A DNA stretch of 64,000 nucleotides. It comes from Thermodesulfobacteriota bacterium. Lineage in GTDB: Bacteria > Desulfobacterota > Desulfarculia > JACQYL01. Shown here one piece after another: positions 1 to 64,000 of this stretch. A program made the position numbers and the translations under genes. The number at the start of each line of letters is the position of its first letter. Within the stretch, counting starts at the first letter, position 1. The notes under the pieces were generated by a model. The model did no database searches. It saw nothing but the letters and a program-made list of their open reading frames with translations, and was not told the DNA's origin. The DNA is taken from assembly GCA_963675595.2 (NCBI GenBank), contig CAXXLZ010000002.1, forward strand, positions 864,001-928,000, in the 5' to 3' direction.

Positions 1-1023
1 CAGGAAAGGGCCAAGAAGATTTTGGCCGTGGCGGTGCATAATCATTACAAACGGATCGAGAGCGGTGTGGACCTCGAGGGCGTCGAACTGCAAAAGAGCA
101 ATATCCTCCTCATCGGCCCCACGGGGTGCGGAAAAACCCTGCTCGCCCAAACCTTGGCCAAGATCCTCAACGTACCGTTTACCATCGCCGACGCCACGTC
201 CCTTACCGAAGCGGGGTACGTCGGTGAAGATGTGGAAAACATCATTCTGAATCTTCTGCAAAACGCGGATTACGATATAGAGCGGGCTCAGAAGGGGATC
301 GTGTACATCGACGAAATCGACAAGATCGCCCGAAAATCGGACAATCCTTCCATCACGCGCGACGTTTCCGGCGAGGGAGTCCAACAGGCCCTGCTCAAGA
401 TCATCGAAGGCACTATGGCGAGCGTGCCCCCCAAAGGAGGGCGCAAGCATCCTCAGCAGGAGTTCGTGAAAGTGGATACCACGAACATCCTGTTCATTTG
501 CGGCGGGGCCTTCAACGGCCTCGAGAAGATGATCCAGGCCAGAATCGGGCGACAGCACATCGGTTTCGGCGCCGACCTCATCGCTCAGAAGGAACGACCC
601 TTGGGTGAAGTCCTCGAGCAGACCCAGCCCGAAGACCTGCTCAAGTACGGGCTCATCCCGGAATTCATCGGGCGGCTTCCGGTCATCGCCACCTTGTCTC
701 CTTTGAGCCAGGGAGCGCTGATCAAGATTCTGACCGAACCCAAGAACGCTTTGACCAAACAATATCAGAAATTGTTCGAGATGGAGGATGTGGCGCTTCG
801 ATTCACGGACTCGTCGCTCAACGCCATCGCCGAACAGGCTTTGAAGAGGGAGTCCGGAGCTCGCGGGTTGCGCGCGATCATGGAAAGGGCCATGCTGAGC
901 ATTATGTACGATCTCCCTTCCATGGAGGATGTTCGGGAATGCGTGGTCAACGAGGATGTGATCCTCCACGACGCGCCTCCGATTCTTCTATACGAAAACC
1001 GCGTAGAATCGGCCCGTGCCTAA
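1..1023 (+). CDS. clpX: ATP-dependent Clp protease ATP-binding subunit ClpX (5' end outside window)
   Basis: Frame open from base 1 ([18 protein letters not shown]). Walker A GPTGCGKT, pore loop [33 protein letters not shown] and GARGLR motifs. Confidence 0.98.
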
Positions 1024-1032
1024 ACGAAGTGA

Positions 1033-1062
1033 AAGCGGCGCCTCAAGGGGCGCCGCTTCTTA
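1033..1062 (+). terminator. Stem-loop downstream of clpX, probable terminator
   Basis: AAGCGGCGCC-TCAAGG-GGCGCCGCTT inverted repeat about 10 nt after the clpX stop, followed by a weak T tract. Confidence 0.55.
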
Positions 1063-1466
1063 TCCGTGACGTCACATCGGATGCGGCAGCCTTCCGTCTC
1101 GTCTTCCAGTAGTTGTCGGACATTTTTCTCCAGGATACTTGTGCTTGATACGTTCATCCTCGATCGGCATGCTTTTTTGGGGTGGATAGAACAATCCGCC
1201 GGGCTCTCCGGCCTTGAGGTTTTCCACATTCAGGACCCATTTGCCACACACCCTCCCCGCTCAACGCGGTGAGGACTGTTTGAAGGGCCTCGCAAGGCGG
1301 CGCGGCAAGACTTTCGCGCCGGTTTTCACCGAGGACGATCACCAAACCCCCTTTTCGGCCGGACCGCCGCGGTTTGTATTGACTTGAGAGGTTCCGTCCT
1401 TACCTTAAATTCTGTAAAGCGGCCTTAACGGCTCCGTAAAACCCCAGAAGAGAAACGAGGGAGAAC

Positions 1467-3902
1467 ATGTTCTCAAACCCATTGAGGAATATACTCGGCA
1501 CAAAATTACAGCTCCCCTTGCTGCCGTTGAGAGATATCGTGATCTTTCCGCACATGGTGGCTCCGCTGTTCGTCGGCAGGGAAAAGTCCATCCAGGCCCT
1601 GGAACATGCCATGGCCGGAGACAAGAGCATTTTCCTGGCCAGCCAGAAAGACCCCACGGTGGACAACCCCAAAGAAAAGGACGTCTTCACCCAGGGGACC
1701 ATCGGTTCGATTCTGCAGCTCTTGAAGCTCCCCGACGGCACCGTCAAGGTGCTCGTGGAAGGCAAGCATCGGGGCATGATCAAACAGTACCTGCCCAACG
1801 ATAAATTTTACCTGGTGGAGGTGGAACGCCTCGTCGAACCCGACGCCAACCAGGCGGAACTGGAAGCCCTGTCCCGCAGCCTCAAGGAAACCTTCGAGGA
1901 GTACGTGAAGCTCAACAAGAAGCTTCCCGGAGAAATCCTCCAGGCGGTGCGAGGTATTGCGGACCCGTCTCAACTGGCGGACACCATCGCCTGTCACATC
2001 ACTCTCAAGCTGCCCAGCAAGCAGCAGCTCCTGGAACAGGTGAACGTGGCTTCACGCATGGAGAAGCTCTTCGAGTTCATGAAGGGTGAAATCGAAATCC
2101 TGGAGATCGACCAGCGCATCAAGTCCCGGGTCAAAAAGCAGATGGAAAAGACCCAGAAGGAATACTACCTGAACGAGCAGATGCGCGCCATCCAGAAGGA
2201 AATGGGGGAAAAGGACGATTTCAAGAGCGAAATCCAGGACCTGGAAAAGCGCGTAAAGCAAAAACGCATGTCCAAGGAAGCCAAGGCCAAGGTCCGCCAC
2301 GAGTTGAAGAAGCTCAAGATGATGTCCCCCATGTCGGCGGAAGCCACGGTTTCGAGGAACTATATCGACTGGCTGCTGTCTCTGCCCTGGTACGACAAGA
2401 CCAAGGACAAGATCGACATCCAGCGTGCCCAGGAAATTCTGGACGAGGACCACTACGGACTCGAAAAGCCCAAGGAACGGATTCTCGAGTACCTGGCGGT
2501 CCAAAGCTTGGTCAAGAAGATCAAGGGCCCCATCCTCTGCCTGGTGGGACCTCCCGGCGTGGGCAAGACTTCGCTGGCCAAATCCGTGGCCCGCGCCACG
2601 GGTCGGAACTTCATCCGATTGTCCCTGGGCGGCGTGCGGGATGAGGCCGAGATTCGCGGGCACCGCAGAACCTATATCGGCGCGCTTCCGGGCAAGATTC
2701 TTCAGAGCCTCAAGAAGGCCAAGAGCAACAATCCCGTGTTCTGTCTGGACGAGGTGGACAAGATGAGCACCGATTTCCGGGGCGATCCGTCCGCCGCGCT
2801 CCTCGAGGTCCTGGACCCGGAACAGAACTACGCCTTCAACGACCATTACCTGGACGTGGATTACGACCTGTCGGAAGTCCTGTTCATCACCACGGCCAAC
2901 ACTCTGTACTCGATTCCTCTGCCCTTGCAGGATCGTATGGAAATCATCCGCCTGCCCGGGTACACGGAATACGAAAAGTTGAAGATCGCCGAGAACTTTC
3001 TGGTGAAGAAGCAACTGGACGCCAACGGACTCACCGCGGAGAACCTGGACCTTTCCGAAAACTCCATCCTCGAAGTGATTCGCAGGTACACCAAGGAGTC
3101 GGGCGTGCGGAATCTCGAGCGGGAAATCGCCTCCGTGTGCCGTAAGTGCGCCAAGGAAGTGGCGGCCAAAGGCATGGACCTGCGAATTCGCGTGACCGCG
3201 TCGTCCATCGAGAAATACCTGGGCGTGCCTAAATTCCGTTACGGTCGCGCAGAGGAAAAGGACGAGGTGGGCGTTACCACGGGCTTGGCATGGACCGAAC
3301 TGGGAGGCGAACTGCTCCAGACGGAAACCGTGATTCTTCCGGGCAAGGGCAAGCTCACCACCACGGGTAAGCTGGGCGACGTGATGCAGGAATCCGCTCA
3401 GGCGGCCTTGAGCTACGTCAGGTCCCGAGGCGCGCACCTCAAGCTGCCCAGGGACTTCTACCAGATGATCGATCTCCACATTCACGTGCCCGAGGGGGCC
3501 ATCCCCAAAGACGGCCCGTCCGCCGGCATCACCTTGGCCACCTCGCTGGTTTCCGCGTTGACCAAGATTCCCGTGCGGTCGGACACGGCCATGACGGGAG
3601 AGATCACCCTGAGGGGACGGGTACTGCCCATTGGAGGCCTGAAAGAGAAGATGCTGGCCGCGCACCGCGGAGGCATCAAGCGCGTGTTGATTCCGGAAGA
3701 CAACAAGAAGGACCTCCGGGACATCCCCGCCAAGATTCTCAAGGCCCTCGAGGTCATCCCCGTGGCTCACATGGACCAGGTGCTGAGAAACGCGCTGGTT
3801 CTGGAAGACCCGGATTCCCTGTTCGTGGAACCCGAGGACTCACTGCCGCCTTACCTGCTGCCGGACGCGAAACCGGAGCCGGAAGGCGCCACGGCCCACT
3901 GA
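1467..3902 (+). CDS. lon: Lon protease (endopeptidase La)
   Basis: LPLLPLRD N-domain, Walker [16 protein letters not shown], catalytic PKDGPSAG and IGGLKEK. Canonical clpX-lon gene order. Confidence 0.99.
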
Positions 3903-3910
3903 TCACACAA

Positions 3911-3935
3911 GCGACCCCCTCGGGGGTCGCTTTTC
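3911..3935 (+). terminator. Rho-independent terminator of lon
   Basis: GCGACCCCC-TC-GGGGGTCGC hairpin followed by TTTT. Confidence 0.8.
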
Positions 3936-3993
3936 AGTTGAAGCCCTCTTCGAAATCCTGTAATAAAGCGTTTTCCGAAGGTCAAACCCACAT

Positions 3994-4069
3994 GGGCGGG
4001 TAGCTCAGCCGGGAGAGCATCGGCCTTACAAGCCGGGGGTCGCAGGTTCGAATCCTGTCCCGCCTACCA
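3994..4069 (+). tRNA. tRNA-Val (anticodon TAC); probable integration site of the downstream element
   Basis: 76-nt cloverleaf: GGGCGGG acceptor pairing with CCCGCCT, D arm TAGCTCAGCCGGGAGAGC, anticodon loop CTTACAA, T loop GGTTCGAATCC and encoded CCA. Confidence 0.97.
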
Positions 4070-4135
4070 AAAAAAGATCATTCTTTCAAAAAGTTCCGAT
4101 TGCCGTCTGTACGGCTGTTTTTTTCGAACCCTCTC

Positions 4136-4159
4136 TGGTGTGTCACTTGGTGTGTCACT
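4136..4159 (+). repeat. 12-bp tandem direct repeat TGGTGTGTCACT x2; candidate integrase arm-binding sites
   Basis: Exact duplication about 67 nt from the tRNA 3' end, overlapping the integrase stop codon. Confidence 0.6.
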
Positions 4160-5264
4160 TTTCAATTTCACCACTCGTGACCGCTTCGAAAATCTCCATC
4201 GCCGCCCTTTCCGAAGCCCCCACACTGTGCAGATAAATCTCTGTCGTGGTTCTTTTTTCGTGTCCCAGAATACGTTGAATGCTTCCAATGTTCACGTTGG
4301 CGTTGTCCAGCATCGAAGCGCCGAAATGCCGTAACGCGTGATACCGGAAGTACCTGACACCCGCCTTGGCACAGAGCGTTCCCATGAGCTTTTTGCGATC
4401 CCGGTACGGTCCCGATTTTTTCTCCCCAGTCTTGCTGCTCCAGTAGGTATGCCAAAATACCCAAGGCTTTGACCTATCTCTACGCTCATACCTTCTCAGA
4501 AGCACATCATGAAGCTTCCTGGTCATTGGAACCCTTCGAGGGGTCAAGTGCCCTCCCCTTTTCTTCCTGGTGTAGAGCACCACGACCTTGCTGTTGAAGT
4601 CCACATCCTCCCACGTGAGCCGGTTGATCTCTCCCATTCTCCCCATGGTCTCTTTGATGCAGTAGAGATAATCCTGCTCCTCGGGTCCCGCCGCCACGAG
4701 CACTTTCAGAACATCTTCCTTCGACGGGACATACCGAAGCTTCCTTTCCGCAGGTAAGAATTCGATTCCTGCGGTGGGGTTGTTTGATATCCAACCCTTC
4801 TTGATACCAAAATTAAAAAGCGCCCGAATTTGCCTTAGATACTTGTTCACAGTCTCATTCGATATCTCCGAGATATCCATGAGATAACCCTCAATCATCT
4901 CACGCCGAATCGCGTTTACCTGGAGTGGCCCCCACTCAGCCACCCACTTATGGGCAATATACCTGATGTCTTCGTAATGAGCTGTTGAACAGTAAGCCTT
5001 GAGATAATCCAACCTTCGATTAACGAGGTCCAAGAAGGCCATGCCTGTTGGGGTCGTCTCCGCCGCTATCGCTGCCGGTTCCTCCCGGATTTCGATCCTT
5101 CGTTCTTCTTCGGGATCCGGCAGTCCCTTTTGTATCGCCTCCTTTCTTTTCGATTCCGCTATCCTCGCTTCGTTCTTCGTCGCGTAGAATCCTTTTGCGT
5201 AGCGGTTTTTGTTGAGGTAGAAATTGTACCTCCAGCCTTTGTTTTGAACGAAAAATACGCTCAT
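4155..5264 (-). CDS. Tyrosine recombinase/phage-type integrase
   Basis: Catalytic set R (MGRMGE), HxxR (YHALRH), H (LGH) and Y (TTEIY), plus an N-terminal arm-binding-like segment. Start placed at ATG 5264 after AAGGAGG. Confidence 0.95.
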   Translation of the reverse strand: MSVFFVQNKGWRYNFYLNKNRYAKGFYATKNEARIAESKRKEAIQKGLPDPEEERRIEIREEPAAIAAETTPTGMAFLDLVNRRLDYLKAYCSTAHYEDIRYIAHKWVAEWGPLQVNAIRREMIEGYLMDISEISNETVNKYLRQIRALFNFGIKKGWISNNPTAGIEFLPAERKLRYVPSKEDVLKVLVAAGPEEQDYLYCIKETMGRMGEINRLTWEDVDFNSKVVVLYTRKKRGGHLTPRRVPMTRKLHDVLLRRYERRDRSKPWVFWHTYWSSKTGEKKSGPYRDRKKLMGTLCAKAGVRYFRYHALRHFGASMLDNANVNIGSIQRILGHEKRTTTEIYLHSVGASERAAMEIFEAVTSGEIEK

Positions 5265-5409
5265 AGAGGTCCTCCTTTGACGGAAAAACAAGAGAACCCC
5301 CAAGCTTCCGACCGCCAAGTTCCTTCCAATGCCGATAAACCCAACTCCGGCTCTTCTTCAGAAACTTGGCGACTTCCTCAGGGGTTTGGATTAGAGGACT
5401 CTCGGACAT
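5020..5409 (-). CDS. Excisionase-like HTH protein overlapping the integrase 5' end
   Basis: TPEEVAKFLKKSRSWVY is a Xis/MerR-type HTH signature; RBS GAGGTG; directly upstream of int. Confidence 0.75.
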   Translation of the reverse strand: MSESPLIQTPEEVAKFLKKSRSWVYRHWKELGGRKLGGSLVFPSKEDLYERIFRSKQRLEVQFLPQQKPLRKRILRDEERSEDSGIEKKGGDTKGTAGSRRRTKDRNPGGTGSDSGGDDPNRHGLLGPR

Positions 5410-5486
5410 AAGTCAACACCTCGGACCGGACTCCACCGGCAAACCGGCTTCATTCCGCAAAAACGGCATAACTTGTTGGGATCAGT

Positions 5487-5720
5487 TTACTTTCTCAAGA
5501 GCTTCATCACACCGACAACGATCAACCCAATGACCGCAAGCTTTGCCACCGAAGTGACCGGATCACCGGAATGATGAGCTCCCCGACTTCCAACATCCCA
5601 GGCAGCCTTCATCGCATCACCGAACTCGGACACCGTACCGGCAACAGTCGAGAGAATCGACGGCAGGTACACGGCAAGAAGAACGATCACGATCGCAAGA
5701 AATACGTTCCGCCATTCCAT
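5487..5720 (-). CDS. Small two-TM membrane protein
   Basis: 77 aa with hydrophobic N- and C-terminal segments; RBS AAGGTG; co-oriented in operon. Confidence 0.65.
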   Translation of the reverse strand: MEWRNVFLAIVIVLLAVYLPSILSTVAGTVSEFGDAMKAAWDVGSRGAHHSGDPVTSVAKLAVIGLIVVGVMKLLRK

Positions 5721-5786
5721 ATGGGATCACCTTTCTTGAAAGGGTTTCATGAAGAAAGTGTCCGCTGAACCTGAAATGTGTTCCTT

Positions 5787-6581
5787 CTAATCCAAACGTC
5801 CCTTCTTTGCCTTGAACTCCGAGATCGACCGAAATTCCAACCTTTCAAGATCAGGGATATTTTTCTTTGCGATATTACGGGCTTTGTTCGTATCCGCCTG
5901 ATCCCTGCAGACAATGTAGAGTTTCCTGACTTTGGAGTTCAGCCCGTCCCGGATATTATCGAGCAGGTTTCCGAAGGAGATCGTGACCTCGAAGCCGTAC
6001 ATTTCTCCTTTGCTGCCTTCGATCCAGGCAAAGAGATCAAAAGAGCCCTTCATTCCGTCGATGAGCGCTTCGAACCAGGTTCGAAAGCCTCTTTCCTCAA
6101 GCCACGATTTCAGGTAATGGCAAAGACATTTATGCTCGAACCCGCCCCTTCCTTCCGGAGGTTTCTTGCCGTATTTCCTGTAAACCCACGGCATGACCTC
6201 GATATAAAGTCCGGGCCTGCCGATGATCTTCACGCTCTGCGCGACCGCCATCTTGTGTTGCTCAAGCCACGCTCTCGCCTTGGTCGCCTTCGCGTCGGTG
6301 AGATGCGTCTCAGATAGAATCTCGCCCCACCTGAGGAATGGGTTTCTGAAAAGCAGCGTCAGGATCGCCCAGGCATTGGCCTCAGGCTCTGATTTCGGTA
6401 TGGGCTGCGGTTCATTTGCTTCGACTTCCGCCGTTTTCTCCCGACCTGCAACTTCCTTTTCCATAGGGTGATACTCGATACCAAGCGGCGGCTTCGGAAG
6501 AATCTCCGCGTACCACTCCGCCATGGCGAGTTCGACTTCGATATCTGTCGGTCTATTCTGCAAAGATGGTTTCTTTTCCAT
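5787..6581 (-). CDS. wHTH + PD-(D/E)XK-like nuclease; homologous to the C-terminal part of 55287-57311
   Basis: GRGGFEH...FDLFAW...GFEVTIS..NLLDNI aligns with RGGLEH...LDLVAD...AVQVETGKSDIRKNI of the 674-aa protein. Confidence 0.65.
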   Translation of the reverse strand: MEKKPSLQNRPTDIEVELAMAEWYAEILPKPPLGIEYHPMEKEVAGREKTAEVEANEPQPIPKSEPEANAWAILTLLFRNPFLRWGEILSETHLTDAKATKARAWLEQHKMAVAQSVKIIGRPGLYIEVMPWVYRKYGKKPPEGRGGFEHKCLCHYLKSWLEERGFRTWFEALIDGMKGSFDLFAWIEGSKGEMYGFEVTISFGNLLDNIRDGLNSKVRKLYIVCRDQADTNKARNIAKKNIPDLERLEFRSISEFKAKKGRLD

Positions 6582-6585
6582 GACC

Positions 6586-7908
6586 TCACCCGAGCCACGG
6601 TACTTCCATCAGGAAGGGTTTATCGAACTTCCGGGTCTTAGCGACAGCGACCCGCCTGTAAGGCATCTTGTAGAGATATTTCTGCTGCTCCTCGTTAAGC
6701 CCGAAAGTCTTGGCCATGCTTTCGTGATCAACGCCGTCAAGGGGAAACCCGATCTTGATCATGCTGTTCGCCTGGAACACGTAATTGAAACTCTTGGCCT
6801 CCTGGCTGCAAAGCCATAGACCGATACCGAACTCTCTGGCTTTTCGCGTGATTTCGTTCAAGCTCGATTCATAGACAAAGGAATCACTGTGATCTCTTCC
6901 CGCCTGCATGAGAGTCGAGGCCTCATCGACGATGAAAAGCGTCCTCAGCTTGTTTCCGCGGTTTCCTTCAGCCATGTTCCTGTTGTAGGCCAGGATAATG
7001 AGAAGAGAGATCAGGAAGTTAGTGACCATATCGGTCCCGAAGTTCGTCGGGAGCTCCAGCACTACGTTCCTTTCAGTGAAGGTCGATATCGGAATCCCTC
7101 TCGGAACATTGAAAGGCTCGCCCATGAGAACGAAAGGCCTTACCCTGCTGATAAGGTTTTCGAAAATGTCCATGTAGCGATACCCGACGTCCTTACGCAG
7201 CTTGAGGTACCGGAGAGCCGCATAAAGACCGTGCATCGTCGGGTAATTCTTCGAGCCCTCGAAGACGCCGTGCCTTTTGAAGAGAGCCGTCAGAGTATCG
7301 AGCAGAATCCCTTCCGACGGCGCACCGAGACCGTTTTCAGCTGCAAAGACCTTGGACCACATGAAGATGAAATCCTTCGGCGAAAGCCACCGCGGGACTT
7401 CAAGAGGATTGAACCGAAACTGCTTCGCGGTGATGATCCCAAGGTTCGGGACAAAATGGAGCAGACGTCTGTAGAAGGTCTTCACATCCGGAATCACCAC
7501 ATTGAAACCGTCCATCCGGCAAAGCTGAAGAAGCGCGTTCAGGATCAACCAGCTCTTACCTGCGCCGGTCGCGCCCAAAGTCATGCAATGCATGGTGAGA
7601 TCATCAGGCTCGATCCTGAAACTGTGTCCGAAGCGATTGATGATCCCGAGACTCAGACTTCCCCGGAAATCCTCCTCCTTAGGCACCGGATGGAACGGGT
7701 AGAGATTCCTGATCTCCTGATCCAGGAAATGCCTTCCGATAAAGCGATCGACTCGATCCTCGTTTTCTTCCATCCAACGCGACACTTCGGACCAGTCACC
7801 GGTTCGGTTGGCAGTCAGGATTCGCCGCCTGAGGAACGGGTTGTCTTTAAGGTCTGTGGAGAAAATGGTCTCAAGCCGTCCTGCAAGTTCCTCATTCTCG
7901 GTGGCCAT
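6586..7908 (-). CDS. HerA/VirB4/FtsK-superfamily ATPase (DUF87-like)
   Basis: HCMTLGATGAGKS Walker A, FRFNPL, FIVDEA Walker B, RKAREFGIGLWLCSQ. Confidence 0.88.
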   Translation of the reverse strand: MATENEELAGRLETIFSTDLKDNPFLRRRILTANRTGDWSEVSRWMEENEDRVDRFIGRHFLDQEIRNLYPFHPVPKEEDFRGSLSLGIINRFGHSFRIEPDDLTMHCMTLGATGAGKSWLILNALLQLCRMDGFNVVIPDVKTFYRRLLHFVPNLGIITAKQFRFNPLEVPRWLSPKDFIFMWSKVFAAENGLGAPSEGILLDTLTALFKRHGVFEGSKNYPTMHGLYAALRYLKLRKDVGYRYMDIFENLISRVRPFVLMGEPFNVPRGIPISTFTERNVVLELPTNFGTDMVTNFLISLLIILAYNRNMAEGNRGNKLRTLFIVDEASTLMQAGRDHSDSFVYESSLNEITRKAREFGIGLWLCSQEAKSFNYVFQANSMIKIGFPLDGVDHESMAKTFGLNEEQQKYLYKMPYRRVAVAKTRKFDKPFLMEVPWLG

Positions 7909-7918
7909 TACCCCCCTC

Positions 7919-8257
7919 CTACTTGGGCCCGTGAATCTTCGGGATCACGTCGGGCTTTTCATTTCTCAGGTTCCTGATATCCTTTTTCAGATTCCGGCTG
8001 ACCCGGTCGGCGATCAGGTCGGCTTCGGGTAAAAGCTTTCGCTCCCGAAGTTTATTCACTACCTGATGTTCGAGATCGTACGGGTCTTCGACAGCCTCCG
8101 GCACCTCGAAGACAAGAGTTCCGTCCGGCCATTCCTCGATCAACGGCTCCCGGATTTCATCCAGCAGTTCCATGAGTTCGCCTTCGCTCATGCGATCCAG
8201 GACATCCGGACCTCGGTCCACCGGTTTTTCGACTGTATTCCACCGCATTATTTCCAC
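7919..8257 (-). CDS. Hypothetical protein
   Basis: 112-aa ORF, RBS GGAGG, tightly packed operon. Confidence 0.6.
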   Translation of the reverse strand: MEIMRWNTVEKPVDRGPDVLDRMSEGELMELLDEIREPLIEEWPDGTLVFEVPEAVEDPYDLEHQVVNKLRERKLLPEADLIADRVSRNLKKDIRNLRNEKPDVIPKIHGPK

Positions 8258-8499
8258 CTCCCTTTTCCTTGATTCCTGCGAGAGATTTCATCCCGCAGTC
8301 TGTTCAGGAAATCCGTGCCCTCGACTGTGTCGGCTCCGTCGATGATCTCCCTCATGACCGAACCTTCCGGGTAATCCTTTGCCCGATCACCCTCGAAGTC
8401 CCACAATGCGTCGAGATACAGAGTTTCCAGTTCCCGATCATCAAGGTCCTTTTCAAAATCAGAGAGATCGGTATCGATTCGTTCATAGACATCCTTCAC
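8248..8499 (-). CDS. Hypothetical acidic protein
   Basis: 83-aa ORF; GTG start overlaps the upstream stop (GTGA). Confidence 0.6.
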   Translation of the reverse strand: MKDVYERIDTDLSDFEKDLDDRELETLYLDALWDFEGDRAKDYPEGSVMREIIDGADTVEGTDFLNRLRDEISRRNQGKGRWK

Positions 8500-8666
8500 G
8501 ATCCGTCCTCCCTTCCCGGCCCGCCATAGGCCGCCTTTTCGAGGGCAGGGAGAATGATGTCGGTGATCAACAGCTCGATATTGTCGAGCAATTCTTCACC
8601 GACCTCATCGAGGATGGCTTCAAGGCGTTGTCTCGTGAGTTTCCTGAACTCGCTTTCCTCTTTCAT
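8496..8666 (-). CDS. Hypothetical 56-aa protein missing from the ORF track (MKEESEFRKLTRQRLEAILDEVGEELLDNIELLITDIILPALEKAAYGGPGREDGS)
   Basis: Translated by hand. ATGA and GTGA overlaps with both neighbours; RBS GGAGG. Confidence 0.65.
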   Translation of the reverse strand: MKEESEFRKLTRQRLEAILDEVGEELLDNIELLITDIILPALEKAAYGGPGREDGS

Positions 8667-9028
8667 CGAAGAAGCCTCCTTCCCGGCTCCGGCAGTTCCT
8701 GCCCGGCCTCGGTATCCTTCTTCAAAAACGGACTGAAGACCTTACGCCAAAAAAGCCTGCTACGAAGACTGCGCGCGCACCTGCGGCAAAGAACAAACCC
8801 GTCGATCAGTTCTCCGGTTTCTCCGGGAGTTACCCACTGATCCCCCGCCCATTCGCATAAAATTTCCTGCCGAACTCTCTCGACAAGCATCCATCCCGGT
8901 GCTATGCTTTCCACGAAATAGCTTCGCATCATGCGAATTCTGCCGTCAGGCAACGGCACGTGATCAATGCGTTCCCTGGCCATTCCCTGTTCCTGTTCAC
9001 CACCGAAAAATTCCGAATCTGCGGACAT
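8663..9028 (-). CDS. Hypothetical protein, first gene of the leftward operon
   Basis: ATG 9028 after AAAGGAGG; contains a CRRC motif. Confidence 0.6.
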   Translation of the reverse strand: MSADSEFFGGEQEQGMARERIDHVPLPDGRIRMMRSYFVESIAPGWMLVERVRQEILCEWAGDQWVTPGETGELIDGFVLCRRCARSLRSRLFWRKVFSPFLKKDTEAGQELPEPGRRLLR

Positions 9029-9096
9029 GACCCAACCTCCTTTCACGGCTGATGTATCGAACTCTTGATTGATTAAGTGTCCTGGAGTGAAGCGGA

Positions 9097-10098
9097 GTGG
9101 CGAAAAAAAGAATCGAATTCAAGAAGCACTGGCTCATGGAATACTTCGATCGGTACTATTTCGTACCCAAGGGCAAGACCAGGGACGAAGTAGTCCGGGA
9201 ACGGGCGAGGCGGTACCGTGAGACCGGGACCGCTGAAGATTTTTCCAAATTCATTGCGATGTTCGGGCTCGATTTGTTCAACAAGGCGAAAAACAAGATG
9301 CAGGGATCGCATGATCCCGACGATGCACTCGACCCGGCGCTCGCGGAGATAGCAAAGATTTGCCGGAGTGGTACCTCCAAGGAATCCGAGGCCGGACAGA
9401 TCGTCTATCCGTTTGAGAATCCGGATACCTGCCAGACCGCATATGCCCGAAAGGTTTTAAGCAATCATATTTCCAAGTATTATGAAGACCTGACCAAGGT
9501 AAAACTGGAGAAAGCGGCGCAAGCGACCGGACAACCGCAAAATCTGAAAGAGTTGAACGAACGCCGGAAAAAGGATCGAGAGGGTTATCTCAAGAAGCAG
9601 CAGGAACTTTCAGAAGCTATCAACCAAAATCAAATAACGGAAGAGGATGGTCAGGAAGATGATCCCGAGGATTCTTTATCAAATTCCAAAAAGATGAGCT
9701 CTCAAGTTCCGGACATTACGAAAGCACTATATTGCATCTTTGATCCTCCTGAAGATATCCTTCTCACGAAAGAGAGGCTGGATGCGATTCGAGATGCAAT
9801 ATCGATAATACTGAATGAGGCCGAAGTTTATTTCGATAGCGTATCCCGAAAACCCTATCATCGGCCGATATTCGAGTGCATAATCTTCTTAGGATTAAGC
9901 TACGAGGAGACGGCCAAGATCGTCTTCCCTACCCAATACGAAGCGAATAGAGTCAAGGCGAGAGATCATACGAAATACATATTCAAATCGCTCTGCTCCA
10001 GCATTGTAAGGAAAGCGTTACGCAGGAACAAAGAGCTCCGCAAATTACTCGACGCAGCAGGGATCAATTATGCAAAGTACCTACCGACTCACAGATAG
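9097..10098 (+). CDS. Divergent ECF-like sigma factor
   Basis: AYARKVLSNHISKYY resembles sigma region 2 and RPIFECIIFLGLSYEETAKIV resembles region 4 HTH; a long charged linker lies between them. Confidence 0.55.
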   Translation: MAKKRIEFKKHWLMEYFDRYYFVPKGKTRDEVVRERARRYRETGTAEDFSKFIAMFGLDLFNKAKNKMQGSHDPDDALDPALAEIAKICRSGTSKESEAGQIVYPFENPDTCQTAYARKVLSNHISKYYEDLTKVKLEKAAQATGQPQNLKELNERRKKDREGYLKKQQELSEAINQNQITEEDGQEDDPEDSLSNSKKMSSQVPDITKALYCIFDPPEDILLTKERLDAIRDAISIILNEAEVYFDSVSRKPYHRPIFECIIFLGLSYEETAKIVFPTQYEANRVKARDHTKYIFKSLCSSIVRKALRRNKELRKLLDAAGINYAKYLPTHR

Positions 10099-10822
10099 TC
10101 TTTTCGAGACCGAACTCGACAGATACCTCCACGACGAGATGACCGACGAGCAGGAGGAGAGGTTTCTGCGTGCGTGCGAGTCGAACCCAACGTACGAGAA
10201 GAAGGTAACCTATGCGCTCTATTTGAGGAACCTGCCGCTGCATGAGGTTTCCCACCGATACGAGCAACCGCTCGAAAAAGGCTTCGTGTTTGATGACGAA
10301 GACGAAAAACGCAGGGCAAAAGAAGAGATTGAAGAAGCCATTCAGGACGGGTGTTTTGATCTCGCGAAAGAACTCTGCACCGCTGCCCTCGAACTCTGGC
10401 CGTATGATTCGGGCTTCGAGCAGCTGCTCGGGCGGGCGGCTACCGCCGGACAGATCGATAAGTCCTCCGGACCCCGCTCTGAAATCCTCCTGATGTTTGG
10501 AAAAGAAGTCTTCGAACGCTTTACGTTGCCGGAAGCCAAGGATCAAGAAATCGAGTACGAGATTCCTAACCCTTGCGACGTTTCTTTGGCCTACGAAAGC
10601 GGAACGGTGATTTGGAGCGCCGGGTTGTCGCCCGAAACACTGTTCATATACGACCAATCCTCCACACGATCAGGAAAAGCCTCGGATGACAAGGACGCGC
10701 CCGAGACAGAGGAGGGAACGCCGTCTTTTGAGAAGGAACTGCTCGGCGGGAGGATCGTCGTGAGGATTTATAAAGGCCGTGTTTCGGGCAAGCTCAGGAT
10801 TCGCTTGAAGTCATCCGAGTGA
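10070..10822 (+). CDS. Putative soluble anti-sigma factor
   Basis: N-terminal LDRYLHDEMTDEQEERFLRACESNP resembles an anti-sigma domain; overlaps the sigma gene; no TM segment. Confidence 0.55.
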   Translation: MQSTYRLTDSLFETELDRYLHDEMTDEQEERFLRACESNPTYEKKVTYALYLRNLPLHEVSHRYEQPLEKGFVFDDEDEKRRAKEEIEEAIQDGCFDLAKELCTAALELWPYDSGFEQLLGRAATAGQIDKSSGPRSEILLMFGKEVFERFTLPEAKDQEIEYEIPNPCDVSLAYESGTVIWSAGLSPETLFIYDQSSTRSGKASDDKDAPETEEGTPSFEKELLGGRIVVRIYKGRVSGKLRIRLKSSE

Positions 10823-11006
10823 TACACCAAATAGAGGCCTGACAAGACCACCAGACTCGTATGCAGGGAGCCCGCACGAGTGACGATAACTCGCCCGAAT
10901 CAAAGCCCTGCTCGCATAGGCAACCAATCTGATCTCATGTTTTTGATGTCGCCGAATTTTGGCTCAAATCCAGCAAACCTGCCCCTTTCTGCAACGGACA
11001 AAGCAC

Positions 11007-14000
11007 ATGACCGATGAATTTATCGATAAGTTACAGAAGATTAGCGAGATTGCGGGAGAGTTGTACAACCAAGGGAAGTACCTGGAAGCCGTTCCTCTTG
11101 CACTGGAAGCGTCGGCCTTGATCGGAGAACATTTAGGCGAGGATTCCGAAGAATATGCGGACAGCCTGAACAATGTAGCCTTTCTCTACAAATCCTTGGG
11201 CGTCTATGACAAGGCTGCCCGCTATTATCGTTCGGCGCTGGACATAAAACGACAAGTTCTGGATGAAGACGACCCGGATATCGCAGGAAGCATCCACAAT
11301 CTGGCATCCGTGTACCGAGCGGCCGGCAATTATACAGAGGCGGAGCCCCTACTTCGGGAGGTTCTGGAAATCCGTCGCAAGGTTTTAGGAGAAGAGCACC
11401 CGGAGCTGGCTGCAAGCATGAATAACTTGGCGGCTCTCTATGCAACCACCGGAGAATATGCGAAAGCCGAACCGCTGTACCGCCAAGCCCTGGAGATTCG
11501 AAGAAAGGCCTTAGGAGAGCATCACCCAAAGTTCGCGATCGGCCTGAACAACTTGGCGGAGCTTTACGAGTCCATGGGCAGGTTGGGGGAAGCTGAACCG
11601 TTATACAGGCAGGCGATCCAAATCTGGACAGAAAACTCAGCTGAAGATCACCCACAATTTGCCGTCGGATTGGACAATTTCGCAGGACTCTGTGAAACCC
11701 TGGGAAGGTATGCCGAGGCTGAGCCCCTATACCTGCAGGCTTTGGATATCAGACGCAAAAACTTGGGAGAAAACCATCCGGATTACGCAACCGGTCTCAA
11801 TAACTTGGCAGGGCATTATGAGTCCATGGCCAGGTACGAAGAAGCCGAGCCCCTTTATCAGAGAGCCATAGATATTTGGCGACAGACCATTGGCGAGGAC
11901 CATCCTCAGTTTGCCGCGGGCTTGAACAACCTGGGGTATCTTTACTTTTCATTGGGAAGATACGCAAAAGCGGAGCCTCTTTACCGGCAGGCACTGGAGA
12001 TTCGAAGAAGAATCCTAGGGGAGGATCATCCGGATTTCGCAGTCACCCTGAACAACCTTGCCTCTCTCCAAAACGCCATGGCCAACTATGCCGACGCTAT
12101 TCCTCTATATCGCCAAGCTCTTGACAAGTGGCGAATATCCTTGGGAGAAGAACATTCTCATTTTTCGGCCGCCCTGAATAACTTGGCAATAGCTTACCAA
12201 TTCTTGGGCCTTCACGAGGAAGCGGAGCCTCTTTTCCGACAGGTCTTGGATATTAGAAAGAGAGTTCTGGGTGAAGATCACCCGCAGTATGCGGATGCCC
12301 TGAATAACCTTGGCTTGGTTCATGGGTCCAAGGGAGACTACGCTGAATCTGAACGGCTGTACCGTCAGGCTCTGGAAATCCTGCGAAAGTCCTTACCGGA
12401 AGATCATCCTCGAATGGCGTCCGGTCTGAACAGTCTGGCAATGCTTTACGTCTCCATGAACGACTTCAAGAAAGCGGAGCCACTATTCCGTCAAGCCTTG
12501 GAAATCCGAAGCAAATCCTTCAACGAAAACCACCCGGATGTTGCGGACAGCCTCACCAACCTCGCTTTTCTCTACAGCTCCATGGGCGAGCACGGGAAAG
12601 CTCACCCGCTGTACAGCCGGGGGCTGGAAATTCGGAAGAAAATTTACGGAGAAGAACACCCGGATGTTGCAAACAGCCTGAACAATCTGGCATCCAATCA
12701 TTGTTCAACGGGGGATTACGAAGAAGCAGAGCCGTTCTACCTGCTGTCCCTCGAAATCAGGCGCAAAATCCTGGGAGAAAATCATCCTGATTATGCCGCA
12801 AGCCTGAACAATCTGGGCTTCCTTTATCGATCCATGGGAAGACACGAAGATGCCGAACCGCTTCACAGAAAATCCATAGAGATCCTCCGGAACGCTTTGG
12901 GCGAGTCGCATCCGAATTTTGCGCAAAGTCTGCAGAACCTATCCGTTCTTCTCGCTGCATCGGGCGACATTGATGAAGCATTGCAACATCTCGACCGAGC
13001 CTGCCGAATTCAGGACAAGCTGATCGGCCGGATTTTTTCGTTTTCTTCAGAAAGCCAACGCGCGGCCTATCTCGCCTCCACAAGGAGGAACTTCGACTGC
13101 TTCTTTTCAATGATCTGGAGATATCTCTCCGATTCTCCGAAGGCGCTGCAAAGCGGAATCAATTTGGCTTTTCGCCGGAAAGGCATGCTGTCCGAATCCC
13201 ATGCGGTGCAGCGGGATGCCGTGCTTGGAGGTCGCTATCCGCACCTGAGAGACAAGTTGAATGAGCTGAGAATCGTGCGGAATCAGATTACGCAAAGAAC
13301 GCTCGCGGGTCCCGGCGAAGACGGAATTGAGGAACACCGAAAACTCCTTTCAGATTGGGAATCTCAAACAGAGCGAATCGAGTCCGAGTTGGCCCGTGAG
13401 ATTCCCGAAATGAATCTTGAGGATAGGCTCTCCCTGGCGGATTGCAGTGCCGCGGCCGTGTGCCTGAAGAAAATCACTGCAACCCTGGTGGAATTCGTGA
13501 GATTTGACCCCTTTGATTTCACTGCTGTTCCTGCACGGGGAGAGAAGTCCTGGAAGCCGGCCCGGTACCTTGCATTTGTTCTGGAACCAATGACGCCGGA
13601 CCAAGTACGGATGATAGATTTGGGTGAGGCGGAACCCATTGACCGGCTGACAAATCGATTTCGATCAGCCATTTCAGATGAAGCCGGCAAAGAAGAAACC
13701 TCGGACCAAGTTCCGTCTTTGATCACTTCAACTGGAGAGCAGTTGCGTAAAGCGGTATTCGATCCCCTGATCGAGGCATTGGGGGGTCGGAACCGCGTCG
13801 TTTTCGCTCCGGACGGGGACTTGTCGCGCGTCCCATTCGAAGCTCTTCCCAATGGTCACGGTGGGTTCCTCATAGACGATTACGCGTTCAGCTATGTCGC
13901 AGTGGGACGAGATGTGCTGCGTTTCAGTCGAAAATCCTTTGCCGAACCGTTGCCACCTGTAGTGGTGGCTGATCCGGATTTCAATCTGGGTGGTAAGCCG

Positions 14001-14765
14001 CGGCCGAAAGAAAAGAAGATAACTTTTGATCGCCATTCCCGTGACCTGGATCGATCGGGATTCACCAGATTGCCCGAGACTCGGGATGAAGGAGAGTATT
14101 TAGCATCGAAATTCGGGGTCATACCTTGGCTGGGTGCTTTGGCTTTGGAACGAAGTGTGAAGGCACTTCGATCTCCCAGCGTGCTGCATGTCGCTACGCA
14201 CGGTTTCTTTTATCCGGATCAGAAAGAAGACCCGAACGAGCAGACTCGAGGTATAGAGTCTACTGCGATCGGCAAAATCAGAGGGGTAGGCAGATTTTCG
14301 TTGCCCAACCTGGAAAATCCCTTGCTCCGTTCGGGCTTGGCTCTTGCCGGCGCCAACACTTGGCTCAAGGGACAGGACCCTCCGGAAGAGGCTGAGGACG
14401 GGCTTCTCACAGCTGAAGACGTCACCGGCATGGACCTTTTGGATACCGAACTGGTGGTGCTTTCCGCCTGCGATACCGGACTCGGCGATGTTCATATCGG
14501 CGAAGGGGTTATGGGTCTTCGACGTTCCTTCATCCTTGCAGGGGCCAAAACGCTGGTGATGAGTCTATGGAAGGTACCGAGTGAAGAGACAAAGCTGCTC
14601 ATGAAGGAATTCTACGACAGGCTTCTTGACGGTGAACCACGCGCAGAGGCTCTGCGTCAGGCCCAACTCGCTAGGAAGGCCAAACACCCGAACCCTTATT
14701 ATTGGGGAGCGTTCATCTGCCAAGGTGATCCCTCGCCGATAGAGGCATTCAATCAGCCAAAGTGA
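11007..14765 (+). CDS. TPR-repeat + CHAT (caspase-like) protease
   Basis: About 15 42-aa kinesin-light-chain-type TPRs (LNNLA..Y...G.Y..AEPLY.QAL.I...LGE.HP). CHAT dyad intact: HVATHGF and LSACDTG; HPNPYYWGAF. Confidence 0.95.
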   Translation: MTDEFIDKLQKISEIAGELYNQGKYLEAVPLALEASALIGEHLGEDSEEYADSLNNVAFLYKSLGVYDKAARYYRSALDIKRQVLDEDDPDIAGSIHNLASVYRAAGNYTEAEPLLREVLEIRRKVLGEEHPELAASMNNLAALYATTGEYAKAEPLYRQALEIRRKALGEHHPKFAIGLNNLAELYESMGRLGEAEPLYRQAIQIWTENSAEDHPQFAVGLDNFAGLCETLGRYAEAEPLYLQALDIRRKNLGENHPDYATGLNNLAGHYESMARYEEAEPLYQRAIDIWRQTIGEDHPQFAAGLNNLGYLYFSLGRYAKAEPLYRQALEIRRRILGEDHPDFAVTLNNLASLQNAMANYADAIPLYRQALDKWRISLGEEHSHFSAALNNLAIAYQFLGLHEEAEPLFRQVLDIRKRVLGEDHPQYADALNNLGLVHGSKGDYAESERLYRQALEILRKSLPEDHPRMASGLNSLAMLYVSMNDFKKAEPLFRQALEIRSKSFNENHPDVADSLTNLAFLYSSMGEHGKAHPLYSRGLEIRKKIYGEEHPDVANSLNNLASNHCSTGDYEEAEPFYLLSLEIRRKILGENHPDYAASLNNLGFLYRSMGRHEDAEPLHRKSIEILRNALGESHPNFAQSLQNLSVLLAASGDIDEALQHLDRACRIQDKLIGRIFSFSSESQRAAYLASTRRNFDCFFSMIWRYLSDSPKALQSGINLAFRRKGMLSESHAVQRDAVLGGRYPHLRDKLNELRIVRNQITQRTLAGPGEDGIEEHRKLLSDWESQTERIESELAREIPEMNLEDRLSLADCSAAAVCLKKITATLVEFVRFDPFDFTAVPARGEKSWKPARYLAFVLEPMTPDQVRMIDLGEAEPIDRLTNRFRSAISDEAGKEETSDQVPSLITSTGEQLRKAVFDPLIEALGGRNRVVFAPDGDLSRVPFEALPNGHGGFLIDDYAFSYVAVGRDVLRFSRKSFAEPLPPVVVADPDFNLGGKPRPKEKKITFDRHSRDLDRSGFTRLPETRDEGEYLASKFGVIPWLGALALERSVKALRSPSVLHVATHGFFYPDQKEDPNEQTRGIESTAIGKIRGVGRFSLPNLENPLLRSGLALAGANTWLKGQDPPEEAEDGLLTAEDVTGMDLLDTELVVLSACDTGLGDVHIGEGVMGLRRSFILAGAKTLVMSLWKVPSEETKLLMKEFYDRLLDGEPRAEALRQAQLARKAKHPNPYYWGAFICQGDPSPIEAFNQPK

Positions 14766-14952
14766 GTCAGGAGACTTCTGCCAACTCGGAACCTCGATGA
14801 AGTAAAAGAAACGAATAGGAAGAACGAGTTTCTATTCCCGATGATCCAGCCTTGACATCCCTCCTTGATCTTCCTACAATCAAGCCATAACCATCCTAAA
14901 CTATTGAGTAAAATATAACTTATTATATTTTAGCAATGGGAAGGAGAGTGCC

Positions 14953-15570
14953 ATGTGTCGGTCGTCATGCTCATTGATTGCCCTGTTTATCCTCTTGCTT
15001 TGCCCAAACCAGGGCGTTGCTTTTGACGGTTTCGAGGTTGTCGGCGTCGGGACGGAACCGGCGGCTGCCCTCAGGGACGGTATCAGGCAGATAGGGGAAC
15101 TTTTCGGCGGCGTTGAAATCTTTTCCGAGTCCGAAGCCAATGACTTCGTCATCAAGCACGACCGCATCAAAACCAAGTCGCATTTCACAGGCTCCAAGCT
15201 CGACCGATTCTTTCAGGGATTCACGAACCGGGACGGACTCTGGCATGCGCACTTCGTCTTCCCCGAACAATTCGTAAACGCTGTTCAATCAAGGCCGAGA
15301 GATACCGGCGCTTCGAACCTCTCCATCGATTGGCATGCGATCTCCTACCAAAGCCGCTACGCAGACAGCTTCGGCGAAGTGAAATCGAAATCCTACGCTG
15401 TCCAAATCCCGGCCTGGTACCGGGAACTGATCGATGACAACGTGATGAGGACCGACAAAATAGGCCCCATCGCTGGAACGCTTGCAGGCCTGACCCTCGT
15501 TTCCGCCATCCTCACCATCGCGGGCCTTGCCTGGAGAAATGCCAGAAGAGAAACGCGGTTTCCTCGATAG
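14953..15570 (+). CDS. Exported protein with signal peptide and C-terminal TM anchor
   Basis: Hydrophobic N-terminus ending GVA-F, C-terminal TM followed by a basic tail; RBS AAGGAG. Confidence 0.7.
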   Translation: MCRSSCSLIALFILLLCPNQGVAFDGFEVVGVGTEPAAALRDGIRQIGELFGGVEIFSESEANDFVIKHDRIKTKSHFTGSKLDRFFQGFTNRDGLWHAHFVFPEQFVNAVQSRPRDTGASNLSIDWHAISYQSRYADSFGEVKSKSYAVQIPAWYRELIDDNVMRTDKIGPIAGTLAGLTLVSAILTIAGLAWRNARRETRFPR

Positions 15571-15630
15571 CAAAACTGATCGTAGAACGCCCTATATCTC
15601 GCCTTTCCCGGCGGTCATCTCCACCGACAT

Positions 15631-15648
15631 CCGAAAACTATTTATACC
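15631..15648 (+). promoter_or_regulatory. Archaeal-style BRE/TATA-like motif CCGAAAACTATTTATA
   Basis: TTTATA starts 30 nt before ATG 15671; an identical 16-mer lies upstream of cdc6 on the minus strand. Confidence 0.55.
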
Positions 15649-15670
15649 CGCGCCTCCCCGGTGATCCGGT

Positions 15671-16843
15671 ATGGCCGGCGGCGCATTCGATGAAGTCTGG
15701 GAACTCCTTTCAATATTCGATATCCCGTACATTTACGACCGCTACGCTGTGGGAGTCGATTTCGTCCTCGCTTTCCTCTTCTTCCTGGGAGTCAGCCAAG
15801 TCACTCTCGGCAAGCGTTTCACAGGCAAAGGCGGGACCCTTCTCACAGTCGCTGTATCGCTTCTCTTGTCTGTAGGATTATCCGTCGCTGAATCACGGCT
15901 CAGTTTCAGCCTCGCTTCCTTCGGCCCGATCGCAATCTTCTTCCTTCTTTTCATCGTTGGCTTGGTGCTGTATCAACTCACCCGGCACCTGGGTTTCCAT
16001 GCGTCGACGGCTTTGTCCCTCGCGTTCGTTATGACCTATTTCTCGATCCAGGCAGTGTCGCCGTCCATCATGGAGTTTGTCCACCAAAGGGCGCCCTGGC
16101 TCAGGACCACGCTCTTCTTAGTCTTCGTGTTCGCAGCTGGAAAGCTCCTCTATTCGATCTTTCACACGATCTTTTCCAGAAGGTCGATCACGTCCCTCGC
16201 ATCCAAGATTGAAGCAAACCCTGAATTCACCCAACAGATTGATCGGGATGTCGAATTCGAGGAACAGGAGAACAAATCCTCGAAGAAACAGGAAAAACTC
16301 TCCAAGAAAAGCCGGGGAAATTCAGAAGAGATCATCCAACGCATCCTATCGATTCTCAGGATTCTTGAAACCGAAGGAGTGACGCCTTTCGCGAGGAAGA
16401 AGATCGCGGACAAATTGGTCTCCATCGCGGATTCGGAACACCAAATCGAAAAGCGAATCAAAAAGCTCGAGTCCGCCAACACCGATCTCAAGCGAGTCGA
16501 TACCGACCATCTCACCCAACTCAGAGACCGGATGGCCAGAGCCCAGGGCAAAGAAAAGGAAAGGCTTCAAAGGGAAATCGAACTGGAGAACGAAAAACTC
16601 CGACTTCACCAAGCAGTCGAAGCCCTCGGCCAACGGATCGCCGCTTTGATGGAGGAGTTCAAGGCTTCTCTCCGATCAGCAGCCGAACTTATCGGGCGGT
16701 CAGCCTATCCTCTGGATGCCCGGCCTTACTTGCAGCGAGCAATCCAGATCGACGAGGAGGTTCGGCGGGAGCTTGACGTGATTCAAGATTTTGAGGAAAA
16801 GATAGGCAAATTCGCGCGCGAGGCGAAGAAAAGCGCCAAGTAA
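15671..16843 (+). CDS. Membrane protein: about 5 N-terminal TMs and a long cytoplasmic coiled coil
   Basis: Hydrophobic residues about 25-165 followed by E/K/R-rich heptads. Confidence 0.8.
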   Translation: MAGGAFDEVWELLSIFDIPYIYDRYAVGVDFVLAFLFFLGVSQVTLGKRFTGKGGTLLTVAVSLLLSVGLSVAESRLSFSLASFGPIAIFFLLFIVGLVLYQLTRHLGFHASTALSLAFVMTYFSIQAVSPSIMEFVHQRAPWLRTTLFLVFVFAAGKLLYSIFHTIFSRRSITSLASKIEANPEFTQQIDRDVEFEEQENKSSKKQEKLSKKSRGNSEEIIQRILSILRILETEGVTPFARKKIADKLVSIADSEHQIEKRIKKLESANTDLKRVDTDHLTQLRDRMARAQGKEKERLQREIELENEKLRLHQAVEALGQRIAALMEEFKASLRSAAELIGRSAYPLDARPYLQRAIQIDEEVRRELDVIQDFEEKIGKFAREAKKSAK

Positions 16844-17642
16844 GGGATGATTTGACCTTTAGGCAATCAGGATATCGAAAGGCATTCAACGTGTACTCAA
16901 GTCATCATTGGAAGCATATACCCATGAATAGACGGGATCTGTCTTTTTTGAATTCAACCTAACCAAATTAAGCAAAATCATGTAAAAGAGTCATTTGCCC
17001 TAAAACTGCTCCGTGTTAAAATAATTTTCCGATTCAAGTATTCTCATGCCTTAGCCTTCGTTATCCCGAAAACCGTGCGATTCCGTGGAAATCGTGCTCA
17101 TGAAGGTAGATTCATTGCCAAACCGGATCCAAGAAATAGGCTTCTCGACGAGAACGGATTTCTGATGGGTCCCGGATTTTAGGAGGGCAAAGACCTTTAC
17201 ATTTTGGATTGCTCGAGGAAGGTCATTTCGATTTCTTTTGTCGACGAGAATTACCAAATCCGGGCATATTCTATCGGTTCGACGTTTCGTTACAGGCAGC
17301 CGAACAGAATCCCGGTATATTCCAACAAATGAAGTTTCGCCCAAAGTGTTAGACACCTGGAAGGGATGGCTCTTTCCTGATCTTTCGAAAAAAAGGGGGG
17401 CCAAATCGATCCCAACGTCTTTCTCGTTCCGGGACGGCGGTCACGGTTTTATCCGACGGGGAGGCGCGTGAACTCCAGCCAAACTGCGTCGAACCCTGTT
17501 GAGTCCGAATCTTGCCTCTTGACTTGTGGCGTTCCGGCTGTTTTATCTGTAACGCATTCAGCTGAGGCCACCTCGTTTTTCCGTTGACCTTGCTGAAAAT
17601 ATCGAAAAGCCCTGTTCGGGCGACAAATTGAACGAGGTCCTC

Positions 17643-19559
17643 ATGAAGCGACTCCTTCCCTTGTTCCTCCTTATGCTGATGCCGGCGGTGTTGGCGCCGT
17701 TCGCCGTTTCGGGCGCCGAACGCGGCATCGGCGTGACCCTTCGCCCGCCACAGGGACAACCCTTCCGCCTGTACGAAGACTCCTACGCCCTGGTCGTGGG
17801 AAACGGCCGCTACACCAAAGGCTGGGACCCGCTGCCCGGTGCCTTGCAGGACGCCGACGACGTGGCCGCGGCCCTGGAACGAAACGGCTTCAGCGTCACT
17901 TTGAAGAAGGACCTGACCAGGAGCGCCTTTCAAGGGGCCTTGAGCGAATTTTCCACGAAGTTCGGCGCGAAGCCGGAGAACCGGCTGCTGTTCTATTATG
18001 CCGGGCACGGATACACGCAGACGCTGTCCACCGGGGAGGAACTGGGCTTCCTGGTCATGACGGACGCGCCGGCCCCGGATCAAGACCCTTACGGTTTTCG
18101 ACTGGCGAGCGTGGACATGCAGTCCATCGTAACCGAGGCCCGCATCATGAACGCCAAACACGTGCTGTTCATGTTCGACAGCTGCTTTTCGGGGTCCATT
18201 TTGAACCTGCGGGAGCGAGTGGTTCCCCAGACCGTGTCGGACAACGTCAAGTATCCGGTTCGGCAGTTTATCACGGCAGGCCGGGCCAATGAACCGGTGC
18301 CCGACCACAGCGTATTCAAGCAGGCGTTTCTGAACCTGCTGGAAGGCAGAGAGCGCGAACCCATACCCGACGGCTACATCACCGGTGAAGAACTGGGCCT
18401 GTTTCTCAAGAACAAGGTTCCGGAGTACAATCCGGCCCAGCATCCGCAGTACGGCAAGATTCGCGATCCCCGGTTGGACCAGGGGGATTTCGTCTTTCTG
18501 GCGCAGCAGGGGGCCGAATGGAGCGAGCCGGAACCTCCGGGTCCCAAGCCGGGCCGGTTGTACGTGCGGACTGTTCCTTCCAACGCCGCGGTGCGGCTCC
18601 TGAACATCGCGCCTCGGTTCAGCCAAGGGATGGAACTGGCCGCCGGGCGGTATCATCTGGAGGTCTCGGCGGAAGGATATGAAGAGCACGAGGAATGGAT
18701 CGACTTGGGCGCCGGGGAGGACCGGGACGTGGAAATCCGGCTGACGGCCGTTCCGAAACAGGCCCCGCCGGCAGCCGATGCAGTACCCGGAAAGACCTGG
18801 ACCGAACCGGTCACCGGCATGGAATTCGTGTATGTGCCCGGCGGCTGTTATGAAATGGGCAGCCCGTCCGGGGAAAAGGATCGGGATTCCGACGAGGGTT
18901 TGGTGCACGAGGTCTGCGTGGACGGGTTCTGGATGGGCAAGACCGAGGTGACCAACGGGCAATTTCGCAAGTTCAAGGGTGGTCACGACAGTGGAGACTA
19001 TCAGGGGAACTCCCTGAACGGTGATGATCAGCCCGTGGTGGAAGTATCCTGGGAGGAGGCCAAGGCCTTTGCCCAGTGGTTGACGCGTCAAGGCGGGGGC
19101 GGCGGGTCCTTCCGGCTGCCCACGGAGGCGGAATGGGAAAACGCCTGCCGGGCCGGGACACGAACGGCGCGGTTCTGGGGGGATGATCCCGACGAGGCGT
19201 GCCGATATGCCAATGTGGCCGACCGGACGGCGAAGCGCAGATGGTCGGATTGGACGATTCACGACTGCGACGACGGCTACGCGGTGACCGCACCGGTGGG
19301 AAGTTTCCGGCCCAATGCTTTCGGAATCTACGATCTGTTGGGGAACGTGTGGGAGTGGTGCGAGGATTGGTATGACAAGGACGCCTACTCCAAACACGCT
19401 CGGAATAATCCTATAGTTGACGCAAGCGGCTCCAACCGCGTCGGCCGCGGCGGCAGCTGGGACCTCGGCCCGAGGTTCGTTCGGTGCGCCAATCGCTACT
19501 TGATTTCGCCCGGCGACGGAAACTTCAACCTCGGGTTCCGCCTCCTCAGGACGGATTAG
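17643..19559 (+). CDS. Secreted caspase-like (C14) + PEGA-like + FGE-sulfatase/CLec protein; probable DGR target
   Basis: Signal peptide; YYAGHG and FDSCFSG dyad; RLPTEAEWE, GNVWEWC, RGGSW...NLGFR. Confidence 0.9.
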   Translation: MKRLLPLFLLMLMPAVLAPFAVSGAERGIGVTLRPPQGQPFRLYEDSYALVVGNGRYTKGWDPLPGALQDADDVAAALERNGFSVTLKKDLTRSAFQGALSEFSTKFGAKPENRLLFYYAGHGYTQTLSTGEELGFLVMTDAPAPDQDPYGFRLASVDMQSIVTEARIMNAKHVLFMFDSCFSGSILNLRERVVPQTVSDNVKYPVRQFITAGRANEPVPDHSVFKQAFLNLLEGREREPIPDGYITGEELGLFLKNKVPEYNPAQHPQYGKIRDPRLDQGDFVFLAQQGAEWSEPEPPGPKPGRLYVRTVPSNAAVRLLNIAPRFSQGMELAAGRYHLEVSAEGYEEHEEWIDLGAGEDRDVEIRLTAVPKQAPPAADAVPGKTWTEPVTGMEFVYVPGGCYEMGSPSGEKDRDSDEGLVHEVCVDGFWMGKTEVTNGQFRKFKGGHDSGDYQGNSLNGDDQPVVEVSWEEAKAFAQWLTRQGGGGGSFRLPTEAEWENACRAGTRTARFWGDDPDEACRYANVADRTAKRRWSDWTIHDCDDGYAVTAPVGSFRPNAFGIYDLLGNVWEWCEDWYDKDAYSKHARNNPIVDASGSNRVGRGGSWDLGPRFVRCANRYLISPGDGNFNLGFRLLRTD

Positions 19560-19722
19560 GTTTTGGGTTTTTTACCTTTTGGAAACCGGCCCGGCCTGTT
19601 CGGGTCAGGTTAAACCGGCATTTGGACTCGTCCATATATGGGATGCCCGTTTTCCATATATGTAGCATATATGCGGCAAGCCGCACGCACACGCGAACCC
19701 GAAAGACCTTATGGAGTTCGTC

Positions 19723-21849
19723 ATGACCGTACCGCACCCCATCCGGAAGACCCTCGCACCGGCCGCCGTGACGGCCTTGCTGATCCTTTGCGCATCGGTA
19801 TTCTTGGGTGTCCCCTCCCTCGGGGCCGCCCCAAAAGGCATCGAGGTGACGGCAAGGACACCGGGGGGCACGCGCACCATCCCCCTGTATTCGGGCTACT
19901 ATGCCCTGGTGGTGGCTTGTGCGGACTACCGCAACGGCTGGCCCAAGCTCAGAAATCCGGTGCGGGACGGAGAGGAGGTCGCGGGCGTCTTCCGACACAT
20001 GGGCTGGACGGTGGAAACCCTGGAAAACCCCACGGGCGCCAAGCTGCGAAGAGCACTCAATGAATTCATCGCCGGTCCGGGCAAGGACCCGGAAAAAGGC
20101 CTGCTGATCTTTTTTTCGGGCCACGGCCAAACCCTGGAACAGGCGGACGGCACCAAGCTCGGGTACATCGTTCCGGTGGATGCGCCTCTCCCATACGACG
20201 ACGAAGTGGGGTTCATGGACCGTGCCTACAGCATGCGCCAATTCGAGACCGTGGCCAACCGATGCCGCTCCAAGCACGTGTTGATGGTGTTCGACTCGTG
20301 CTTCAGCGGCGCGATTTTCACCCTGACCAAGGCCGCGCCCTCCCCCTACATCGAAGAAAAGGTCGCTTGGCCGGTACGGCAGTTCATCACGGCCGGCACC
20401 GAAGAAGAACAGGTTCCCGACCAATCGGTGTTCAAGGACACGTTTATCTACGGGATAAGAGACGGGTTCGCCGACCGCAATAAGGACTGCTATGTCACGG
20501 GCGAGGAAATCGGAGCCTACCTGCAGGAACAGGTGGTGAACTACTCGCACAAGGCCCAGCATCCCCAGTACGGCAAGATCAACAATCCCCATCTGGACAA
20601 GGGCGATTTCGTGTTCGCGTCCCTGCAGGGGGCATCCTGGTGCACGCAGGGTCCGGAACCCGGGGCGCTGAAAGTCACGGCGAGCGTACCCGGAGCCAAG
20701 GTGTACGTGGACGACCAATACCGGGGCACGGCGCCCGTCGTGATTTCGGACTTGGCGCCCGGAACGCGCCGGCTCCGCATCACTTTGGACGGGTACGAAT
20801 CCTGGGAACAAAGCGTACAGGTGGAACAGGGCCGAACGACCCATCAACACGCGGTGCTCACGGCGTCCAAATCCAAATTCGGACGACTGTACGTGGATTG
20901 CGAGCCGTCGGACGCCCGCGTCCGAATCCTCAACATTGCGCCGCCCTTCCGCCAGGGCATGGAACTGGAGCCGGGGCGGTATCATCTGGAGGTCTCGGCG
21001 GAAGGATACGAAGAGCACGAGGAATGGATCGACCTGGACGCCGGGGAGGACCGGGACGTGGCAATCCGGTTGTTGGCGGTTCCCAAGAAATCCGAACCCC
21101 CCGCACCAAAAGCCGGAGAGACCATAGTGGATCGCATTGCCGGCGTGGAGTTCACCTTCGCGTATATTCCACCCGGCACCTTCACCATGGGAAGCCCAGG
21201 CAACGAGCCGGGCCGCTATGACAAGGAGACGCAGCGCCAGGTGACGCTTACCCGTGGGTACTACCTTCAGACCACAGAGATCACGCAAGGGCAGTGGAAG
21301 GCCGTCATGAGGAGCATTCCTTCCTATTTTAAGAATTGCGGAGACGACTGCCCGGTGGAGAACATTTCCTGGAACGACTGTCAGGAGTTCATCGGGAAGT
21401 TGAATCGATTGGCGGGAGGGAATCGCTATCGGCTGCCCACGGAAGCGGAATGGGAGTATGCGGCGCGGACCGGCACCGCCACCCCTTTCGCTTTCGGAAC
21501 CTGTCTATCAACCGAAGATGCGAATTATGACGGGAATTACCCGTTGTCGGGCTGTCCGAAAGCTGAATACCGAGGAAAGACGGTTCGTACAGGCAGCCTG
21601 TCGGCCAATGGATGGGGATTGTACGACATGCACGGCAATGTATATGAGTGGTGTCAAGACTGGTACGGCAAGTATCCGAGTGGCTCCGTAGCTGATCCCA
21701 CCGGTCCGCCGTCGGGCTCGAACCGGGTGAAACGCGGCGGCTGTTGGTACGGTGGCGCGGAGTTCTGCCGTTCGGCGTTTCGGGACAACGACACGCCGGA
21801 TTACCGCATCAGCACTATCGGCGCGCGTCTGCTGAGGTCTTACCCCTGA
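19723..21849 (+). CDS. Secreted caspase-like (C14) + 2 PEGA + FGE-sulfatase/CLec protein; probable DGR target
   Basis: Signal/TM segment; FFSGHG and FDSCFSG dyad; PEGA GAKVYVDDQYRGTAP; RLPTEAEWEY, HGNVYEWC. Confidence 0.9.
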   Translation: MTVPHPIRKTLAPAAVTALLILCASVFLGVPSLGAAPKGIEVTARTPGGTRTIPLYSGYYALVVACADYRNGWPKLRNPVRDGEEVAGVFRHMGWTVETLENPTGAKLRRALNEFIAGPGKDPEKGLLIFFSGHGQTLEQADGTKLGYIVPVDAPLPYDDEVGFMDRAYSMRQFETVANRCRSKHVLMVFDSCFSGAIFTLTKAAPSPYIEEKVAWPVRQFITAGTEEEQVPDQSVFKDTFIYGIRDGFADRNKDCYVTGEEIGAYLQEQVVNYSHKAQHPQYGKINNPHLDKGDFVFASLQGASWCTQGPEPGALKVTASVPGAKVYVDDQYRGTAPVVISDLAPGTRRLRITLDGYESWEQSVQVEQGRTTHQHAVLTASKSKFGRLYVDCEPSDARVRILNIAPPFRQGMELEPGRYHLEVSAEGYEEHEEWIDLDAGEDRDVAIRLLAVPKKSEPPAPKAGETIVDRIAGVEFTFAYIPPGTFTMGSPGNEPGRYDKETQRQVTLTRGYYLQTTEITQGQWKAVMRSIPSYFKNCGDDCPVENISWNDCQEFIGKLNRLAGGNRYRLPTEAEWEYAARTGTATPFAFGTCLSTEDANYDGNYPLSGCPKAEYRGKTVRTGSLSANGWGLYDMHGNVYEWCQDWYGKYPSGSVADPTGPPSGSNRVKRGGCWYGGAEFCRSAFRDNDTPDYRISTIGARLLRSYP
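21721..21836 (+). repeat. DGR variable-region-like repeat, paired with 39231-39346
   Basis: 116-nt gap-free alignment with 28 mismatches, 24 of them at codon positions 1-2; 20 framework codons are identical. Confidence 0.75.
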
Positions 21850-21986
21850 TCCCTTTCACCCTGTGCGGTTTTCCTTGCCGGGGAGGGACGGGGTTCGAAG
21901 CGAAAAGGGCGGAGCCTGCGGGGCTTGGACTGTTTGTAGCGAGAGGTGTTTGGTAGGCGGTGCCGTAACTGCCTTCCGATCCGCTG

Positions 21987-22181
21987 TCACGGCGTTGACG
22001 TGATATTGCGTCCCAGACCCAACCTCAGCGCATCCAAATCAAGCCTTGACCCGGGACAAAGGGTGTGTTCACCGGACACTTCCTTGTGGCCCTTCACTTC
22101 TGAAACCTCGATTCCGTAGGTTTCCGACAGCTCGTGGATGAACTTTTCGAGGTTCTTGTCCCAGAAAACCCCGCCCGGCAT
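21987..22181 (-). pseudogene. C-terminal remnant of an N-acetylmuramoyl-L-alanine amidase (amidase_2-like)
   Basis: YGI...VKGHKEV...TLCPG motif; N-terminal part absent. Confidence 0.5.
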
Positions 22182-22379
22182 CGAAGGCGGCCCATCAAGC
22201 TGCTTAGATTCATTGGTCTGTCATTTTGACGTTCTATCGATATAGTGATAACAAATTTGCTTCTATCCAGAATATGCATCAAGCCAAATTCCAGAAAATT
22301 TAACATGTACACAATATAAGGCAAAAAAGTATTTCATACTTTTCAAGCCTGTTTGTCAAAGTGTGTCCATATTTTTCCC

Positions 22380-22407
22380 TTGCGTGTGTTATCTCATGTG
22401 TCATAAT
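22380..22407 (+). promoter_or_regulatory. Sigma70-like promoter upstream of the defence operon
   Basis: TTGCGT-16 nt-CATAAT in an AT-rich intergenic region. Confidence 0.45.
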
Positions 22408-22459
22408 TTTTCCTCCGTGATTTAAGGCGTCGAACACCGGCTGCTTGCAAAGGAAACTG

Positions 22460-22686
22460 ATGGCAAGAGACGATCGGAACCTTTCTAAATTGGTGAAGGA
22501 AGTCCGAGGCAGTGGTCCCTGAGCCAGGAGGACCTAACCCGGGAACTCGGTATCAGCTTTGCCGCCGTGAACCGGTGGGAAAACGGCTTGGTAAAACCGT
22601 CGAAGCTGGCCAAAGCGCAGCTGGACAATTTCTGTGTCAAAATGACCCGGCAAGGAAAACTGAAGATGACCGGAGGCGAGAAATGA
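22460..22686 (+). pseudogene. Frameshifted XRE-family HTH regulator (controller/Mad1-like)
   Basis: MARDDRNLSKLVKEVR, then a frame change near 22508 to RQWSLSQEDLTRELGISFAAVNRWENGLVKPSKLA...EK*. Confidence 0.8.
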
Positions 22687-22845
22687 GCAAACTTGATGCC
22701 AATCTCGCCGTTGAGAACCAAATGTGGGCGGATGGGGATAGTATGCGGGGTATATGATTGCCTCGGAGTACAAGCACGTAGTTCGAGACTGATTTTACTG
22801 AAATACGTTTTAGACGCCTTTCAGGCCAAGTACAAGCAGCTTTAG
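22683..22845 (+). pseudogene. hsdM: Degenerate N-terminal remnant of a type I-like DNA methyltransferase (HsdM/Mad2)
   Basis: MSKLDANLAVENQMWADGDSMRG / [11 protein letters not shown] / LILLKYVLDAFQAKYKQL across frameshifts matches the HsdM N-terminal pattern [34 protein letters not shown]; the rest is deleted. Confidence 0.8.
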
Positions 22846-22970
22846 GTGAGGAAGGATACACGCGCCCACTCAACGAGGAACGTAGACATGTTGGGGCTCT
22901 CGGACAAAGCAGGCATCCTGTAAATCGGGCCACGGTCCGGGGGGGCCAACTGCATGAATATGGAGCAATC

Positions 22971-25900
22971 ATGAAAGTCAGCGTAATCCCGTGTGGCGAA
23001 GTGGTGAATGAAAGCGAAGCACTAGCCATCGATCGGCTTAAACGAAATCTGCAAAGCACAGCAGCGCCTAACGGGCAAAGCCCGGAGGACGAGTGGATTC
23101 TGCTGACGAACCTGGCTTTCTCGGTTACGCACCAATTTCAGTCCGACGACATCGATATCATTGCGATCGGACCACCAGGTGTGCGCGTCATCGAAGTTAA
23201 GCACTGGTCCATTGGGTGGTACGATTCTCACGTTGATCTGATCGCAAAGGAAGCCGACAAGCTCACATTCAAGGCGCGGAAAATCGGTACGACTCTGCGG
23301 CGCGTCGCTGCGGACTTACCTCGGGTAGACGGCACAATCCTGCTGACACGCCAGCCATCCAAAGTCCGGAAGATTGTGGAACGCGGAACGGTTCGGGGTG
23401 TTTCTCTTTATTCACTCAACCAATGGAAGAACGCCGTCGGTTTCGAAGAGCCTCAGGTACTTACACCTAATCAAGTGCGATCACTCGCTAAGGCAATCGA
23501 GCCGAAGAGCGCTGTGCGACTGGAAGGCTCGCTTCGTCGCCTTGCGGGGTACATCAATCTGGAGCTACAGACGCCTAAAGACGAACGCTTCCATCGCATC
23601 TATCGCGGCAGCCATCCGACACGTCGAGACAAGGTCATCTTGCACCTCTATGACCTGTCGGCGATCGACGAGGGCAAGGCTGAAGCCCGGGCTCGCCGCG
23701 AAGCCGAAGCCCTTCAACGGCTGCAGCTCTATCCATGGGCTCCGCGTATCCTCGATTCTTTTCAGGACGCTCCGGCGTATGCGGGAGAGATGTATTTCTT
23801 CACCATTGCCGACCCCGCCGCCCCAACATTGAAGATCCGCGCGGACGACGATGATTGGAGTCCAAGCGCTCGCGTATTGTTTGCGCGGGAAGCGATCCAT
23901 GCGCTTGACGAACTGCACAACGCGGGTGATGCCGACGACGCACTCGTTCACCGAAATTTGACGCCGCAGACAATTCTCGTCCGCTACGATAATACACCAA
24001 TCTTTACGGGGTTTGACCGAACGCGGATTCCGTCCGACATCAGTGTGGCATCCAGTAATTCGCCGGTCGACAAAACGCAAGCATGGACCGCCCCCGAAGT
24101 CATCTCACAGGGGCTCGGCGCTGCCGACCAGCGTTCGGATATTTACTCGTTGTGCTTCTGCCTGAGCGGGTTGTTTGCCGACCTGACAGACGATGATAGT
24201 ACTAGGGCTTTCGAGATTCTTGCTTCCGGTCAGGATTCGCAACCGGAGCAGCGGAGCCGGCTTGCGGAACTGGAACGATCGATATCCGAGCTGCTGGGTG
24301 ACTCCGTCGCCCCGCCCCCGGCACCTCCGGCGCGATTCTGGACTGAAGATCAAATCGTCCCGTTCCACGGACGTGATTACCGAATCGTCAGCCGCCTTGG
24401 GTCCGGAGGAATCGGGACCGCGTTCAAAGTTGTTGAATTGGAGCGCTCTTCGCAGGAGGAGTTGGGCACATACGTGGCCAAGATCGTCCACGATGGCGAC
24501 ACCGGAAAGCGGGTGCTGAAGTCTTACAGCCTCGTGCGTTCTCATCTTGGTCGCCAGGATGGGCTCTCCCCCATCTTTGAGGTGGCGCGCGAATGGCAGG
24601 AAAACCAGTTCGTCTCACTATTGGGCTGGGTCGACGGAACTCCGCTCAGTGAATTCACAGGCGTGTTTCCTCTTCTGGCTGAAGATCTGGACGAACCGAC
24701 GCCGGAATCACTGGCCGTTCGATGGCTCACAAATCTCTGCGAAGCACTGGATGTCCTGCACCGAAACGGTCTGACTCACGGCGACGTCAGTCCGCGCAAC
24801 ATGATTGTTTCGGGGAGCAATATTGTCCTTACCGACTACGATTTTGTCGCTCGCCTTGATGATCCCGAGTCGGCCGCGGGGACGCTAAGCTATTGTTCGC
24901 CCGAGCGACAGCAGAAGAAACCCTCAACGGCAACCGACGATTTATTTGCGCTTGCAGCCAGCTTCTTCCATGTCTTGTTTGAAAAAGAGCCGTTCCGGTT
25001 CGGCGGAGAGCTTGCCAAAGATCGGGGCTTGAATTGGGATGACGTCGATCACAGCGTATTTCCCATCGTGGCGGGGGTACTTGAACGGGCTACGCACAAA
25101 GATCAAGCGCAGCGGTTTGCGTCGGCGGCAGAAATGCTGCAGGCACTCTCTTCCTCATCGAGGCAGCGGGAGGACGAGCCGCAGGACTCTCAAACCGACC
25201 GGCCGAAAGGGGGCCTGGAGTCGAGTTCCGGCAAAGGCGAGGACGCCTCAAACGCTGCTACGGAACCGATCGAAAGCCTTCCAACTGGGGTGGAAGTTGT
25301 CGGAGCCTTAAGCGAACAGCGTGTGGACTGGCTGAAATCGCTTCTGCAGTCATATCCCGGGTCACGATGGGGAAACAGTGAAACTCGCGGATTGGACACA
25401 GAGTTTGCGTCCAACACGTACGTCCCAACCACCCTTGAAGAGTCGCTACTCGAAGCAATTCGAACGGCAAGCGTACGGCTCGTGATCCTGTGCGGGAACG
25501 CCGGTGACGGGAAGACGGCCCTGCTCCAGCATCTGGCGTTGAAACTTGGACTCGGTCGGCATCGTTCGGTCGACCGGATTCTCGAAGGCCGCGTACAAAA
25601 CGGTTATCGGGTACGGATGAACCTCGACGGCTCCGCAGCGTGGAAGGGCAAATCAGCGGATGAGCTCTTGGATGGTTTTCTTGCACCTTTTCAGGACGGC
25701 ACGCCGCGCGACAACATTGTGCATCTGCTGGCCATCAATGACGGCCGACTACTTGAATGGGTAGAGGGTATAGAGGGGCGGCTTGATGTTGAAACCAAGC
25801 TCACACAAACGCTTTACGAACTAATACAAGGAAATACCGTTGAACAGGACCCCCAAATCCGCTTTATCAGTCTGAATCAACGATCACTGGTTGGAGGGAT

Positions 25901-27113
25901 TACGCCCGAAGGCACGGACATCGATACGGAATTCCTGGAGCGCCTACTGGATCACCTTTATGGGGGCGGTGAAGCTCAGTATATCTGGTCTTCATGCCCC
26001 AGCTGTTCTGCGAAAGAACGCTGTCACGTCTTTCAGGCGGCAAGGGTTTTCGGTCCTGGTTCTCTGCCCTGGGCGACTTCAGTCGATGTTCGACAGCGCG
26101 CGCGAAAGCGACTGTTCGAAGCACTGCAAGCCGTCCATCTGCGAGGGGAAACACACATCACAGTTCGAGAGCTGCGTGCAGCGCTGGTTTACGTACTTTT
26201 CGGAGTACACTACTGTGACGAGTATCATTCCGGAGAATTCATCGACGAGCAGGGACCGCTGCCTTACTGGGACCGGGCGTTCGCAGCGGATTCGCCGGCG
26301 CGACAGGGCGAAGTGTTACGTGAGCTGGCACGCTTTGACCCAGCACTGGAATCGCATCCCCAAATTGACCGGTATCTGCTGAGCCAGTCGGTGATAGACA
26401 GTTCGCGTTCGACGCCACGTTATCCGGAACTGCCATTAGAATCGGCTCGGAGACGAGCATTTTTTGAGTGGACGGACGAGGATCTTCGCCAAGTGCTGCG
26501 AAGTATAGAGGAACCGAGCCAAGCTCTCAACCTCGCCCGTGGCAGTCATATTGTCGAGTTTCGGCGCATTCCCTTGATTCGTGATGCGAACCAGCTGGCA
26601 GATATCACTCGCCGGCTGTGCGACGGTGTTTCGAAACTAGAGGACTTGCCGCCGCGAGCCTTCAAACGCTCCGGTGTCGTGCCGCTCCGGATCACTCCCC
26701 GAACTCCGACAGAAACTGCATTCTGGGTGGAGAAGCCGCTGGAGAATTTTCGAATAGAAGCGGTCTTGCCTCCGGAAACAAAAGGCATCGAGAGGCTGCA
26801 TCGGCAGGTGGCTCTGATCTACCGATATCGTGATGGAAACGAAGAGCGACTGCTGCTTGGCGCGGAGCTGTTCCATCTATTGCTGGAACTGGCTGAAGGC
26901 TATCAACTCGGTGATGTGTCAACAGACGATACATTCGCTCATCTTTCAATCTTCGTGCAGCGACTGGTCCGTGAAGATGAACGGGAGCTGCTGGCTTGGA
27001 ATCCGATGCAAGACGAAAAGCTTTATCGCGTCGCCGCCGTTGTTCAGAGCACACCGGACGGAGTGAAGCAGGAACTGCAGATTCATGAGATCTCGTCGGA
27101 GGTGGCACTATGA
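22971..27113 (+). CDS. NERD nuclease + two protein-kinase-like domains + DndF-like ATPase (MADS Mad6-like)
   Basis: DIDIIAIGPPGVRVIEVKHW (NERD); degenerate kinase HRNLTPQTI; kinase LGSGGIG, HGDVSPRN, TDYD; ILCGNAGDGKT and LAINDGRL. Confidence 0.85.
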   Translation: MKVSVIPCGEVVNESEALAIDRLKRNLQSTAAPNGQSPEDEWILLTNLAFSVTHQFQSDDIDIIAIGPPGVRVIEVKHWSIGWYDSHVDLIAKEADKLTFKARKIGTTLRRVAADLPRVDGTILLTRQPSKVRKIVERGTVRGVSLYSLNQWKNAVGFEEPQVLTPNQVRSLAKAIEPKSAVRLEGSLRRLAGYINLELQTPKDERFHRIYRGSHPTRRDKVILHLYDLSAIDEGKAEARARREAEALQRLQLYPWAPRILDSFQDAPAYAGEMYFFTIADPAAPTLKIRADDDDWSPSARVLFAREAIHALDELHNAGDADDALVHRNLTPQTILVRYDNTPIFTGFDRTRIPSDISVASSNSPVDKTQAWTAPEVISQGLGAADQRSDIYSLCFCLSGLFADLTDDDSTRAFEILASGQDSQPEQRSRLAELERSISELLGDSVAPPPAPPARFWTEDQIVPFHGRDYRIVSRLGSGGIGTAFKVVELERSSQEELGTYVAKIVHDGDTGKRVLKSYSLVRSHLGRQDGLSPIFEVAREWQENQFVSLLGWVDGTPLSEFTGVFPLLAEDLDEPTPESLAVRWLTNLCEALDVLHRNGLTHGDVSPRNMIVSGSNIVLTDYDFVARLDDPESAAGTLSYCSPERQQKKPSTATDDLFALAASFFHVLFEKEPFRFGGELAKDRGLNWDDVDHSVFPIVAGVLERATHKDQAQRFASAAEMLQALSSSSRQREDEPQDSQTDRPKGGLESSSGKGEDASNAATEPIESLPTGVEVVGALSEQRVDWLKSLLQSYPGSRWGNSETRGLDTEFASNTYVPTTLEESLLEAIRTASVRLVILCGNAGDGKTALLQHLALKLGLGRHRSVDRILEGRVQNGYRVRMNLDGSAAWKGKSADELLDGFLAPFQDGTPRDNIVHLLAINDGRLLEWVEGIEGRLDVETKLTQTLYELIQGNTVEQDPQIRFISLNQRSLVGGITPEGTDIDTEFLERLLDHLYGGGEAQYIWSSCPSCSAKERCHVFQAARVFGPGSLPWATSVDVRQRARKRLFEALQAVHLRGETHITVRELRAALVYVLFGVHYCDEYHSGEFIDEQGPLPYWDRAFAADSPARQGEVLRELARFDPALESHPQIDRYLLSQSVIDSSRSTPRYPELPLESARRRAFFEWTDEDLRQVLRSIEEPSQALNLARGSHIVEFRRIPLIRDANQLADITRRLCDGVSKLEDLPPRAFKRSGVVPLRITPRTPTETAFWVEKPLENFRIEAVLPPETKGIERLHRQVALIYRYRDGNEERLLLGAELFHLLLELAEGYQLGDVSTDDTFAHLSIFVQRLVREDERELLAWNPMQDEKLYRVAAVVQSTPDGVKQELQIHEISSEVAL

Positions 27114-28933
27114 GCAGAGCCTCTTCTGGTCGGACCGCTCGCTCCATTGTCGATGAGGTTCTCGGACGCGGGATGACGAAAGCAATTTGGACAGCCAATT
27201 ACGAAAAGGTCTTGCCGCTCAGTGTGCAGGAATTCGATTTAAGGGCGATTCTTCCTGCCATCTTCTACATGTTCAGGTTTGGCCACCGGCGGGGGAAAGG
27301 ACAATTCATAGAAACGTTTGGCGGCGAAATTACGGCAAGTGAAAAGAAGAAGATTGTGACGATTGACCGAGTGGCCTGTGTGCTTGCGGAGCACGAGCCA
27401 TTCACCGGCTTCACGGCTCCAGTCGAGAAGGCGATTCTTGGGGACCTGTTGCTTTGCTTCTGTCTAGAAAACAAGAACCGTGAATTGGGTCGGCAAGAGC
27501 AGGTCATTCGCGTTGCACCAGCTCACTACATGGCGAGTTGGATCGATTTGCCACAGGCTGTCGGGCACCTTCGGTTCGTTCCGGAAATGCTCGTAGCCAT
27601 GTTGGCCGGTCAGGATGGCGAGCACGTCGACCAGAACAAAGAAAGTGACAAGACGTGGTTTGCAATAGGTCGGGGATTCGAAGAAAATCTTTTGCTTAAA
27701 GTCTTCCACAAAGGAGTCTTGCGCGACGGTCCTTTGGGTGACCGCAAATCCGATCGCTTTGACGAAAGTGCGGAAGTTGGGATCGACCAGTTGCTGATGA
27801 TCCGTTTGGCCCAGCAGCTTGGACAGGCTCCGGACAAGCTGCGTGGTAAGGAAAGCGGCGGTGATCGGATTTCTAACCAGCGTCCGATTGCTGAACGAGC
27901 GGCGCGGCGGTTTTCGGAGGATTTACGGCGTTTCATTCGCGCTTACGCGGATGTGATTCCTCGGCACTCATTCGTCGAAATGCTGGAAGCCTGTATAGCG
28001 GTTGGGCTGGCAACCATCTTCACCAGCGTTGTCGAGCTGTTGTTTGAGTGGGTCGACACCGGTACAATCCGAGCAACGAATGACCAGTCCCCGGCAGGCC
28101 TGTTCGTGGACTGTTCAAATGGTGTGCAGCGGTCCTTACGCGCGGTTGCCGAGCAATCGATGGACGATTTCATGCGCAGAATCGAGCGATTGCCTGTCGT
28201 TTTGATGGCACTCCGGCTGTTGGATTACCAGGCACGCTACGACCCCAGTCTCAAGAAGGTCGATCCCAAATGCAGACCTTATGCTACCGCATGGGTCAAT
28301 CTGCTGGGTGACCTCTTGAAAGAACGCCGCGATGAAGCCCGCGATGTACATCGTGACTTGGAACGGTACGCTCAACGTCTCGCGGAGGCTTTTGAGGATG
28401 ACTATCCCGAAGCGGCGGAAATTCTCGGGAACGAAAAGAGCCAACCCAGTCCAGTATGGCGAATGGCCGAAACCCTCACATTCTTGCAAGGGCGTGGAAA
28501 CACTATCGCAAAGGTCGTTGAGCTAGTGGACTCCAGCACGATGGCTGCTCGTCCTAACGGGATCGCAGCGAAACGCAGAGTCAGTCGCACAGCCGTTGGA
28601 TCAGGGCGAAAGACGCGCGATGTTCGATCCGTCATCCTTACAGATGCCGTCCTCGATCATCTCGTCCACCGTCACGTTCTGCGGACTGGAAAAGCGGGTG
28701 GATATCGTCCCTGTGCATTTACCGATTTTCTGACCATTCTGCGGAAACGACATGGATTCTGTATCGAAGCCGCTCCACCCGGAGTCACAGTTTCTAATGA
28801 TCTGCTCCGCGAGAATCGCTCCATTCTCGAACGTCGGCTGCGTGATCTGGGACTGCTGGTCGGAGTCAATGATGCCGAATCAATGAAGTATCTCAGGCCG
28901 CGGTTTGAACCCACACAGGGGGATGACCAATGA
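27110..28933 (+). CDS. DndG/DptG-like protein (MADS Mad7-like)
   Basis: ATGA-coupled middle gene; C-terminal LRDLGLLVGVNDAESMKYLRP recalls the DptG C-terminus. Confidence 0.7.
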   Translation: MSRASSGRTARSIVDEVLGRGMTKAIWTANYEKVLPLSVQEFDLRAILPAIFYMFRFGHRRGKGQFIETFGGEITASEKKKIVTIDRVACVLAEHEPFTGFTAPVEKAILGDLLLCFCLENKNRELGRQEQVIRVAPAHYMASWIDLPQAVGHLRFVPEMLVAMLAGQDGEHVDQNKESDKTWFAIGRGFEENLLLKVFHKGVLRDGPLGDRKSDRFDESAEVGIDQLLMIRLAQQLGQAPDKLRGKESGGDRISNQRPIAERAARRFSEDLRRFIRAYADVIPRHSFVEMLEACIAVGLATIFTSVVELLFEWVDTGTIRATNDQSPAGLFVDCSNGVQRSLRAVAEQSMDDFMRRIERLPVVLMALRLLDYQARYDPSLKKVDPKCRPYATAWVNLLGDLLKERRDEARDVHRDLERYAQRLAEAFEDDYPEAAEILGNEKSQPSPVWRMAETLTFLQGRGNTIAKVVELVDSSTMAARPNGIAAKRRVSRTAVGSGRKTRDVRSVILTDAVLDHLVHRHVLRTGKAGGYRPCAFTDFLTILRKRHGFCIEAAPPGVTVSNDLLRENRSILERRLRDLGLLVGVNDAESMKYLRPRFEPTQGDDQ

Positions 28934-31900
28934 CATTAAGAACGCTCCATTCCATACTCCTCGCACGAGCCTTTGAGAAAGTGCTCGGTCGGCCCGATTT
29001 CGGCACGATGGCCTTTGTGCGGTTTCTGATGCCTGGCGTAGTCGAATCTCTGGCACATACGACCGATTTTGCACCGGAAGGCTGGACGGTTAGGCGCGTG
29101 GCCGATGTCGATGACGAGCCGTCTCGGACGATCACCGCCGACCAGGCTGTCGAAATCCGCGAATCCAAGAGTGATCCAATTGTGTTGCTCGTTGACACAT
29201 CGCGAGCCGGCGCCGGAATGGACGGTATTTACAGTGCGGCCCGTGAGATCGACGAGGCGGGTCTATACAAGGAAGCGCTGCGGCTCGCTGCCCGCCAAAT
29301 CACCAACCAACAGAATAAGACGGCGCGTGAATTCGCCGAACGAGCGGTGAAGAAGGCTCGCGGGTTCGGGCGGCGGTACAGCGTCTCACCATGGCAGGAA
29401 TTCGATTATTACGTGCGTGTGGTGGCTGAGGAATGCCATCCGGGGGCACTGTTATGGCTGCTGGGCCTGTGGCCGGTATGTGTCGATGACGACGATCCAT
29501 ACAACGCCGACGCGCTCGATGTTGCGAGGTTATTCGTTGACCGTCTGCTGGGAGCGGCTACATCCGGTCAGGCCCCGTCACAGCGGATTGAATCCCTGCG
29601 ACTGCTCAGTCCGACGGACCAACAGCGGATCGATCTCGAACGATTTCTACATGCAGCCGCAACTCGCCCTCTGCTTACATCACTCGAGGACTTGGCCGCT
29701 TCCCGTCATCTGTGGGTTAATGAACTGAAGCTTGAGGGAGCGGCGCATGTTCTTCAAGCGATTGATTTAGTCCCATGGCGGACACGCCAGAACAAGCTGG
29801 CAAAATGGAGCGGGCTGATCGAAGAAGCGGAGGGCGATCCGCCTGTCCTGATCCTTGATCCCAAAGCAGACGCCAACGGGAATTATGCCAAGCTCGAAAT
29901 CCGCTGGACAACTCGTCCGGACAATCTTCTCAGAGACGCGGTGCAATATCAGGCAAAGATCATAACCGATATGGATGAGGAACTCGCATCTCGCGACGTA
30001 TTGCACTCTGGAAAAAAGGAAGAGAAGTGCCGATTTACCGATGATGACTTCTCGATGCTGAGCGACGACGCGCTGATCAATGCGAAGATCGTCGTGTCGG
30101 TAATCGGGGACGACGCGATTGATGAGCAGGAAAGCGACGAGTTCGTCATCCGCTTCGGCACGCCGCCAGATAAAGGCACCGGCGGCGTCGGTAAGATCAT
30201 GAGAACGTTCAGCGAGGGTCTGATCGAACTGGACGACCGCGACACGGTGACGGCACTCGCCTCGGCGACAGATTCGTTCCCGCTGGACTCGAAGGGATTT
30301 ATTGTACTGCGCACGCCGCAGCGTGGAAAGAGTTTCCGCGTGTTTCGCCCGCCTTTGCTTCACGAGGTGGAACAAGACTGGTCCGATCGGGCAGGACAAA
30401 TCGGCCGCTGGCGTGTGAAGGTAAGAGCATCCGGTGCTCGCGCCGGTATTCCAGAGTTTGTTCCGATCGAGCCAGATGGTTCTTCGTCAGGAACAGCTTG
30501 GCACTCCATATGGGAGCGTGCGACCACTGCCAGCCGACGCATGGCTGATCGGTTTCATAATTGCGGTGGCGGCGTGGGACAGGTTTATGACCAAAACGCC
30601 AAAGTTTTTGACACAGTCGTTAAAGAATACCTACTAGCCTGGACCGCGTTGTTGGATGTTGCTGACCCCGTGCTTGCCCTGGCCAATACCATTGAGATTC
30701 AGTCGCTGTCGGGACGTACGATCGGATTGATCGTGCTTCCGGCGCATACGATGCGCCTTGCATGGCACGTCGGATACGACAATCTGGTGCTTCATACGCG
30801 TTACGAACAAAGTGTAGCCACCAAACAGTTGCGGGACGAATTGAAATTTTTAGACGGGGCAGTGTTTCCGGCTTTCCTGCCGGGACTTCAACCTGGAAAG
30901 ACGTTTGTGTTCGCGGATACGCTGGGGTTTCATGTGGTAGGAATGGTGTCCGACGACGATTCGGAGCCGAAGGCCGCAATTGCGATCCTGGCAAGAGCGC
31001 TTGGCGAAAGTGAGTCGGCCGACTCCGCACCGACAGTTGGCAAACAGAGCGCCCAGATTCTGGGCAATGAAATCTTGAAGTACATCGAGTGCCACGACAC
31101 ATCGAAACTCCTGCACATTCATGCATTGCGACCGGGTGATGGTTTGACTGTCGCGAGAAGCCTGGGACACGTGCAGAAACGAAGCCGACGAGTTCCCACC
31201 GAAGACGAAGCCGACGGCGAACCACAGCAAACGGCTCCGTCGTTCGTGCTTGAGCTTTATCCCTCGGCAAGCCAGCGCGGCGTTGCCGGCCGGTTCATTG
31301 CTGAAGCTCGCGAAAGGCGACGCAGCGGTGCGGGCGTGGTTCTCGAAGAAGATCAATGGATGCTGGAATCAACCAGACTGCCCGGCGGAATGACGCTGCC
31401 ACGGTTGCGCTGGGCTCGCAAAGACGACCCCGACCCTCAATCCTCGGCTCACCTCGCCGTGGCGTTTGACACTTTTGAATCACGTGTTTCTTCCGAAGCA
31501 TTGGAAGGCACTGCAAGCAACCGACCATTCTTCGCGTTTGGTTTGATGTCTTTTTTTGAGCGTGATTACACCAGCGTTCCAACCCCGCTTTGGCGAAGCA
31601 TGGTGGTCGGTTCGACCGATGGTGAGAAGCACCCTGCAGATCGGACTCATACGGAAAGGCTCGTCAAGCTGCAGCAAGTAGTTGCCAAGTGCGTGGTGCG
31701 TCACCTGCGGGAAAACATTGGTGTGCCGGTCCTGCGGACTGAGATTCCGCAGGAAAAAGCTTATGGACTGCGAGAACTGCACCGTCTGTGCGACTGGGTC
31801 ATTACGCTCGATCGCAATGCGGGCATTGAGTATTTCGATTCCCCACGAGACAACCGGGACGTTTACGAAGCTTACGTCATCGACTGTGTTCCCGAGCGAG

Positions 31901-34041
31901 AAGATCTGGGCTGCCTGCAGCTAATCACCTCCACCAGCAATTTGGAGGAAGTGCGGAATCTCCTGGACGGCGCACTGGATCGCATGAGCCTTAGCCGAAG
32001 CCGCCGCAATGCGGAATTCCTTCTGGAGCATTTGAAAGCGCTCAGTGGCCGGCTGGCCATCCGACTCACCGGCCAGAAGGCTCCTACCGCCGAGCTCATC
32101 GCATTGGCAATGGCACATGCCAACTGTCTGCGGGCCGCCGAAGACGATATTTGCTGGGCGTCACTGCGGAATGGATTCTTTGTGCCCGTCGACGATATAC
32201 GCGATCTATTGCCGCCCGTCGCCGAGAAGGGAAATGATGCGGAACGCGCCGACTCAAATGGCGAAGACAACGCGTACGAAAGAGAAGCACGTCCGGACAT
32301 GATCTACATTTCGCTGATCCCGCGAAAAGGACTGCTGTTCCGATTCACGGAGGTGAAATACCGTCGTCACTTGCGCGCGGCTCGCACCCCCGATACCCTG
32401 CAAGGGATTCGTGAGCAGGTTGAATCACTGCGCCGCAGGTGGGAAGACTGGTTCGGCACAGACGATGTTTGTGCATCGTTCCGGGCCATCCGGCGGGCAA
32501 AACTTGCTCGTGTACTTCGGTTCTATGCCGACAAGGCAAGACGTCATGCGGATGACGAAAACGGAACCGGATTAACTTCAAAAATGCACGAGGCTCTGGT
32601 CGCCGAGATTTATCGGGTCATTGAGAAGGGTGGCGACTATTGCTTCGAAACGATTGCCCAACCTGACCGCGGCTGGGTGTTCTGTCCCGATTACGTCGGC
32701 AGCCGACCTCTGGAGATCACGCCAGACGGGTGGGATACTCGCATATTCATGTTTGGTCCTGATTCGGATTTCCGTCGTGGAGCCGCTCCGCTTACCAGCG
32801 AGCCTCGCGTACCGAATGGGCAGAACGAAACCGCTATAGAAACCACAGACGATTCAGAACCTGACACCTCAACGTCAGCCGGTGAAACAGCACCGAACGA
32901 TCGAGATGCCGAAGCAGTCTCATTAGCTGTAAATCAAAACGAGGACCAGGCTGAGGCGAGCCAATCGGAATATCGATCATCCTCTGATGCCATTCCTTCG
33001 GTGTGCCTCGGTACAAATCTCCATTCAGGAGCAGAGGTCCGATGGCCGTTAACAGTGCGAGGCAATCCGCATTTGCTTTTGGCTGGGTTGCCGGGGATGG
33101 GAAAGACAACGTGCCTTCTGAACCTCTGCCACCAGATGCTCAAGCTTCGTATCCACCCGATCGTTTTCTCTTACCATCAAGATATCGACGAGAAACTGCA
33201 GACAATGGTCGGCAACGTCCGTTTCATTAATTTCGACGGGCTGGGTTTCAATCCACTGCAAGTGATCGACCGTAGTTCAACAATGGCGTATCTCGATGTT
33301 GCCGGAGCGGTGCGTGATATCTTTGTCGCTATCTTCCCTGAGTTGGGAGACATTCAAGGGGAACGCATCCGCAAGGCGATTAAGGACAGTTTTATCGAGC
33401 TGGGCTGGGGCGATGGAGATCCAGCTCAGCTGGCGGAACCTAAATTCTCGCGGTGGGTGGAAATCCTGCGATCAGAGCCAAAGCCGGATCGTGGACTCAA
33501 GACGCTGCTGGCTCGGTTGGATGAACTTGAGGATTACGGTTTTTTCCGCACCACCGGTGATCAGGAGAGTCTCTGGGAAAGTGAGCAACCGGTTGTCCTG
33601 CGGATCCACTCCACACAGAACGACCAGCTGCAGAAGGCCTTCGCATCCACAGTCTTTTACGGGCTTTACAAGAACATGTTCCGACGAGGGGTGCAGGACC
33701 GCATTACGCATGCACTGATCTTTGACGAAGCCCATCGCGCCGCAGGACTGCAGTTGATTCCAACGATGGCCAAGGAGTGCCGAAAGTATGGGATCTCACT
33801 GGTGCTCGCGTCGCAGGAAGCTCGCGATTTTCATATCTCGCTGTTTTCCGCAATCGCCAACTACCTCGTCCTGCGGCTAACAGAATTAGACGCAAAGGCG
33901 ATGGCAAAGAACATCACCACGTCGGACCAGGAGCGCTTGCTGGTTGATCGAATAAAGCAAACCGGGCGTTTTCGGGCATTCTACTGCAGTGAAGGCCTAA
34001 CAAAACCGGTTCCAGTTGCCTTGTTGAACCTGAAGCTGTAA
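28930..34041 (+). CDS. DndH/DptH-like large protein with nuclease motif and C-terminal HerA-type ATPase (MADS Mad8-like)
   Basis: 1703 aa; RPDMIYI...FTEVK (PD-ExK); NPHLLLAGLPGMGKT, FDEAHR, KECRKYGISLVLASQ. Confidence 0.85.
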   Translation: MTLRTLHSILLARAFEKVLGRPDFGTMAFVRFLMPGVVESLAHTTDFAPEGWTVRRVADVDDEPSRTITADQAVEIRESKSDPIVLLVDTSRAGAGMDGIYSAAREIDEAGLYKEALRLAARQITNQQNKTAREFAERAVKKARGFGRRYSVSPWQEFDYYVRVVAEECHPGALLWLLGLWPVCVDDDDPYNADALDVARLFVDRLLGAATSGQAPSQRIESLRLLSPTDQQRIDLERFLHAAATRPLLTSLEDLAASRHLWVNELKLEGAAHVLQAIDLVPWRTRQNKLAKWSGLIEEAEGDPPVLILDPKADANGNYAKLEIRWTTRPDNLLRDAVQYQAKIITDMDEELASRDVLHSGKKEEKCRFTDDDFSMLSDDALINAKIVVSVIGDDAIDEQESDEFVIRFGTPPDKGTGGVGKIMRTFSEGLIELDDRDTVTALASATDSFPLDSKGFIVLRTPQRGKSFRVFRPPLLHEVEQDWSDRAGQIGRWRVKVRASGARAGIPEFVPIEPDGSSSGTAWHSIWERATTASRRMADRFHNCGGGVGQVYDQNAKVFDTVVKEYLLAWTALLDVADPVLALANTIEIQSLSGRTIGLIVLPAHTMRLAWHVGYDNLVLHTRYEQSVATKQLRDELKFLDGAVFPAFLPGLQPGKTFVFADTLGFHVVGMVSDDDSEPKAAIAILARALGESESADSAPTVGKQSAQILGNEILKYIECHDTSKLLHIHALRPGDGLTVARSLGHVQKRSRRVPTEDEADGEPQQTAPSFVLELYPSASQRGVAGRFIAEARERRRSGAGVVLEEDQWMLESTRLPGGMTLPRLRWARKDDPDPQSSAHLAVAFDTFESRVSSEALEGTASNRPFFAFGLMSFFERDYTSVPTPLWRSMVVGSTDGEKHPADRTHTERLVKLQQVVAKCVVRHLRENIGVPVLRTEIPQEKAYGLRELHRLCDWVITLDRNAGIEYFDSPRDNRDVYEAYVIDCVPEREDLGCLQLITSTSNLEEVRNLLDGALDRMSLSRSRRNAEFLLEHLKALSGRLAIRLTGQKAPTAELIALAMAHANCLRAAEDDICWASLRNGFFVPVDDIRDLLPPVAEKGNDAERADSNGEDNAYEREARPDMIYISLIPRKGLLFRFTEVKYRRHLRAARTPDTLQGIREQVESLRRRWEDWFGTDDVCASFRAIRRAKLARVLRFYADKARRHADDENGTGLTSKMHEALVAEIYRVIEKGGDYCFETIAQPDRGWVFCPDYVGSRPLEITPDGWDTRIFMFGPDSDFRRGAAPLTSEPRVPNGQNETAIETTDDSEPDTSTSAGETAPNDRDAEAVSLAVNQNEDQAEASQSEYRSSSDAIPSVCLGTNLHSGAEVRWPLTVRGNPHLLLAGLPGMGKTTCLLNLCHQMLKLRIHPIVFSYHQDIDEKLQTMVGNVRFINFDGLGFNPLQVIDRSSTMAYLDVAGAVRDIFVAIFPELGDIQGERIRKAIKDSFIELGWGDGDPAQLAEPKFSRWVEILRSEPKPDRGLKTLLARLDELEDYGFFRTTGDQESLWESEQPVVLRIHSTQNDQLQKAFASTVFYGLYKNMFRRGVQDRITHALIFDEAHRAAGLQLIPTMAKECRKYGISLVLASQEARDFHISLFSAIANYLVLRLTELDAKAMAKNITTSDQERLLVDRIKQTGRFRAFYCSEGLTKPVPVALLNLKL

Positions 34042-34528
34042 CATTCATTTTCTACTCCATTTTTTAGGCGAAAAATGCAGATACCAGTGAAGAAAGGGGT
34101 ATAGGAATCCGCTTAAGCTGAAGGTCGCCTGGCGCGTGCGCAGCTTTCGAGTATGACTCTATAAATTGGCTTGCTGTCTGCTGGTCGCCGCTGTGGGACC
34201 GGAAAGTAACAGCAGGGCCTGCGGAAAAAAGAGGACGCGCCTGGAGGTGGCGAATCCGGCGCCGTGTATGCTGACTGTAAACGCCGCTGGGACCGAAAAA
34301 GAAACGAAACCCGGGTCACCAAAACCGGAGATCACCTTCGGATAAACGTGATTGGCATGGTTTTCCCTCGATCCGGCGAATTCTTCGTAATGACAACCCA
34401 AAATTGACCCACCTTGATCACGGAAAATTGACCCACCCTTGGGTTTGGTTATGGGTTTCCTCAGCCGTCCTCCCTGATCGGGGCTTGGATCGGCTGACAA
34501 CGGAGGAAGCCGTAGGCGACCGGAGTTG

Positions 34529-35215
34529 TCAGCCGAGAGCCCGGTCCAGTAGTGCCGCGGTCAAGGTCGGATCCCCGAAGATCTGCGTCCAGTCGCCGAA
34601 CCCGAGGTTCGTCGTGATGATTACGGGCTTCTTTTCATGCCGCTCGGCCAGAACTTGAAAAAGCAGCTCCGCCCCTTCCCTGGACAGGGGCACATACCCC
34701 AGTTCATCTACGATCAACAGACCGTAGGAAGCATATCGTTTCATGACCCGGCCCAGGACCTTTTCGTCCCGGGCTTCGATCAGTTCATTGGCCAAGGAAC
34801 AGCCGGTCAGGAATCGCGTTCGTACTCCTTGTCGGCAGGCGGCCATTCCCAGGGCCGTGGCCAGGTGGGTTTTCCCCGTGCCGCTCCGGCCCGGAAAGAT
34901 GACGTTTCGGGCCTCCCGGATGTATTGCCCTTCAAGCACTTCCCGGATTTGCCGCACATCTAGGTCAGGAGCCGCCTCGAACCGGAAGCTCTCCATGGGC
35001 TTGAGCAGCGGGAACCGGGCGTCGTGGATGCGGCGTTTGCAGCCGTTCTCCATTCGGGCCGCCACCTCAAGTTCACTCAGGCCGAGGAGGAACTCCGCGT
35101 AGTCCTCCTTGTTTTCCCGCACTTGGCGCAACTGCGTTTCCAGATGGGACAGGACGGCGGAGAGCTTCAGGATTTTCAGATTGGCCGTTAACTGGGCTTG
35201 AACGGCCGGTTTCAT
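34529..35215 (-). pseudogene. istB: IS21 helper ATPase IstB, C-terminally truncated
   Basis: GRSGTGKTHLA, IVDELGY, ITTNLGFGDW; ends abruptly after ALLDR. Confidence 0.85.
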
Positions 35216-35412
35216 GACTGTAAATGGAAAGTCAAATGGGGACCACCCGTGGCCATTAAAAAGGGAGCCACCAGGTTGTTAATGAAACGTCGGCCGTGCC
35301 TGGAAGAACGGAGAACCGATTCTCCGACTTACGAGCAGAGGAGCCTGTGCGAGAATGGGTGCCTACAGTCAACTCGTCGGAGCACAGGCTCTTCTGCGGG
35401 CCGGACGGTTTC

Positions 35413-36162
35413 TCACTTTCCCTTGCCGCTCATGCTTTCTCGGAAACGGTAACTCTCGCCGTTCATGGTCAGAATGCAGGCGTGATGAGTCAGTCGGTCC
35501 AGCAGGGCCCCGGTGAGTTGTTCACTGCCGAAGACTTGGGGCCATTGCGAGAAGTCCAAGTTTGTTGTCATGAGCAGGGATTGGCGTTCATAGCTTTCCG
35601 CCACAATCTGAAAGAACAGTTGGGCGCCCTTTTCCGAAAACGGCACATATCCGATTTCATCTACGATCAGAAGGTCCATTTTGGCCAGGGACCGTTCGCA
35701 GTGAGACAATCGGAGCGCGGCCTGGGCTTCGCTGAGCAGATTGATGAGACCGGCGGCCGTAAAGAATCGGACCTTCTTTCCTTGTTCGCAGGCCGTGAGC
35801 CCCAAGGCAATGGCCAAATGAGTCTTTCCTGTGCCCGAGTTGCCCATCAGGATCACGTTTTCTTTCCGCTCCATGTATTCTCCCTGGGTCAAGTCCAGCA
35901 CTTTGGTTTTATTCAGGGAGGGAATGGCCGAGAAATCGAACCGGTCCAAGCTCTTGTGCACGGGAAACCTGGCTGTCTTGAGACGGCGTTTGTAGGCGTT
36001 GTCTTCGCGATGCTGGACTTCGATTTCCATCAAAGCGAGCAGGAATGCCTCATAGGTTCGATTGGCCTGTACGGATTGACGGGACATTTCCTGATAATGC
36101 TGGAGGACAGCCGGGAGTCTGAGTCGTTTGAGATAGCTCTCCAGAAGCATTCGGATTTCCAT
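35413..36162 (-). CDS. istB: IS21 helper ATPase IstB
   Basis: GNSGTGKTHLA, VDEIGY, ALLDRLTHH, GESYRFRES. Confidence 0.95.
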   Translation of the reverse strand: MEIRMLLESYLKRLRLPAVLQHYQEMSRQSVQANRTYEAFLLALMEIEVQHREDNAYKRRLKTARFPVHKSLDRFDFSAIPSLNKTKVLDLTQGEYMERKENVILMGNSGTGKTHLAIALGLTACEQGKKVRFFTAAGLINLLSEAQAALRLSHCERSLAKMDLLIVDEIGYVPFSEKGAQLFFQIVAESYERQSLLMTTNLDFSQWPQVFGSEQLTGALLDRLTHHACILTMNGESYRFRESMSGKGK

Positions 36163-36174
36163 GGCATCCCCCTC

Positions 36175-37656
36175 CTACGGCCGCGTCAGCAGATCGAAGT
36201 GATCTACGCGGTTGGATCGGACAAGAGGGGAGGCCACATCGAGCGGACGCCATGGACGCGACGGAGCTTGTCGCTGGAACAACAGATTCTTTACCCCGTC
36301 GAAGCAGCCTATCCCAAGGGATAAAGCCTTCTCAACAGCCGCCGTCACCTCCGACTGTGCATGCTCTTTGAGCAGCATGAGGACCTGGATGTATTCCTTC
36401 GTGCCCCGGGACCCTTCATGCCGTTCCTTCAACATCTGGTGATAGCGCTCGTACACAGGAGGAAGGGGCCACTTGACAATCGCCGTGGCCCGATCAAATG
36501 CACCCGGCTTTCTCAGCAGCACCGGAAGATAATGGTGCGGGTCCAATATCTCGTCGTTATGGCCGTAGCTCCGCTCGTGCTCCGCGATGATCTTGTCCTT
36601 GCAGGCAATCTCCAGCTTGAATGCAAAGGCCCGAGTCGTCACTCTCTGACCCACGTATTCCGGCGGTACGGAATACCAGTTGCCGGCAAAGCGGATCCAT
36701 TGTCTTCGGTTAACCTTGGCCGATCCCGGCAAACAGGCTTCCGGCAGTCGTTCCGGCAACGGACGAAGGGAAGCCTCTTCCTCCTGCCAGACCTCTTGGA
36801 CCGTCTTGTCGAACCGTTTCCGAGTGCGGGCGTCTTGCTCACAGCGCTCTAGCAAGAAACGATTCAGTTCCGAAAAATCCCGCACCTGCGGCATGGGGAC
36901 CAGGAAGTTACGCCGCACATACCCCACCAGGTTCTCAACACTTCCTTTTTCTTGGGCTTCCCCTGCATTGCAGTACACCGCCTCGAATGGAAAATGCGAT
37001 CGGAACGAGACCCACAACTCTTGCTCTAACCGGCTTTTCCCTCTCGTGACTTTGGCCACCGCCGTCTTCATGTTATCGTATCGCATGCGACACGGAACGC
37101 CTCCAAGGTACTTGAATCCTCGGATATGGCTTTCAAATAGGGCTTCCTGCTTCTGGCTCGGCAACGCACAAACAAAAAACTTCGTGGAATAGTCCAGTCG
37201 CATGCATGCCAGATCTACTTCCTGCTCTCTACCACCCAGGATTACACGCGCCGTCCCAAAATCAAAAGTCCCTCCGTCTGCCGCTTCGTAAGTCTGCGGA
37301 ACATGGCTTTCCGGAATGCGGCCCCGCAATGAACGCACTTCCCGGCGCACGGTTCTATCTGTCCCTTCGTACCCGTATCCGTCCCGTAGTCTCTCATAAA
37401 TCCGTTTAGCTGTATGCCGCTGTTTCAACGGCCGTTTCTTGTCCTCCTCCATCCACTGCACGATCAGTTCTACGAACGGCCCAATCACTCTCTTCGGCCT
37501 TGGCTTTTCCAGCGTGTACACCGGAATCCCCGGATCATGAACCGCCTTCCGAACCGTCTTTCGGCTGTGCCCCATCTCCCGCGCTATCCGCCGCATCGAT
37601 TTCCGCTTCAGAAAATACTCCCTTCGTATCACATCCTTCTGGTCCACCGTCAGCAT
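36175..37656 (-). CDS. istA: IS21 transposase IstA
   Basis: N-terminal HTH (IAREMGHSRKTVRK), YDNMKTAV, EKGSVENLVGYVRRNF; start at MLTVDQ after GGAG. Confidence 0.93.
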   Translation of the reverse strand: MLTVDQKDVIRREYFLKRKSMRRIAREMGHSRKTVRKAVHDPGIPVYTLEKPRPKRVIGPFVELIVQWMEEDKKRPLKQRHTAKRIYERLRDGYGYEGTDRTVRREVRSLRGRIPESHVPQTYEAADGGTFDFGTARVILGGREQEVDLACMRLDYSTKFFVCALPSQKQEALFESHIRGFKYLGGVPCRMRYDNMKTAVAKVTRGKSRLEQELWVSFRSHFPFEAVYCNAGEAQEKGSVENLVGYVRRNFLVPMPQVRDFSELNRFLLERCEQDARTRKRFDKTVQEVWQEEEASLRPLPERLPEACLPGSAKVNRRQWIRFAGNWYSVPPEYVGQRVTTRAFAFKLEIACKDKIIAEHERSYGHNDEILDPHHYLPVLLRKPGAFDRATAIVKWPLPPVYERYHQMLKERHEGSRGTKEYIQVLMLLKEHAQSEVTAAVEKALSLGIGCFDGVKNLLFQRQAPSRPWRPLDVASPLVRSNRVDHFDLLTRP

Positions 37657-37780
37657 CTCCTCTACCCCCTGGCCTTTGGCTCTCATCTAAATAGCCTATC
37701 GGCCGAGGGGCCTCTACGGTGGTCCCCTTTTCGATGTCCACTACTTACTCAAATGGCCCCCTTTTAAATGTCCATACACA

Positions 37781-38770
37781 CATGACAGCGCTCCGATCCG
37801 CGAGTACACGGAAACATCCGGCGGTGAAAACGTCGGCCACGCGTCAAGGGAGGCGGGCCGGGAGGCGTGATCTTTGCCTTCGGACATGATCAGAAGGTGT
37901 TCCACCGCCTCCCGTGAACTCACTCCGGCCCCCACGGCCGCTTCCACGGCATTGAACACGTCCCTTTCCTCATGTTCCCGGAAGAGCATCAATACACCGA
38001 TGAAGTCTTTGATCCCGCGGTTTTCGCCCTGAGCTTCACAAAATCGTTCCAGGAGTCTTTCCAGGGAGGGAGGCCAAGCGGCCCTCCATTGGCGGATCGG
38101 CCGGGCGTCGGCGAATGCTTGGGGACGACGATGCAGCAACTCCAGGTAATGCATGGGATCGAGCTGCCATTTGTTGTTCCCGTAATGCCGAGGATGCACG
38201 GCGATCCTTCGGCCTCCGTAGAAAACCTCCACCCGGTCCACGTACAACATCACGCGAGTCATGAGACCGACGAAGCGAGGCGGCGCCGAATAACGGTTCT
38301 TCTCGACGATCACCGTGGAGTACTTGTCCACCTTACCGGAAGCAACCTCCACATTGGTGAAGGGAATCTCCGGGAGCGGTATCAGATGTCCTGTCTCCTC
38401 CTCGAAAAGCTCTTTGACGGTCTCTTCCCGACCCGTGATGCGGTGGTCGCCGTAAGCGGCGCATTCCGCAAGGAGCTGCGCGTTGAGTTCCTCCAGGCTC
38501 GCCACCTCCGGCATGGGCACCAGAAAATTCCGTCGAGCATAGCCTACGAGTCCTTCCACTCCTCCCTTCTCATGCGCCTGGCCGCGATTGCAGAATCGGG
38601 GCACAAAGCCGTAGTATGCCCGAAATCGCTCGAAGCTTTCCTGAAGCTTGCGTTTCTTGCCTTTGAACACCTTCTCCACCGCGGTGGTCAGGTTGTCGTA
38701 GATCAACCGTCGGAAGACCCCTCCGTAGAAGGCGAAGGCTTCCATGTGTCCTTCAAACAGCGCCTGTTGG
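37781..38770 (-). pseudogene. istA: 5'-truncated IstA of the outer IS21
   Basis: YDNLTTAV, EKGGVEGLVGYARRNF. Removing the inner IS restores an ATGA stop/start overlap with istB at 35215. Confidence 0.85.
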
Positions 38771-38772
38771 AC

Positions 38773-39407
38773 CAGGTGACCCTAACCCGTGGGTACTACC
38801 TTCAGACCACTTACATACGCAAAAGCAGTGGAAGGCCGTCAGGGAGCAATCCCTCCCATTTCAAGAATTGCGGAGACGATTGCCCGTTGGAGCAAATTTC
38901 CTGGGACGACTGTCAAGAGTTCATCGGGAGGTTGAATCGGTTGGCGGGTTCCGACCGGTATCGGCTGCCCACGGAAGCGGAGTGGGAGTATGCGGCAAGG
39001 GCCGGAAGTTCGGCTCGTTGGTGTTTTGGTGATAATGTGTCCCAACTGGATGAGTACGCTTGGTACGCGTTTAACGGGGGACTCAAGACACATCCCGTGG
39101 GTCAAAAGCGGCCAATGCCTGGGGATTGTACGATATGCACGGAAACGTGTGGGAGTGGTGCCAAGACTGGAAGGGTAGTAAGCGTCCGGGTGGATCCGTA
39201 ACGGATCCCACGGGTCCGTGGTCGGGCTCGGGCCGGGTGAGACGCGGCGGCAGCTGGGGCAGCAACGCGGGGGACTGCCGTTCGGCGAGTCGGGGCATCG
39301 GCACGCCGGGCGACCGCTACGGCAACCTCGGCGCGCGTCTGCTGAGTTCACCACCCTTCGCCCGAAGAGCGCCGTTCAAGGATTGCGCTCCCGTGCACAG
39401 GTGTTGA
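38773..39407 (+). pseudogene. Truncated, frameshifted FGE-sulfatase/CLec gene, paralog of the 19723-21849 C-terminal domain
   Basis: QVTLTRGYYLQTT, FKNCGDDCP, RLPTEAEWEYAAR, then a frameshift to [14 protein letters not shown]; strong DNA similarity to about 21238-21836. Confidence 0.85.
39231..39346 (+). repeat. DGR variable-region-like repeat, paired with 21721-21836
   Basis: See alignment above. It is not adenine-rich, so it is not itself a template repeat. Confidence 0.75.
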
Positions 39408-39702
39408 CCAGACCCTCTCACCCGCGCTGGCCCGAGGCCGGACGAATAACCACCAAGCCCGCCGCGGCAAGTAGGTCTTCGGATTCGAAAGCGGCGGCGG
39501 CGCTTCTCCTCGGACTGTGCAAATGGTTTAGGGCTGATCCGATGAGATATTGACGGCGCGTGATCATATCTTTTGTTTGCACAATACGCCAAAAGGAAGT
39601 TTCCGCTGAACAATGGCTTCACCCTGAGCCCTGAGATCATCCGTCCAACGTGTCTGCATGGTGCACTCGGTTTAAGGCTTGGGCTGCCGATTCGCATCAG
39701 AG

Positions 39703-40122
39703 TCACAAATAATGAAACAACCCCCGGTCCTTCTTCTCCTGCATCGCGCCTTTGCGCTCTCTGGCCGACGCCGCAATGCCGGCGAGCTTCTCCAATGACT
39801 TCCCGAATCTGCTCGAAAAGACCCACCCCTCGCGATAACCGTGCCGTTTGTTGAAACGGGAGACATGATCAATGAGCCCCATACGCCGCATTTTGCTTCG
39901 GACGGTTTCGAGGATTCTCGGTGAGAAATCGTATTTGTCGCACAACGGCTGAAGAGTGTTCAAGAATTCATGTTCAGCGTACTTGAGTTCGATGAAGATT
40001 GCGAGAAAAACTCGCTGATGATTTCTATTGCCGGGAAATAGAATGGCCGCGAGTTCGTCCAGGTCCCGAGTCCTCGCGATCTTGTTATGGCTGAGTTCGA
40101 TTTTTGTGTTGACGATTGCGCA
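39703..40122 (-). CDS. Hypothetical winged-helix-like protein; start anomalous (open frame extends 53 codons upstream of the tracked ORF)
   Basis: Frame reads CAIVNTKIELSHNKIARTRDLDELAAILFPGNRNHQRVFLAIFIELKYAEHEFLNTLQPL...; the nearest ATG is one base out of frame. Confidence 0.6.
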   Translation of the reverse strand, partial: CAIVNTKIELSHNKIARTRDLDELAAILFPGNRNHQRVFLAIFIELKYAEHEFLNTLQPLCDKYDFSPRILETVRSKMRRMGLIDHVSRFNKRHGYREGWVFSSRFGKSLEKLAGIAASARERKGAMQEKKDRGLFHYL

Positions 40123-40494
40123 TCACCTCGACCGGGCCAAGTGCCGGAGAACGACCGGCTTACCGTAACCATTCTCTTTCAGGGCTTTCTTCCTCAGTTC
40201 GACTCGTTGTGTTGCGATCTCAAGAGCCATCGTCCTGAGTTCTGTCCCCAATAGGCTCTCCACCCAATAGATGGTGGTGTATGCAGAAACGTAGATATCT
40301 CCGAGCAGTCTCTGAAATCTCCACCTGATTCCCTGGCGCGTTAATCCAAAAATCCGTTCGATCTTGTCGCCGTAATTTCTGCGCAAAACGAAACGCTTCA
40401 GGCCGTCCTCCTTCAGCTCAATCCTGAGCTCTCTGTCATCGATCAACATCTTGAGCTTTTCAATAAATTCCTTGTCCTTTTCAGTCAGTTTCAT
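40123..40494 (-). CDS. Hypothetical HTH-like protein
   Basis: IERIFGLTRQGIRWRF HTH-like segment; overlaps the upstream gene. Confidence 0.65.
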   Translation of the reverse strand: MKLTEKDKEFIEKLKMLIDDRELRIELKEDGLKRFVLRRNYGDKIERIFGLTRQGIRWRFQRLLGDIYVSAYTTIYWVESLLGTELRTMALEIATQRVELRKKALKENGYGKPVVLRHLARSR

Positions 40495-41293
40495 TGTAGG
40501 GCGGCTCGATTTCGATATCCGAGCCGTATTGGGTAACCTGCACTTCGCAATCCTGAAGCAGAAAAATCAGAGCGACAAATCGCATCGCACGATCTCTTCG
40601 GGCATCATTGATCAGGGGATCAATCCTGGAAAACATGATTTGTCGATACATGTGAACCGAATCCAGGATATGGTGTCTGTACCGGGACAGCCCCGGAAGA
40701 TTCCCAGTCAGTGAAAACTCCTCACCCCAAACTCCCGCCCCAAAGCCGATGAAGCCCGACAATGCTTCAGTAAAGCCAGGCAAACGATCAACCTGAGGTT
40801 CCTCCAGTAACGTCAACCCGCGCGACCGCTCTTCTCGACGGGCGAGCCTCATCACCTCTCTTCGCCTTCTTGCCTTGGCTCTGGACTCGGCCATTCGTTG
40901 CCGGAAATAGGCTCGGTCGAAGACCCGTTCATCGAACAAGAACCGGGACGGCACGGTCTTCCCACAAGAAGCGCACGCATAATGAAAACTCCGCCTGACC
41001 AGCTTTGCTTCGCAACAGCCGCTCCTTTGAAACACCACTGCGGGGTCGAGTTCATGGCCGCTCAGACAAATGGCCAGACCTGCCTCCAGCATCCGAAGTT
41101 TTTGACCGCATAGATGACACGCAAAGCCGGAAAGCATGACATCGAAGTAGTAGCAACGGGCCTCCGCCTTCAATTGGACGACAGCCGCAACAAACAAAGC
41201 GACCGTCCTGCCGAAGCTTTCCTCTGGCTCCGGAGGAACAGGAACCGGCATCCAATTGTCGCTGCAATGTCCTGGAAGACTTTCGATTTCCAT
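40481..41293 (-). CDS. Zn-finger protein with ScpA-like C-terminal winged-helix motif
   Basis: CHLC, C..GH, CC and CASC motifs; ends FVALIFLLQDCEVQVTQYGSDIEI. Start placed at ATG 41293, 30 nt below a TATA-like box. Confidence 0.65.
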   Translation of the reverse strand: MEIESLPGHCSDNWMPVPVPPEPEESFGRTVALFVAAVVQLKAEARCYYFDVMLSGFACHLCGQKLRMLEAGLAICLSGHELDPAVVFQRSGCCEAKLVRRSFHYACASCGKTVPSRFLFDERVFDRAYFRQRMAESRAKARRRREVMRLARREERSRGLTLLEEPQVDRLPGFTEALSGFIGFGAGVWGEEFSLTGNLPGLSRYRHHILDSVHMYRQIMFSRIDPLINDARRDRAMRFVALIFLLQDCEVQVTQYGSDIEIEPPYNETD

Positions 41294-41315
41294 CCATGAA
41301 AGAAACCAAGACCGG

Positions 41316-41364
41316 CATATAAACCTTTCTTTCAAAACCCGCAGAGGAAAGAAAAGTTTATATA
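41316..41364. promoter_or_regulatory. Back-to-back BRE/TATA-like motifs: GAAAGAAAGGTTTATATG (-) and GAAAGAAAAGTTTATATA (+)
   Basis: 18-nt inverted pair (16/18 identical) facing the divergent genes starting at 41293 (-) and 41399 (+). Confidence 0.6.
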
Positions 41365-41398
41365 CACCAGGGCCTTACCAAGTCCCGAGGTGATACCG

Positions 41399-41542
41399 AT
41401 GCCAAGACCCTATAAATGCCCGTACTGCGGCGCAACTCAAAGCCACTGGAAAGGATACAGGCCCCTTGTCCAGGGAAAAGTCAGACTCCGGATGTGCACC
41501 AAGTGCCACCGGAAGTTCACGACTCGGGTTAAGATCGAATAA
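41399..41542 (+). CDS. 47-aa Zn-ribbon protein missing from the ORF track (MPRPYKCPYCGATQSHWKGYRPLVQGKVRLRMCTKCHRKFTTRVKIE)
   Basis: CPYC...CTKC; RBS GAGGTGA; translated by hand. Confidence 0.75.
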   Translation: MPRPYKCPYCGATQSHWKGYRPLVQGKVRLRMCTKCHRKFTTRVKIE

Positions 41543-41557
41543 CCACTGGACGGAACT

Positions 41558-42826
41558 TCAATGAAGACCGCCGAACGGCCCGGCCCCGAATCCTTCCCTC
41601 GTCAGGAATCGGTTGAGGGTTTCCTTGGGAAGCGACCTCGAGATTTCTCTTGTCTGGCCGTATCTGCCGCGTGATATCAGCCTGGCGTTGATCAGGCCAT
41701 AAAGGTCCAGGGAACCAATGATGTCCGAGAACCTCCGTTGCGTCAGCGGCCTGACCCGTTCCAACTCGCAGAAATTGGCGTATCGATCATAGGCCTCGCC
41801 TGTAGTGACCCGTTTCGAAGTCTTGGCCAACAGATCGTAGCAGGAAAGAAGCGCAAGTTTTTGCTGCGGAGCGAGAGCCCGAACCATCTCCTCGGTCTTG
41901 TCCATCTCCAATCTGTGCTCAGCCAAATCCACGATTTCTTCGGACAGCCTGCCGCCGGTTTCCTGTGCCACCTTGGCCGACTTTGATAGAAGTTCCACCG
42001 CCTTTCTCGCATCACCGGTTTCCCGCGACGCCAATGCCGCGATCTTTCGGACAGCAGCCACGTCCACCTTTGACTTGTCCAATGCCTTTTCCACTCGAAG
42101 ATTCAGAATTTCTATCAAATCCAAGGCGTTATAAGGTTCAAAGAGCATGTCCGTTTTCTTGAGAACGCTCAGAATCCGAGGGTCCAGCATCTTGTCCCAG
42201 TTCAGTTTGTTCGTAACCATGATGAGAACCAACCGGCAGGGAATCTTTCTCGGAAGGGTTTTCCCAAGGAAGGTAATAAACTCGTCCGCATTGGGCTTGA
42301 TATTATCCGCCTCATCAATGAGAAGGCACAAGAAACCCTGGAACCGGTTCAGCTCTTCGATGATCCGTTCCTGCATCTGATCGATGGGAATGCCTTTCCT
42401 GTAGGTGCGAATCGAATCATTGAGGGCTCTCGCAAGCTCGTTCAACGCTCCGAAAGAAGACCTGGGCGAGGTCAAGTCCACGTATCTGTACTGAAACCCG
42501 ACAGACTGGGTTCGACAGTATTCCTGAAACGTCGAAAGCACGTGAATGAGGGAAACCGTTTTCCCTGAACCCGTAGGCCCGAAGACCAGCAAAGAACTCG
42601 GATGATCGCCGTCCAGGATCGGAGTCAGATGACAGACGATGCGTTTCAGCTGCTCCTCCCGGATATTTCGATCAAAAATCTCTTTCAGAACAGAAGTCCG
42701 CTCTTCCTCAGGCAACTTCTCGTCGTCGAGATAGTTGGGGTTCAGAATAAGACGATGATTCTTCTGCGAGTCATGCAATGAGCGGATGAATTGCAAGGAA
42801 GCTTCGGAATGATCTCCACCGGACAT
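41558..42826 (-). CDS. cdc6: Orc1/Cdc6-family replication initiator (AAA+ and C-terminal winged helix)
   Basis: REEQLKRI, LLVFGPTGSGKT, LIDEADNI, LDPRILS, FEPYNALDLIEILNLR, GDARKAVELL, TTGEAYDRY..FC, LTQRRFSDII..LDLYGLINA...SRGRYGQTREI. Confidence 0.92.
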   Translation of the reverse strand: MSGGDHSEASLQFIRSLHDSQKNHRLILNPNYLDDEKLPEEERTSVLKEIFDRNIREEQLKRIVCHLTPILDGDHPSSLLVFGPTGSGKTVSLIHVLSTFQEYCRTQSVGFQYRYVDLTSPRSSFGALNELARALNDSIRTYRKGIPIDQMQERIIEELNRFQGFLCLLIDEADNIKPNADEFITFLGKTLPRKIPCRLVLIMVTNKLNWDKMLDPRILSVLKKTDMLFEPYNALDLIEILNLRVEKALDKSKVDVAAVRKIAALASRETGDARKAVELLSKSAKVAQETGGRLSEEIVDLAEHRLEMDKTEEMVRALAPQQKLALLSCYDLLAKTSKRVTTGEAYDRYANFCELERVRPLTQRRFSDIIGSLDLYGLINARLISRGRYGQTREISRSLPKETLNRFLTREGFGAGPFGGLH

Positions 42827-42853
42827 TTTCAAACGATTCTTCTACAGGACATC

Positions 42854-42869
42854 TATAAATAGTTTTCGG
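42854..42869 (-). promoter_or_regulatory. BRE/TATA-like motif CCGAAAACTATTTATA upstream of cdc6
   Basis: Identical to 15631-15646; TTTATA starts 33 nt before ATG 42826. Confidence 0.55.
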
Positions 42870-42920
42870 TCCAGAATCCTGTCGTCACCTGACAGTTAAC
42901 CGGATGTTAAGTGTGGGAAA

Positions 42921-43275
42921 GTTTCTAGTGGAACTTTAAGTTTCAGTTTTTAGTGATGTTTTCTTTTCCTTATTATTATTTATTTCTATATAGAAACTAT
43001 ATAATATAATATCAAAGCCGCGAAAATATAGAAAAGTTTTTAAATGCGAATACTTCAGAATAGTAACAAGAAACAAAAATAACACACCCAACAAAAGGTT
43101 TTCAAGTTTTCCACGCGACATTTACACACACTCAAAATGATGATTTTGGACTACTATTGAGTGACAACGTGGAGGCCATGACGTCTCTCAAAGACCTCGA
43201 TCACCGACGGTATTTCAAGAAAACCCGAAACAATCGGCCATTCGACAGTACAAGAGCAACCTTTCCACCGGAAAT
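42921..43275. other. Putative archaeal-type replication origin: AT-rich unwinding element flanked by ORB-like boxes
   Basis: GTTTCTAGTGGAAC (42921-42934), palindrome TTTCTATATAGAAA (42983-42996), TTTCCACCGGAAAT (43262-43275); very AT-rich 42935-43145; directly upstream of cdc6. Confidence 0.6.
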
Positions 43276-43343
43276 TTACTCGGGTTCCCGAAGCCGGTTG
43301 ACGTCAATCCATCCATTCCTCCGAGCAAATTCCCGAAACCAAC

Positions 43344-43847
43344 CTACATCTCATCCCAGTCGATATACTGAGCCGGACTTTCTCCGACCCTTTCGACGAT
43401 CTTGGGATATTTTTCTCCAGGAGCCGCCTCTCCGATCCTAATCACCCGGATTTCGTGCCACCAATCGTCACCGAAATCGAACCAGTAGAAAAAGTAATCG
43501 CCCTCTTTCAGGTTCAGAGAGCCGATTTTGGTTTTTGAAACGTCGCCTGCCGGCGGAGGAGTTCCCAACGGATATTCCTTCATTTCGGTGGACAGCACAT
43601 ATCTCGCCGCCTCGGGATCCCGCGGTATTTTGGAGAGCTGAAACTCGTAAAGATGCTCGTCTTCACGATCGAAGGCTCTGAAGATCGCCCGGTGAAGCTG
43701 CTCCAGGGTATGCTTTCCCCTGATTTGAATGACTCGGGATACCGCCGGGTTCTTTGCGATGAAGGTCTTGCTCATGGGTCCGTTTGCAATCGAGACCTTC
43801 AAAGTGTGCAGATTCCTCGCCCGCTTTCCTCCGGAACTCGCCGCCAT
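43344..43847 (-). CDS. pRiA4b ORF-3-like family protein
   Basis: SRVIQIRG..TLEQLHRAIFRAF..EDEHLYEF and FFYWFDFGDDWWHEIRV. Confidence 0.85.
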   Translation of the reverse strand: MAASSGGKRARNLHTLKVSIANGPMSKTFIAKNPAVSRVIQIRGKHTLEQLHRAIFRAFDREDEHLYEFQLSKIPRDPEAARYVLSTEMKEYPLGTPPPAGDVSKTKIGSLNLKEGDYFFYWFDFGDDWWHEIRVIRIGEAAPGEKYPKIVERVGESPAQYIDWDEM

Positions 43848-43947
43848 CCATTTCCTCCTTTCTGATCCGGACATCAAAAAGCTTATAAAGGAATGAACTT
43901 ATCGGTATCCAACGGAATCGGCAAGAACCGATTCGGAGGTGCACACC

Positions 43948-44391
43948 ATGGCAATGGAAACAAATTCGGCCACATCCGGCACACCGTCAAGCGGCTGTCC
44001 CACTTGGGACGGCATGGGCATATCCGGTGATCTGCCGCCCTTTTTCAAGCCCACCGAAGACATGAAACGAAACGGCTTCGAAGTGATCTTTCTGTCCGAC
44101 GGCCCCAGGAAAGAGACCGAGAACAACTTCGACAAGAACTCGAAAGACCTCTGGTTCGATATCTCCTACCAGGACAAGGAAATGACCTGGACCATCAGCC
44201 AGATCAGCCTGCTTTCCGAATTGAAGAAGCATTCACCGCTGAAGAAGAAGACCCTCAGGATTCGCCTTGTTCCGGTGACAGAGGAATTCAGGAAAAAGCG
44301 GCCGAAGTACAGAGGCAGCGAGCGATACCAGGTTGAAGAAATCCGAGAGAACCGATTCGACAAGATCGACGTGGAAGAACTGACGGTATAG
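43948..44391 (+). CDS. Hypothetical protein, possibly a beta-rich ssDNA-binding protein
   Basis: RBS GGAGGTG; aromatic/basic beta-strand pattern and acidic tail; TATA-like CAAAAAGCTTATAAAG at 43875-43890. Confidence 0.65.
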   Translation: MAMETNSATSGTPSSGCPTWDGMGISGDLPPFFKPTEDMKRNGFEVIFLSDGPRKETENNFDKNSKDLWFDISYQDKEMTWTISQISLLSELKKHSPLKKKTLRIRLVPVTEEFRKKRPKYRGSERYQVEEIRENRFDKIDVEELTV

Positions 44392-44531
44392 ATATTCTTT
44401 CTTCTTTTTTGTTTCAGCCGATCGGAGAGCAAACGCCCGAGACACACTCAGCGGGGAACCGGAAAGAACGACGGTCTGAACCGCCGACAGAACGAAAGCA
44501 GGCTGCAATCTCAGGGGACTTTATCTGAAGC

Positions 44532-45251
44532 TCAGCCCAAGGTCGTGAGACCATGGAGAAGCGCGTATTTGGTCAACTGGGACATTCGCCTGGTTTTCAG
44601 CTTCTTCACAATATTTCTGCGGTGATTTTCCACCGTATTCACGCTGACACAGAGTACGTTCGCCATCTCCGCACTGGTCTTCCCCTCGGTCATACCCTGG
44701 AGAATTTCCTTTTCTCTCGGGGTCAACGAAGGAAGCGACCGGTGTCCGTTTCCATTTCCGAGCGCAAGAGCTTGAAACGCCTCAGTCATCGTTTCAGCGG
44801 ATTTGCGGCAGAGATACATTCGGCCTTCGAGCACCGATCGGACAGCCGCGACCAGCTCATGCAATCCGCTTTGACTGAGCACATACCCCATGGCCCCGGC
44901 AACGAGCATCTTGAACATGGGGTCCCATTCCGAATCCGGCGCGAGTCCAACCACCCGGGTTTTTCGAAACCGATGCGTGATTTGGCGCGCGGTCTCGATA
45001 CCGTTCAAACCCTTCATGGAAGTGTTCACGATCACCACGTCCGAGGGCGTATTGGACAGCAGTTTAAGTGCTTCATGACCGTCCAAAGCTTCGCCCGAAA
45101 CCTCGAAATCAGGAACAGAGCCCATCGCGTGCCGCAAACCATCGAGAATCAGCCTTTGATTATCCACCAAAAAGATTCGCTTCTCGAACCGCTCAACCGC
45201 TTCACCCTCTTCGGTTCGCTCCACGATCGCCCCCCGCAACAGACGATACAC
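44532..45251 (-). CDS. NarL/LuxR-family response regulator with atypical receiver domain (start uncertain)
   Basis: LTPREKEIL...GKTSAEMA..L.VSVNTVENHRRNIVKKL; receiver has VIVN in place of the phospho-Asp. Confidence 0.88.
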   Translation of the reverse strand: MYRLLRGAIVERTEEGEAVERFEKRIFLVDNQRLILDGLRHAMGSVPDFEVSGEALDGHEALKLLSNTPSDVVIVNTSMKGLNGIETARQITHRFRKTRVVGLAPDSEWDPMFKMLVAGAMGYVLSQSGLHELVAAVRSVLEGRMYLCRKSAETMTEAFQALALGNGNGHRSLPSLTPREKEILQGMTEGKTSAEMANVLCVSVNTVENHRRNIVKKLKTRRMSQLTKYALLHGLTTLG

Positions 45252-45700
45252 TTCAGGATTGGATGCCCTGAAAACGAAAACCGGATATCACAATAGAAAA
45301 ATGTCACATTTCGGAGCTTGAATGATATAAAACTCTGAGACCTTGAACAATCGTAATAATCATGATTTTTCATCATGGATTTCATGATTTTGATCTGTGG
45401 AAATCGCTAGACGAACTAATGGATTTTATGATTCAACGCAGAAAGAAATGGAGGGACGAAAACCTGTGGTGGGACTATTCTATTGATATTATTTAAGATT
45501 CTTCTCGACCTGCGTCCGACGACCATGACCCCGAAAAGACCAACCCCAGGCTCCGTTTTCAATGGCCACGGCTGGCCACCATTTGATGTCTTCATCTACT
45601 CAACTCAACCACATCAAACGTGTCGCAAACGTGGAAAGCAATCTCACTCCCGCCGCTTTCTAACCCTCTGGAACCGGCAGGCAGGAACTCCTTCGGCACC

Positions 45701-46300
45701 TCATTTTACTTCTTTTTGGGAAAGCCTGATCGTTCGAGTAACCGTCTCGTGGGTATCATGGGAGATTCTTCCGTCGGCAAGCATCTCGTCGGCAAGGTCT
45801 TGTGCAGCGGCAAGATCAAGACGCCCGTCTTCAAGCCGGTCCCGAAGCTCGTCCTTCATTTCCATGGCCTTTCCATCACGTCGTTTCAATATCTGATGAT
45901 CCTCGGAAAGATCGATCAGCTGATCCATCGAAAGGCCCACGGAATCCAGATCTTCTTCGAACTGCTCTCTTCCCTTCTCGGAGAGATAGCGATGAAATTT
46001 GTCTTCCCATTCCGGCTGTGAGATGAATCCTTTGTCGTAAAGGTCATCGTACACTTCGAACTTCCGATCGGCGGTCAGCTCCTCGGCGTCCACAGGCTCT
46101 TCCGGATCAGTTTCGAAGGACAACAACTCCTTCCCCGCCTCCATGAACCAATCCATGAGGCCCTCCGATTTCGGATCCTCCTCAACAGAATCACAATCGA
46201 ATTCCTCTTCCCCTCGTTCCCAATCCTTTCTCACGGCAAACCTCCCTTTTCCAATAGAAGTGCTCGGAAAGAAATTTTCGTGTTTTGATTTTTTTCCCAC
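45701..46300 (-). CDS. Hypothetical acidic protein
   Basis: 199-aa D/E-rich ORF. Confidence 0.55.
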   Translation of the reverse strand: MGKKSKHENFFPSTSIGKGRFAVRKDWERGEEEFDCDSVEEDPKSEGLMDWFMEAGKELLSFETDPEEPVDAEELTADRKFEVYDDLYDKGFISQPEWEDKFHRYLSEKGREQFEEDLDSVGLSMDQLIDLSEDHQILKRRDGKAMEMKDELRDRLEDGRLDLAAAQDLADEMLADGRISHDTHETVTRTIRLSQKEVK

Positions 46301-46371
46301 ACGTTTTCGATCGAGGGATCACTGGAGGAGTAAGGCAGGACGAAAACCACCCCAAACAAAAGGAGAAAGCC

Positions 46372-46623
46372 ATGAGATTTTCACGTCACCCCTTCACAGG
46401 AACGCTTCAGGTGAACTTCGGGCTTCCGCTTAGAAGAGACCATTTCAACCTGATTCACGATGTCAACGGAACAACCGTCGGCAGAATCGACCCCTGCGGC
46501 TTGGTCAAGGATCGCCTCGACAGAACCGTGGGGCACTACGACATTTTCAAAACTGAGGATTACTGCCCCTGCTGCGGGAAGCTGTCGAAGCTTTGCCGGT
46601 GTCATGGCCACGGCATGAGATAA
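46372..46623 (+). CDS. Small hypothetical protein with Cys/His-rich C-terminus
   Basis: RBS AAGGAG; CPCC..LCRCHGH; followed by hairpin GAGCCCC-TTCG-GGGGCTC. Confidence 0.6.
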   Translation: MRFSRHPFTGTLQVNFGLPLRRDHFNLIHDVNGTTVGRIDPCGLVKDRLDRTVGHYDIFKTEDYCPCCGKLSKLCRCHGHGMR

Positions 46624-47026
46624 CCGCTCCCTTACCGAGCCCCTTCGGGGGCTCATCTTCATTTCCTTCCAGCCAAAACGCGCACGTCCTCTGGCCGCTC
46701 CCCAAGATACAGCCCGCCTCATAAAAATTAGTGGGGAAACAGAGCAAATCGTGCTGCGCCGGTAATTGCACAACGATCATTCCTCCTCCGACGACAATTG
46801 GAATTCAGGAAGGTCTCCACCCTTGCTCGCAGGCCGGCGTTCTGCTCGATCCGGTCGGTGCAAGGAATTCCGCTCCGAACTCGGCCTGCACCAGAACAAA
46901 TGGCCGTTACCTCGCTCCCGTTGGCGCCACCAGTTCGAAAGGGTCTCATCCTCCTCAAAAGGATGCGTAATCCGAAGTTCCAGTTTCATGGCTCTCAAAC
47001 CGGCACGGTGGTATTTAAACCTGTCG

Positions 47027-47055
47027 AAAAGAGGGCTCTTCGAGAGCCCTCTTCC
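47027..47055 (-). terminator. Terminator ending the AAA operon
   Basis: AAGAGGGCTC-TCGAA-GAGCCCTCTT followed by T residues on the minus strand. Confidence 0.65.
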
Positions 47056-47064
47056 AAATTTTGA

Positions 47065-47937
47065 TCAATCCATAACGATCTTTCGCCGCGGCTGGTTCAT
47101 TAGTTCCCTCACTTGGTCATTCACGGAAGTCATCGCTTCGCGAATCCGGTTCTTGAGGTAACCGCTTTCACGAATGGACTCAGGCGACCTTCCGTCGAGC
47201 ACCGATTCCGCCTGCTCCACGAGTTCAGCCAACCCATTGTCGTCGAACACGTTTCGTTGCTTGAAGTGTTCGAAGAACTCATAGAAATTCGTCACCGTCG
47301 ATCCTTTGAACTTCTTTGCTTCACCGTCCGGCCCGAGACCGAATCGCTCGCAGATATGCCCCACAAGATCGGCGAACTCCTCCCGAAGACACTGCACCGC
47401 AAGCTCCCTGGCCTCTTCCATGGTTTGGATGAACTTCAGTTTCTCTCGCTCATACACTTCCGGCGCCAATAGACCGAACCTGCCGTTGGGGACATCAAGA
47501 GCTACAAACCGCCACTCAAACGAAAACCGCCTATGAATATCCACGGGGTAGTCCTGCTCATTGAACAGGTCACCGAGATAGGCAATGGCCGAGTCCCTGA
47601 GCGCCGGATACCGTGAGGCAAAATCGTTTACGAGGTAACCGAACTCAGATTGAAGCTCCCGCAACTTCTCGTCCACCTCGGTGATCAAGTCTTTCGGCAC
47701 GAACATCATGCCGTGGATGGGAAAGGGCAGACTGACCGATGTGAGGTAGAGCCGGGAATTACCGGCCAACTTTGCAATGGGTTTCAGGCTTTCCGGATCC
47801 ACGAGCTTTTTTGTTGCATGGAGCCATTCGTGGTTCGTGGTCATTTGAGCGAGTTTTCCCTGCTCGATCTTTCTTCTCGCTCCCCACATGCTGATGGAGA
47901 GTTGCACCAGGCATCCTTTTTCGAAGATGTTTTCCAT
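47065..47937 (-). CDS. DUF3150-like mobile-element protein
   Basis: LVQLSISMWGARRK, KKLVDPESLKPI, SLPFPIHGMMFVP; usual neighbour of the AAA/DUF1257/DUF2997 module. Confidence 0.6.
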   Translation of the reverse strand: MENIFEKGCLVQLSISMWGARRKIEQGKLAQMTTNHEWLHATKKLVDPESLKPIAKLAGNSRLYLTSVSLPFPIHGMMFVPKDLITEVDEKLRELQSEFGYLVNDFASRYPALRDSAIAYLGDLFNEQDYPVDIHRRFSFEWRFVALDVPNGRFGLLAPEVYEREKLKFIQTMEEARELAVQCLREEFADLVGHICERFGLGPDGEAKKFKGSTVTNFYEFFEHFKQRNVFDDNGLAELVEQAESVLDGRSPESIRESGYLKNRIREAMTSVNDQVRELMNQPRRKIVMD

Positions 47938-48029
47938 CGCCGTCTCCTTTCAGAAAAAAGAAAACCCCGATCTCCGAGTAACGGAAACCGGGGCATGCGT
48001 TGATTCGTGGTTGCAGTGTCGCGGAAGGT

Positions 48030-48230
48030 TCAGCCGCAAAGCGGCAGATACTTCTTCACCGCTTCTTTCTCCTCCTCGTAGTACGCTGGAGTCAGGCTTT
48101 GGGCGGTTTCTCTTCCAAGCAAATCCTTCAGGAATTTCGATTCCTCGATACAAGCCTTGCCCTTGAACCCTCTGGTTTCGAGCTTGATCTCGCCATCCAT
48201 GGACACTTCCACAATGATTTCCTTCATCAC
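48030..48230 (-). CDS. DUF2997-family protein
   Basis: IIVEVSMDGEIKLETRGFKGKACIEESKFLKDLLG. Confidence 0.8.
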   Translation of the reverse strand: MMKEIIVEVSMDGEIKLETRGFKGKACIEESKFLKDLLGRETAQSLTPAYYEEEKEAVKKYLPLCG

Positions 48231-48236
48231 AGCCTC

Positions 48237-48608
48237 CTACATCCGGACGTGGAGCCGGATTGCATTTTCGGTTTTCTTTTCGATCACCGTGTAGCCTTTA
48301 CGCCGAGCTTCGATCCGGGTCTTCTCCACCGCATAGGCCTGCTTCAACAGTCCTCCGTTTACGCCGATTGCTTTTTCCACGTTAGGGTCGTAGAAGTCGC
48401 ACTGAAGTTCATACCTGTCATCCATCCTCTGAACGCCGATTTCATAATCCGCACCGGGCAATCGAATGGCATGCTCGCACGCTGCGTTGTTTCCGTACCA
48501 CCGGAACTCTTTCCTGCCTTCGAGGAAAATCAGACCCAGCCGATTACACGCAGACTTCAGGACAGCGAGGTCCTTTACTTCGAGTTCGATTTTGACGATA
48601 TGACTCAT
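48237..48608 (-). CDS. DUF1257 (Ycf35-like) protein
   Basis: MSHIVKIELEVKDLAVLKSACNRLG...YEIGV...LKQAYA. Confidence 0.8.
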   Translation of the reverse strand: MSHIVKIELEVKDLAVLKSACNRLGLIFLEGRKEFRWYGNNAACEHAIRLPGADYEIGVQRMDDRYELQCDFYDPNVEKAIGVNGGLLKQAYAVEKTRIEARRKGYTVIEKKTENAIRLHVRM

Positions 48609-49087
48609 CGTATCCTCCGAATCGTTCTGATGGGTTCTTCGTCGCTTCGGCTCGCTCTCCTCGCCCGAGTCTCAGCCCAATCCCGGAGCGCTGAGAGCTG
48701 CTCCTTCATGGTTTTGGAAAGTGGCACAATGGTTTCACGGGCGTTTTCCAGGCCGTCAAAGAGCGAATCCTTGGCCAGCTGCTCGATCTCAGCGCCTGTC
48801 CATTCAGTGAGTTCAGCTGCATACTCGGAGGGTATTTCCGAACCGTACCGTTGATTCATGATCTCGATGATGGTTTCGCGCTCGTTTTTGTTCGGGATAT
48901 CCACAAAGAACAGGGCATCGAATCTTCCCGATCGCAGAAACTCGGGCGGAAGCCCCGAGATATCATTGGCGGTTGCCATGACCAGAATCGGACTGGTAGT
49001 CTCTTGAAGCCACAAGAGCAGATGCCCGAACATGGACGAGGTGGTACCCCCGTCCGTCATCCCCGAACTTTTGACTCCGGACAGCAC
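48605..49087 (-). CDS. Ycf46-like AAA+ ATPase, exon 2
   Basis: VLSGVKSSGMTDGGTT, VMATANDISGLPPEFLRSGRFD, WTGAEIEQ; joins exon 1 in frame. Confidence 0.9.
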   Translation of the reverse strand: MLSGVKSSGMTDGGTTSSMFGHLLLWLQETTSPILVMATANDISGLPPEFLRSGRFDALFFVDIPNKNERETIIEIMNQRYGSEIPSEYAAELTEWTGAEIEQLAKDSLFDGLENARETIVPLSKTMKEQLSALRDWAETRARRASRSDEEPIRTIRRIR

Positions 49088-51648
49088 GTAGGGTAGGCAG
49101 CGGCCCTCCTGCAGAAGCAGGCTAAGCCGCCACCCCCCTCCGAACCGTACGTGCGGCTTTCACCGCATACGGCTCTCTACTTACACTTACCTGGAAATCT
49201 CAGGTCAGGCAGAGTCCCGTCATGGAGTTGCCGATGGCAGTGAACGCACAAGACCAGGGTTTTCCGATTGCGTTCACGCATCAGCTCTTTCCATGGTTCG
49301 TTGCCATCAGCAACGGCACTCATACTCCCGGCGTGGTGCACCTCAAAGTAGCCGCCTGCACGCCCGCAGAACTCGCATTTCTGAGCCCTCAAACGAGAAA
49401 GGATATCAGAGTACGTGGCCCGATACTTCTTTGTATTGGGTACACTGTCGAGATTCTGCAACAGGGAAGAGCGGTAAAATTTGAGGTCCTTCAACCTGAA
49501 GAGCCGAGTGGTGCGTAATTTCCCATGGTACCATTCGGTAATAGCGTATTCCCCCGGTTCAACCTTCAGACGCCTCCTCACTGTTCTCTTGCTGCAGCGG
49601 TGTTTTCGGGCAAATGTTCTCGTCAAACTTCGGAACCAGACGGACTGCAGTTTCTGCAATGCCCGAACTGCCCCTTGAGCGAGAACATAGTAATTGGCAA
49701 AGCCCCTCAACTCCGCGTTGTAAATCGTGAGGATTTGTGTATCCATTAGGTTGACCAAGTTAAGTCGGGGCATGACTTCAAAGTTCTCATAGTTGCCATA
49801 TCCGTTCTTCTTGCAGAACGCCGCCATCTTATCGCTTGGGACTTTAAGCTGGATTCGACCAGCCCCAAGCCTCCTGGTCGTGTAGGTCCCGCCAAGTTTT
49901 ACCTTGACCGATTTTCCCACCGGGTAGGTTGTGATGTCATACCCGAGGAAGCGCGTTTCCTCAGTACAATGACGGAGGCCTGATTTCTCTTCGGAGATCT
50001 GCAGGCGCAAATGTTCTTGGACAAAACCACGAACAGTCTGCATGACCTGCCTGCAATCCTCCTTGGAGCCGATCATGCCGATGAGAAAATCATCGGCGTA
50101 CCGGATATACATCAGTCTCTTGTAACCTTCGTCATGGAAATCCAAGGAAGGGACTAAACGTCGCATCCTGCAATGTTCCCGAAGTTCGGCTTCTATTTCT
50201 TTGAGCTTTTCGGTCTCCCCAGCCTGCTGAGCCCGGGCGAACCTTATCCTTTGACGACGGACCAGATACTGATAGCGGAGATACTCTTCGTTCCGGCGTC
50301 TTCGCTTTCCCTTGTTGAATTCCTGAACCAGACTTTCCATGAACTCGTCGAGCTCATGAAGGTAAATATTGGCTAGGATCGGGGAAATAATTCCACCTTG
50401 AGGAGTTCCACTATACGTGGCATGGTATTTCCAATCATCAATATAGCCGGCCTTAAGCATGGCCTTGATGAGATTGATGAAACGCCTGTCGTCAATCCGT
50501 TTCTCCAACAGTCTTATCAACACCTTATGGTCGATATTGTCGAAGAAACCCCGGATATCCATGTCGATGATCCACTTAACGCCGGTCCAGTATTTCTGAA
50601 GATACCGCAAAGCGGTATGACACGATCTTTCCGGACGAAATCCATGCGAGCGATCAGAAAAGATCGGCTCGTAGATTCGTTCCAGAATCGCTCGTGTCAC
50701 TTCCTGGATCAGCTTGTCATCTCCGGAAGGTATGCCCAAGGGTCGCAACTTACCGTTGGCCTTGGGGATGTAAACGCGTTTTGATGGTTTGAACTTGTAA
50801 CGACCGTCTTTGAGCAGCTTAATAATGTTCTTTGCCCGCTCATCGGAAAAGCCGTCCAGGGTCACGCCGTCCACGCCCTTCGTCATAGCACCTTTGTTTG
50901 AATAGATATTGGCGTAGGCGTCTTCCCATAAAGTCGGGTTTTCCATGAGCCGAAATAGGCCGTTAACACGTTTCCCCTGCTTGGAGAGTTTTCCAAGAGC
51001 GTTCAACCTCTTGATGGTCGTAGCGGACAGCATCAGCACATCCTCCTTTCAGAGTGTTGAACACGTTGCATAAGCTGTCTTCCTTCCCCCGGATAGAGGA
51101 CCCTTCGTCGATGTCGCCACCGACTTATAGCCATATCCGTATCCCGCAATTGCGAGATCTGCAGAACCCATTACAGGCCCACCTTGGGTACTATGAAGAC
51201 TCCGTCGCCATACAGGTCCGAGCCGTGTGCTCGTGACCAGCTTAGGCGATCCCGCATTTACGCCAGATCAAAGATTCGCCGTGGTTAGGTCTCCCGTTCG
51301 TCCCTTTTATCCTTCTCGTCGAAGGCATGCCGGACAGACGGAATATGCAGGTCGAAAAGTGGGCCTACATACAGTCCGGACTGGCGTTTCAGCTACTTTC
51401 ACCAGTGCCCGAGCTACGGCCATGAGGACTGGGGTTCAAGCAGTTTAGCCTTGACCATACACGGCTTACGCTGACATCATCGTTGGTCGTAGCTACCTTC
51501 TTTGATGCCTTTTCCCAACATGCTGCACTCCCCCCTCCCTTTCGGGACAAGGACCATTGCTGGTCAGAGATAAGTTGGGTGCGTACAGGATATTTCCGTA
51601 ATCTTGGTGACTTCCGTCACACTCCTATCTGGCGCCAATACGGCGCAC
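49088..51648 (-). mobile_element. Group II intron inserted in phase 0 in the AAA ATPase gene
   Basis: 5' GTGCG at 51648; domain V GAGCCGTATGCGGTGAAAGCCGCACGTACGGTTC (49142-49175); domain VI ending CCCTAC at 49088; splicing gives DELEK|VLSGVKSSG. Confidence 0.95.
49177..51039 (-). CDS. ltrA: Group II intron reverse transcriptase/maturase with HNH endonuclease
   Basis: RPLGIP, HGFRP, GTPQGGIISPILANIYLHELD, YIRYADD, domain X, CEFC...EVHH...LCVHCH. Confidence 0.96.
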   Translation of the reverse strand: MLMLSATTIKRLNALGKLSKQGKRVNGLFRLMENPTLWEDAYANIYSNKGAMTKGVDGVTLDGFSDERAKNIIKLLKDGRYKFKPSKRVYIPKANGKLRPLGIPSGDDKLIQEVTRAILERIYEPIFSDRSHGFRPERSCHTALRYLQKYWTGVKWIIDMDIRGFFDNIDHKVLIRLLEKRIDDRRFINLIKAMLKAGYIDDWKYHATYSGTPQGGIISPILANIYLHELDEFMESLVQEFNKGKRRRRNEEYLRYQYLVRRQRIRFARAQQAGETEKLKEIEAELREHCRMRRLVPSLDFHDEGYKRLMYIRYADDFLIGMIGSKEDCRQVMQTVRGFVQEHLRLQISEEKSGLRHCTEETRFLGYDITTYPVGKSVKVKLGGTYTTRRLGAGRIQLKVPSDKMAAFCKKNGYGNYENFEVMPRLNLVNLMDTQILTIYNAELRGFANYYVLAQGAVRALQKLQSVWFRSLTRTFARKHRCSKRTVRRRLKVEPGEYAITEWYHGKLRTTRLFRLKDLKFYRSSLLQNLDSVPNTKKYRATYSDILSRLRAQKCEFCGRAGGYFEVHHAGSMSAVADGNEPWKELMRERNRKTLVLCVHCHRQLHDGTLPDLRFPGKCK

Positions 51649-52572
51649 CTTTTCGAGTTCATCGCACCAGATCACCGCTTTACCGAAAGCATCAATAGTT
51701 GCAGTAGCTTGCCTCATTTTTCGCTCGCTCTCTCCGACGAGAGAACCTTTCAAAGCGGACAAATCCAACCGGATGAGCGGCCATCCGAGGATCGAGGCCG
51801 CAGCTTTGCAGGAGAGCGATTTCCCGCAGCCCGGCACCCCGACCAAAAGCAACGCCTTGGGTCTTGGCAGATGATCATTGCCGGGCTCGAAGGCTTTTTT
51901 TCGGTTATTAATGTACTCCTTCAGGAGATCGAGGCCTCCGACTTCCTCGATCGAAACCGGCGGCCAAAACTCCATCAGTCCCGTGCGTTTGATCATCTGC
52001 TTTTTCTGCTCGGTAACGATCTCCCTGCAGAACCGTTTTCGTTCCACCAAAGACCGCGCAAACGCGGTCTCAGCCTCGAACTCGGTAAGTCCCAGGGCGG
52101 CTTCCACAGCCTCCACGTCGGCTTCGATCCCGACGCTCTCCCCGAGCTCTTCCTGAATCCTGCGAAGCTCCAAAGCCCCGGGAAGTTCGAAGTCCAGCAT
52201 CGTGAAATACTTTTCCAATTCCGACGGCAGACTTACCTGAGGCCCAACCAAGACCAGACAACATCCTTGGCCTTTCCAGGAGGGCAGGCTGTTCTGGATT
52301 TCCTGGATGATTTCCACGGAACCCAAGAAGTGGTGGAAGTTGTAGACAAACAGCACCGTGTCCTCTTTTCCAGAAAGCCACTTGAGACTGCTCAATGGAT
52401 CACTGGAATCGTCGTTTCGCATGCCGGACTGCAAATCCACGATGCCGCGTTGACAATCCCAGGAAAAAGTCCTCCAGCCTTCGGGTCGAATGGAGCCGAT
52501 CGCTCGATCCGGTTCGAGGGTGACGATGTAAAGCGCCGGATACCCGGCTTTGAGATAACTCGAAATGTCCAT
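51649..52572 (-). CDS. Ycf46-like AAA+ ATPase, exon 1
   Basis: VGGLDLLKEY, PKALLLVGVPGCGKSL, LVGESE, Walker B IWCDELEK at the intron boundary. Confidence 0.92.
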
Positions 52573-52694
52573 ATCGTTCTCCTTCTATCTGTTAACGAAA
52601 AAAGGGCCGCTTCCAGCACACGGCCGGAAACAGCCCACAAAAAAAGCGGCCGAAGCCGCTGCCGTCTATAATTTTTGATTCTTTTCTTCTTTGT

Positions 52695-52994
52695 TCAGAA
52701 GAGATACTCTTCCACGAGTTCGTAGGGAAATTCCTCCACTTCCGCTTCTTCGTTGAACTGCTCGAGCCTGCCTCTGCCGGCCACCGGCTCCTCCACCGTA
52801 ACAGCCCTGCAGAGGATCAAATGCCCGCCGAATCTTTGTCGCAAAACCCCGAGTTCCGAAACCGCCTCGACCGGGTCTCGAAATCCAACCGGGTCATCCT
52901 GACCCACCACCATGGGCCCCAGCGGATGTCGGGGATTGATGATGATGTAGATCGCTTCCTCGTTCTCGTTGAATCCGACTGACCGCATAACCAT
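52695..52994 (-). CDS. Hypothetical protein
   Basis: 99 aa; RBS AAAGGAG. Confidence 0.65.
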   Translation of the reverse strand: MVMRSVGFNENEEAIYIIINPRHPLGPMVVGQDDPVGFRDPVEAVSELGVLRQRFGGHLILCRAVTVEEPVAGRGRLEQFNEEAEVEEFPYELVEEYLF

Positions 52995-53067
52995 TCTCCT
53001 TTCATAATAAGAAACAAAAAAACCGCCCTAAGACGGCTACTGATTTATTCCCGGACAAGAAGTTCAA

Positions 53068-53385
53068 TCAGGCCCGGACTCGAATCTTGTCCACCTCCTT
53101 GACCTTCTTGGGCTCCCAGTAGAGGTCGCGATCCACTTCGAATCCCGGCCTCACCTTCAACTTTCGAAGTTCGCTGAAGGAGATATAGCCCCACTCGGCC
53201 ATTTCCGGGTCACCCAGGATCGCGTAACCCCAGAACAGGTCCTCTCCGTCATATTCCACGACGTACCAGTCAAAGGCTCCAAGGAAAAAATGCAGCCTGA
53301 CCAGCTTATCTTCGATGGGGGTTTGCTCGGTCTCATAGAGCCTCGGAAGCCTGTCCAATTCCTCTTTCGTCGGTATGTTCCACAT
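53068..53385 (-). CDS. DUF2958-family protein
   Basis: LPRLYETE, HFFLGAFDWYVVEYD, EWGYISFSEL, EVDRDLYWEP. Confidence 0.85.
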   Translation of the reverse strand: MWNIPTKEELDRLPRLYETEQTPIEDKLVRLHFFLGAFDWYVVEYDGEDLFWGYAILGDPEMAEWGYISFSELRKLKVRPGFEVDRDLYWEPKKVKEVDKIRVRA

Positions 53386-53521
53386 GGTAAATCACCTCCT
53401 GCTTTTTCAATTCTCCGCCGCAGAATACGCAGCGGCACTGATCGAGATAGGGAAACTCCCTTCCTTCGATGAAAACTTGAAGGAAGTACTCACTGCCGCA
53501 AAACCGGCACTGAATCCGCAT
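53333..53521 (-). CDS. Small Zn-ribbon protein
   Basis: MRIQCRFC...CVFC; RBS AGGAGG. Confidence 0.55.
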   Translation of the reverse strand: MRIQCRFCGSEYFLQVFIEGREFPYLDQCRCVFCGGELKKQEVIYHVEHTDERGIGQASEAL

Positions 53522-53531
53522 GACGCTCCTC

Positions 53532-53813
53532 CTAAAACAAGCTCGTGTGATCTCCGCAGTAGGGGCAATATCGATCACCGAAGTCGTTGTAATCGATCCC
53601 CAAAAAGAGCCACTCGATTCGGTAGATGTTTCCGCAACGCCCGCAAGTTGCCGGCTCGGGCCGATCCCTGCAGGGCTTCCGGAGCATCTTCTTCCGGTTG
53701 AAACAACTGCGGCCGCAGCTCTCGCAGATTTCCCATTCATCGAATACCTGAAGGATTCCGTTGCACTCCGGGCACTGCTTCTCTTCAACATTCACGTAAA
53801 GCGCATGATCCAT
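53532..53813 (-). CDS. Double Zn-ribbon protein
   Basis: CPEC, CESC, CGRC, CPYC; RBS AGGAG. Confidence 0.65.
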   Translation of the reverse strand: MDHALYVNVEEKQCPECNGILQVFDEWEICESCGRSCFNRKKMLRKPCRDRPEPATCGRCGNIYRIEWLFLGIDYNDFGDRYCPYCGDHTSLF

Positions 53814-53893
53814 TTCTTTCTCCTGAAACAAAAAAAGGCCTGGAACCATTGGTTCCCGCCTCGTTAGGTCGACACTGTCCACCTGCCGTATGA

Positions 53894-54349
53894 TCAATGA
53901 GTTTTGATGACGCCCCGTTCGGACAGACTTTCAAAGCGGCCTTCATCGCCCACGACCACATGATCCACCACCCCGACATCGAAGAGTTCGGCACACCGGG
54001 TGAGTTTCTCGGTGATCGCGATGTCTTCGGCGCTGGGTTCCGGGCATCCGCTCGGATGGTTATGGATGAACGCCACTTTAGCGGAGTTACTCAGGAAAAC
54101 GGCCTTGAATATTTCCCTTACCGACAGAATGGTCTGGCTCAAGGTTCCCACGCTTACCAGATGGATGCAGTTCACGTAGTTCTTGACGTTCAGGCAGACC
54201 AGGATAAACATCTCCCGGTCCGCGTTTCCTATGAACTTGCGCGCGATGTCCGCCAAGTCCGGCGGTCCCCGGATGGGCTTCTTCCCATAGGGGATCGAGC
54301 CGTCCCGAACCATTTTGACACTCACGATATCGATTCTTTCCTTCATCAT
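53894..54349 (-). CDS. radC: RadC-like JAB-domain protein
   Basis: DREMF, HNHPSG.PEPSAED, VVDHVVVG. Confidence 0.9.
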   Translation of the reverse strand: MMKERIDIVSVKMVRDGSIPYGKKPIRGPPDLADIARKFIGNADREMFILVCLNVKNYVNCIHLVSVGTLSQTILSVREIFKAVFLSNSAKVAFIHNHPSGCPEPSAEDIAITEKLTRCAELFDVGVVDHVVVGDEGRFESLSERGVIKTH

Positions 54350-54421
54350 AGAAACCTCCCTGGAAAACCCTTGATTGGGGCTGTCCACAATGCTCGGACA
54401 GCCCGTGAACTCGAGGTTGCC

Positions 54422-54679
54422 CTAAGACGGAATGTCGTCTCCGGGCTGACCCATCGACTTGATGCCGAAGTCCAGGAATGCCTGCCGAAACAATTCCGAG
54501 GCGGTCGGGAGATCACTCGCCCGAAGATTGGGTGAGGTCTTCCAGTTGCCGTCGGCGTCCTTGAACACGCGTTGAAGACTGAAGGTCTGGTAGTTTCCTT
54601 TTGCGCCGTCGTTTTCCCAGACACTGACGACGACTCCGTTTGCCCGATACTTCCTCACCGGTTTGTTGCTCTCACTCAT
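54422..54679 (-). CDS. Putative PC4/whirly-like ssDNA-binding protein with acidic tail
   Basis: KPVRKYRANGVVVSVWEN...SLQRVFKDADGNWKTS.NLRASDLP; tail DDIPS resembles the SSB tail DDIPF. Confidence 0.65.
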   Translation of the reverse strand: MSESNKPVRKYRANGVVVSVWENDGAKGNYQTFSLQRVFKDADGNWKTSPNLRASDLPTASELFRQAFLDFGIKSMGQPGDDIPS

Positions 54680-54772
54680 GATCCTTCCTCCTCTTTCGTT
54701 GATATGATGCTCTAACAGCCGCTCCACCCGCAGCGGATGCACAGCGGACATCGTCCGTCGCGGTGGAGAATT

Positions 54773-55072
54773 TCACCGCAGTCCGGACATCGCTCGATCC
54801 TGATCTGGGGCGGTTTCATCGGTTGCTTCATTTCCGAGGTAATGGATCGCCTTTTTGACGGTTTCTTGGTGATCATAGAATTCATCCAACAGCTCCTTTC
54901 TCTTGGGTAACTCATTGGTTTTGAAGATTTCCTTTGCTTCGAGATGCAGGCCGATCAGGCCCAGTAACAGCTCCGCTCCGAATTGATGGCACGGCTGGAC
55001 CGTCTGCACCGCTTCCCGCCACTCGCGTCTCAGGCAAAAGAGGCCCCGACGCAACTTGGACGACGCATTCAA
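54773..55072 (-). CDS. Hypothetical protein
   Basis: 99-aa ORF at the head of the operon; overlapped by a short Zn-ribbon ORF (CPDC...CIRC) ending at 54712. Confidence 0.4.
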   Translation of the reverse strand: MNASSKLRRGLFCLRREWREAVQTVQPCHQFGAELLLGLIGLHLEAKEIFKTNELPKRKELLDEFYDHQETVKKAIHYLGNEATDETAPDQDRAMSGLR

Positions 55073-55286
55073 GATTCACCTCGTCTCTTTGGCTAGAGTG
55101 TTCGTTGTCATCGAAACGTGTGATTGAAGCTCTCGCTAAAACGAATGGGATACGTGCCGTCTTCAGGGACGGCGCGCCTTAAACGGTGGGTACAGGCTTC
55201 ACCCGACAAAATCGCTATTGGTGTTCCGGGGAAACCCGCATTGGTGACACGGATCGCTAAGCGCCTGGCTCTGCAAAGGTGTCCGC

Positions 55287-57311
55287 TTAACGTTCCGTTT
55301 TTTCGGTGAGCGGGATGGGAATGATTTTTTCGATGAAGTCCTTGGCGAGGTAGGCTTGAATGCCTTGAATCGTAAGGAATGATTGGATCTTGGTGAGGGC
55401 TTCGGGGTTCGTCGCGATCATGAACTTCTGAATGGAGGCATGGTTCGAGAGCGTCTCGATGTTCTTCCTGATGTCCGATTTGCCGGTCTCGACCTGAACC
55501 GCCAAACCACCGTTCCAGTCGGCCACGAGATCCAGGTTGTCCTTTTCCAGGAACACTCGGCAGGAAGCGCCAAGCGCCAGTCTGATTCTTTCGACCCAGT
55601 AGTTGTGCTCCAAACCGCCCCGAACTCGAGAATTCTCGAGTTTCAGGCCTTCTCTGTGGAGGTGCTCCACAGCCTGCGGCGTCAATTCAAAGAGCCGGTT
55701 TCGGTCCACAAGGACTTCCTTGAGCAGGCCTTTCGTGAGGAGACCGTCCAGGCAGAGAGTTCCCTCCCGAGGGTTCATTCCGAGCTTCTTGTAACGTTTT
55801 TGAACTCCGTCGAAGGGATGATGCGCGATGTCATCCAGCAGAATCCGCTCCATGGGGGAGAGTGTTTCCGAGCTTGAAATCTCATGAAAGGAGTTTATTT
55901 CCGGCTCTAGAGCTTGGTTTGGATGTTCATTTACTGAAGAAGAGTTTATTCTAGTTTGTATGACTTTATCCCGGACCATTCCCTTGTCGATTTTGAATTC
56001 CGGCACCGTTATCAGGAACGGAAACGGGACCCTTCCGGTCTTCACAATGGCCTCTCCGACCTTGAGCATGCCGTAGTAAGTCTCATTCCCGGTGGGAATG
56101 AGCTGGGAACGGCTCAAACTCGAAAAATCTTGAGACAGAGAGGTTTGAAAGCCGATCCGGGTGTAGACATTCCCAAGGGCTGAGACTGAGACTTTGTGGG
56201 GATGCTGATCAAGAATCACGATGCCTTCCCCGAGTTCCCTGATCTCCCTCATCATGACGTCGGTGATATCCTCTTCCTTGCTCGTTCGAAGAAGCAGGTG
56301 ATGGGCTTCCTCGATGACGATCATGTGCTTCAGAATCTCCCTTTCCGGCTCCTGCATCCGGTAGAAGTAGATCCAAAGAAGCAGGCTTCCGATGATGAAG
56401 GTCTTGTCCGAATCCGAAAGTCCGTCCAGCTCCAGGATCACGTTTTTCCGGAGCAGTTTTGGGATTGAAATGGGACTGAGACTGGGACTGAGAGCGGGAT
56501 TGAGCTTGGGAATAGGACTGGGATTGGGACTGGGACTGAGACTGACGCCGGGGGATTGAAAATTCACAACCTCGTTCAGGCCCGGGAAGGTGAGACTGTT
56601 CAGGGTTCTCTTGGCCGAACTCAGCCAAAGCATTTCTCTGCCACGGCGGTTTTGCTTGTCGATATACCGCTTCATGTCCGCGAAGGTGGGGAGACTCATG
56701 GCGTCCATCAAGACGTCCGACGCTCCCGGACCTAACAGATAAGCCTTCTCGATAATCTCCATCAGTTTCTTCGACCAGATGTGAGACTCCACTCCGGGCG
56801 GAGGAATCTTTGGATTGAAACGGAAAGGGCTGACCTCCCTTCCCACGGTAAAGATCAGAATGTCCTCGCTGCGGAAATCCGGATGTGTCAAAAGGTCCCG
56901 GTAGTTTCGTTTCCAGTCGAAGATCAGAAACGGGATTCTAGCTTTCACGAACTCCCGCAGAAGATTCATGCAGGCTGTGGTTTTTCCGGAGCCGGTCTGT
57001 CCGAAAAGACCCACATGGCGAATCAACTCCTCCTTTCTGAGACCGAAAGGGCAGAGCTTCCTGCCGCAATAGGAGACATGTCCGAGTTGCAATTCCCCGG
57101 CCGCCTCATTCTTTCCCGGCGGCGGCAGCATAACGGCGTTTTCGAACGCCACACCCGTGTGCTGCAGAAGCATGGAATCGACCATGGATTCGATCTCTCT
57201 CTTAGCTCTTGGATTCTCCTCCATCTGATAAAGCGACCACAAAGCCCGAAGCTCTCCTGAAGAGACAAAAGGCTCGAGCCGTCTCAGCTTTTCGGCGACG
57301 GTTACGATCAT
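55287..57311 (-). CDS. HerA/VirB4-like ATPase fused to wHTH and PD-(D/E)XK-like nuclease domains
   Basis: HVGLFGQTGSGKT, IFDWKRNYR, FRFNP, VIEEAHH, REIRELGEGIVILDQ; C-terminal RGGLEH...DL...VQVETGKS. Confidence 0.88.
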   Translation of the reverse strand: MIVTVAEKLRRLEPFVSSGELRALWSLYQMEENPRAKREIESMVDSMLLQHTGVAFENAVMLPPPGKNEAAGELQLGHVSYCGRKLCPFGLRKEELIRHVGLFGQTGSGKTTACMNLLREFVKARIPFLIFDWKRNYRDLLTHPDFRSEDILIFTVGREVSPFRFNPKIPPPGVESHIWSKKLMEIIEKAYLLGPGASDVLMDAMSLPTFADMKRYIDKQNRRGREMLWLSSAKRTLNSLTFPGLNEVVNFQSPGVSLSPSPNPSPIPKLNPALSPSLSPISIPKLLRKNVILELDGLSDSDKTFIIGSLLLWIYFYRMQEPEREILKHMIVIEEAHHLLLRTSKEEDITDVMMREIRELGEGIVILDQHPHKVSVSALGNVYTRIGFQTSLSQDFSSLSRSQLIPTGNETYYGMLKVGEAIVKTGRVPFPFLITVPEFKIDKGMVRDKVIQTRINSSSVNEHPNQALEPEINSFHEISSSETLSPMERILLDDIAHHPFDGVQKRYKKLGMNPREGTLCLDGLLTKGLLKEVLVDRNRLFELTPQAVEHLHREGLKLENSRVRGGLEHNYWVERIRLALGASCRVFLEKDNLDLVADWNGGLAVQVETGKSDIRKNIETLSNHASIQKFMIATNPEALTKIQSFLTIQGIQAYLAKDFIEKIIPIPLTEKTER
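56461..56546. repeat. Degenerate 6-bp tandem repeat (GGGACT/GAGACT/GGGATT) encoding an S/P-rich insert
   Basis: Encodes SLSPSPNPSPIPKLNPALSPSLSPISIPKL inside the ATPase. Confidence 0.8.
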
Positions 57312-58078
57312 TGGAACTCCCTCTCACACCAACCCCCGCATAGACAGGGGTAGTCCTCTTCACGCTCCGACCGGGTCAGCTCGTGCATTCGGCGGATTTC
57401 TTCCGCAGCCCAGTCAACCAGTTCTTGGGTAGGCTTGAAAATCTTGGGATTGTCTTTGGAGGATGGGAATTTCAGGAAATGAACTGAGACTCGATCGGGC
57501 AGCTTTCCGTTCACTTCCTGCTCGAGGAGGGCGTAGATCGCAAGCTGGAGTTTGATATCCGGCGAGATGTCCTGGTATTTCGAAGTCTTATAATCCCTGA
57601 TCTCGACGAATTCTCGAGAATAACGGGCATCCACGATGCCTTGGGCACCATGAAGTTGACTCACGAGCCGTTTTTCCGGCTCCGGCGGGCTTCTTCCGCT
57701 GCTCATTTCGCGGATAAACTGGTGAAGCCAGTTCAACGCCATCTTCCGAGCCTCAACAAGTTGGCCTTCGGCCTCGTCCCTATGGCCGCAGAGCGTCTGA
57801 ATCTCGAGAATTCTCGAGTTCCACAGGAAATCCACCCTGTCCAGTATTCGCCTTCGCGCATCTGCGTAGGGCGCTTCGAGAAACTCGGGAGTATATTCCC
57901 GAACAAAGGCTTCCGCAGCCTGGTGAACCACCTGCCCCACGATGAAGCACATCTTGGGTTTGGTCTTCAGTTTCCTGACGTATCTAAGGTAGAACTTTCT
58001 CGGGCATCCCCACCGGAACTGCGCATCCTTCTTGTAGGAGAGAATGGCCGACGGGCTCAGGATTCGTTTGAAGGTCAT
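57308..58078 (-). CDS. Cas4/AddB/RecB-like PD-(D/E)XK nuclease with probable Fe-S cysteines
   Basis: LSPS...CPRKFY, GIVD, IRDYKT, QLAIYA, C-terminal CLCGGWC. Confidence 0.88.
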   Translation of the reverse strand: MTFKRILSPSAILSYKKDAQFRWGCPRKFYLRYVRKLKTKPKMCFIVGQVVHQAAEAFVREYTPEFLEAPYADARRRILDRVDFLWNSRILEIQTLCGHRDEAEGQLVEARKMALNWLHQFIREMSSGRSPPEPEKRLVSQLHGAQGIVDARYSREFVEIRDYKTSKYQDISPDIKLQLAIYALLEQEVNGKLPDRVSVHFLKFPSSKDNPKIFKPTQELVDWAAEEIRRMHELTRSEREEDYPCLCGGWCEREFQ

Positions 58079-58236
58079 TTTGATCGGTCAAAACGGCTCC
58101 GCACCTGCATTTCCCTCACAAAGTACACGATCACTTTTTCCAGTTGATGTTTTTCCATGGCGAGCGCGAAGGCTCCCGGCACTTCATAGAGCTTCTCCAC
58201 GTCCGTCATGGTGACGTCCTTATATTGGTATTTCAT
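58075..58236 (-). CDS. 53-aa hypothetical protein missing from the ORF track (MKYQYKDVTMTDVEKLYEVPG...)
   Basis: Fills the gap between neighbours with an ATGA overlap; RBS GGAGG. Confidence 0.6.
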   Translation of the reverse strand: MKYQYKDVTMTDVEKLYEVPGAFALAMEKHQLEKVIVYFVREMQVRSRFDRSK

Positions 58237-58238
58237 TC

Positions 58239-58760
58239 TCAGGTTTTTCCTCCCAGCAGCTTGGCCTTGTCCTCTATCGACCTCCGGTACTCCACGGTAT
58301 CCCTGAGTTCCTTGCCCAAAAACAGAATGTCCCTGAAATAGGCGGCAAGTTCCATTCTCCGGTCCCGCTCGAGATCGATCTTCCGCGTCTCCAATCCGAT
58401 CCAGTCCCGGTCCCTTCGATAGACCTTGTAGCCCATCTCGAAAATAAGGTTCTGGCAGGCGCAGAGATCCCGCTCGATGCCGTAGAGGTTCTCCTCCTTG
58501 ATCAGCCTCCGCTTATCGATGGCTTCGATCACGGCTTCGATCCGATCTTCCGTCCTTTGAATCTTCGCTCCCAACATCCCTTCCAGGCTCGGAACCCCCA
58601 CATTTTTTTCGGAGGGCACACCTTCGTAAACAGAAGGGGACGCCAAGTACGACGCTCCGCTTCCGTAAGGGGAGACCAAGTAGGACGCGCCGCTTCCGTA
58701 ATCCCGTGTGGCCCGCATGGGAGAGTACGAATCAAGCCGCGAAAAATAATCATCACTCAT
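58239..58760 (-). CDS. Coiled-coil hypothetical protein, first gene of the nuclease-ATPase operon
   Basis: 173 aa; no SD; TATA-like box 29 nt upstream; internal 33-bp duplication. Confidence 0.75.
   Translation of the reverse strand: MSDDYFSRLDSYSPMRATRDYGSGASYLVSPYGSGASYLASPSVYEGVPSEKNVGVPSLEGMLGAKIQRTEDRIEAVIEAIDKRRLIKEENLYGIERDLCACQNLIFEMGYKVYRRDRDWIGLETRKIDLERDRRMELAAYFRDILFLGKELRDTVEYRRSIEDKAKLLGGKT
58635..58700. repeat. 33-bp tandem duplication encoding YGSGASYL(V/A)SP x2
   Basis: AGGGGACGCCAAGTACGACGCTCCGCTTCCGTA / AGGGGAGACCAAGTAGGACGCGCCGCTTCCGTA. Confidence 0.85.
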
Positions 58761-58781
58761 AAGTAGTTGAAATCAGCTTCT

Positions 58782-58798
58782 TATATAAAAAGCTTTCC
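58782..58798 (-). promoter_or_regulatory. BRE/TATA-like motif GGAAAGCTTTTTATATA
   Basis: TTTATATA starts 29 nt before ATG 58760 with no Shine-Dalgarno in between. Confidence 0.6.
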
Positions 58799-58989
58799 CT
58801 TTTTCCCGCTCAAATGAACGACCCGAAGCCAAACAGCTACACACGAATCCCTTTCAGAGGCCACTTACTGGTCAATGGCGGATGAAATTGGAAGGCGTCC
58901 CCGCCGTCCCCAACCCCGAACGAAAGGAGGAGATATCCGATCAAAAAACGCTGCGCCTTAACCCCTTTTCGAAAAAGGAGACCCAAGCC

Positions 58990-59838
58990 ATGGCTGCAAA
59001 AGCATCCTGTGGAAGGAGAAATCCGCCGGCATTGAAGAGCGGCAACACCGGTCATTACGACCTCGATCTCATGCTCGGCCATTCGCCCTTCCAGCCCCTC
59101 ATGCCCGTGGAAGCGTTGAAGCGCGCTCAAAATCATGCCTGGCTCTCGAAGAAACTGAAAAGAACCTTCGAGGAAAACGTGGCCTGCGGCATGAACTCGG
59201 TTCTGGAGGGATGGCCTCTCCAGGCTGAAACACGCCTCTGCAAGGCTCTTCAGGCCTTTGACGACGACAGGATCAAGCGCGTCACAGGCGCCTTGAAAGA
59301 GGTCTATTACAACGGCGGCCTCATGGGACACGTGGAGTCGCTTCAGCCTCCCATCCGACTCAAAGGAAAGGACTTCGTCTGGCACGGCGAGTTGGTGGGA
59401 GGAATGCGGGAATTTTCCAGAGACGATCAGGTCATTCCGTTCAAGATTCACGAAAGGATCGTTTACCTGAGGGAAGCCGGTATTCGGTTCCCGGAATACG
59501 CGATGTTCGTTCCCGGTGAATCCTTTGACCCCTCCAAGAAGGAACTGGCCAGGCAGGAACTCGGCAAGATGGGCAAGGAACTCGTCCTTGCCGCCAAAGC
59601 CACGGGTACCGCTGTGAAGGTAACGGCCAAGGCCGTGTTCGACGAGACCAAGGCAGTGGCGAGAACGGTCGGAAAAGCACCGGGGCTTTTCGCCGGCGCA
59701 TTTGCCGCCGTGCCCACGGCCATTGCAATCCCCATGGCTCTTGCGGCGGTTCCCGACCCGATCTTGTGCGGGGTCATTCGTCTGTCCAATCCCAAGACCG
59801 GAGGCTATGTCCTCATCAACCTCGGCAAATGGATCTAA
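58990..59838 (+). CDS. Hypothetical protein with hydrophobic Ala-rich C-terminal segment
   Basis: RBS AAGGAG; ends VPDPILCGVI...LINLGKWI. Confidence 0.7.
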   Translation: MAAKASCGRRNPPALKSGNTGHYDLDLMLGHSPFQPLMPVEALKRAQNHAWLSKKLKRTFEENVACGMNSVLEGWPLQAETRLCKALQAFDDDRIKRVTGALKEVYYNGGLMGHVESLQPPIRLKGKDFVWHGELVGGMREFSRDDQVIPFKIHERIVYLREAGIRFPEYAMFVPGESFDPSKKELARQELGKMGKELVLAAKATGTAVKVTAKAVFDETKAVARTVGKAPGLFAGAFAAVPTAIAIPMALAAVPDPILCGVIRLSNPKTGGYVLINLGKWI

Positions 59839-59893
59839 TGCCTCAAACCCGCCCCTCGATTCCGGGGGCGGGTGCGGGAAAGGAGGATCGTGT

Positions 59894-60598
59894 ATGGCAG
59901 GATTTGAAGACTTACCGTCGGGAGTGGTCTTGGGAAGAAACGGCAGGCCTGAAGCGGATTCATGGAGTGCCTGGTATCTGCGAGCGCTCCATTGGCAGGT
60001 CATGATGCTCTTCTTTGTCGTTGTCGCGCTTGTCGGTCACTACATGATCGCCCGGTACGGTATCGCTTCCAAGGACTTCCTGGTGTTCGTCCTGGTCTCG
60101 GGTCTGGTCTTCTGGGCCTTGATCCTAAGGGCGTTTTTCATCCTGAGAGGATTTCTGCAACCGAGAACAAGGCTCATCGCAAGCATCCTCTGTAGCGCCC
60201 TCATCCTGGCTCTTCCCTATCTCTACTTCGTCAATTCGGGAGCCGGGTTTTCCTTCGAGGGTCTGCTGAACGCCATCCGCCTGCCGGATTATGTCTTCCG
60301 TAAGGAACCGGTGCATTCGGTGCCCTACGATCCCTGGGACCCGACCCACGGTTACGTGACCTACAAACTGAATCCCTATGCCGAAGTCGTCCTCCGCGAC
60401 AAGGACGATCATGTGATCTCTTCCTTCGAGACCCACTACCGCTTCAACCAGAAGCTCCCTGCCGGTTGTTATACCCTGGAGATGAATTACCTGGGACGAA
60501 ACATCCAGGACAAGATCATTGTCCGGGCCGGGGAAAGGTACGTGGTCAAAGCCAACATGTTCAGAATGGACACCGAGATCTTCGGGGAGGGAGGATGA
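59894..60598 (+). CDS. Membrane protein (3 TM) with a soluble beta-rich C-terminal domain
   Basis: RBS AGGAGG; three hydrophobic segments. Confidence 0.75.
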   Translation: MAGFEDLPSGVVLGRNGRPEADSWSAWYLRALHWQVMMLFFVVVALVGHYMIARYGIASKDFLVFVLVSGLVFWALILRAFFILRGFLQPRTRLIASILCSALILALPYLYFVNSGAGFSFEGLLNAIRLPDYVFRKEPVHSVPYDPWDPTHGYVTYKLNPYAEVVLRDKDDHVISSFETHYRFNQKLPAGCYTLEMNYLGRNIQDKIIVRAGERYVVKANMFRMDTEIFGEGG

Positions 60599-60604
60599 GT
60601 CGCC

Positions 60605-61045
60605 ATGAAAAAGACATCGTTGATCGCCCTGTTCCTGATCCTCTCCCTCGGCTGCGGGAAACGAACCGTGGTGAGGGAACGAACGATCATCCGATACCAA
60701 CCCGTTCCTGTGAAAGAGGAAGTGCGGGTGGTGGAAAAGGCGCCGGTCAACCATTTTACGGTGAACTATCCCAAGCAGACCGCGGACGGCTACTTCGAGA
60801 CCGGCAAGATCGCCTACGGAAACTGTAATTTTCAGGAAGCCATGCGATGTTTCGCCGTTGTGCTGAACAGCTCGGCTCCGCCGGAGATCATCGCTGAGTC
60901 CTACGCCTACATGGGAGCCTGCTGTTTCTACGAAGGAAGAATGCGAGAGGCTGAGATGTTTTGTGAAAAGGCCAGGAAGACCTACCCCCAAATCAGACTT
61001 CGCCGGGAGGAATTCCCCAGAGAGGTGATCGAATTTTGTAACTGA
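60605..61045 (+). CDS. TPR-containing lipoprotein
   Basis: Lipobox SLGC; two TPR-like helical hairpins. Confidence 0.75.
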   Translation: MKKTSLIALFLILSLGCGKRTVVRERTIIRYQPVPVKEEVRVVEKAPVNHFTVNYPKQTADGYFETGKIAYGNCNFQEAMRCFAVVLNSSAPPEIIAESYAYMGACCFYEGRMREAEMFCEKARKTYPQIRLRREEFPREVIEFCN

Positions 61046-61065
61046 AAAAGCCTCCTTTCTCCGTC

Positions 61066-61090
61066 AAAAGGGCTCTATCGGAGCCCTTTT
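61066..61090 (+). terminator. Bidirectional-type terminator
   Basis: AAAAGGGCTC-TATCG-GAGCCCTTTT. Confidence 0.75.
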
Positions 61091-62077
61091 CTTATGCCCG
61101 AAAGATGGGAAATAATCTCAGTATTACTCAAATATAAACTTACATAAACCTGCATAAACTCACCAAAGACATAAAAAACCACACGAAAACTTGTTTTCGT
61201 GTGATATAAAATCATAGCTTTAATTATCTCACATAATCGCCAAGACCACCAAAAGCCCGCCGGAGGCGGGCCCCGCCCGCAGGGCGAAGGGGCGTTGGGT
61301 TCGTTAGAACCCGACTCACCGTGAACCCCATGGGGTTCACCAACCCACTCCCATCAAATTTCCATCGAACCGCTCCGATCCCAAAAGACCCCGATATCCA
61401 TCATCGGTCTTCCTCGGATCATAAAGTGACGATTTCCCAATCCCTAAAATCCGACTCTTCGGACATACCCAACCCCCCCCCCCCCGATCTCACCTCCGCC
61501 GTGGAACCAATCACCCATCTTCCCGACGGTAGGATACTCCCACCGGAAGCAGCCGCTCCGGACCACTCTCCCCTTCCAAAGAAGCATGCGTAGTAAGCAT
61601 CCGCTCAACGGATCGCATGCGCAACCCAAGTGTTCTTCCCGGTCATCGGCACACTTCGGAACCAGGGTCTTCAGTGTCACACGAAACCCGCCCTCTAAAA
61701 TGAATAGCGCCACCCGGCTCGTACCGATACGACCCGGCATGGCCACTTCATCGAGCGCTTGCCCAGACGAAAGCCGCAACGGCTCGCCCTTCTTGAAAGC
61801 GCTCAACGGTAATTCCCGCTCGCGGCACGAATTGCCGGCGACAATCATTACCACAAACATGGCCATGAAAAGGACGCCACTGACCGGCCTCATGGCCTTG
61901 CCCATCTCGCTCCGAGATGAAAAACTTTCGGCCGATGCCCGGAGCAGCGGACATCCGACCGCAAAGCTTATTAAGGAGCCGTCCTCAACTCTCCATACGC
62001 AGAGCGCATAGAGGAGAGCAACCATTCGAACGACTCCGTCGCCGCTCTGCCGAAAACCGACGTTCTAACACAGCGAA

Positions 62078-62632
62078 TCAGGGGCCTCGTTGCCCCTGCC
62101 AAATCTCCGCCGCTTTTTCTACAAGCCCGACAAGCTCCCTTGCCTTGCGGCGATGCTCGAAAGCCTGCTCCCGGTCACGACTTACTTGGGAGCGTCTCAT
62201 GTGCTCCATCGCGGGACCCATGAACTCATCCTCGACAAGAAGCTTGGCTCGCCCGAGCGTGTTCCGCTTTCCGTCATCATTCGAAAGACAGCTGTGCATG
62301 ATCGCCAAGTCCTGGATTTGCTCGAGCACTTTCCCGATCCTGTACCGCCGTTTGTCCACTTCGTATTTCCCGCAAACTCGCTCGAAGTCCCAGGTATTGA
62401 AAGCGCTTTCTGGATCAGACCAATCAAGCCATGCCCGGCTTTGGCCCTGTTCAGCTACCCGCATGATGGGCTCGTGCTCGCTCTGCACGTACCAGGCGAT
62501 GAATTCCTGGGCCTCGTCTTTCTCGTCGTCACTGTATCCAAGCCATGGATCGCTACTGCGCAGGATTTTCAATCCTGCTGGTGCCGGTGTGTCGAGTACG
62601 CTATATTCAACTACAACTTGTTTTTGTTTCAT
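62078..62632 (-). CDS. Hypothetical protein
   Basis: Start MKQKQVV after GGGAGG; helical. Confidence 0.65.
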   Translation of the reverse strand: MKQKQVVVEYSVLDTPAPAGLKILRSSDPWLGYSDDEKDEAQEFIAWYVQSEHEPIMRVAEQGQSRAWLDWSDPESAFNTWDFERVCGKYEVDKRRYRIGKVLEQIQDLAIMHSCLSNDDGKRNTLGRAKLLVEDEFMGPAMEHMRRSQVSRDREQAFEHRRKARELVGLVEKAAEIWQGQRGP

Positions 62633-62957
62633 GATGCCTTCCTCCCGGAGTCCGATTCTTTGACCGGACTCTCTCGGCTGTGTATTCACCGAGAGAGTGG
62701 AGGGATCATCAAAAGAGGAAGGAAACATTCGGAGACGTAAGTCGATCTGCCGGTGGTAGAATCGTTTTCAGGCGACCCTCGCAGAGGGGAAAGGCTTAAA
62801 TAGGGCTTTCGGCGATGGAGCCGAATCCCATTTATGCCTTTAGCCGTGAAGAAAACGGTAGCTACTCGAAGCTGATACCATATCGATACGCCTATCCTAT
62901 AATCCGGAAGAGCTTCTTCGCTTTGATCCAGAAACTGGATATGCTACAATCGATTGC

Positions 62958-63164
62958 ATGGGCTATACCAGACAGCGCCTCAAGCCATGGCAACGCCTTG
63001 GTATCACCAAAAAGCAATACCTCACCAGTAAGCCCTGGAAAGGCACCGGTCTCTCCAGAGAGAAGTACGAGGAAGTTATCTCGGTGGTACCGCTGGAGCA
63101 TTTGAATGACCTGAAGATCGAGGCAGAAGCCGAGGCTTTGCTCGAAAGGTTGTTTGCAGGATAA
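62958..63164 (+). CDS. Small hypothetical protein with internal repeat (KPWQRLGITKKQY / KPWKGTGLSREKY)
   Basis: 68 aa; repeat visible at protein level. Confidence 0.55.
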   Translation: MGYTRQRLKPWQRLGITKKQYLTSKPWKGTGLSREKYEEVISVVPLEHLNDLKIEAEAEALLERLFAG

Positions 63165-63223
63165 TCACTTGCAATGCCTGGCCATGTGGGCAAAGTTGTA
63201 TGCGATGACCTCCATCAGCAGCT

Positions 63224-63260
63224 TGGCCACGGGTGGTCCCCATTTCACTTTCCACTTGCA
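63224..63260 (-). mobile_element. Solo IS21 end related to the 35219 terminus
   Basis: Reverse complement TGCAAGTGGAAAGTGAAATGGGGACCACCCGTGGCCA vs TGTAAATGGAAAGTCAAATGGGGACCACCCGTGGCCA (3 mismatches in 37). Confidence 0.85.
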
Positions 63261-63365
63261 GGTGGCCTCAAACCGATGAAAGCCGATCTTGTCCCAGAGA
63301 GGAGTATTCTTCGTCCTACTTGATCCCATTCTTGACATCCCTTTGGAACAAAGGCTTTGTGTGGG

Positions 63366-64000
63366 TCATTGAAAAACCGTTCGTTCCATTAAGTCCGATT
63401 TAAGAATCAATCGGATAATCTTTGCTGAGAAGGAAGCTACCTGTCCTTTGGTCAACGACACTTCAACCTGATTGTCTGCTTTCCCCGCGATTGCAATTAA
63501 ATCCGGGACAATATGGTGTTCAAAAATATCTGAATCCACTGGAAGAAATGCCCCTGAAGTCATGTAGAAATTCCTCAACGGAATAACCCTGCCTGCAAAA
63601 ATGGCACCTTCTACATGGCTCATCCCCAGGTTCTTGTCCATAAGAGCTAAGGTGTCCCGCTTCAAGACGTCGGTAAGTTCCAATCCCTTACCTTTCAGGA
63701 CCCTTTCAGCGAAGAAAACTGAGTAACGAGAATTGATCATTCCCTGGAGGACGGTCATCTCATCGGAAAATGGTGCCAGATCAATAGATTCAAGGTACCG
63801 TTCGACCAAATTCTTTCCTTTGGGGCGATGATTATAAAGGATGTAGTCAGTGAGGATATCAAGTTCCGTTTCGTTCTGAAAAACGATCGTCTTTCTATTG
63901 ATCATGCCAAGTTTTTTGGCGTACTTGAGGACGGCAGGCTTGGGAATTTGTTTGGTCAGGGCAGCATTTATTGCAAAGCCGACTTGGCGTAATCGTTGGT
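63366..64000 (-). CDS. Hypothetical protein, 5' end outside window
   Basis: Frame stays open to the window edge upstream of the tracked 179-aa ORF. Confidence 0.7.
   Translation of the reverse strand, partial: QRLRQVGFAINAALTKQIPKPAVLKYAKKLGMINRKTIVFQNETELDILTDYILYNHRPKGKNLVERYLESIDLAPFSDEMTVLQGMINSRYSVFFAERVLKGKGLELTDVLKRDTLALMDKNLGMSHVEGAIFAGRVIPLRNFYMTSGAFLPVDSDIFEHHIVPDLIAIAGKADNQVEVSLTKGQVASFSAKIIRLILKSDLMERTVFQ

What the first reader, a model, noticed from the sequence alone, without database searches (positions are those of the whole stretch)
39703..43275. Archaeal-type Orc1/Cdc6 replicon with ORB-like origin inside a bacterial tRNA-integrated element
Seen: a full-length AAA+/winged-helix protein carrying the Orc1/Cdc6 hallmarks (GPTGSGKT, IDEAD, LDPRI.S, FEPY...L.EIL..R, GDARKA, RRFSDII..L...GLI, GRYG.TREI). 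Directly upstream is an about 200-bp extremely AT-rich tract, flanked by GTTTCTAGTGGAAC (42921) and TTTCCACCGGAAAT (43262). Established: archaeal origins lie next to orc1/cdc6 and consist of an AT-rich unwinding element flanked by ORB boxes with core TTCCAGTGGAAA, whereas bacterial chromosomes use DnaA. The flank (clpX, lon, tRNA) is bacterial. Inference: the element replicates after excision, or once did, using an archaeal-style initiator. That points either to cross-domain transfer (for example from a methanogen partner) or to an undescribed bacterial mobile-element family. No MCM helicase is visible in the window, so the helicase partner is unknown.
Basis: partly seen in the sequence, partly recalled or inferred. 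Interest (0 to 1): 0.92.

Follow-up and report, generated by a model that had tools for sequence, protein, structure and literature searches.

The report
Archaeal-type replication origin module in bacteria
A large mobile island in a sulfate-reducer-type bacterial genome carries a genuine archaeal-style Orc1/Cdc6 initiator gene next to an archaeal-looking replication origin, and this pairing is conserved across a deep, little-noticed family of bacterial elements that have no archaeal helicase.

Summary
Window 41558-42832(-) encodes a full Orc1/Cdc6 protein, above NCBIfam's curated cut-off. Its best solved relatives are the ORB-binding archaeal Orc1-1 proteins.

Upstream is the most AT-rich 100 bp of the window, bracketed by inverted ORB-like boxes. 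A third box overlaps the orc start codon, and a fourth lies at 43262.

A matrix built only from boxes in other genomes ranks these four sites top in the window. It finds the same layout in a second bacterial Orc family only about 42% identical. It also lights up archaeal orc1 loci.

The host has DnaA and no MCM. It holds four diverged copies, each in a 76-130 kb tRNA-integrated island, all under strong purifying selection.

The bacterial proteins form one deep clade inside archaeal Orc1 diversity, about 30% identical to any archaeal protein. This fits an old bacterial mobile-element lineage, not a recent gift from a methanogen.

Replication itself is inferred, not shown. No helicase partner and no free replicon were found.

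The parts
3994..4069 (+). tRNA-Val(TAC). Its last 45 or more bases (4025-4069) form the left attachment repeat of the island.
   Evidence: ARAGORN. The 45-bp 3' end recurs once, at genome C2:998373, 130 kb downstream.
4155..5318 (-). Tyrosine integrase of the island.
   Evidence: Pfam Phage_integrase 2.5e-20. This region is shared with the three other copies.
39703..40116 (-). d3, a conserved protein of about 137 aa and unknown fold. It lacks an ATG/GTG/TTG start: an Ile codon sits where relatives have Met.
   Evidence: tblastn of the L018 homolog covers residues 1-137 in frame. Alignment A6. Its own cluster in the ESM Atlas has 487 members of 137 aa. The structure model was too poor to use, pLDDT 55.8.
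40123..40494 (-). d2, a conserved 123-aa protein with no family match.
   Evidence: No Pfam, NCBIfam or PADLOC hit. It is 57-64% identical in relatives of both Orc subfamilies.
40481..41335 (-). d1, a 284-aa protein with conserved Cys/His clusters (zinc-ribbon-like) and a C-terminal winged-helix-like domain.
   Evidence: Alignment A4: invariant C73, C76, C90, C107, C108, H118, C121, C124. Model pLDDT 64. Best fold matches are kleisin C-terminal winged-helix domains, but only at E 0.03. ESM Atlas lead to ScpA at 0.79.
41390..41542 (+). Small zinc-ribbon ORF (50 aa) on the opposite strand, between orc and d1.
   Evidence: Pfam Zn_ribbon_NrdR, 27.6 bits against a cut-off of 27.2. Conserved at 64-73% identity in the same place and strand in relatives.
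41558..42832 (-). orc1/cdc6-type initiator gene. The likely true start is the ATG at 42826, reading MSGGDH.
   Evidence: Walker A, Walker B, sensor 1, Arg finger, sensor 2 and the winged-helix wing are invariant in 30 relatives. dN/dS is 0.007-0.042 among the four genomic copies.
42813..42830 (-). ORB-like box overlapping the orc start codon, in the same orientation as the distal box. Inferred to be an autoregulatory site.
   Evidence: 25.6 bits. Present at -25 to +8 of the start in 11 of 11 famA loci. Present in 25 of the 32 famB loci scanned (my count).
42917..42934 (+). Proximal ORB-like box, inverted relative to the distal box, on the gene side of the AT tract.
   Evidence: 19.8 bits. Conserved in all four genomic copies with a variable central dinucleotide and in relatives.
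42935..43107 (.). AT-rich tract, the candidate DNA-unwinding element. It has a central palindrome at 42983-42996.
   Evidence: 76% AT overall with an 81% peak. Relatives have an AT peak of 0.8-0.9 at the same relative place. Palindrome-like centres appear in the relatives' tracts (read by eye).
43108..43125 (-). Distal ORB-like box on the far side of the AT tract.
   Evidence: 21.0 bits. Its counterparts lie 100-190 bp from the proximal box in relatives.
43262..43279 (-). Fourth ORB-like box, further out.
   Evidence: 28.0 bits, the best hit in the window and joint best in the genome. Conserved in three of the four copies.
57818..57835 (-). Isolated ORB-like site inside the PD-(D/E)XK nuclease gene of the island backbone. 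Its role is unknown.
   Evidence: 19.1 bits, the fifth-best hit in the window. The same site scores 19.1 in two other copies.

Best explanation
The stretch is the replication module of a family of large integrative elements of Thermodesulfobacteriota and some Hydrogenedentota.

The module holds:
- an Orc1/Cdc6-type initiator gene;
- an adjacent origin, in which two inverted ORB-like boxes bracket a roughly 170-bp AT-rich unwinding element;
- further boxes, one of them over the initiator's own start codon.

Proposed working:
1. After the tyrosine integrase excises the island at the tRNA repeats, ATP-bound Orc binds the boxes. Binding would use its winged helix and its AAA+ initiator-specific motif, as archaeal Orc1-1 does on ORB.
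2. Orc marks and distorts the AT-rich element and recruits a replicative helicase.
3. The genome has no MCM, so the helicase is probably a host one such as DnaB. The conserved companions (Zn-ribbon ORF, d1, d2, d3) may act as adaptors.
4. The start-codon box gives autorepression.

What is shown and what is inferred:
- Shown: family membership, intact catalytic and DNA-binding motifs, purifying selection, the conserved box/AT-tract anatomy, and the likeness of the boxes to archaeal ORB cores.
- Inferred: binding, unwinding, helicase recruitment, autoregulation, and replication after excision.
For: 1. Family. TIGR02928 scores 252.9 bits against a cut-off of 181.3. Cdc6_C, Cdc6_lid and AAA_22 are all present. 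The best solved relatives are S. solfataricus Cdc6-1 (2qby_A, 2.7e-51) and A. pernix ORC1 (2v1u_A, 6.6e-51). The winged-helix wing is nearly identical to theirs. The Cdc6-3 (1.4e-31) and 1fnn (5e-20) types match much less well.

2. Motifs. The ATPase and winged-helix motifs are invariant in 30 relatives.

3. Selection. Four genomic copies have dS 0.22-0.31 and dN/dS 0.007-0.042.

4. Origin anatomy in the own genome. The matrix was trained on other genomes only. Its top 4 of 128 kb scanned fall in 467 bp upstream of orc. Its top 9 hits in the 6.8-Mb genome are all at the four orc loci. The AT tract is extreme for this genome.

5. Conservation of the anatomy. All 11 famA loci used have the distal box, AT tract, inverted proximal box and start box. 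Of 32 famB loci scanned (Orc only 40-45% identical), 22 show the full set, 1 shows it displaced by about 2 kb, 5 show two boxes and 4 show none. That is 79 hits inside -450..+20 against 22 elsewhere in 155 kb.

6. Same motif as archaea. The bacterial matrix gives 27 hits in 80 kb around the core orc1 of 20 genomes of the phylum of a Thermococcaceae MAG, in 13 of the 20 loci, against 2 in shuffles. It gives 6 hits against 1 in Thermoproteota. The Thermococcaceae orc1 locus L046 shows the same core flanking an AT-rich stretch.

7. Element context. Each of the four copies has its own integrase, tRNA and intact repeats of at least 45 bp.
Against: - No helicase partner. MCM is not found in the genome: the best match is 35.6 bits over part of the model, the same weak level seen in every control genome. 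None of the proteins I scanned in the window or in two relatives' 8-kb flanks matched a helicase, primase or polymerase family, apart from HerA/FtsK-like ATPases.
- No free replicon. All 417 PLSDB plasmid matches are under 60% identical, and those listed are archaeal. Only 2 phage records match, at 23%. IMG/VR gave none.
- Cumulative GC skew falls steadily from about 37 to 64 kb with no turn at 43 kb. Genes on both sides of the tract lie on the minus strand.
- Contig depths in two runs are no higher on island cargo (16.6, 11.8) than on most of the flank contigs (17.6-21.9 in X1, 9.6-15.3 in X2). The tool warns that contig depth is not copy number.
- In one copy an IS sits inside the AT tract, yet its orc is still intact and under selection. 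This hints that Orc may matter apart from that origin.
- Archaeal Orc1 paralogues with non-replicative roles are known (review PMC5333045, passages read).
Confidence: 0.6

Rival explanations
1. The Orc homolog is a site-specific, ATP-switched DNA-binding regulator of the island, for example a repressor or activator of excision or of the backbone operons. The boxes are operators, not origin elements.
For: - One box overlaps the protein's own start codon in nearly all relatives.
- A further conserved site lies inside a backbone gene at 57818.
- orc stays under strong selection in the copy whose AT tract is split by an IS.
- No helicase partner and no free replicon were found.
- Non-replicative archaeal Orc1 paralogues are described in PMC5333045 (passages).
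Against: - An operator model does not need an 80-90% AT tract of conserved size held between two inverted boxes. That geometry persists across Orc proteins only about 42% identical.
- It matches what reviews give as the archaeal origin layout (PMC4010727 abstract and PMC5333045 section 2.1).
- Autoregulation by an initiator is compatible with the origin reading.
Confidence: 0.2
2. The module is a partition or DNA-organising system. Orc marks a centromere-like site, and d1, with its kleisin-like winged helix, together with d2 and d3 organises or segregates the element.
For: - The best fold matches of d1's C-terminal domain are kleisin C-terminal winged helices (Scc1-C, ScpA), with TM-scores normalised to the target of 0.68-0.78. 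pNOB8 centromere-binding proteins also appear lower in the list.
- The ESM Atlas gives an ScpA lead at 0.79.
- d2 and d3 are better conserved (about 60-70%) than Orc (about 42%) between the two subfamilies.
Against: - The fold matches are weak (E 0.03) and the model is mediocre (pLDDT 64).
- Winged helices are generic folds.
- No SMC or ParA partner was identified in the backbone proteins I scanned.
- The AT-rich tract is unexplained by this reading.
Confidence: 0.08
3. The Orc-like ATPase is a defence or conflict-system sensor, a STAND-like relative of ORC/Cdc6, carried as island cargo.
For: - The island carries conflict-type cargo: TPR-CHAT and a caspase-domain protein.
- A relative's flank has SIR2 plus HerA.
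Against: - PADLOC gives only marginal P-loop matches, best E 1.3e-4.
- The protein has the full Orc1 architecture and no effector domain.
- It belongs to the conserved backbone, not the variable cargo.
- It has cognate conserved sites beside its own gene.
Confidence: 0.03
4. The finding is an artefact: an archaeal contig misjoined to bacterial DNA, or contamination.
For: None found.
Against: - There are four copies on two contigs of 1.8 and 4.7 Mb, each beside a different bacterial tRNA and bounded by direct repeats.
- Relatives lie in complete bacterial chromosomes (Desulfosarcina variabilis 9.6 Mb, a Desulfatiglandales MAG 8.2 Mb) and in NaphS2.
- All 4 organism-named close homologs and all 3 are bacterial.
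- No archaeal sequence is more than about 34% identical.
Confidence: 0.01

Closest known systems
Archaeal oriC1 / Orc1-1 replicator-initiator pair (Sulfolobus, Aeropyrum, Pyrococcus/Thermococcus)
   Same: - The protein family and the best structural relatives (2qby_A, 2v1u_A).
- The initiator gene sits next to the origin.
- An AT-rich element lies between inverted repeats. That layout is as described in PMC4010727 and PMC5333045.
- The box core is shared with boxes around a Thermococcaceae orc1 gene.
   Different: - The host is a bacterium with DnaA and without MCM.
- The module sits in a tRNA-integrated island, not at a chromosomal origin.
- The stretch beside the dyad is C-rich where the archaeal example in L046 is G-rich on the same strand (by eye).
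- A box overlaps the start codon.
- A conserved companion set (Zn ribbon, d1-d3) has no recognised archaeal counterpart.
Orc1/Cdc6 genes of archaeal plasmids, proviruses and integrated elements (haloarchaeal and methanogen plasmids, Natrinema virus SNJ2, thaumarchaeal integrated elements)
   Same: An Orc1/Cdc6 gene serves, or is annotated, as the replication protein of a mobile element (annotations; title and abstract of PMC6563490 in the listing).
   Different: - Those hosts are archaea with MCM.
- Identity is only 23-32%.
- In the tree the three plasmid Orc proteins fall in a different clade from the bacterial family.
- The bacterial matrix found no box in the 3 short plasmid loci tested.
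Iteron-type bacterial plasmid Rep proteins (RepA of pPS10 and relatives)
   Same: A winged-helix initiator binds repeats beside an AT-rich region and works with the bacterial replisome. A relation of the Rep WH1 domain to the Orc/Cdc6 winged helix has been proposed (passage of bioRxiv 10.1101/2024.09.03.610885).
   Different: Rep proteins lack the AAA+ ATPase and lid. Here the whole Orc1 architecture is present. That Rep recruits DnaB is my recollection and comes from no call.
Integrative elements that replicate after excision (ICEs; actinomycete AICEs with int, rep and an FtsK-like translocase)
   Same: A tRNA-integrated element with a tyrosine integrase, a candidate rep module and HerA/FtsK-like ATPases. 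The comparison with AICEs is recalled, not tested.
   Different: No VirB4, no VirD4-type coupling protein and no Replic_Relax were found in the genome. No PHROG match was found for 9 backbone or unknown proteins. The initiator is of archaeal type.

Membership tests
Orc1/Cdc6 initiator family (TIGR02928; Pfam Cdc6_C + Cdc6_lid + AAA+) | Whole-protein score above the curated family cut-off | tested here: met
   252.9 bits against 181.3. The equivalog models for particular archaeal ORC1 types are not reached: 245.5 against 501.
Orc1/Cdc6 initiator family (TIGR02928; Pfam Cdc6_C + Cdc6_lid + AAA+) | Three-domain architecture: AAA+ base, lid, C-terminal winged helix | tested here: met
   AAA_22 at 77-207, Cdc6_lid at 241-300, Cdc6_C at 316-405. 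It aligns end to end with 2qby_A and 2v1u_A.
Orc1/Cdc6 initiator family (TIGR02928; Pfam Cdc6_C + Cdc6_lid + AAA+) | Intact ATPase motifs (Walker A/B, sensor 1, Arg finger, sensor 2) and winged-helix wing | tested here: met
   K91, D173/E174, N208, R219, R276 and G389-R390-Y391-G392 are invariant in 30 sequences and align with the archaeal motifs. I assigned the motif names by recall of the AAA+ literature.
Orc1/Cdc6 initiator family (TIGR02928; Pfam Cdc6_C + Cdc6_lid + AAA+) | Falls within the Orc1/Cdc6 clade in a tree | tested here: met
   In a 166-row tree the bacterial group (33 rows, SH-aLRT 99) nests in a group with the core Orc1 of the Thermococcaceae MAG's phylum and Thermoproteota Orc1. 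Its unlabelled sisters retrieve DPANN Orc1: 13 of 13 organism-named rows among the 120 listed. Four rows inside the 33 are unlabelled.
Orc1/Cdc6 initiator family (TIGR02928; Pfam Cdc6_C + Cdc6_lid + AAA+) | Binds origin boxes and initiates replication | not testable with these tools
   Needs EMSA or footprinting, ChIP and a replicon assay.
Archaeal-type origin (ORB boxes + DUE beside the initiator gene) | AT-rich unwinding element next to the initiator gene | tested here: met
   81% AT peak, the richest in the window. The four orc tracts account for 4 of the 14 richest places in the genome. The same holds in relatives.
Archaeal-type origin (ORB boxes + DUE beside the initiator gene) | Conserved repeats in inverted orientation flanking the element | tested here: met
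   The core is shared with archaeal orc1 loci.
Archaeal-type origin (ORB boxes + DUE beside the initiator gene) | Autonomous replication activity and mapped initiation point | not testable with these tools
   The only runs holding the stretch are kept as contigs, so no depth or read-start evidence could be had.
Archaeal Orc1-MCM initiation system | An MCM helicase for Orc1 to load | tested here: not met
   PF00493 in the own genome (98% complete) gives a best match of 35.6 bits over part of the model, the level seen in all 14 control genomes including bacteria.
Integrative and conjugative element (ICE) | Site-specific integrase with attachment repeats | tested here: met
Integrative and conjugative element (ICE) | Type IV secretion ATPase (VirB4) and coupling protein (VirD4/TraG) | tested here: not met
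   PF03135 and PF02534 gave no match in the genome. HerA/FtsK-like ATPases are present instead.
Integrative and conjugative element (ICE) | Relaxase | tested here: inconclusive
   Only PF13814 was searched. It gave no match and its control rang nowhere. Other relaxase families were not searched.
Prophage | Virion or packaging genes | tested here: inconclusive
   9 backbone or unknown proteins gave no PHROG match. The island beyond window base 64000 was not annotated.

The most novel reading that the evidence does not exclude
A deep lineage of bacterial integrative elements replicates from an archaeal-style ORB/DUE origin with an Orc1-type AAA+ initiator. This initiator has been rewired to load a bacterial helicase (DnaB, or an unrecognised one), perhaps through the conserved Zn-ribbon/d1/d2/d3 companions. 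That would be a natural hybrid of the two supposedly incompatible initiation systems, and a third class of bacterial replication initiator beside DnaA and plasmid Rep proteins.
Probability: 0.35. Interest if true: 0.92.

Novelty: new variant of a known kind. Interest (0 to 1): 0.8.

Why it matters
Textbooks divide replication initiation into DnaA/DnaB in bacteria and Orc1/MCM in archaea and eukaryotes.

Here a complete Orc1-type initiator with its cognate ORB-like origin is kept under strong selection in bacteria that have no MCM. It occurs across at least two diverged subfamilies and two phyla.

If it fires, it shows how an Orc-type initiator can hand over to a bacterial replisome, and it gives a tractable system for asking what Orc1 actually does at an origin. 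If it does not fire, it is a clean case of an origin-recognition module re-used for another task.

There are also practical points:
- TIGR02928 is used as an 'archaeal marker' in some pipelines, for example the misassembly screen described in bioRxiv 10.64898/2026.05.20.726742 (passages). These bacterial genes would trip it.
- The module could serve as a replicon for genetics in Desulfobacterota.

Tried and rejected
Searches and analyses that led nowhere:
- Recent transfer from a methanogen: rejected on identity and tree.
- The bare dyad pattern TTCCNNNGGAA is not significant alone.
- The sigma-70 promoter scan of 39500-43500 found 3 sites against 3.1 expected, so it is uninformative.
- The archaeal loci L028 and L029, fetched first, were not origin-linked orc1 copies and showed no clear boxes. 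I then fetched the core copies.
- A literature search for the ORB consensus by a short motif found only unrelated papers.
- Reading PMC3914693 and PMC8195603 gave nothing on bacterial Orc1.
- No tRNA lies within 4-8 kb of orc in 9 relatives' loci. The islands are large, so this says little.

Sequencing runs:
- No RNA holder was listed, and all 8 holders are kept as contigs.
- Laying X1-X4 on window 1-12000 showed unitigs that break at the attachment repeat.
- One X1 contig runs on behind base 4069 with letters equal to the genome just after the right-hand repeat.
- That may simply be the right-junction contig matching the 45-bp repeat. I do not count it as evidence of an empty site or of excision.

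Structure and other tools:
- The d3 structure model was too poor (pLDDT 55.8) to search with.
- The d1 fold matches are weak.

Literature coverage:
- Seven searches found no paper describing bacterial Orc1/Cdc6 elements or their origins. This holds only for the held library.
[quoted passage not shown] Supplements are closed, so a prior mention there cannot be excluded.
- That BcMCM-type MCM genes occur in Bacillus prophages, and that ICEs and AICEs replicate after excision, are my recollections and come from no call.

Full report
WHAT IS THERE

The window is G000:C2:864001-928000 of a 6.79-Mb, 3-contig, 98%-complete genome. It starts with the end of clpX and with lon. Next come tRNA-Val at 3994-4069 and a tyrosine integrase at 4155-5318(-).

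The last 45 or more bases of the tRNA recur once, 130 kb downstream at C2:998373. The window from base 4025 onward therefore lies inside a 130-kb integrated island.

The flagged gene is the ORF at 41558-42832(-), 424 aa. Its scores:
- Cdc6_C 1.8e-24, Cdc6_lid 2e-11 and AAA_22 7e-13 in Pfam.
- 252.9 bits against NCBIfam TIGR02928, whose cut-off is 181.3.
- PADLOC gives only marginal P-loop matches.

Among solved structures the best matches are the two ORB-binding Orc1-1 proteins: S. solfataricus Cdc6-1 (2.7e-51) and A. pernix ORC1 (6.6e-51). Both align over residues 58-410/415, and the winged-helix wing is almost letter for letter the same. Cdc6-3 (1.4e-31) and the 1fnn type (5e-20) match far less well.

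THE HOST IS A BACTERIUM WITHOUT MCM

DnaA-type genes are at C2:1988135 and C2:3059530. The MCM model finds only weak generic AAA+ matches (best 35.6 bits), as it does in every control genome.

FOUR COPIES, FOUR ISLANDS

The genome holds four orc genes 98% identical in protein. Each lies in its own island beside a different tRNA, bounded by direct repeats of at least 45 bp of the tRNA end:
- Val, 130 kb.
- Arg on C1, 92 kb.
- Arg on C2, 93 kb, with a further repeat beyond it.
- Phe, 76 kb.

The islands share a backbone and differ in cargo. The backbone comprises:
- the integrase region;
- window 15-17.2 kb;
- window 39.7-63.2 kb;
- the last 850 bp.

The orc copies differ mostly at silent sites: dS 0.22-0.31 and dN/dS 0.007-0.042. 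These are diverged lineages, each keeping the protein under strong constraint.

THE UPSTREAM REGION

42935-43107 is 76% AT, and 42947-43046 is 81% AT. That is the richest 100 bp in a window averaging 45.8% AT. Only 14 places in the genome reach 80% AT, and four of them are the orc-upstream tracts.

I compared the upstream regions of relatives whose Orc is 55-64% identical. The same layout appears everywhere:
- a distal box in gene orientation;
- the AT tract, often with a palindromic centre;
- a proximal box in the opposite orientation;
- a third box at the start codon.

I built a position matrix from 34 such boxes taken from 11 loci of other genomes. No sequence from this genome went into it. 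I then scanned the window:
- The four best hits are 43262-43279 (28.0 bits), 42813-42830 (25.6), 43108-43125 (21.0) and 42917-42934 (19.8).
- In thirty shuffles the top-four means were 13.5/11.3/10.1/9.2, and the highest single score was 18.9.
- Genome-wide, the nine best hits all belong to the four orc loci.

One of those nine hits, C2:1653084, is separated from its orc by a 1.55-kb insertion sequence. That IS has many near-identical copies elsewhere in the genome. It interrupts the AT tract, which explains why that copy's upstream alignment breaks off.

The box that closes the AT tract on the far side, however, is at 43108, not 43262.

A caveat. I chose the training boxes with a loose pattern and position classes after having looked at all the regions. 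The matrix is independent of this genome's sequence but not of my eye. The bare dyad alone is not significant.

A SECOND, DEEPER TEST

The representative search and a follow-up showed a second large subfamily, famB, whose Orc is about 42% identical. It too comes from Thermodesulfobacteriota and Syntrophales.

I fetched 52 famB loci from metagenomes and scanned the 32 that had enough upstream DNA with the famA matrix. My count from that output:
- 22 loci show the full set: distal box at -180 to -225, an AT peak of 0.8-0.9, inverted proximal box near -70, start box at +2 to +8.
- 1 locus shows the set displaced by about 2 kb.
- 5 loci show two of the boxes.
- 4 loci show none of the expected arrangement.

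In all, 79 hits above 13 bits fall within -450..+20, against 22 in the rest of 155 kb. Several of the outside hits form a second cluster just downstream of orc. Some loci are near-duplicates, so the count overstates independence.

LIKENESS TO ARCHAEAL ORB

I could not retrieve a printed ORB consensus, so I took archaeal orc1 loci directly.

The core orc1 of a Thermococcaceae MAG (locus L046) has the same core on both sides of an AT-rich stretch and repeated nearby. In one case a G-run follows it.

I then applied the bacterial matrix to archaeal loci:
- 20 core orc1 loci from that MAG's phylum: 27 hits in 80 kb, in 13 of the 20 loci, against 2 in shuffles.
- 20 Thermoproteota loci: 6 hits against 1.
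- 3 short archaeal plasmid loci: none.

[quoted passage not shown] The bacterial module has that anatomy.

One difference seen by eye: the extension beside the dyad is C-rich on the strand where the archaeal example is G-rich.

COMPANIONS

Downstream of orc lie the following genes:
- A 50-aa zinc-ribbon ORF on the other strand, 41390-41542. It scores 27.6 bits against Zn_ribbon_NrdR, whose cut-off is 27.2.
- d1 at 40481-41335, with conserved Cys/His clusters.
- d2 at 40123-40494.
- d3 at 39703-40116. It is really about 137 aa and lacks a canonical start codon.

They accompany orc in famA loci and in famB loci. Of 52 famB loci, d1 is present in 19, d2 in 16, d3 in 8 and the zinc ribbon in 9; many of those contigs are too short to show them. 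d2 and d3 stay 60-70% identical although Orc has dropped to about 42%.

None has a Pfam, NCBIfam or PADLOC family.
- The d1 model is mediocre (pLDDT 64).
- Its C-terminal domain resembles kleisin winged helices only weakly (E 0.03; ESM Atlas ScpA lead 0.79).
- The d3 model was unusable.

No helicase, primase or polymerase family matched any protein I scanned in the window backbone or in two relatives' 8-kb flanks. HerA/FtsK-like ATPases and a PD-(D/E)XK nuclease are present.

DISTRIBUTION AND DESCENT

Close homologs number in the hundreds (465 at E<=1e-10 among the candidates scored). The 4 organism-named ones are all bacterial: Thermodesulfobacteriota and strain NaphS2, where the source already calls it an orc1/cdc6 family replication initiation protein.

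Ten of the twelve genome loci found are bacterial. They include complete chromosomes of Desulfosarcina variabilis and a Desulfatiglandales MAG, and two Hydrogenedentota MAGs.

The gene is sporadic:
- 3 of 41 relatives' genomes, the own genome included.
- 3 of 401 genomes sampled from the phylum, plus one unrelated 29% match.

Copy number is 1 in five genomes, 2 in two genomes and 4 in two genomes.

Archaeal Orc1 proteins are 27-34% identical.

In a 166-row tree (IQ-TREE, LG+G4, quick search, SH-aLRT support):
- famA is one clade (98) and famB is one clade (94).
- With five intermediate rows they form a 33-row clade (99).
- Its successive sisters are unlabelled representatives.
- The whole sits with the core Orc1 of the Thermococcaceae MAG's phylum and with Thermoproteota Orc1.
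- The three archaeal plasmid Orc proteins fall elsewhere.

A profile of six sister representatives retrieves DPANN archaeal 'ORC1-type DNA replication protein': 13 of 13 organism-named rows among the 120 listed.

I read this as one old capture from archaea, followed by long diversification inside bacterial mobile elements. Two cautions apply: four rows inside the bacterial clade are unlabelled, and the tree is unrooted apart from my choice of outgroup.

WHAT KIND OF ISLAND

The island has an integrase and attachment repeats. It has no VirB4, no VirD4-type coupling protein and no Replic_Relax anywhere in the genome. Nine backbone or unknown proteins gave no PHROG match.

Other backbone genes:
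- PRiA4_ORF3, a LuxR-type response regulator and DUF3150.
- DUF2997 and DUF1257.
- An AAA ATPase and RadC.
- A HerA-like ATPase with a PD-(D/E)XK nuclease.

It is neither a recognisable ICE nor a prophage by the features I tested. The part beyond window base 64000 was not annotated.

HOW IT MOST LIKELY WORKS

My reading, at about 0.6, is a replication module used when the island is excised:
1. Orc binds the inverted boxes.
2. The AT tract opens.
3. A helicase is recruited.
4. The start-codon box feeds back on orc expression.

The comparative anatomy and the selection on the protein are shown. Every biochemical step is inferred.

The main weaknesses:
- The helicase is missing.
- No free replicon carrying this family was found.
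- The flat GC-skew trend continues through the site.
- Contig depths show no excess (a weak measure).
- orc remains constrained in a copy whose AT tract is split by an IS.

The chief rival (0.2) is that Orc is an ATP-switched regulator of the island and the boxes are operators. It explains the start-codon box and the isolated site at 57818. It does not explain the conserved AT tract held between inverted boxes.

NOVELTY

The gene family is annotated in databases. In seven literature searches I found no description of these bacterial elements, of their origin-like region or of the companion genes.

One paper notes archaea-to-bacteria transfers of replisome genes 'in limited cases', in a supplement I could not open.

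I rate it a new variant of a known kind: the Orc1/ORB replicator, transplanted into MCM-less bacteria and into an integrative element.

Noticed in passing
genome C2:1653244-1654798 (the tRNA-Arg island on C2; not in the window): A 1.55-kb insertion sequence, with a dozen near-identical copies in the genome, sits inside the AT-rich tract of one of the four orc-origin modules. It separates the distal box from the proximal box. The orc gene beside it is still intact and under purifying selection.
   Followed up: partly
window 57818-57835: An isolated strong ORB-like site (19.1 bits) lies inside the PD-(D/E)XK nuclease gene of the backbone. It is conserved in three island copies.
   Followed up: no
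L111, L112, L113, L115 (about +1260 to +1570 from the famB orc start): Some metagenome contigs carry a second cluster of two or three ORB-like boxes of the famA flavour just downstream of a famB orc. Two origin modules may sit back to back there.
   Followed up: no
window 34529-38745: Nested IS21-type elements. An IstB-like ATPase gene and a truncated IstA-like gene are interrupted by a complete IstA/IstB pair. I read this from the ORF translations and from DnaA-model hits on the IstB-like genes. The outer element has four 95%-identical copies elsewhere.
   Followed up: no
window 48605-52572: The backbone AAA ATPase gene appears split (48605-49087 and 51625-52572) by a 620-aa ORF at 49177-51039. 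By eye that ORF looks like a group II intron reverse transcriptase/maturase. It was not scanned against Pfam.
   Followed up: no
window 10959-14765 and 19711-21849: The island cargo includes a 1268-aa TPR-CHAT protein and a caspase-PEGA-FGE-sulfatase-domain protein. Three very large ORFs at 22971-34041 were not analysed.
   Followed up: no
window 39703-40116: d3 has no ATG/GTG/TTG at the position where relatives start. All four genomic copies have an Ile codon there. This suggests a non-canonical start codon.
   Followed up: partly
whole genome: ARAGORN finds tRNA-Pyl (C2:125847) and tRNA-Sec (C1:971408).
   Followed up: no
window 47065-49087: A DUF3150 gene is followed by a DUF2997-DUF1257-AAA ATPase trio in the conserved backbone. 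Function unknown.
   Followed up: no

Follow-up and report, generated by a model that had tools for sequence, protein, structure and literature searches.

Several well-described systems pair a motor of the FtsK/HerA type with a nuclease or a DNA-reading domain. HerA-NurA is an archaeal end-resection machine, in which a ring motor is expected to feed DNA to the nuclease, and both in this machine and at TdtA, which adjoins nuclease genes on the Thermus element ICETh1, the operon logic is that of a nuclease gene coupled to a HerA-type ATPase gene. TdtA and TraB, the latter from Streptomyces plasmids and AICEs, move DNA without a classical T4SS. The C-terminal winged helix of TraB reads repeats of its element, and an FtsK/HerA motor ending in a winged helix recalls TraB and FtsK-gamma. 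Established defence systems, such as SIR2-HerA and DUF4297-HerA, are likewise built around a HerA-type ATPase plus a nuclease. CedD and CedB of Sulfolobales, two ATPases of the HerA clade, transport DNA from cell to cell, and CedD also possesses a membrane domain and an N-terminal domain resembling VirB4 (PMC11868833). MOBC/Replic_Relax relaxases combine a wHTH with a REase domain (PMC3424549, PMC5357655). Finally, Rakesh, Aravind and Krishnan 2024 (PMC10853773), in work that according to the sections used here is prediction only, describe mobile neighbourhoods in which a HerA/FtsK ATPase, a wHTH and a REase are linked to an Orc/CDC6 AAA+ protein. They read these neighbourhoods as an anti-invader "HerA/FtsK capture system" and state that the Orc/CDC6 protein invariably bears an inserted, inactive REase.

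The locus described here lies within a 64-kb stretch of DNA (the window) and consists of four translationally coupled genes on the minus strand (ORF coordinates 55287-58760). The ORFs and their translations give, in order, P0004 (P4; 58239-58760, 173 aa), of no known family; P0003 (P3; 58075-58236), a small protein of 53 aa with a basic C-terminal tail; P0002 (57308-58078, 256 aa), a Cas4/RecB-like PD-(D/E)XK nuclease; and P0001 (55287-57311, 674 aa), a HerA/FtsK-superfamily ATPase that ends in a winged helix and REase-fold domain. P0003 overlaps P0002, and P0002 overlaps P0001, by 4 nt (ATGA), and 2 nt separate P0004 from P0003, in agreement with the tightly coupled operon proposed in the original prediction. 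We compared the four copies of the operon found in this genome and one MAG relative. All four genes are intact in every copy, with dS between copies of 0.07-0.75, and they are under purifying selection, with dN/dS of 0.00-0.36 over all listed pairs (0.11-0.36 for P4). For P3, dN/dS is 0.03-0.17 in same-length pairs; pairs with copy A and L009, for which longer ORFs were picked, were left aside and include one value of 0.00 and one of 0.28. Since its dN/dS reveals purifying selection, the 53-aa gene is real.

The ATPase core of P0001 (about residues 95-445; 55977..57029, minus strand) contains a Walker A at residues 104-111 and a Walker B around E335, and G104, G109, K110, T111, E335 and R358 are invariant in 42 aligned homologs. 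An insert of ~130 residues separates the two Walker motifs; one version described in the sections of PMC10853773 compared here likewise has an insert, a helical one, in its ATPase and lacks FtsK-alpha. Around residues 254-285 the core also holds a Ser/Pro-rich linker whose length varies, the repeat family D1 lies in this region of the gene (56455-56553), and protein length ranges across copies from 648 to 678 aa. P0001 matches DUF87/HerA over residues 87-162 (44.5 bits, cut-off 23.2), and HerA models match residues 292-440. Among NCBIfam models CedD scores highest (75 bits, cut-off 600), while the HerA equivalogs reach 18-24 bits (cut-offs 800-970) and TrwB_AAD_bind 18.8 bits, under its cut-off of 20.5 and on the P-loop alone. 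The earlier label "VirB4-type" was thus too specific, as the named matches that score best are HerA/CedD-like, and all fall far under family cut-offs. A hydropathy scan predicts no membrane segment in P0001-P0004, so that P0001 is by this prediction a soluble ATPase without a coupling-protein anchor. In this it differs from CedD, whose membrane and VirB4-like domains were mentioned above, and neither Ced nor Ups partners accompany the operon. Compared with HerA-NurA, with which it shares a HerA-clade ATPase (DUF87) gene coupled to a nuclease gene, the nuclease is of Cas4/RecB type rather than NurA, there is no Mre11-Rad50, P0001 has an additional wHTH and REase domain, and the operon resides on a mobile element.

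Some of the weaker matches bear on whether the operon is instead an element-borne conflict system (anti-phage, anti-plasmid or for inter-element competition). Its HerA/FtsK motor would intercept invading DNA as this enters, replicates or is packaged. The winged helix would localise the motor together with Orc/Cdc6, and destruction of the target would fall to the REase or, for this clade, to the Cas4-like nuclease. We regard this as a real possibility, though not the one we favour. The neighbourhood set of HerA/FtsK, wHTH and REase linked to Orc/CDC6 is that of PMC10853773, in the sections consulted; PADLOC returns weak matches to mad8 (1e-11), HerA (about 1e-9), DndH, Cas4 and DruK; NCBIfam HerA_antiphage scores 35 bits against P0001; and among solved structures the sole sequence match is a weak one to a HerA chain (8wiv, E 6.8e-5). 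However, all the PADLOC and NCBIfam matches are far under family level (the HerA_antiphage cut-off is 800). The HerA-effector defence systems, although alike in joining a HerA-type ATPase to a nuclease effector, have SIR2 or DUF4297 partners that are missing here, where the nuclease is fused or Cas4-like and the partner is P4.

The C-terminus of P0001 was modelled confidently (pLDDT 85) as a MarR-like winged helix followed by an alpha/beta domain. The winged helix-turn-helix (residues 480-557; 55641..55874, minus strand; AF2 model m11bf60909752, pLDDT >90) aligns with 3s2w over 78 residues (VIA-align Z 12.2, rmsd 2.6) and with many MarR/PadR/ArsR chains at Z 10-12. The second domain (residues 566-663; 55323..55616, minus strand; model m80c7b9a44122, pLDDT 84.8) has a predicted restriction-endonuclease fold, its best structural matches being PD-(D/E)XK nucleases: Cdn1 (VIA-align Z 8.0), TIP26 (7.9), NucS (7.6), AF1548 (7.2), Can2 (6.9), Hjc (6.3) and BamHI (6.0), with Ecl18kI found by Foldseek (E 5.7e-4). 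A PDB profile search gave Cas4 (E 0.0067) and Hjc (E 0.12), and weak Pfam matches were AHJR-like, Hjc, MTES_1575 and Mrr_cat. The DUF87 match and these models together bear out the proposed ATPase with its own wHTH and PD-(D/E)XK-like domain. The family motif of the REase-fold domain is H569...E589...D594...E606-x-E608...N617..K620, but residue counts place Gln at the near-invariant Glu606 and Thr at Lys620 in P0001. Loss of Glu606 is common to the clade carrying P3 and the Cas4-like gene, and Lys620 is additionally lost in P0001. These substitutions make a built-in nickase unlikely for this protein.

This weakens the earlier proposal, in which P0001, equipped with a nickase of its own, would serve as a coupling protein or export pump independent of a T4SS and, together with membrane proteins of the element, carry the element from cell to cell in the manner of TraB, TdtA or Ced. 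We now consider it improbable. The C-terminal winged helix on the motor is as in TraB and FtsK-gamma, and the FtsK/HerA-type motor sits on an integrative element with a nuclease neighbour, as TdtA does, but the operon has no predicted membrane association, no recognition repeats were found, and there is no sequence-level membership of either family. CedD, a DNA-import ATPase (PMC11868833, in the sections consulted), tops the NCBIfam matches, at the score given above. The wHTH-plus-REase architecture is also that described for MOBC/Replic_Relax relaxases in the consulted parts of PMC3424549 and PMC5357655, and hhalign of this module against Replic_Relax neighbours gave a probability of 77% (E 2e-5). 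That match, however, is limited to the winged helix and first helix. The nuclease domain alone, whose family catalytic motif is D...E-x-E...K, reached a probability of 0.8% and does not match Replic_Relax/MOBC relaxases at profile level; for the 48 members scanned, PF13814 was absent among the best 25 of 48 families.

The RecB/Cas4-like nuclease with C...CxCxxxC cysteines foreseen in the original prediction holds up well. P0002 matches Pfam PDDEXK_1 (60.8 bits, cut-off 22, 2.5e-16), phrog_69 exonuclease (5.6e-15) and PADLOC Cas4 (4e-8), with TIGR00372 at 31.4 bits, under its cut-off of 65. Its Cys25 and C245-x-C247-xxx-C251 are placed as in Fe-S nucleases, and D150, D162-x-K164 and Q178...Y182, conserved in 60-62 of 62 homologs, indicate an intact catalytic site. 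Neither P3 nor P4 matches any family in Pfam, NCBIfam, PADLOC or PHROG. P3 is kept in all four genomic copies and L009, has homologs of 47-51 aa in the equivalent position in relatives G027 and G014, and invariably accompanies the Cas4-like gene. P4 has a variable N-terminus with a 33-nt tandem repeat, and its conserved part is the C-terminal ~110 aa, where alignment shows a family motif E.R.E...CWRD (here AAYFRD). In 56 of 60 loci, drawn from many bacterial phyla and some archaea, the P4 gene immediately precedes that of the ATPase. The ancient core is P4 and the ATPase only, and the 53-aa and Cas4-like genes are a later, clade-specific insertion outside it, which weakens the original interpretation. 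The P4 partner, this insertion and the Q606 clade have no mention in the sections of PMC10853773 compared here.

The element that carries the operon is ~130 kb long and integrated at tRNA-Val, and the operon belongs to its conserved backbone. The left end of the element carries tRNA-Val(TAC) (3994-4069, plus strand) and a tyrosine integrase (4155-5318, minus strand), together 3994..5318, and its right end is a 45-bp repeat of the tRNA 3' part at window-scale coordinate 134373, outside the window. Three sibling elements occupy other tRNA genes of the genome; all four measure 75-130 kb, and each has as its boundaries a tRNA gene of its own and a 45-47-bp repeat of the 3' part of that gene. Common to the four, at 90-96% identity, are int, M390, cdc6, anti-restriction-type genes and the operon, and between these blocks the cargo varies. 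The operon thus occupies backbone and not the variable cargo slots, which speaks against a conflict system, although conflict-type genes (TPR-CHAT, caspase-FGE, NERD-kinase) abound in that cargo. Hitch-hiking cargo, once inherited, would equally be shared at such identity.

The island extends ~70 kb beyond the window edge (T6SS cluster, IS elements, split RecD2), where we looked for a T4SS or relaxase and found none. The reported lack of a classical relaxase, pilin or VirB set thus extends from the window to the rest of the island and, for the VirB4, VirD4, MOBP, MOBF, MOBQ and MOBC models, to the whole 98%-complete genome. This absence is consistent with T4SS-independent transfer. So are the divergence of the siblings and their differing integrase/att specificities, which suggest repeated acquisition, and the genes flanking the operon (RadC, DUF2958, DUF3150 and PRiA4_ORF3; ArdC in relatives), of a kind found in conjugative-element leading regions. 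On the other hand, no pilus or pore genes were recognised, and the surroundings of the operon yielded neither repeated winged-helix sites nor a clt-like repeat array. The membrane protein M390 (15671..16843, plus strand; ~4 N-terminal membrane segments by hydropathy scan; no Pfam or PHROG match) recurs beside Cdc6 in some loci, but in just 9 of 59 overall. DNA transfer is possible, without being favoured over other roles in propagating the element.

The element's Orc1/Cdc6 (41558..42832, minus strand; Pfam Cdc6_C 1.8e-24, Cdc6_lid, AAA_22) is canonical: its lid (241-300) runs directly into Cdc6_C (316-405), and most Orc1/Cdc6 partners elsewhere have 315-377 aa, leaving no space for the inserted inactive REase called invariable in the consulted sections of PMC10853773, a further point against a conflict system. 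Of 59 loci, 20 have a canonical Orc1/Cdc6 no more than 10 kb from the P4-ATPase pair, often immediately next to it (among the 26 loci with full flanks, 11 do), and such pairs span Chloroflexi, Planctomycetota, Verrucomicrobiota, Aminicenantes and Zixibacteria at ~35% ATPase identity. Integrases lie near the pair in 11 of 59 loci and stand-alone Replic_Relax genes in 4. Homologs are linked to integrases and Orc1/Cdc6, and are not found chiefly among recognised defence genes, although 15 of the 26 full-flank loci have no Cdc6 within 10 kb and 19 have no integrase. Other neighbours are typical of mobile elements (ArdC, RadC, SprT, DUF4326, DUF6876, DUF932, ParB_N, a methylase, serine recombinases and Replic_Relax). 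PADLOC (1e-8) matches 14 of 127 neighbours and is silent on 113; strong defence candidates (PDC-S54 twice, PDC-M71A/B, E1-E2, LmuB) are among the neighbours in 5-6 loci. Pairs L026, L013 and L032 are only 3-6 kb from housekeeping genes, as expected of a small self-contained cassette, and the wide transfer of so compact a two-gene unit would suit a conflict system. The pair is multi-copy here and in at least 5 MAGs, and 3-4 copies per genome would be odd for defence. Searches of 50,697 phage records, 72,556 plasmid records and IMG/VR contigs gave no homolog, which also argues against a conflict system; in plasmids a propagation module might have been expected.

On balance we tentatively favour, over a conflict system, a HerA-NurA-like translocase-nuclease machine that works on the element's own DNA in its propagation. 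We do so because the operon sits in the backbone of four siblings with differing cargo, its genes are intact and constrained, the linkage of P4 and ATPase is deep and extends to Orc1/Cdc6 and integrases, the neighbours are of mobile-element type with few PADLOC matches, the operon is multi-copy yet patchy among relatives (5/40 genomes), and a nuclease gene is coupled to a HerA-type ATPase as in HerA-NurA and TdtA operons. P0001 would assemble as a ring, placed on a specific DNA site by its winged helix and probably non-cutting REase-fold domain (Q606, T620), with P4 as a universal helper. The motor may thread DNA that the coupled Cas4-like Fe-S nuclease and the 53-aa protein cut or resect; elsewhere in the family, the fused REase domain mostly retains its catalytic residues and would itself make the cuts. 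Coupled to the canonical Orc1/Cdc6, the machine could process, resolve, segregate or export the excised or replicating element. Of these tasks we place intracellular replication or segregation, itself somewhat doubtful, ahead of cell-to-cell export, which seems distinctly unlikely.

Finally, a conserved GAAAGCTTT followed by an A/T-rich box precedes the P4 start codon by 25-35 nt (58789..58797, minus strand). A sigma-70 consensus scan returned no site at this box. The GAAAGCTTT is identical in all four genomic copies and L009, despite the diverged flanks of copy C and L009, and it overlaps palindrome I7; together with the A/T-rich box it is likely the promoter or operator of the operon.

The four operon genes lie on the minus strand, where ORFs of 173 aa (P4, or P0004; 58239-58760), 53 aa (P3, or P0003; 58075-58236), 256 aa (P0002, the Cas4-like nuclease; 57308-58078) and 674 aa (P0001, the HerA-type ATPase; 55287-57311) follow one another with a 2-nt gap between P4 and P3 and ATGA overlaps at the P3/P0002 and P0002/P0001 junctions. 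We compared the genes among the four genomic copies, namely this one and those of three sibling elements in the host genome (copies A, B and C), and one MAG relative (locus L009). dN/dS was 0.11-0.23 for the ATPase gene, 0.14-0.25 for the Cas4-like gene, 0.11-0.36 for P4 and 0.03-0.17 for the 53-aa gene, the last over same-length pairs, since the ORFs taken for P3 in copy A and L009 were longer ones and their pairs were set aside; over all listed pairs the range was 0.00-0.36. Because these ratios are low, all four genes are taken to be real, and together with the intact frames they rule out a decaying pseudogene cluster. A GAAAGCTTT box (58789-58797), followed by an A/T-rich stretch, stands 25-35 nt 5' of the P4 start codon and is kept in all copies and in L009 despite diverged flanks, which suggests that the four genes may form their own transcription unit. 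Scans of 54700-61400 for sigma-70 and terminator consensus sequences gave sites not above those of shuffled sequences, and none at the operon start. Two upstream genes encoding 388 and 288 aa (58837-60991) were considered as operon members and rejected, being absent from copies A and C and from L009. P3 and P4 had no match in Pfam, NCBIfam, PADLOC or PHROGs, and no membrane segment was predicted in any of the four proteins. The variable N-terminus of P4 (58634-58699) carries a 33-nt tandem repeat encoding YGSGASYL(V/A)SP, with three units in copy A; this copy and copy B have two, and copy C and L009 a single one.

P0001 matched the DUF87/HerA family (PF01935) at 44.5 bits, above the cut-off of 23.2, which places it in the HerA clade of the FtsK/HerA superfamily; nearly all of the homologs listed carry a precomputed PF01935 annotation. 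The ATPase occupies residues ~95-445, and its Walker A and B residues (G104, G109, K110, T111 and E335), invariant across 42 homologs, are separated by an insert of ~130 residues. All NCBIfam equivalogs compared scored below their cut-offs: CedD (75 against 600), HerA_antiphage (35 against 800), HerA_Thermprot (24 against 800), helicase_HerA (18 against 970) and CedB (11 against 700). P0001 is not, by these models, a bona fide HerA of the DSB-repair or anti-phage equivalogs, a CedD or a CedB, and its best named matches, including PADLOC mad8 at 1e-11, all fall far short of family level. A Ser/Pro-rich low-complexity linker with 12-nt-periodic GGGACTGAGACT-like repeats is encoded at 56455-56553; the four copies differ in its length, the proteins having 648-678 aa, and alignments of P0001 with related proteins are interrupted there.

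The C-terminal 230 residues of P0001 were modelled with 48 homologs (pLDDT 85) as a winged helix followed by an alpha/beta domain. The winged helix is MarR-like (against 3s2w, Z 12.2, rmsd 2.6, 78 residues aligned). Modelled alone (pLDDT 84.8), the alpha/beta domain had REase-fold nucleases as most of its top structural matches, at middling scores (Z 6-8): Cdn1 8.0, TIP26 7.9, NucS 7.6, AF1548 7.2, Can2 6.9, BspD6I 6.9, VRR_NUC 6.7, Hjc 6.3 and BamHI 6.0. Foldseek returned Ecl18kI (5.7e-4) and then Can2, Card1 and FokI; Pfam gave weak matches to AHJR-like, Hjc, MTES_1575 and Mrr_cat, and PDB profiles to Cas4 (0.0067) and Hjc (0.12). The predicted domain is of the PD-(D/E)XK fold, with an alpha-beta-beta-beta-alpha-beta core and acidic residues on modelled strands 2 and 3. 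Its family signature (H569, E589, D594, E606-x-E608, N617 and K620) forms a D...ExE arrangement, as BamHI also has. Across 48 distant homologs E606 and K/R620 are each kept in 46, and both exceptions are P0001 and L009, its closest MAG relative, with Q606 and T620; among closer homologs, Q606 occurs in 109 of 118. P0001 lacks the full catalytic residue set; the built-in nickase of the original prediction is unlikely here, and in this clade the motor probably cannot nick.

P0002 is a Cas4/RecB-type PD-(D/E)XK nuclease by its match to PDDEXK_1 (60.8 bits, cut-off 22), and its D150, D162-x-K164 and Q178...Y182 residues are conserved in 60-62 of 62 homologs. With Cys25 (59 of 62) and C245-x-C247-xxx-C251 (C251 in 62 of 62), it has the one N-terminal and three C-terminal cysteines of a putative Fe-S nuclease, in an atypical CxCxxxC spacing. 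The cas4 equivalog TIGR00372 scored 31.4 bits, under its cut-off of 65, and no cas family was found among the window ORFs scanned with Pfam; P0002 does not classify as a CRISPR-associated Cas4 proper. A Cas4-like gene and a 53-aa gene between P4 and the ATPase gene were found in all four genomic copies and, among 67 homologous loci from species-representative genomes, in L009 alone. Two further relatives share the four-gene order, with a P3 homolog of 47-51 aa: genome G027 has two copies, with 46% ATPase identity and Q606, and genome G014 has 32% ATPase identity and keeps E606. In addition, database Cas4 homologs could be matched to same-sized contigs as ATPase homologs in at least nine cases, two of them with E606 ATPases (P0011 and P0014). 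A strict linkage of Q606 to the Cas4-like gene is ruled out by G014 and by these two ATPases. Given the distribution over loci, the E606 of G014 and the E606 ATPases paired with Cas4 homologs, the insertion is best read as clade-specific and as having preceded the E606Q change. On this order of events, a separate nuclease would already have been present when the fused one lost its catalytic residue.

The operon belongs to an element that starts at tRNA-Val(TAC) (3994-4069), followed by a tyrosine integrase gene, and ends at a 45-bp repeat of the 3' part of the tRNA gene 130 kb downstream, outside the window (3994-134418 on the window's scale; G000:C2:867994-998417 in the host genome). This genome, in three contigs and 98% complete, holds three att-bounded siblings of ~76, 92 and 94 kb (C2:4229880-4305527, C1:1402412-1494237 and C2:1618676-1712168) at the tRNA genes Phe-GAA, Arg-TCG and Arg-ACG, each with a 45-47-bp repeat. 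What the siblings have in common, at 90-96% identity, is the integrase end, a 205-aa protein, M390 (a membrane protein of 390 aa with about four predicted membrane segments), a right-end gene and a block at ~39.7-63.2 kb that comprises cdc6, PRiA4_ORF3, DUF3150, a group II intron, an AAA ATPase, DUF2958, RadC and the operon; the DNA between shared blocks is cargo and differs among them.

The original prediction had cast the module as a candidate that is independent of a T4SS, and the models searched did not contradict this part of it. Over 63-137 kb on the window's scale, past the window edge to beyond the right att repeat, no T4SS or relaxase gene was found (54 of 55 ORFs of at least 70 aa were scanned, and then the remaining 2371-aa ORF); the region encodes an IS-split RecD2, FGE-sulfatase/PEGA proteins, kinases and a complete T6SS cluster. 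In the whole host genome, VirB4 (PF03135, TIGR00929), VirD4 (PF02534) and the relaxases PF03432, PF08751, PF03389 and PF13814 had no match, the PF13814 search being one without a positive control. P0001 does not classify as a type IV coupling protein (VirD4/TraG/TrwB). It scored 18.8 bits against TrwB_AAD_bind (cut-off 20.5), over the P-loop only, and 13.1 against P-loop_TraG (25.8); a simple Kyte-Doolittle scan found no hydrophobic 19-residue window of at least 1.6 that could be an N-terminal membrane anchor, and no cognate VirB4 or relaxase was found. When the winged helix and REase-fold domain were aligned by hhalign with five Replic_Relax neighbours, the match (probability 77%, E 2e-5) covered the winged helix and the first helix only, and the nuclease domain alone gave a probability of 0.8%; in a scan of 48 family members PF13814 was not among the best 25 of 48 families. 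We know of no solved MOBC structure for comparison. Replic_Relax is described in PMC3424549 and PMC5357655 as a PD-(D/E)XK family serving as MOBC relaxase; it has the wHTH-REase architecture in common with P0001, and only the wHTH part matches at profile level.

Cell-to-cell export of the element has some appeal, since the models searched detected no conjugation gene and yet four diverged siblings with different att sites are present, and since anti-restriction-type genes flank the operon. The motor is soluble, however, and in this clade probably does not nick, and we consider export improbable. A viral nature was rejected: PHROGs gave no structural or virion match for 40 backbone proteins (two ATPases matched 'terminase' at P-loop level only), IMG/VR gave no relative among 92 candidate stretches, and the phage collection gave one partial match. 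Neither the 72,556 plasmid and 50,697 phage records nor IMG/VR yielded a full-length P0001 homolog, and the plasmid collection gave one partial match over 25% of the query.

More than 1,300 relatives of similar length were found for P0001 (1,325 of 7,997 candidates scored). The 67 loci come from Thermodesulfobacteriota, Chloroflexi, Planctomycetota, Verrucomicrobiota/Lentisphaerae, Aminicenantes, Zixibacteria, Ignavibacteria and others, and six are on contigs binned as archaea (Hodarchaeota, Nano-, Bathy-, Thermococci). Several MAGs have two or three copies, and of 40 genomes related to the host five have a homolog. A profile search with the C-terminal module matched representatives of 4,781 clusters at E <= 1e-3 and of 615 (50% identity clusters) at E <= 1e-30; many of the short matches are probably gene fragments. 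By ORF clustering and a P4 HMM, a P4 homolog lies directly upstream on the same strand at 56 of 60 loci with an ATPase ORF (44 by script and 12 where the longest-ORF ATPase start overlapped P4). Other neighbours were counted at the 59 loci whose ATPase ORF has 400 aa or more, and at the 26 of these with at least 8 kb on both sides (second figures). Co-occurrence with cdc6 and integrase genes was seen in part of the family: an Orc1/Cdc6 homolog lies within 10 kb at 20 loci (11 of 26), often as the adjacent gene, and an integrase near the pair at 11 (7 of 26). In the host element cdc6 is 12.5 kb from the operon. M390 was found near the pair at nine loci (4 of 26) and a Replic_Relax protein at four (4 of 26). 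Other neighbours include ArdC, SprT, RadC, DUF4326, DUF6876, DUF932, ParB_N, DNA methylase, serine recombinases, radical-SAM proteins and a MoxR-type ATPase with two partners of no family. Only four of the 67 loci have tRNA genes within their flanks. No att repeats of the neighbouring tRNAs were found in the DNA compared for L010, L013, L015 and L023, and a 25-nt tRNA-Thr pattern matched only the tRNA itself in the L015 genome, so that small elements at these loci could not be delimited.

Another 213 neighbours that lie within 6 kb and have at least 180 aa were selected, and the first 127 of them in locus order (L009-L047) were scanned; these contained no T4SS or relaxase family. Fourteen matched PADLOC at 1e-8, the strong matches being PDC-S54 (twice), PDC-M71A/B, E1-E2, LmuB and a PD-T4-6-type kinase. 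The PDC-S54 genes, in an Aminicenantes locus (L016:15115-16425, E 1.8e-155) and a Nanoarchaeia-binned one (L033:17143-18372, 1.5e-91), both lie 3-5 kb downstream of the ATPase gene. Such defence-candidate neighbours, the compact and widely transferred cassette and the precedent of HerA-nuclease defence systems would suit a conflict or defence system, a reading that we rate as slightly less probable than the propagation reading given below. The closest published description, with which the P0001 family was compared by description only, points the same way: PMC10853773 reads Orc/CDC6-HerA/FtsK-REase-wHTH neighbourhoods computationally as anti-invader systems, and a HerA/FtsK ATPase with wHTH and REase linked to Orc/CDC6 is what we find here. 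That paper, however, calls invariable an inactive REase that is inserted in the Orc/CDC6 protein, between its AAA+ core and C-terminal wHTH, whereas the Cdc6 partners here are canonical by sequence and without it. In the window's Cdc6 the lid (241-300) runs into Cdc6_C (316-405), and the consensus of 21 partners, most of 315-377 aa, has Walker A, Walker B, GDAR and wH and no insert.

Service to element propagation, of which export would be the smaller part, is the reading that we favour by a narrow margin, at a probability not far below even. We do so because of the backbone position, the copy number and the deep linkage to a canonical replication initiator and integrases, and because the neighbours are of mobile-element type and the pairing of motor and nuclease genes resembles HerA-NurA and TdtA. 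What is left of the probability goes to roles not thought of. As for related observations, Table 1 of PMC4158269 lists arCOG00280 'HerA-like helicase' along with Orc/Cdc6 and integrases as some of the most frequent families in archaeal dark-matter islands, and PMC11868833 gives CedD as a HerA-clade DNA-import ATPase. Within the library and terms searched, no experimental work on the P0001 family was found. New here are the four att-bounded siblings, the whole-genome failure to match T4SS and relaxase models, the order of Cas4 gain and E606Q loss, and the canonical Cdc6 partners.

A more specific proposal, which we rate as rather unlikely, is that P4, the HerA-wHTH-REase ATPase and a canonical Orc1/Cdc6, sometimes with M390, would together drive the propagation of large tRNA-integrating elements of a so far undescribed, cross-domain class, which have neither T4SS nor capsid genes. 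Either Orc1/Cdc6 would load the HerA ring as a replicative or segregation motor in bacteria without MCM, or the ring would send the element to other cells along a path that has no relation to conjugation. In one clade, recruitment of a Cas4-type nuclease and a 53-aa adaptor would have been followed by retirement of the nuclease built into the motor. The module is large, its members being spread over many phyla of bacteria and several lineages of archaea. A role in the service of the element would explain how islands of 75-130 kb replicate, segregate or spread in genomes without recognisable conjugation or virion genes, and would provide a partner motor for the Orc1/Cdc6 homologs of bacteria. 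A role in defence would make the module a new HerA-based type of system whose head reads sequence. The clade in which the fused nuclease apparently gave up its catalytic Glu once a Cas4-like nuclease had entered the operon offers a natural experiment on the handover of nuclease duty, and four siblings in one genome offer a ready comparison of backbone and cargo.

An A/T-rich intergenic region (61120-61210) carries three CATAAAC repeats (61130-61160) ~10 nt apart, after which come a hairpin with a 12-bp stem (61178-61205) and palindromes rich in G+C (61255-61340). It may serve the backbone as an origin-like or a regulatory region, and the original prediction had put a nick site here. A search of 54500-63500 for recognition repeats of TraB clt type found, besides these three, no repeat array other than coding repeats.

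A second FtsK/HerA-type ATPase of 440 aa (6586-7908; DUF87 1.1e-5), with neighbours of no family (5787-6581 and 7919-8257), adjoins the integrase in a segment absent from the sibling elements. Variable cargo at 10959-34041 is rich in conflict-type genes, among them those for a 1268-aa TPR-CHAT protein, a caspase-PEGA-FGE-sulfatase protein and a 1380-aa NERD-kinase, the last followed by 607-aa and 1703-aa proteins of no family. An IS21-type insertion (34529-37686), with a transposase (Mu-transpos_C_2) and tandem istB-like genes (34529-35215 and 35413-36162), has copies of its flanking sequence at four other genome sites. Outside the window, a RecD2-type helicase gene (OB_YrrC, HHH_RecD2, AAA_19/AAA_30) from 64950 onward (L076:1950-6677) is split by Mutator-family and DDE_Tnp_1 transposases, and at 99-130 kb on the same scale (L078, L079) a complete T6SS (TssA-M, Hcp, VgrG, ClpV) lies inside the att-bounded element; with its FHA, kinase, PEGA and FGE-sulfatase genes it is cargo of the tRNA-Val copy only. 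Within the backbone, the longest ORF at 51604-52671 is a plus-strand one of 355 aa with no family, and the overlapping minus-strand 315-aa ORF (AAA 9.8e-13, phrog_8638 8e-52) is likely the real gene. The group II intron of the backbone (49088-51039; Rfam Intron_gpII, 73 bits, 49088-49177), with an RT-maturase-HNH ORF (49177-51039), seems to have been inherited with the element, judging from the contiguous alignment of this region with all three siblings.
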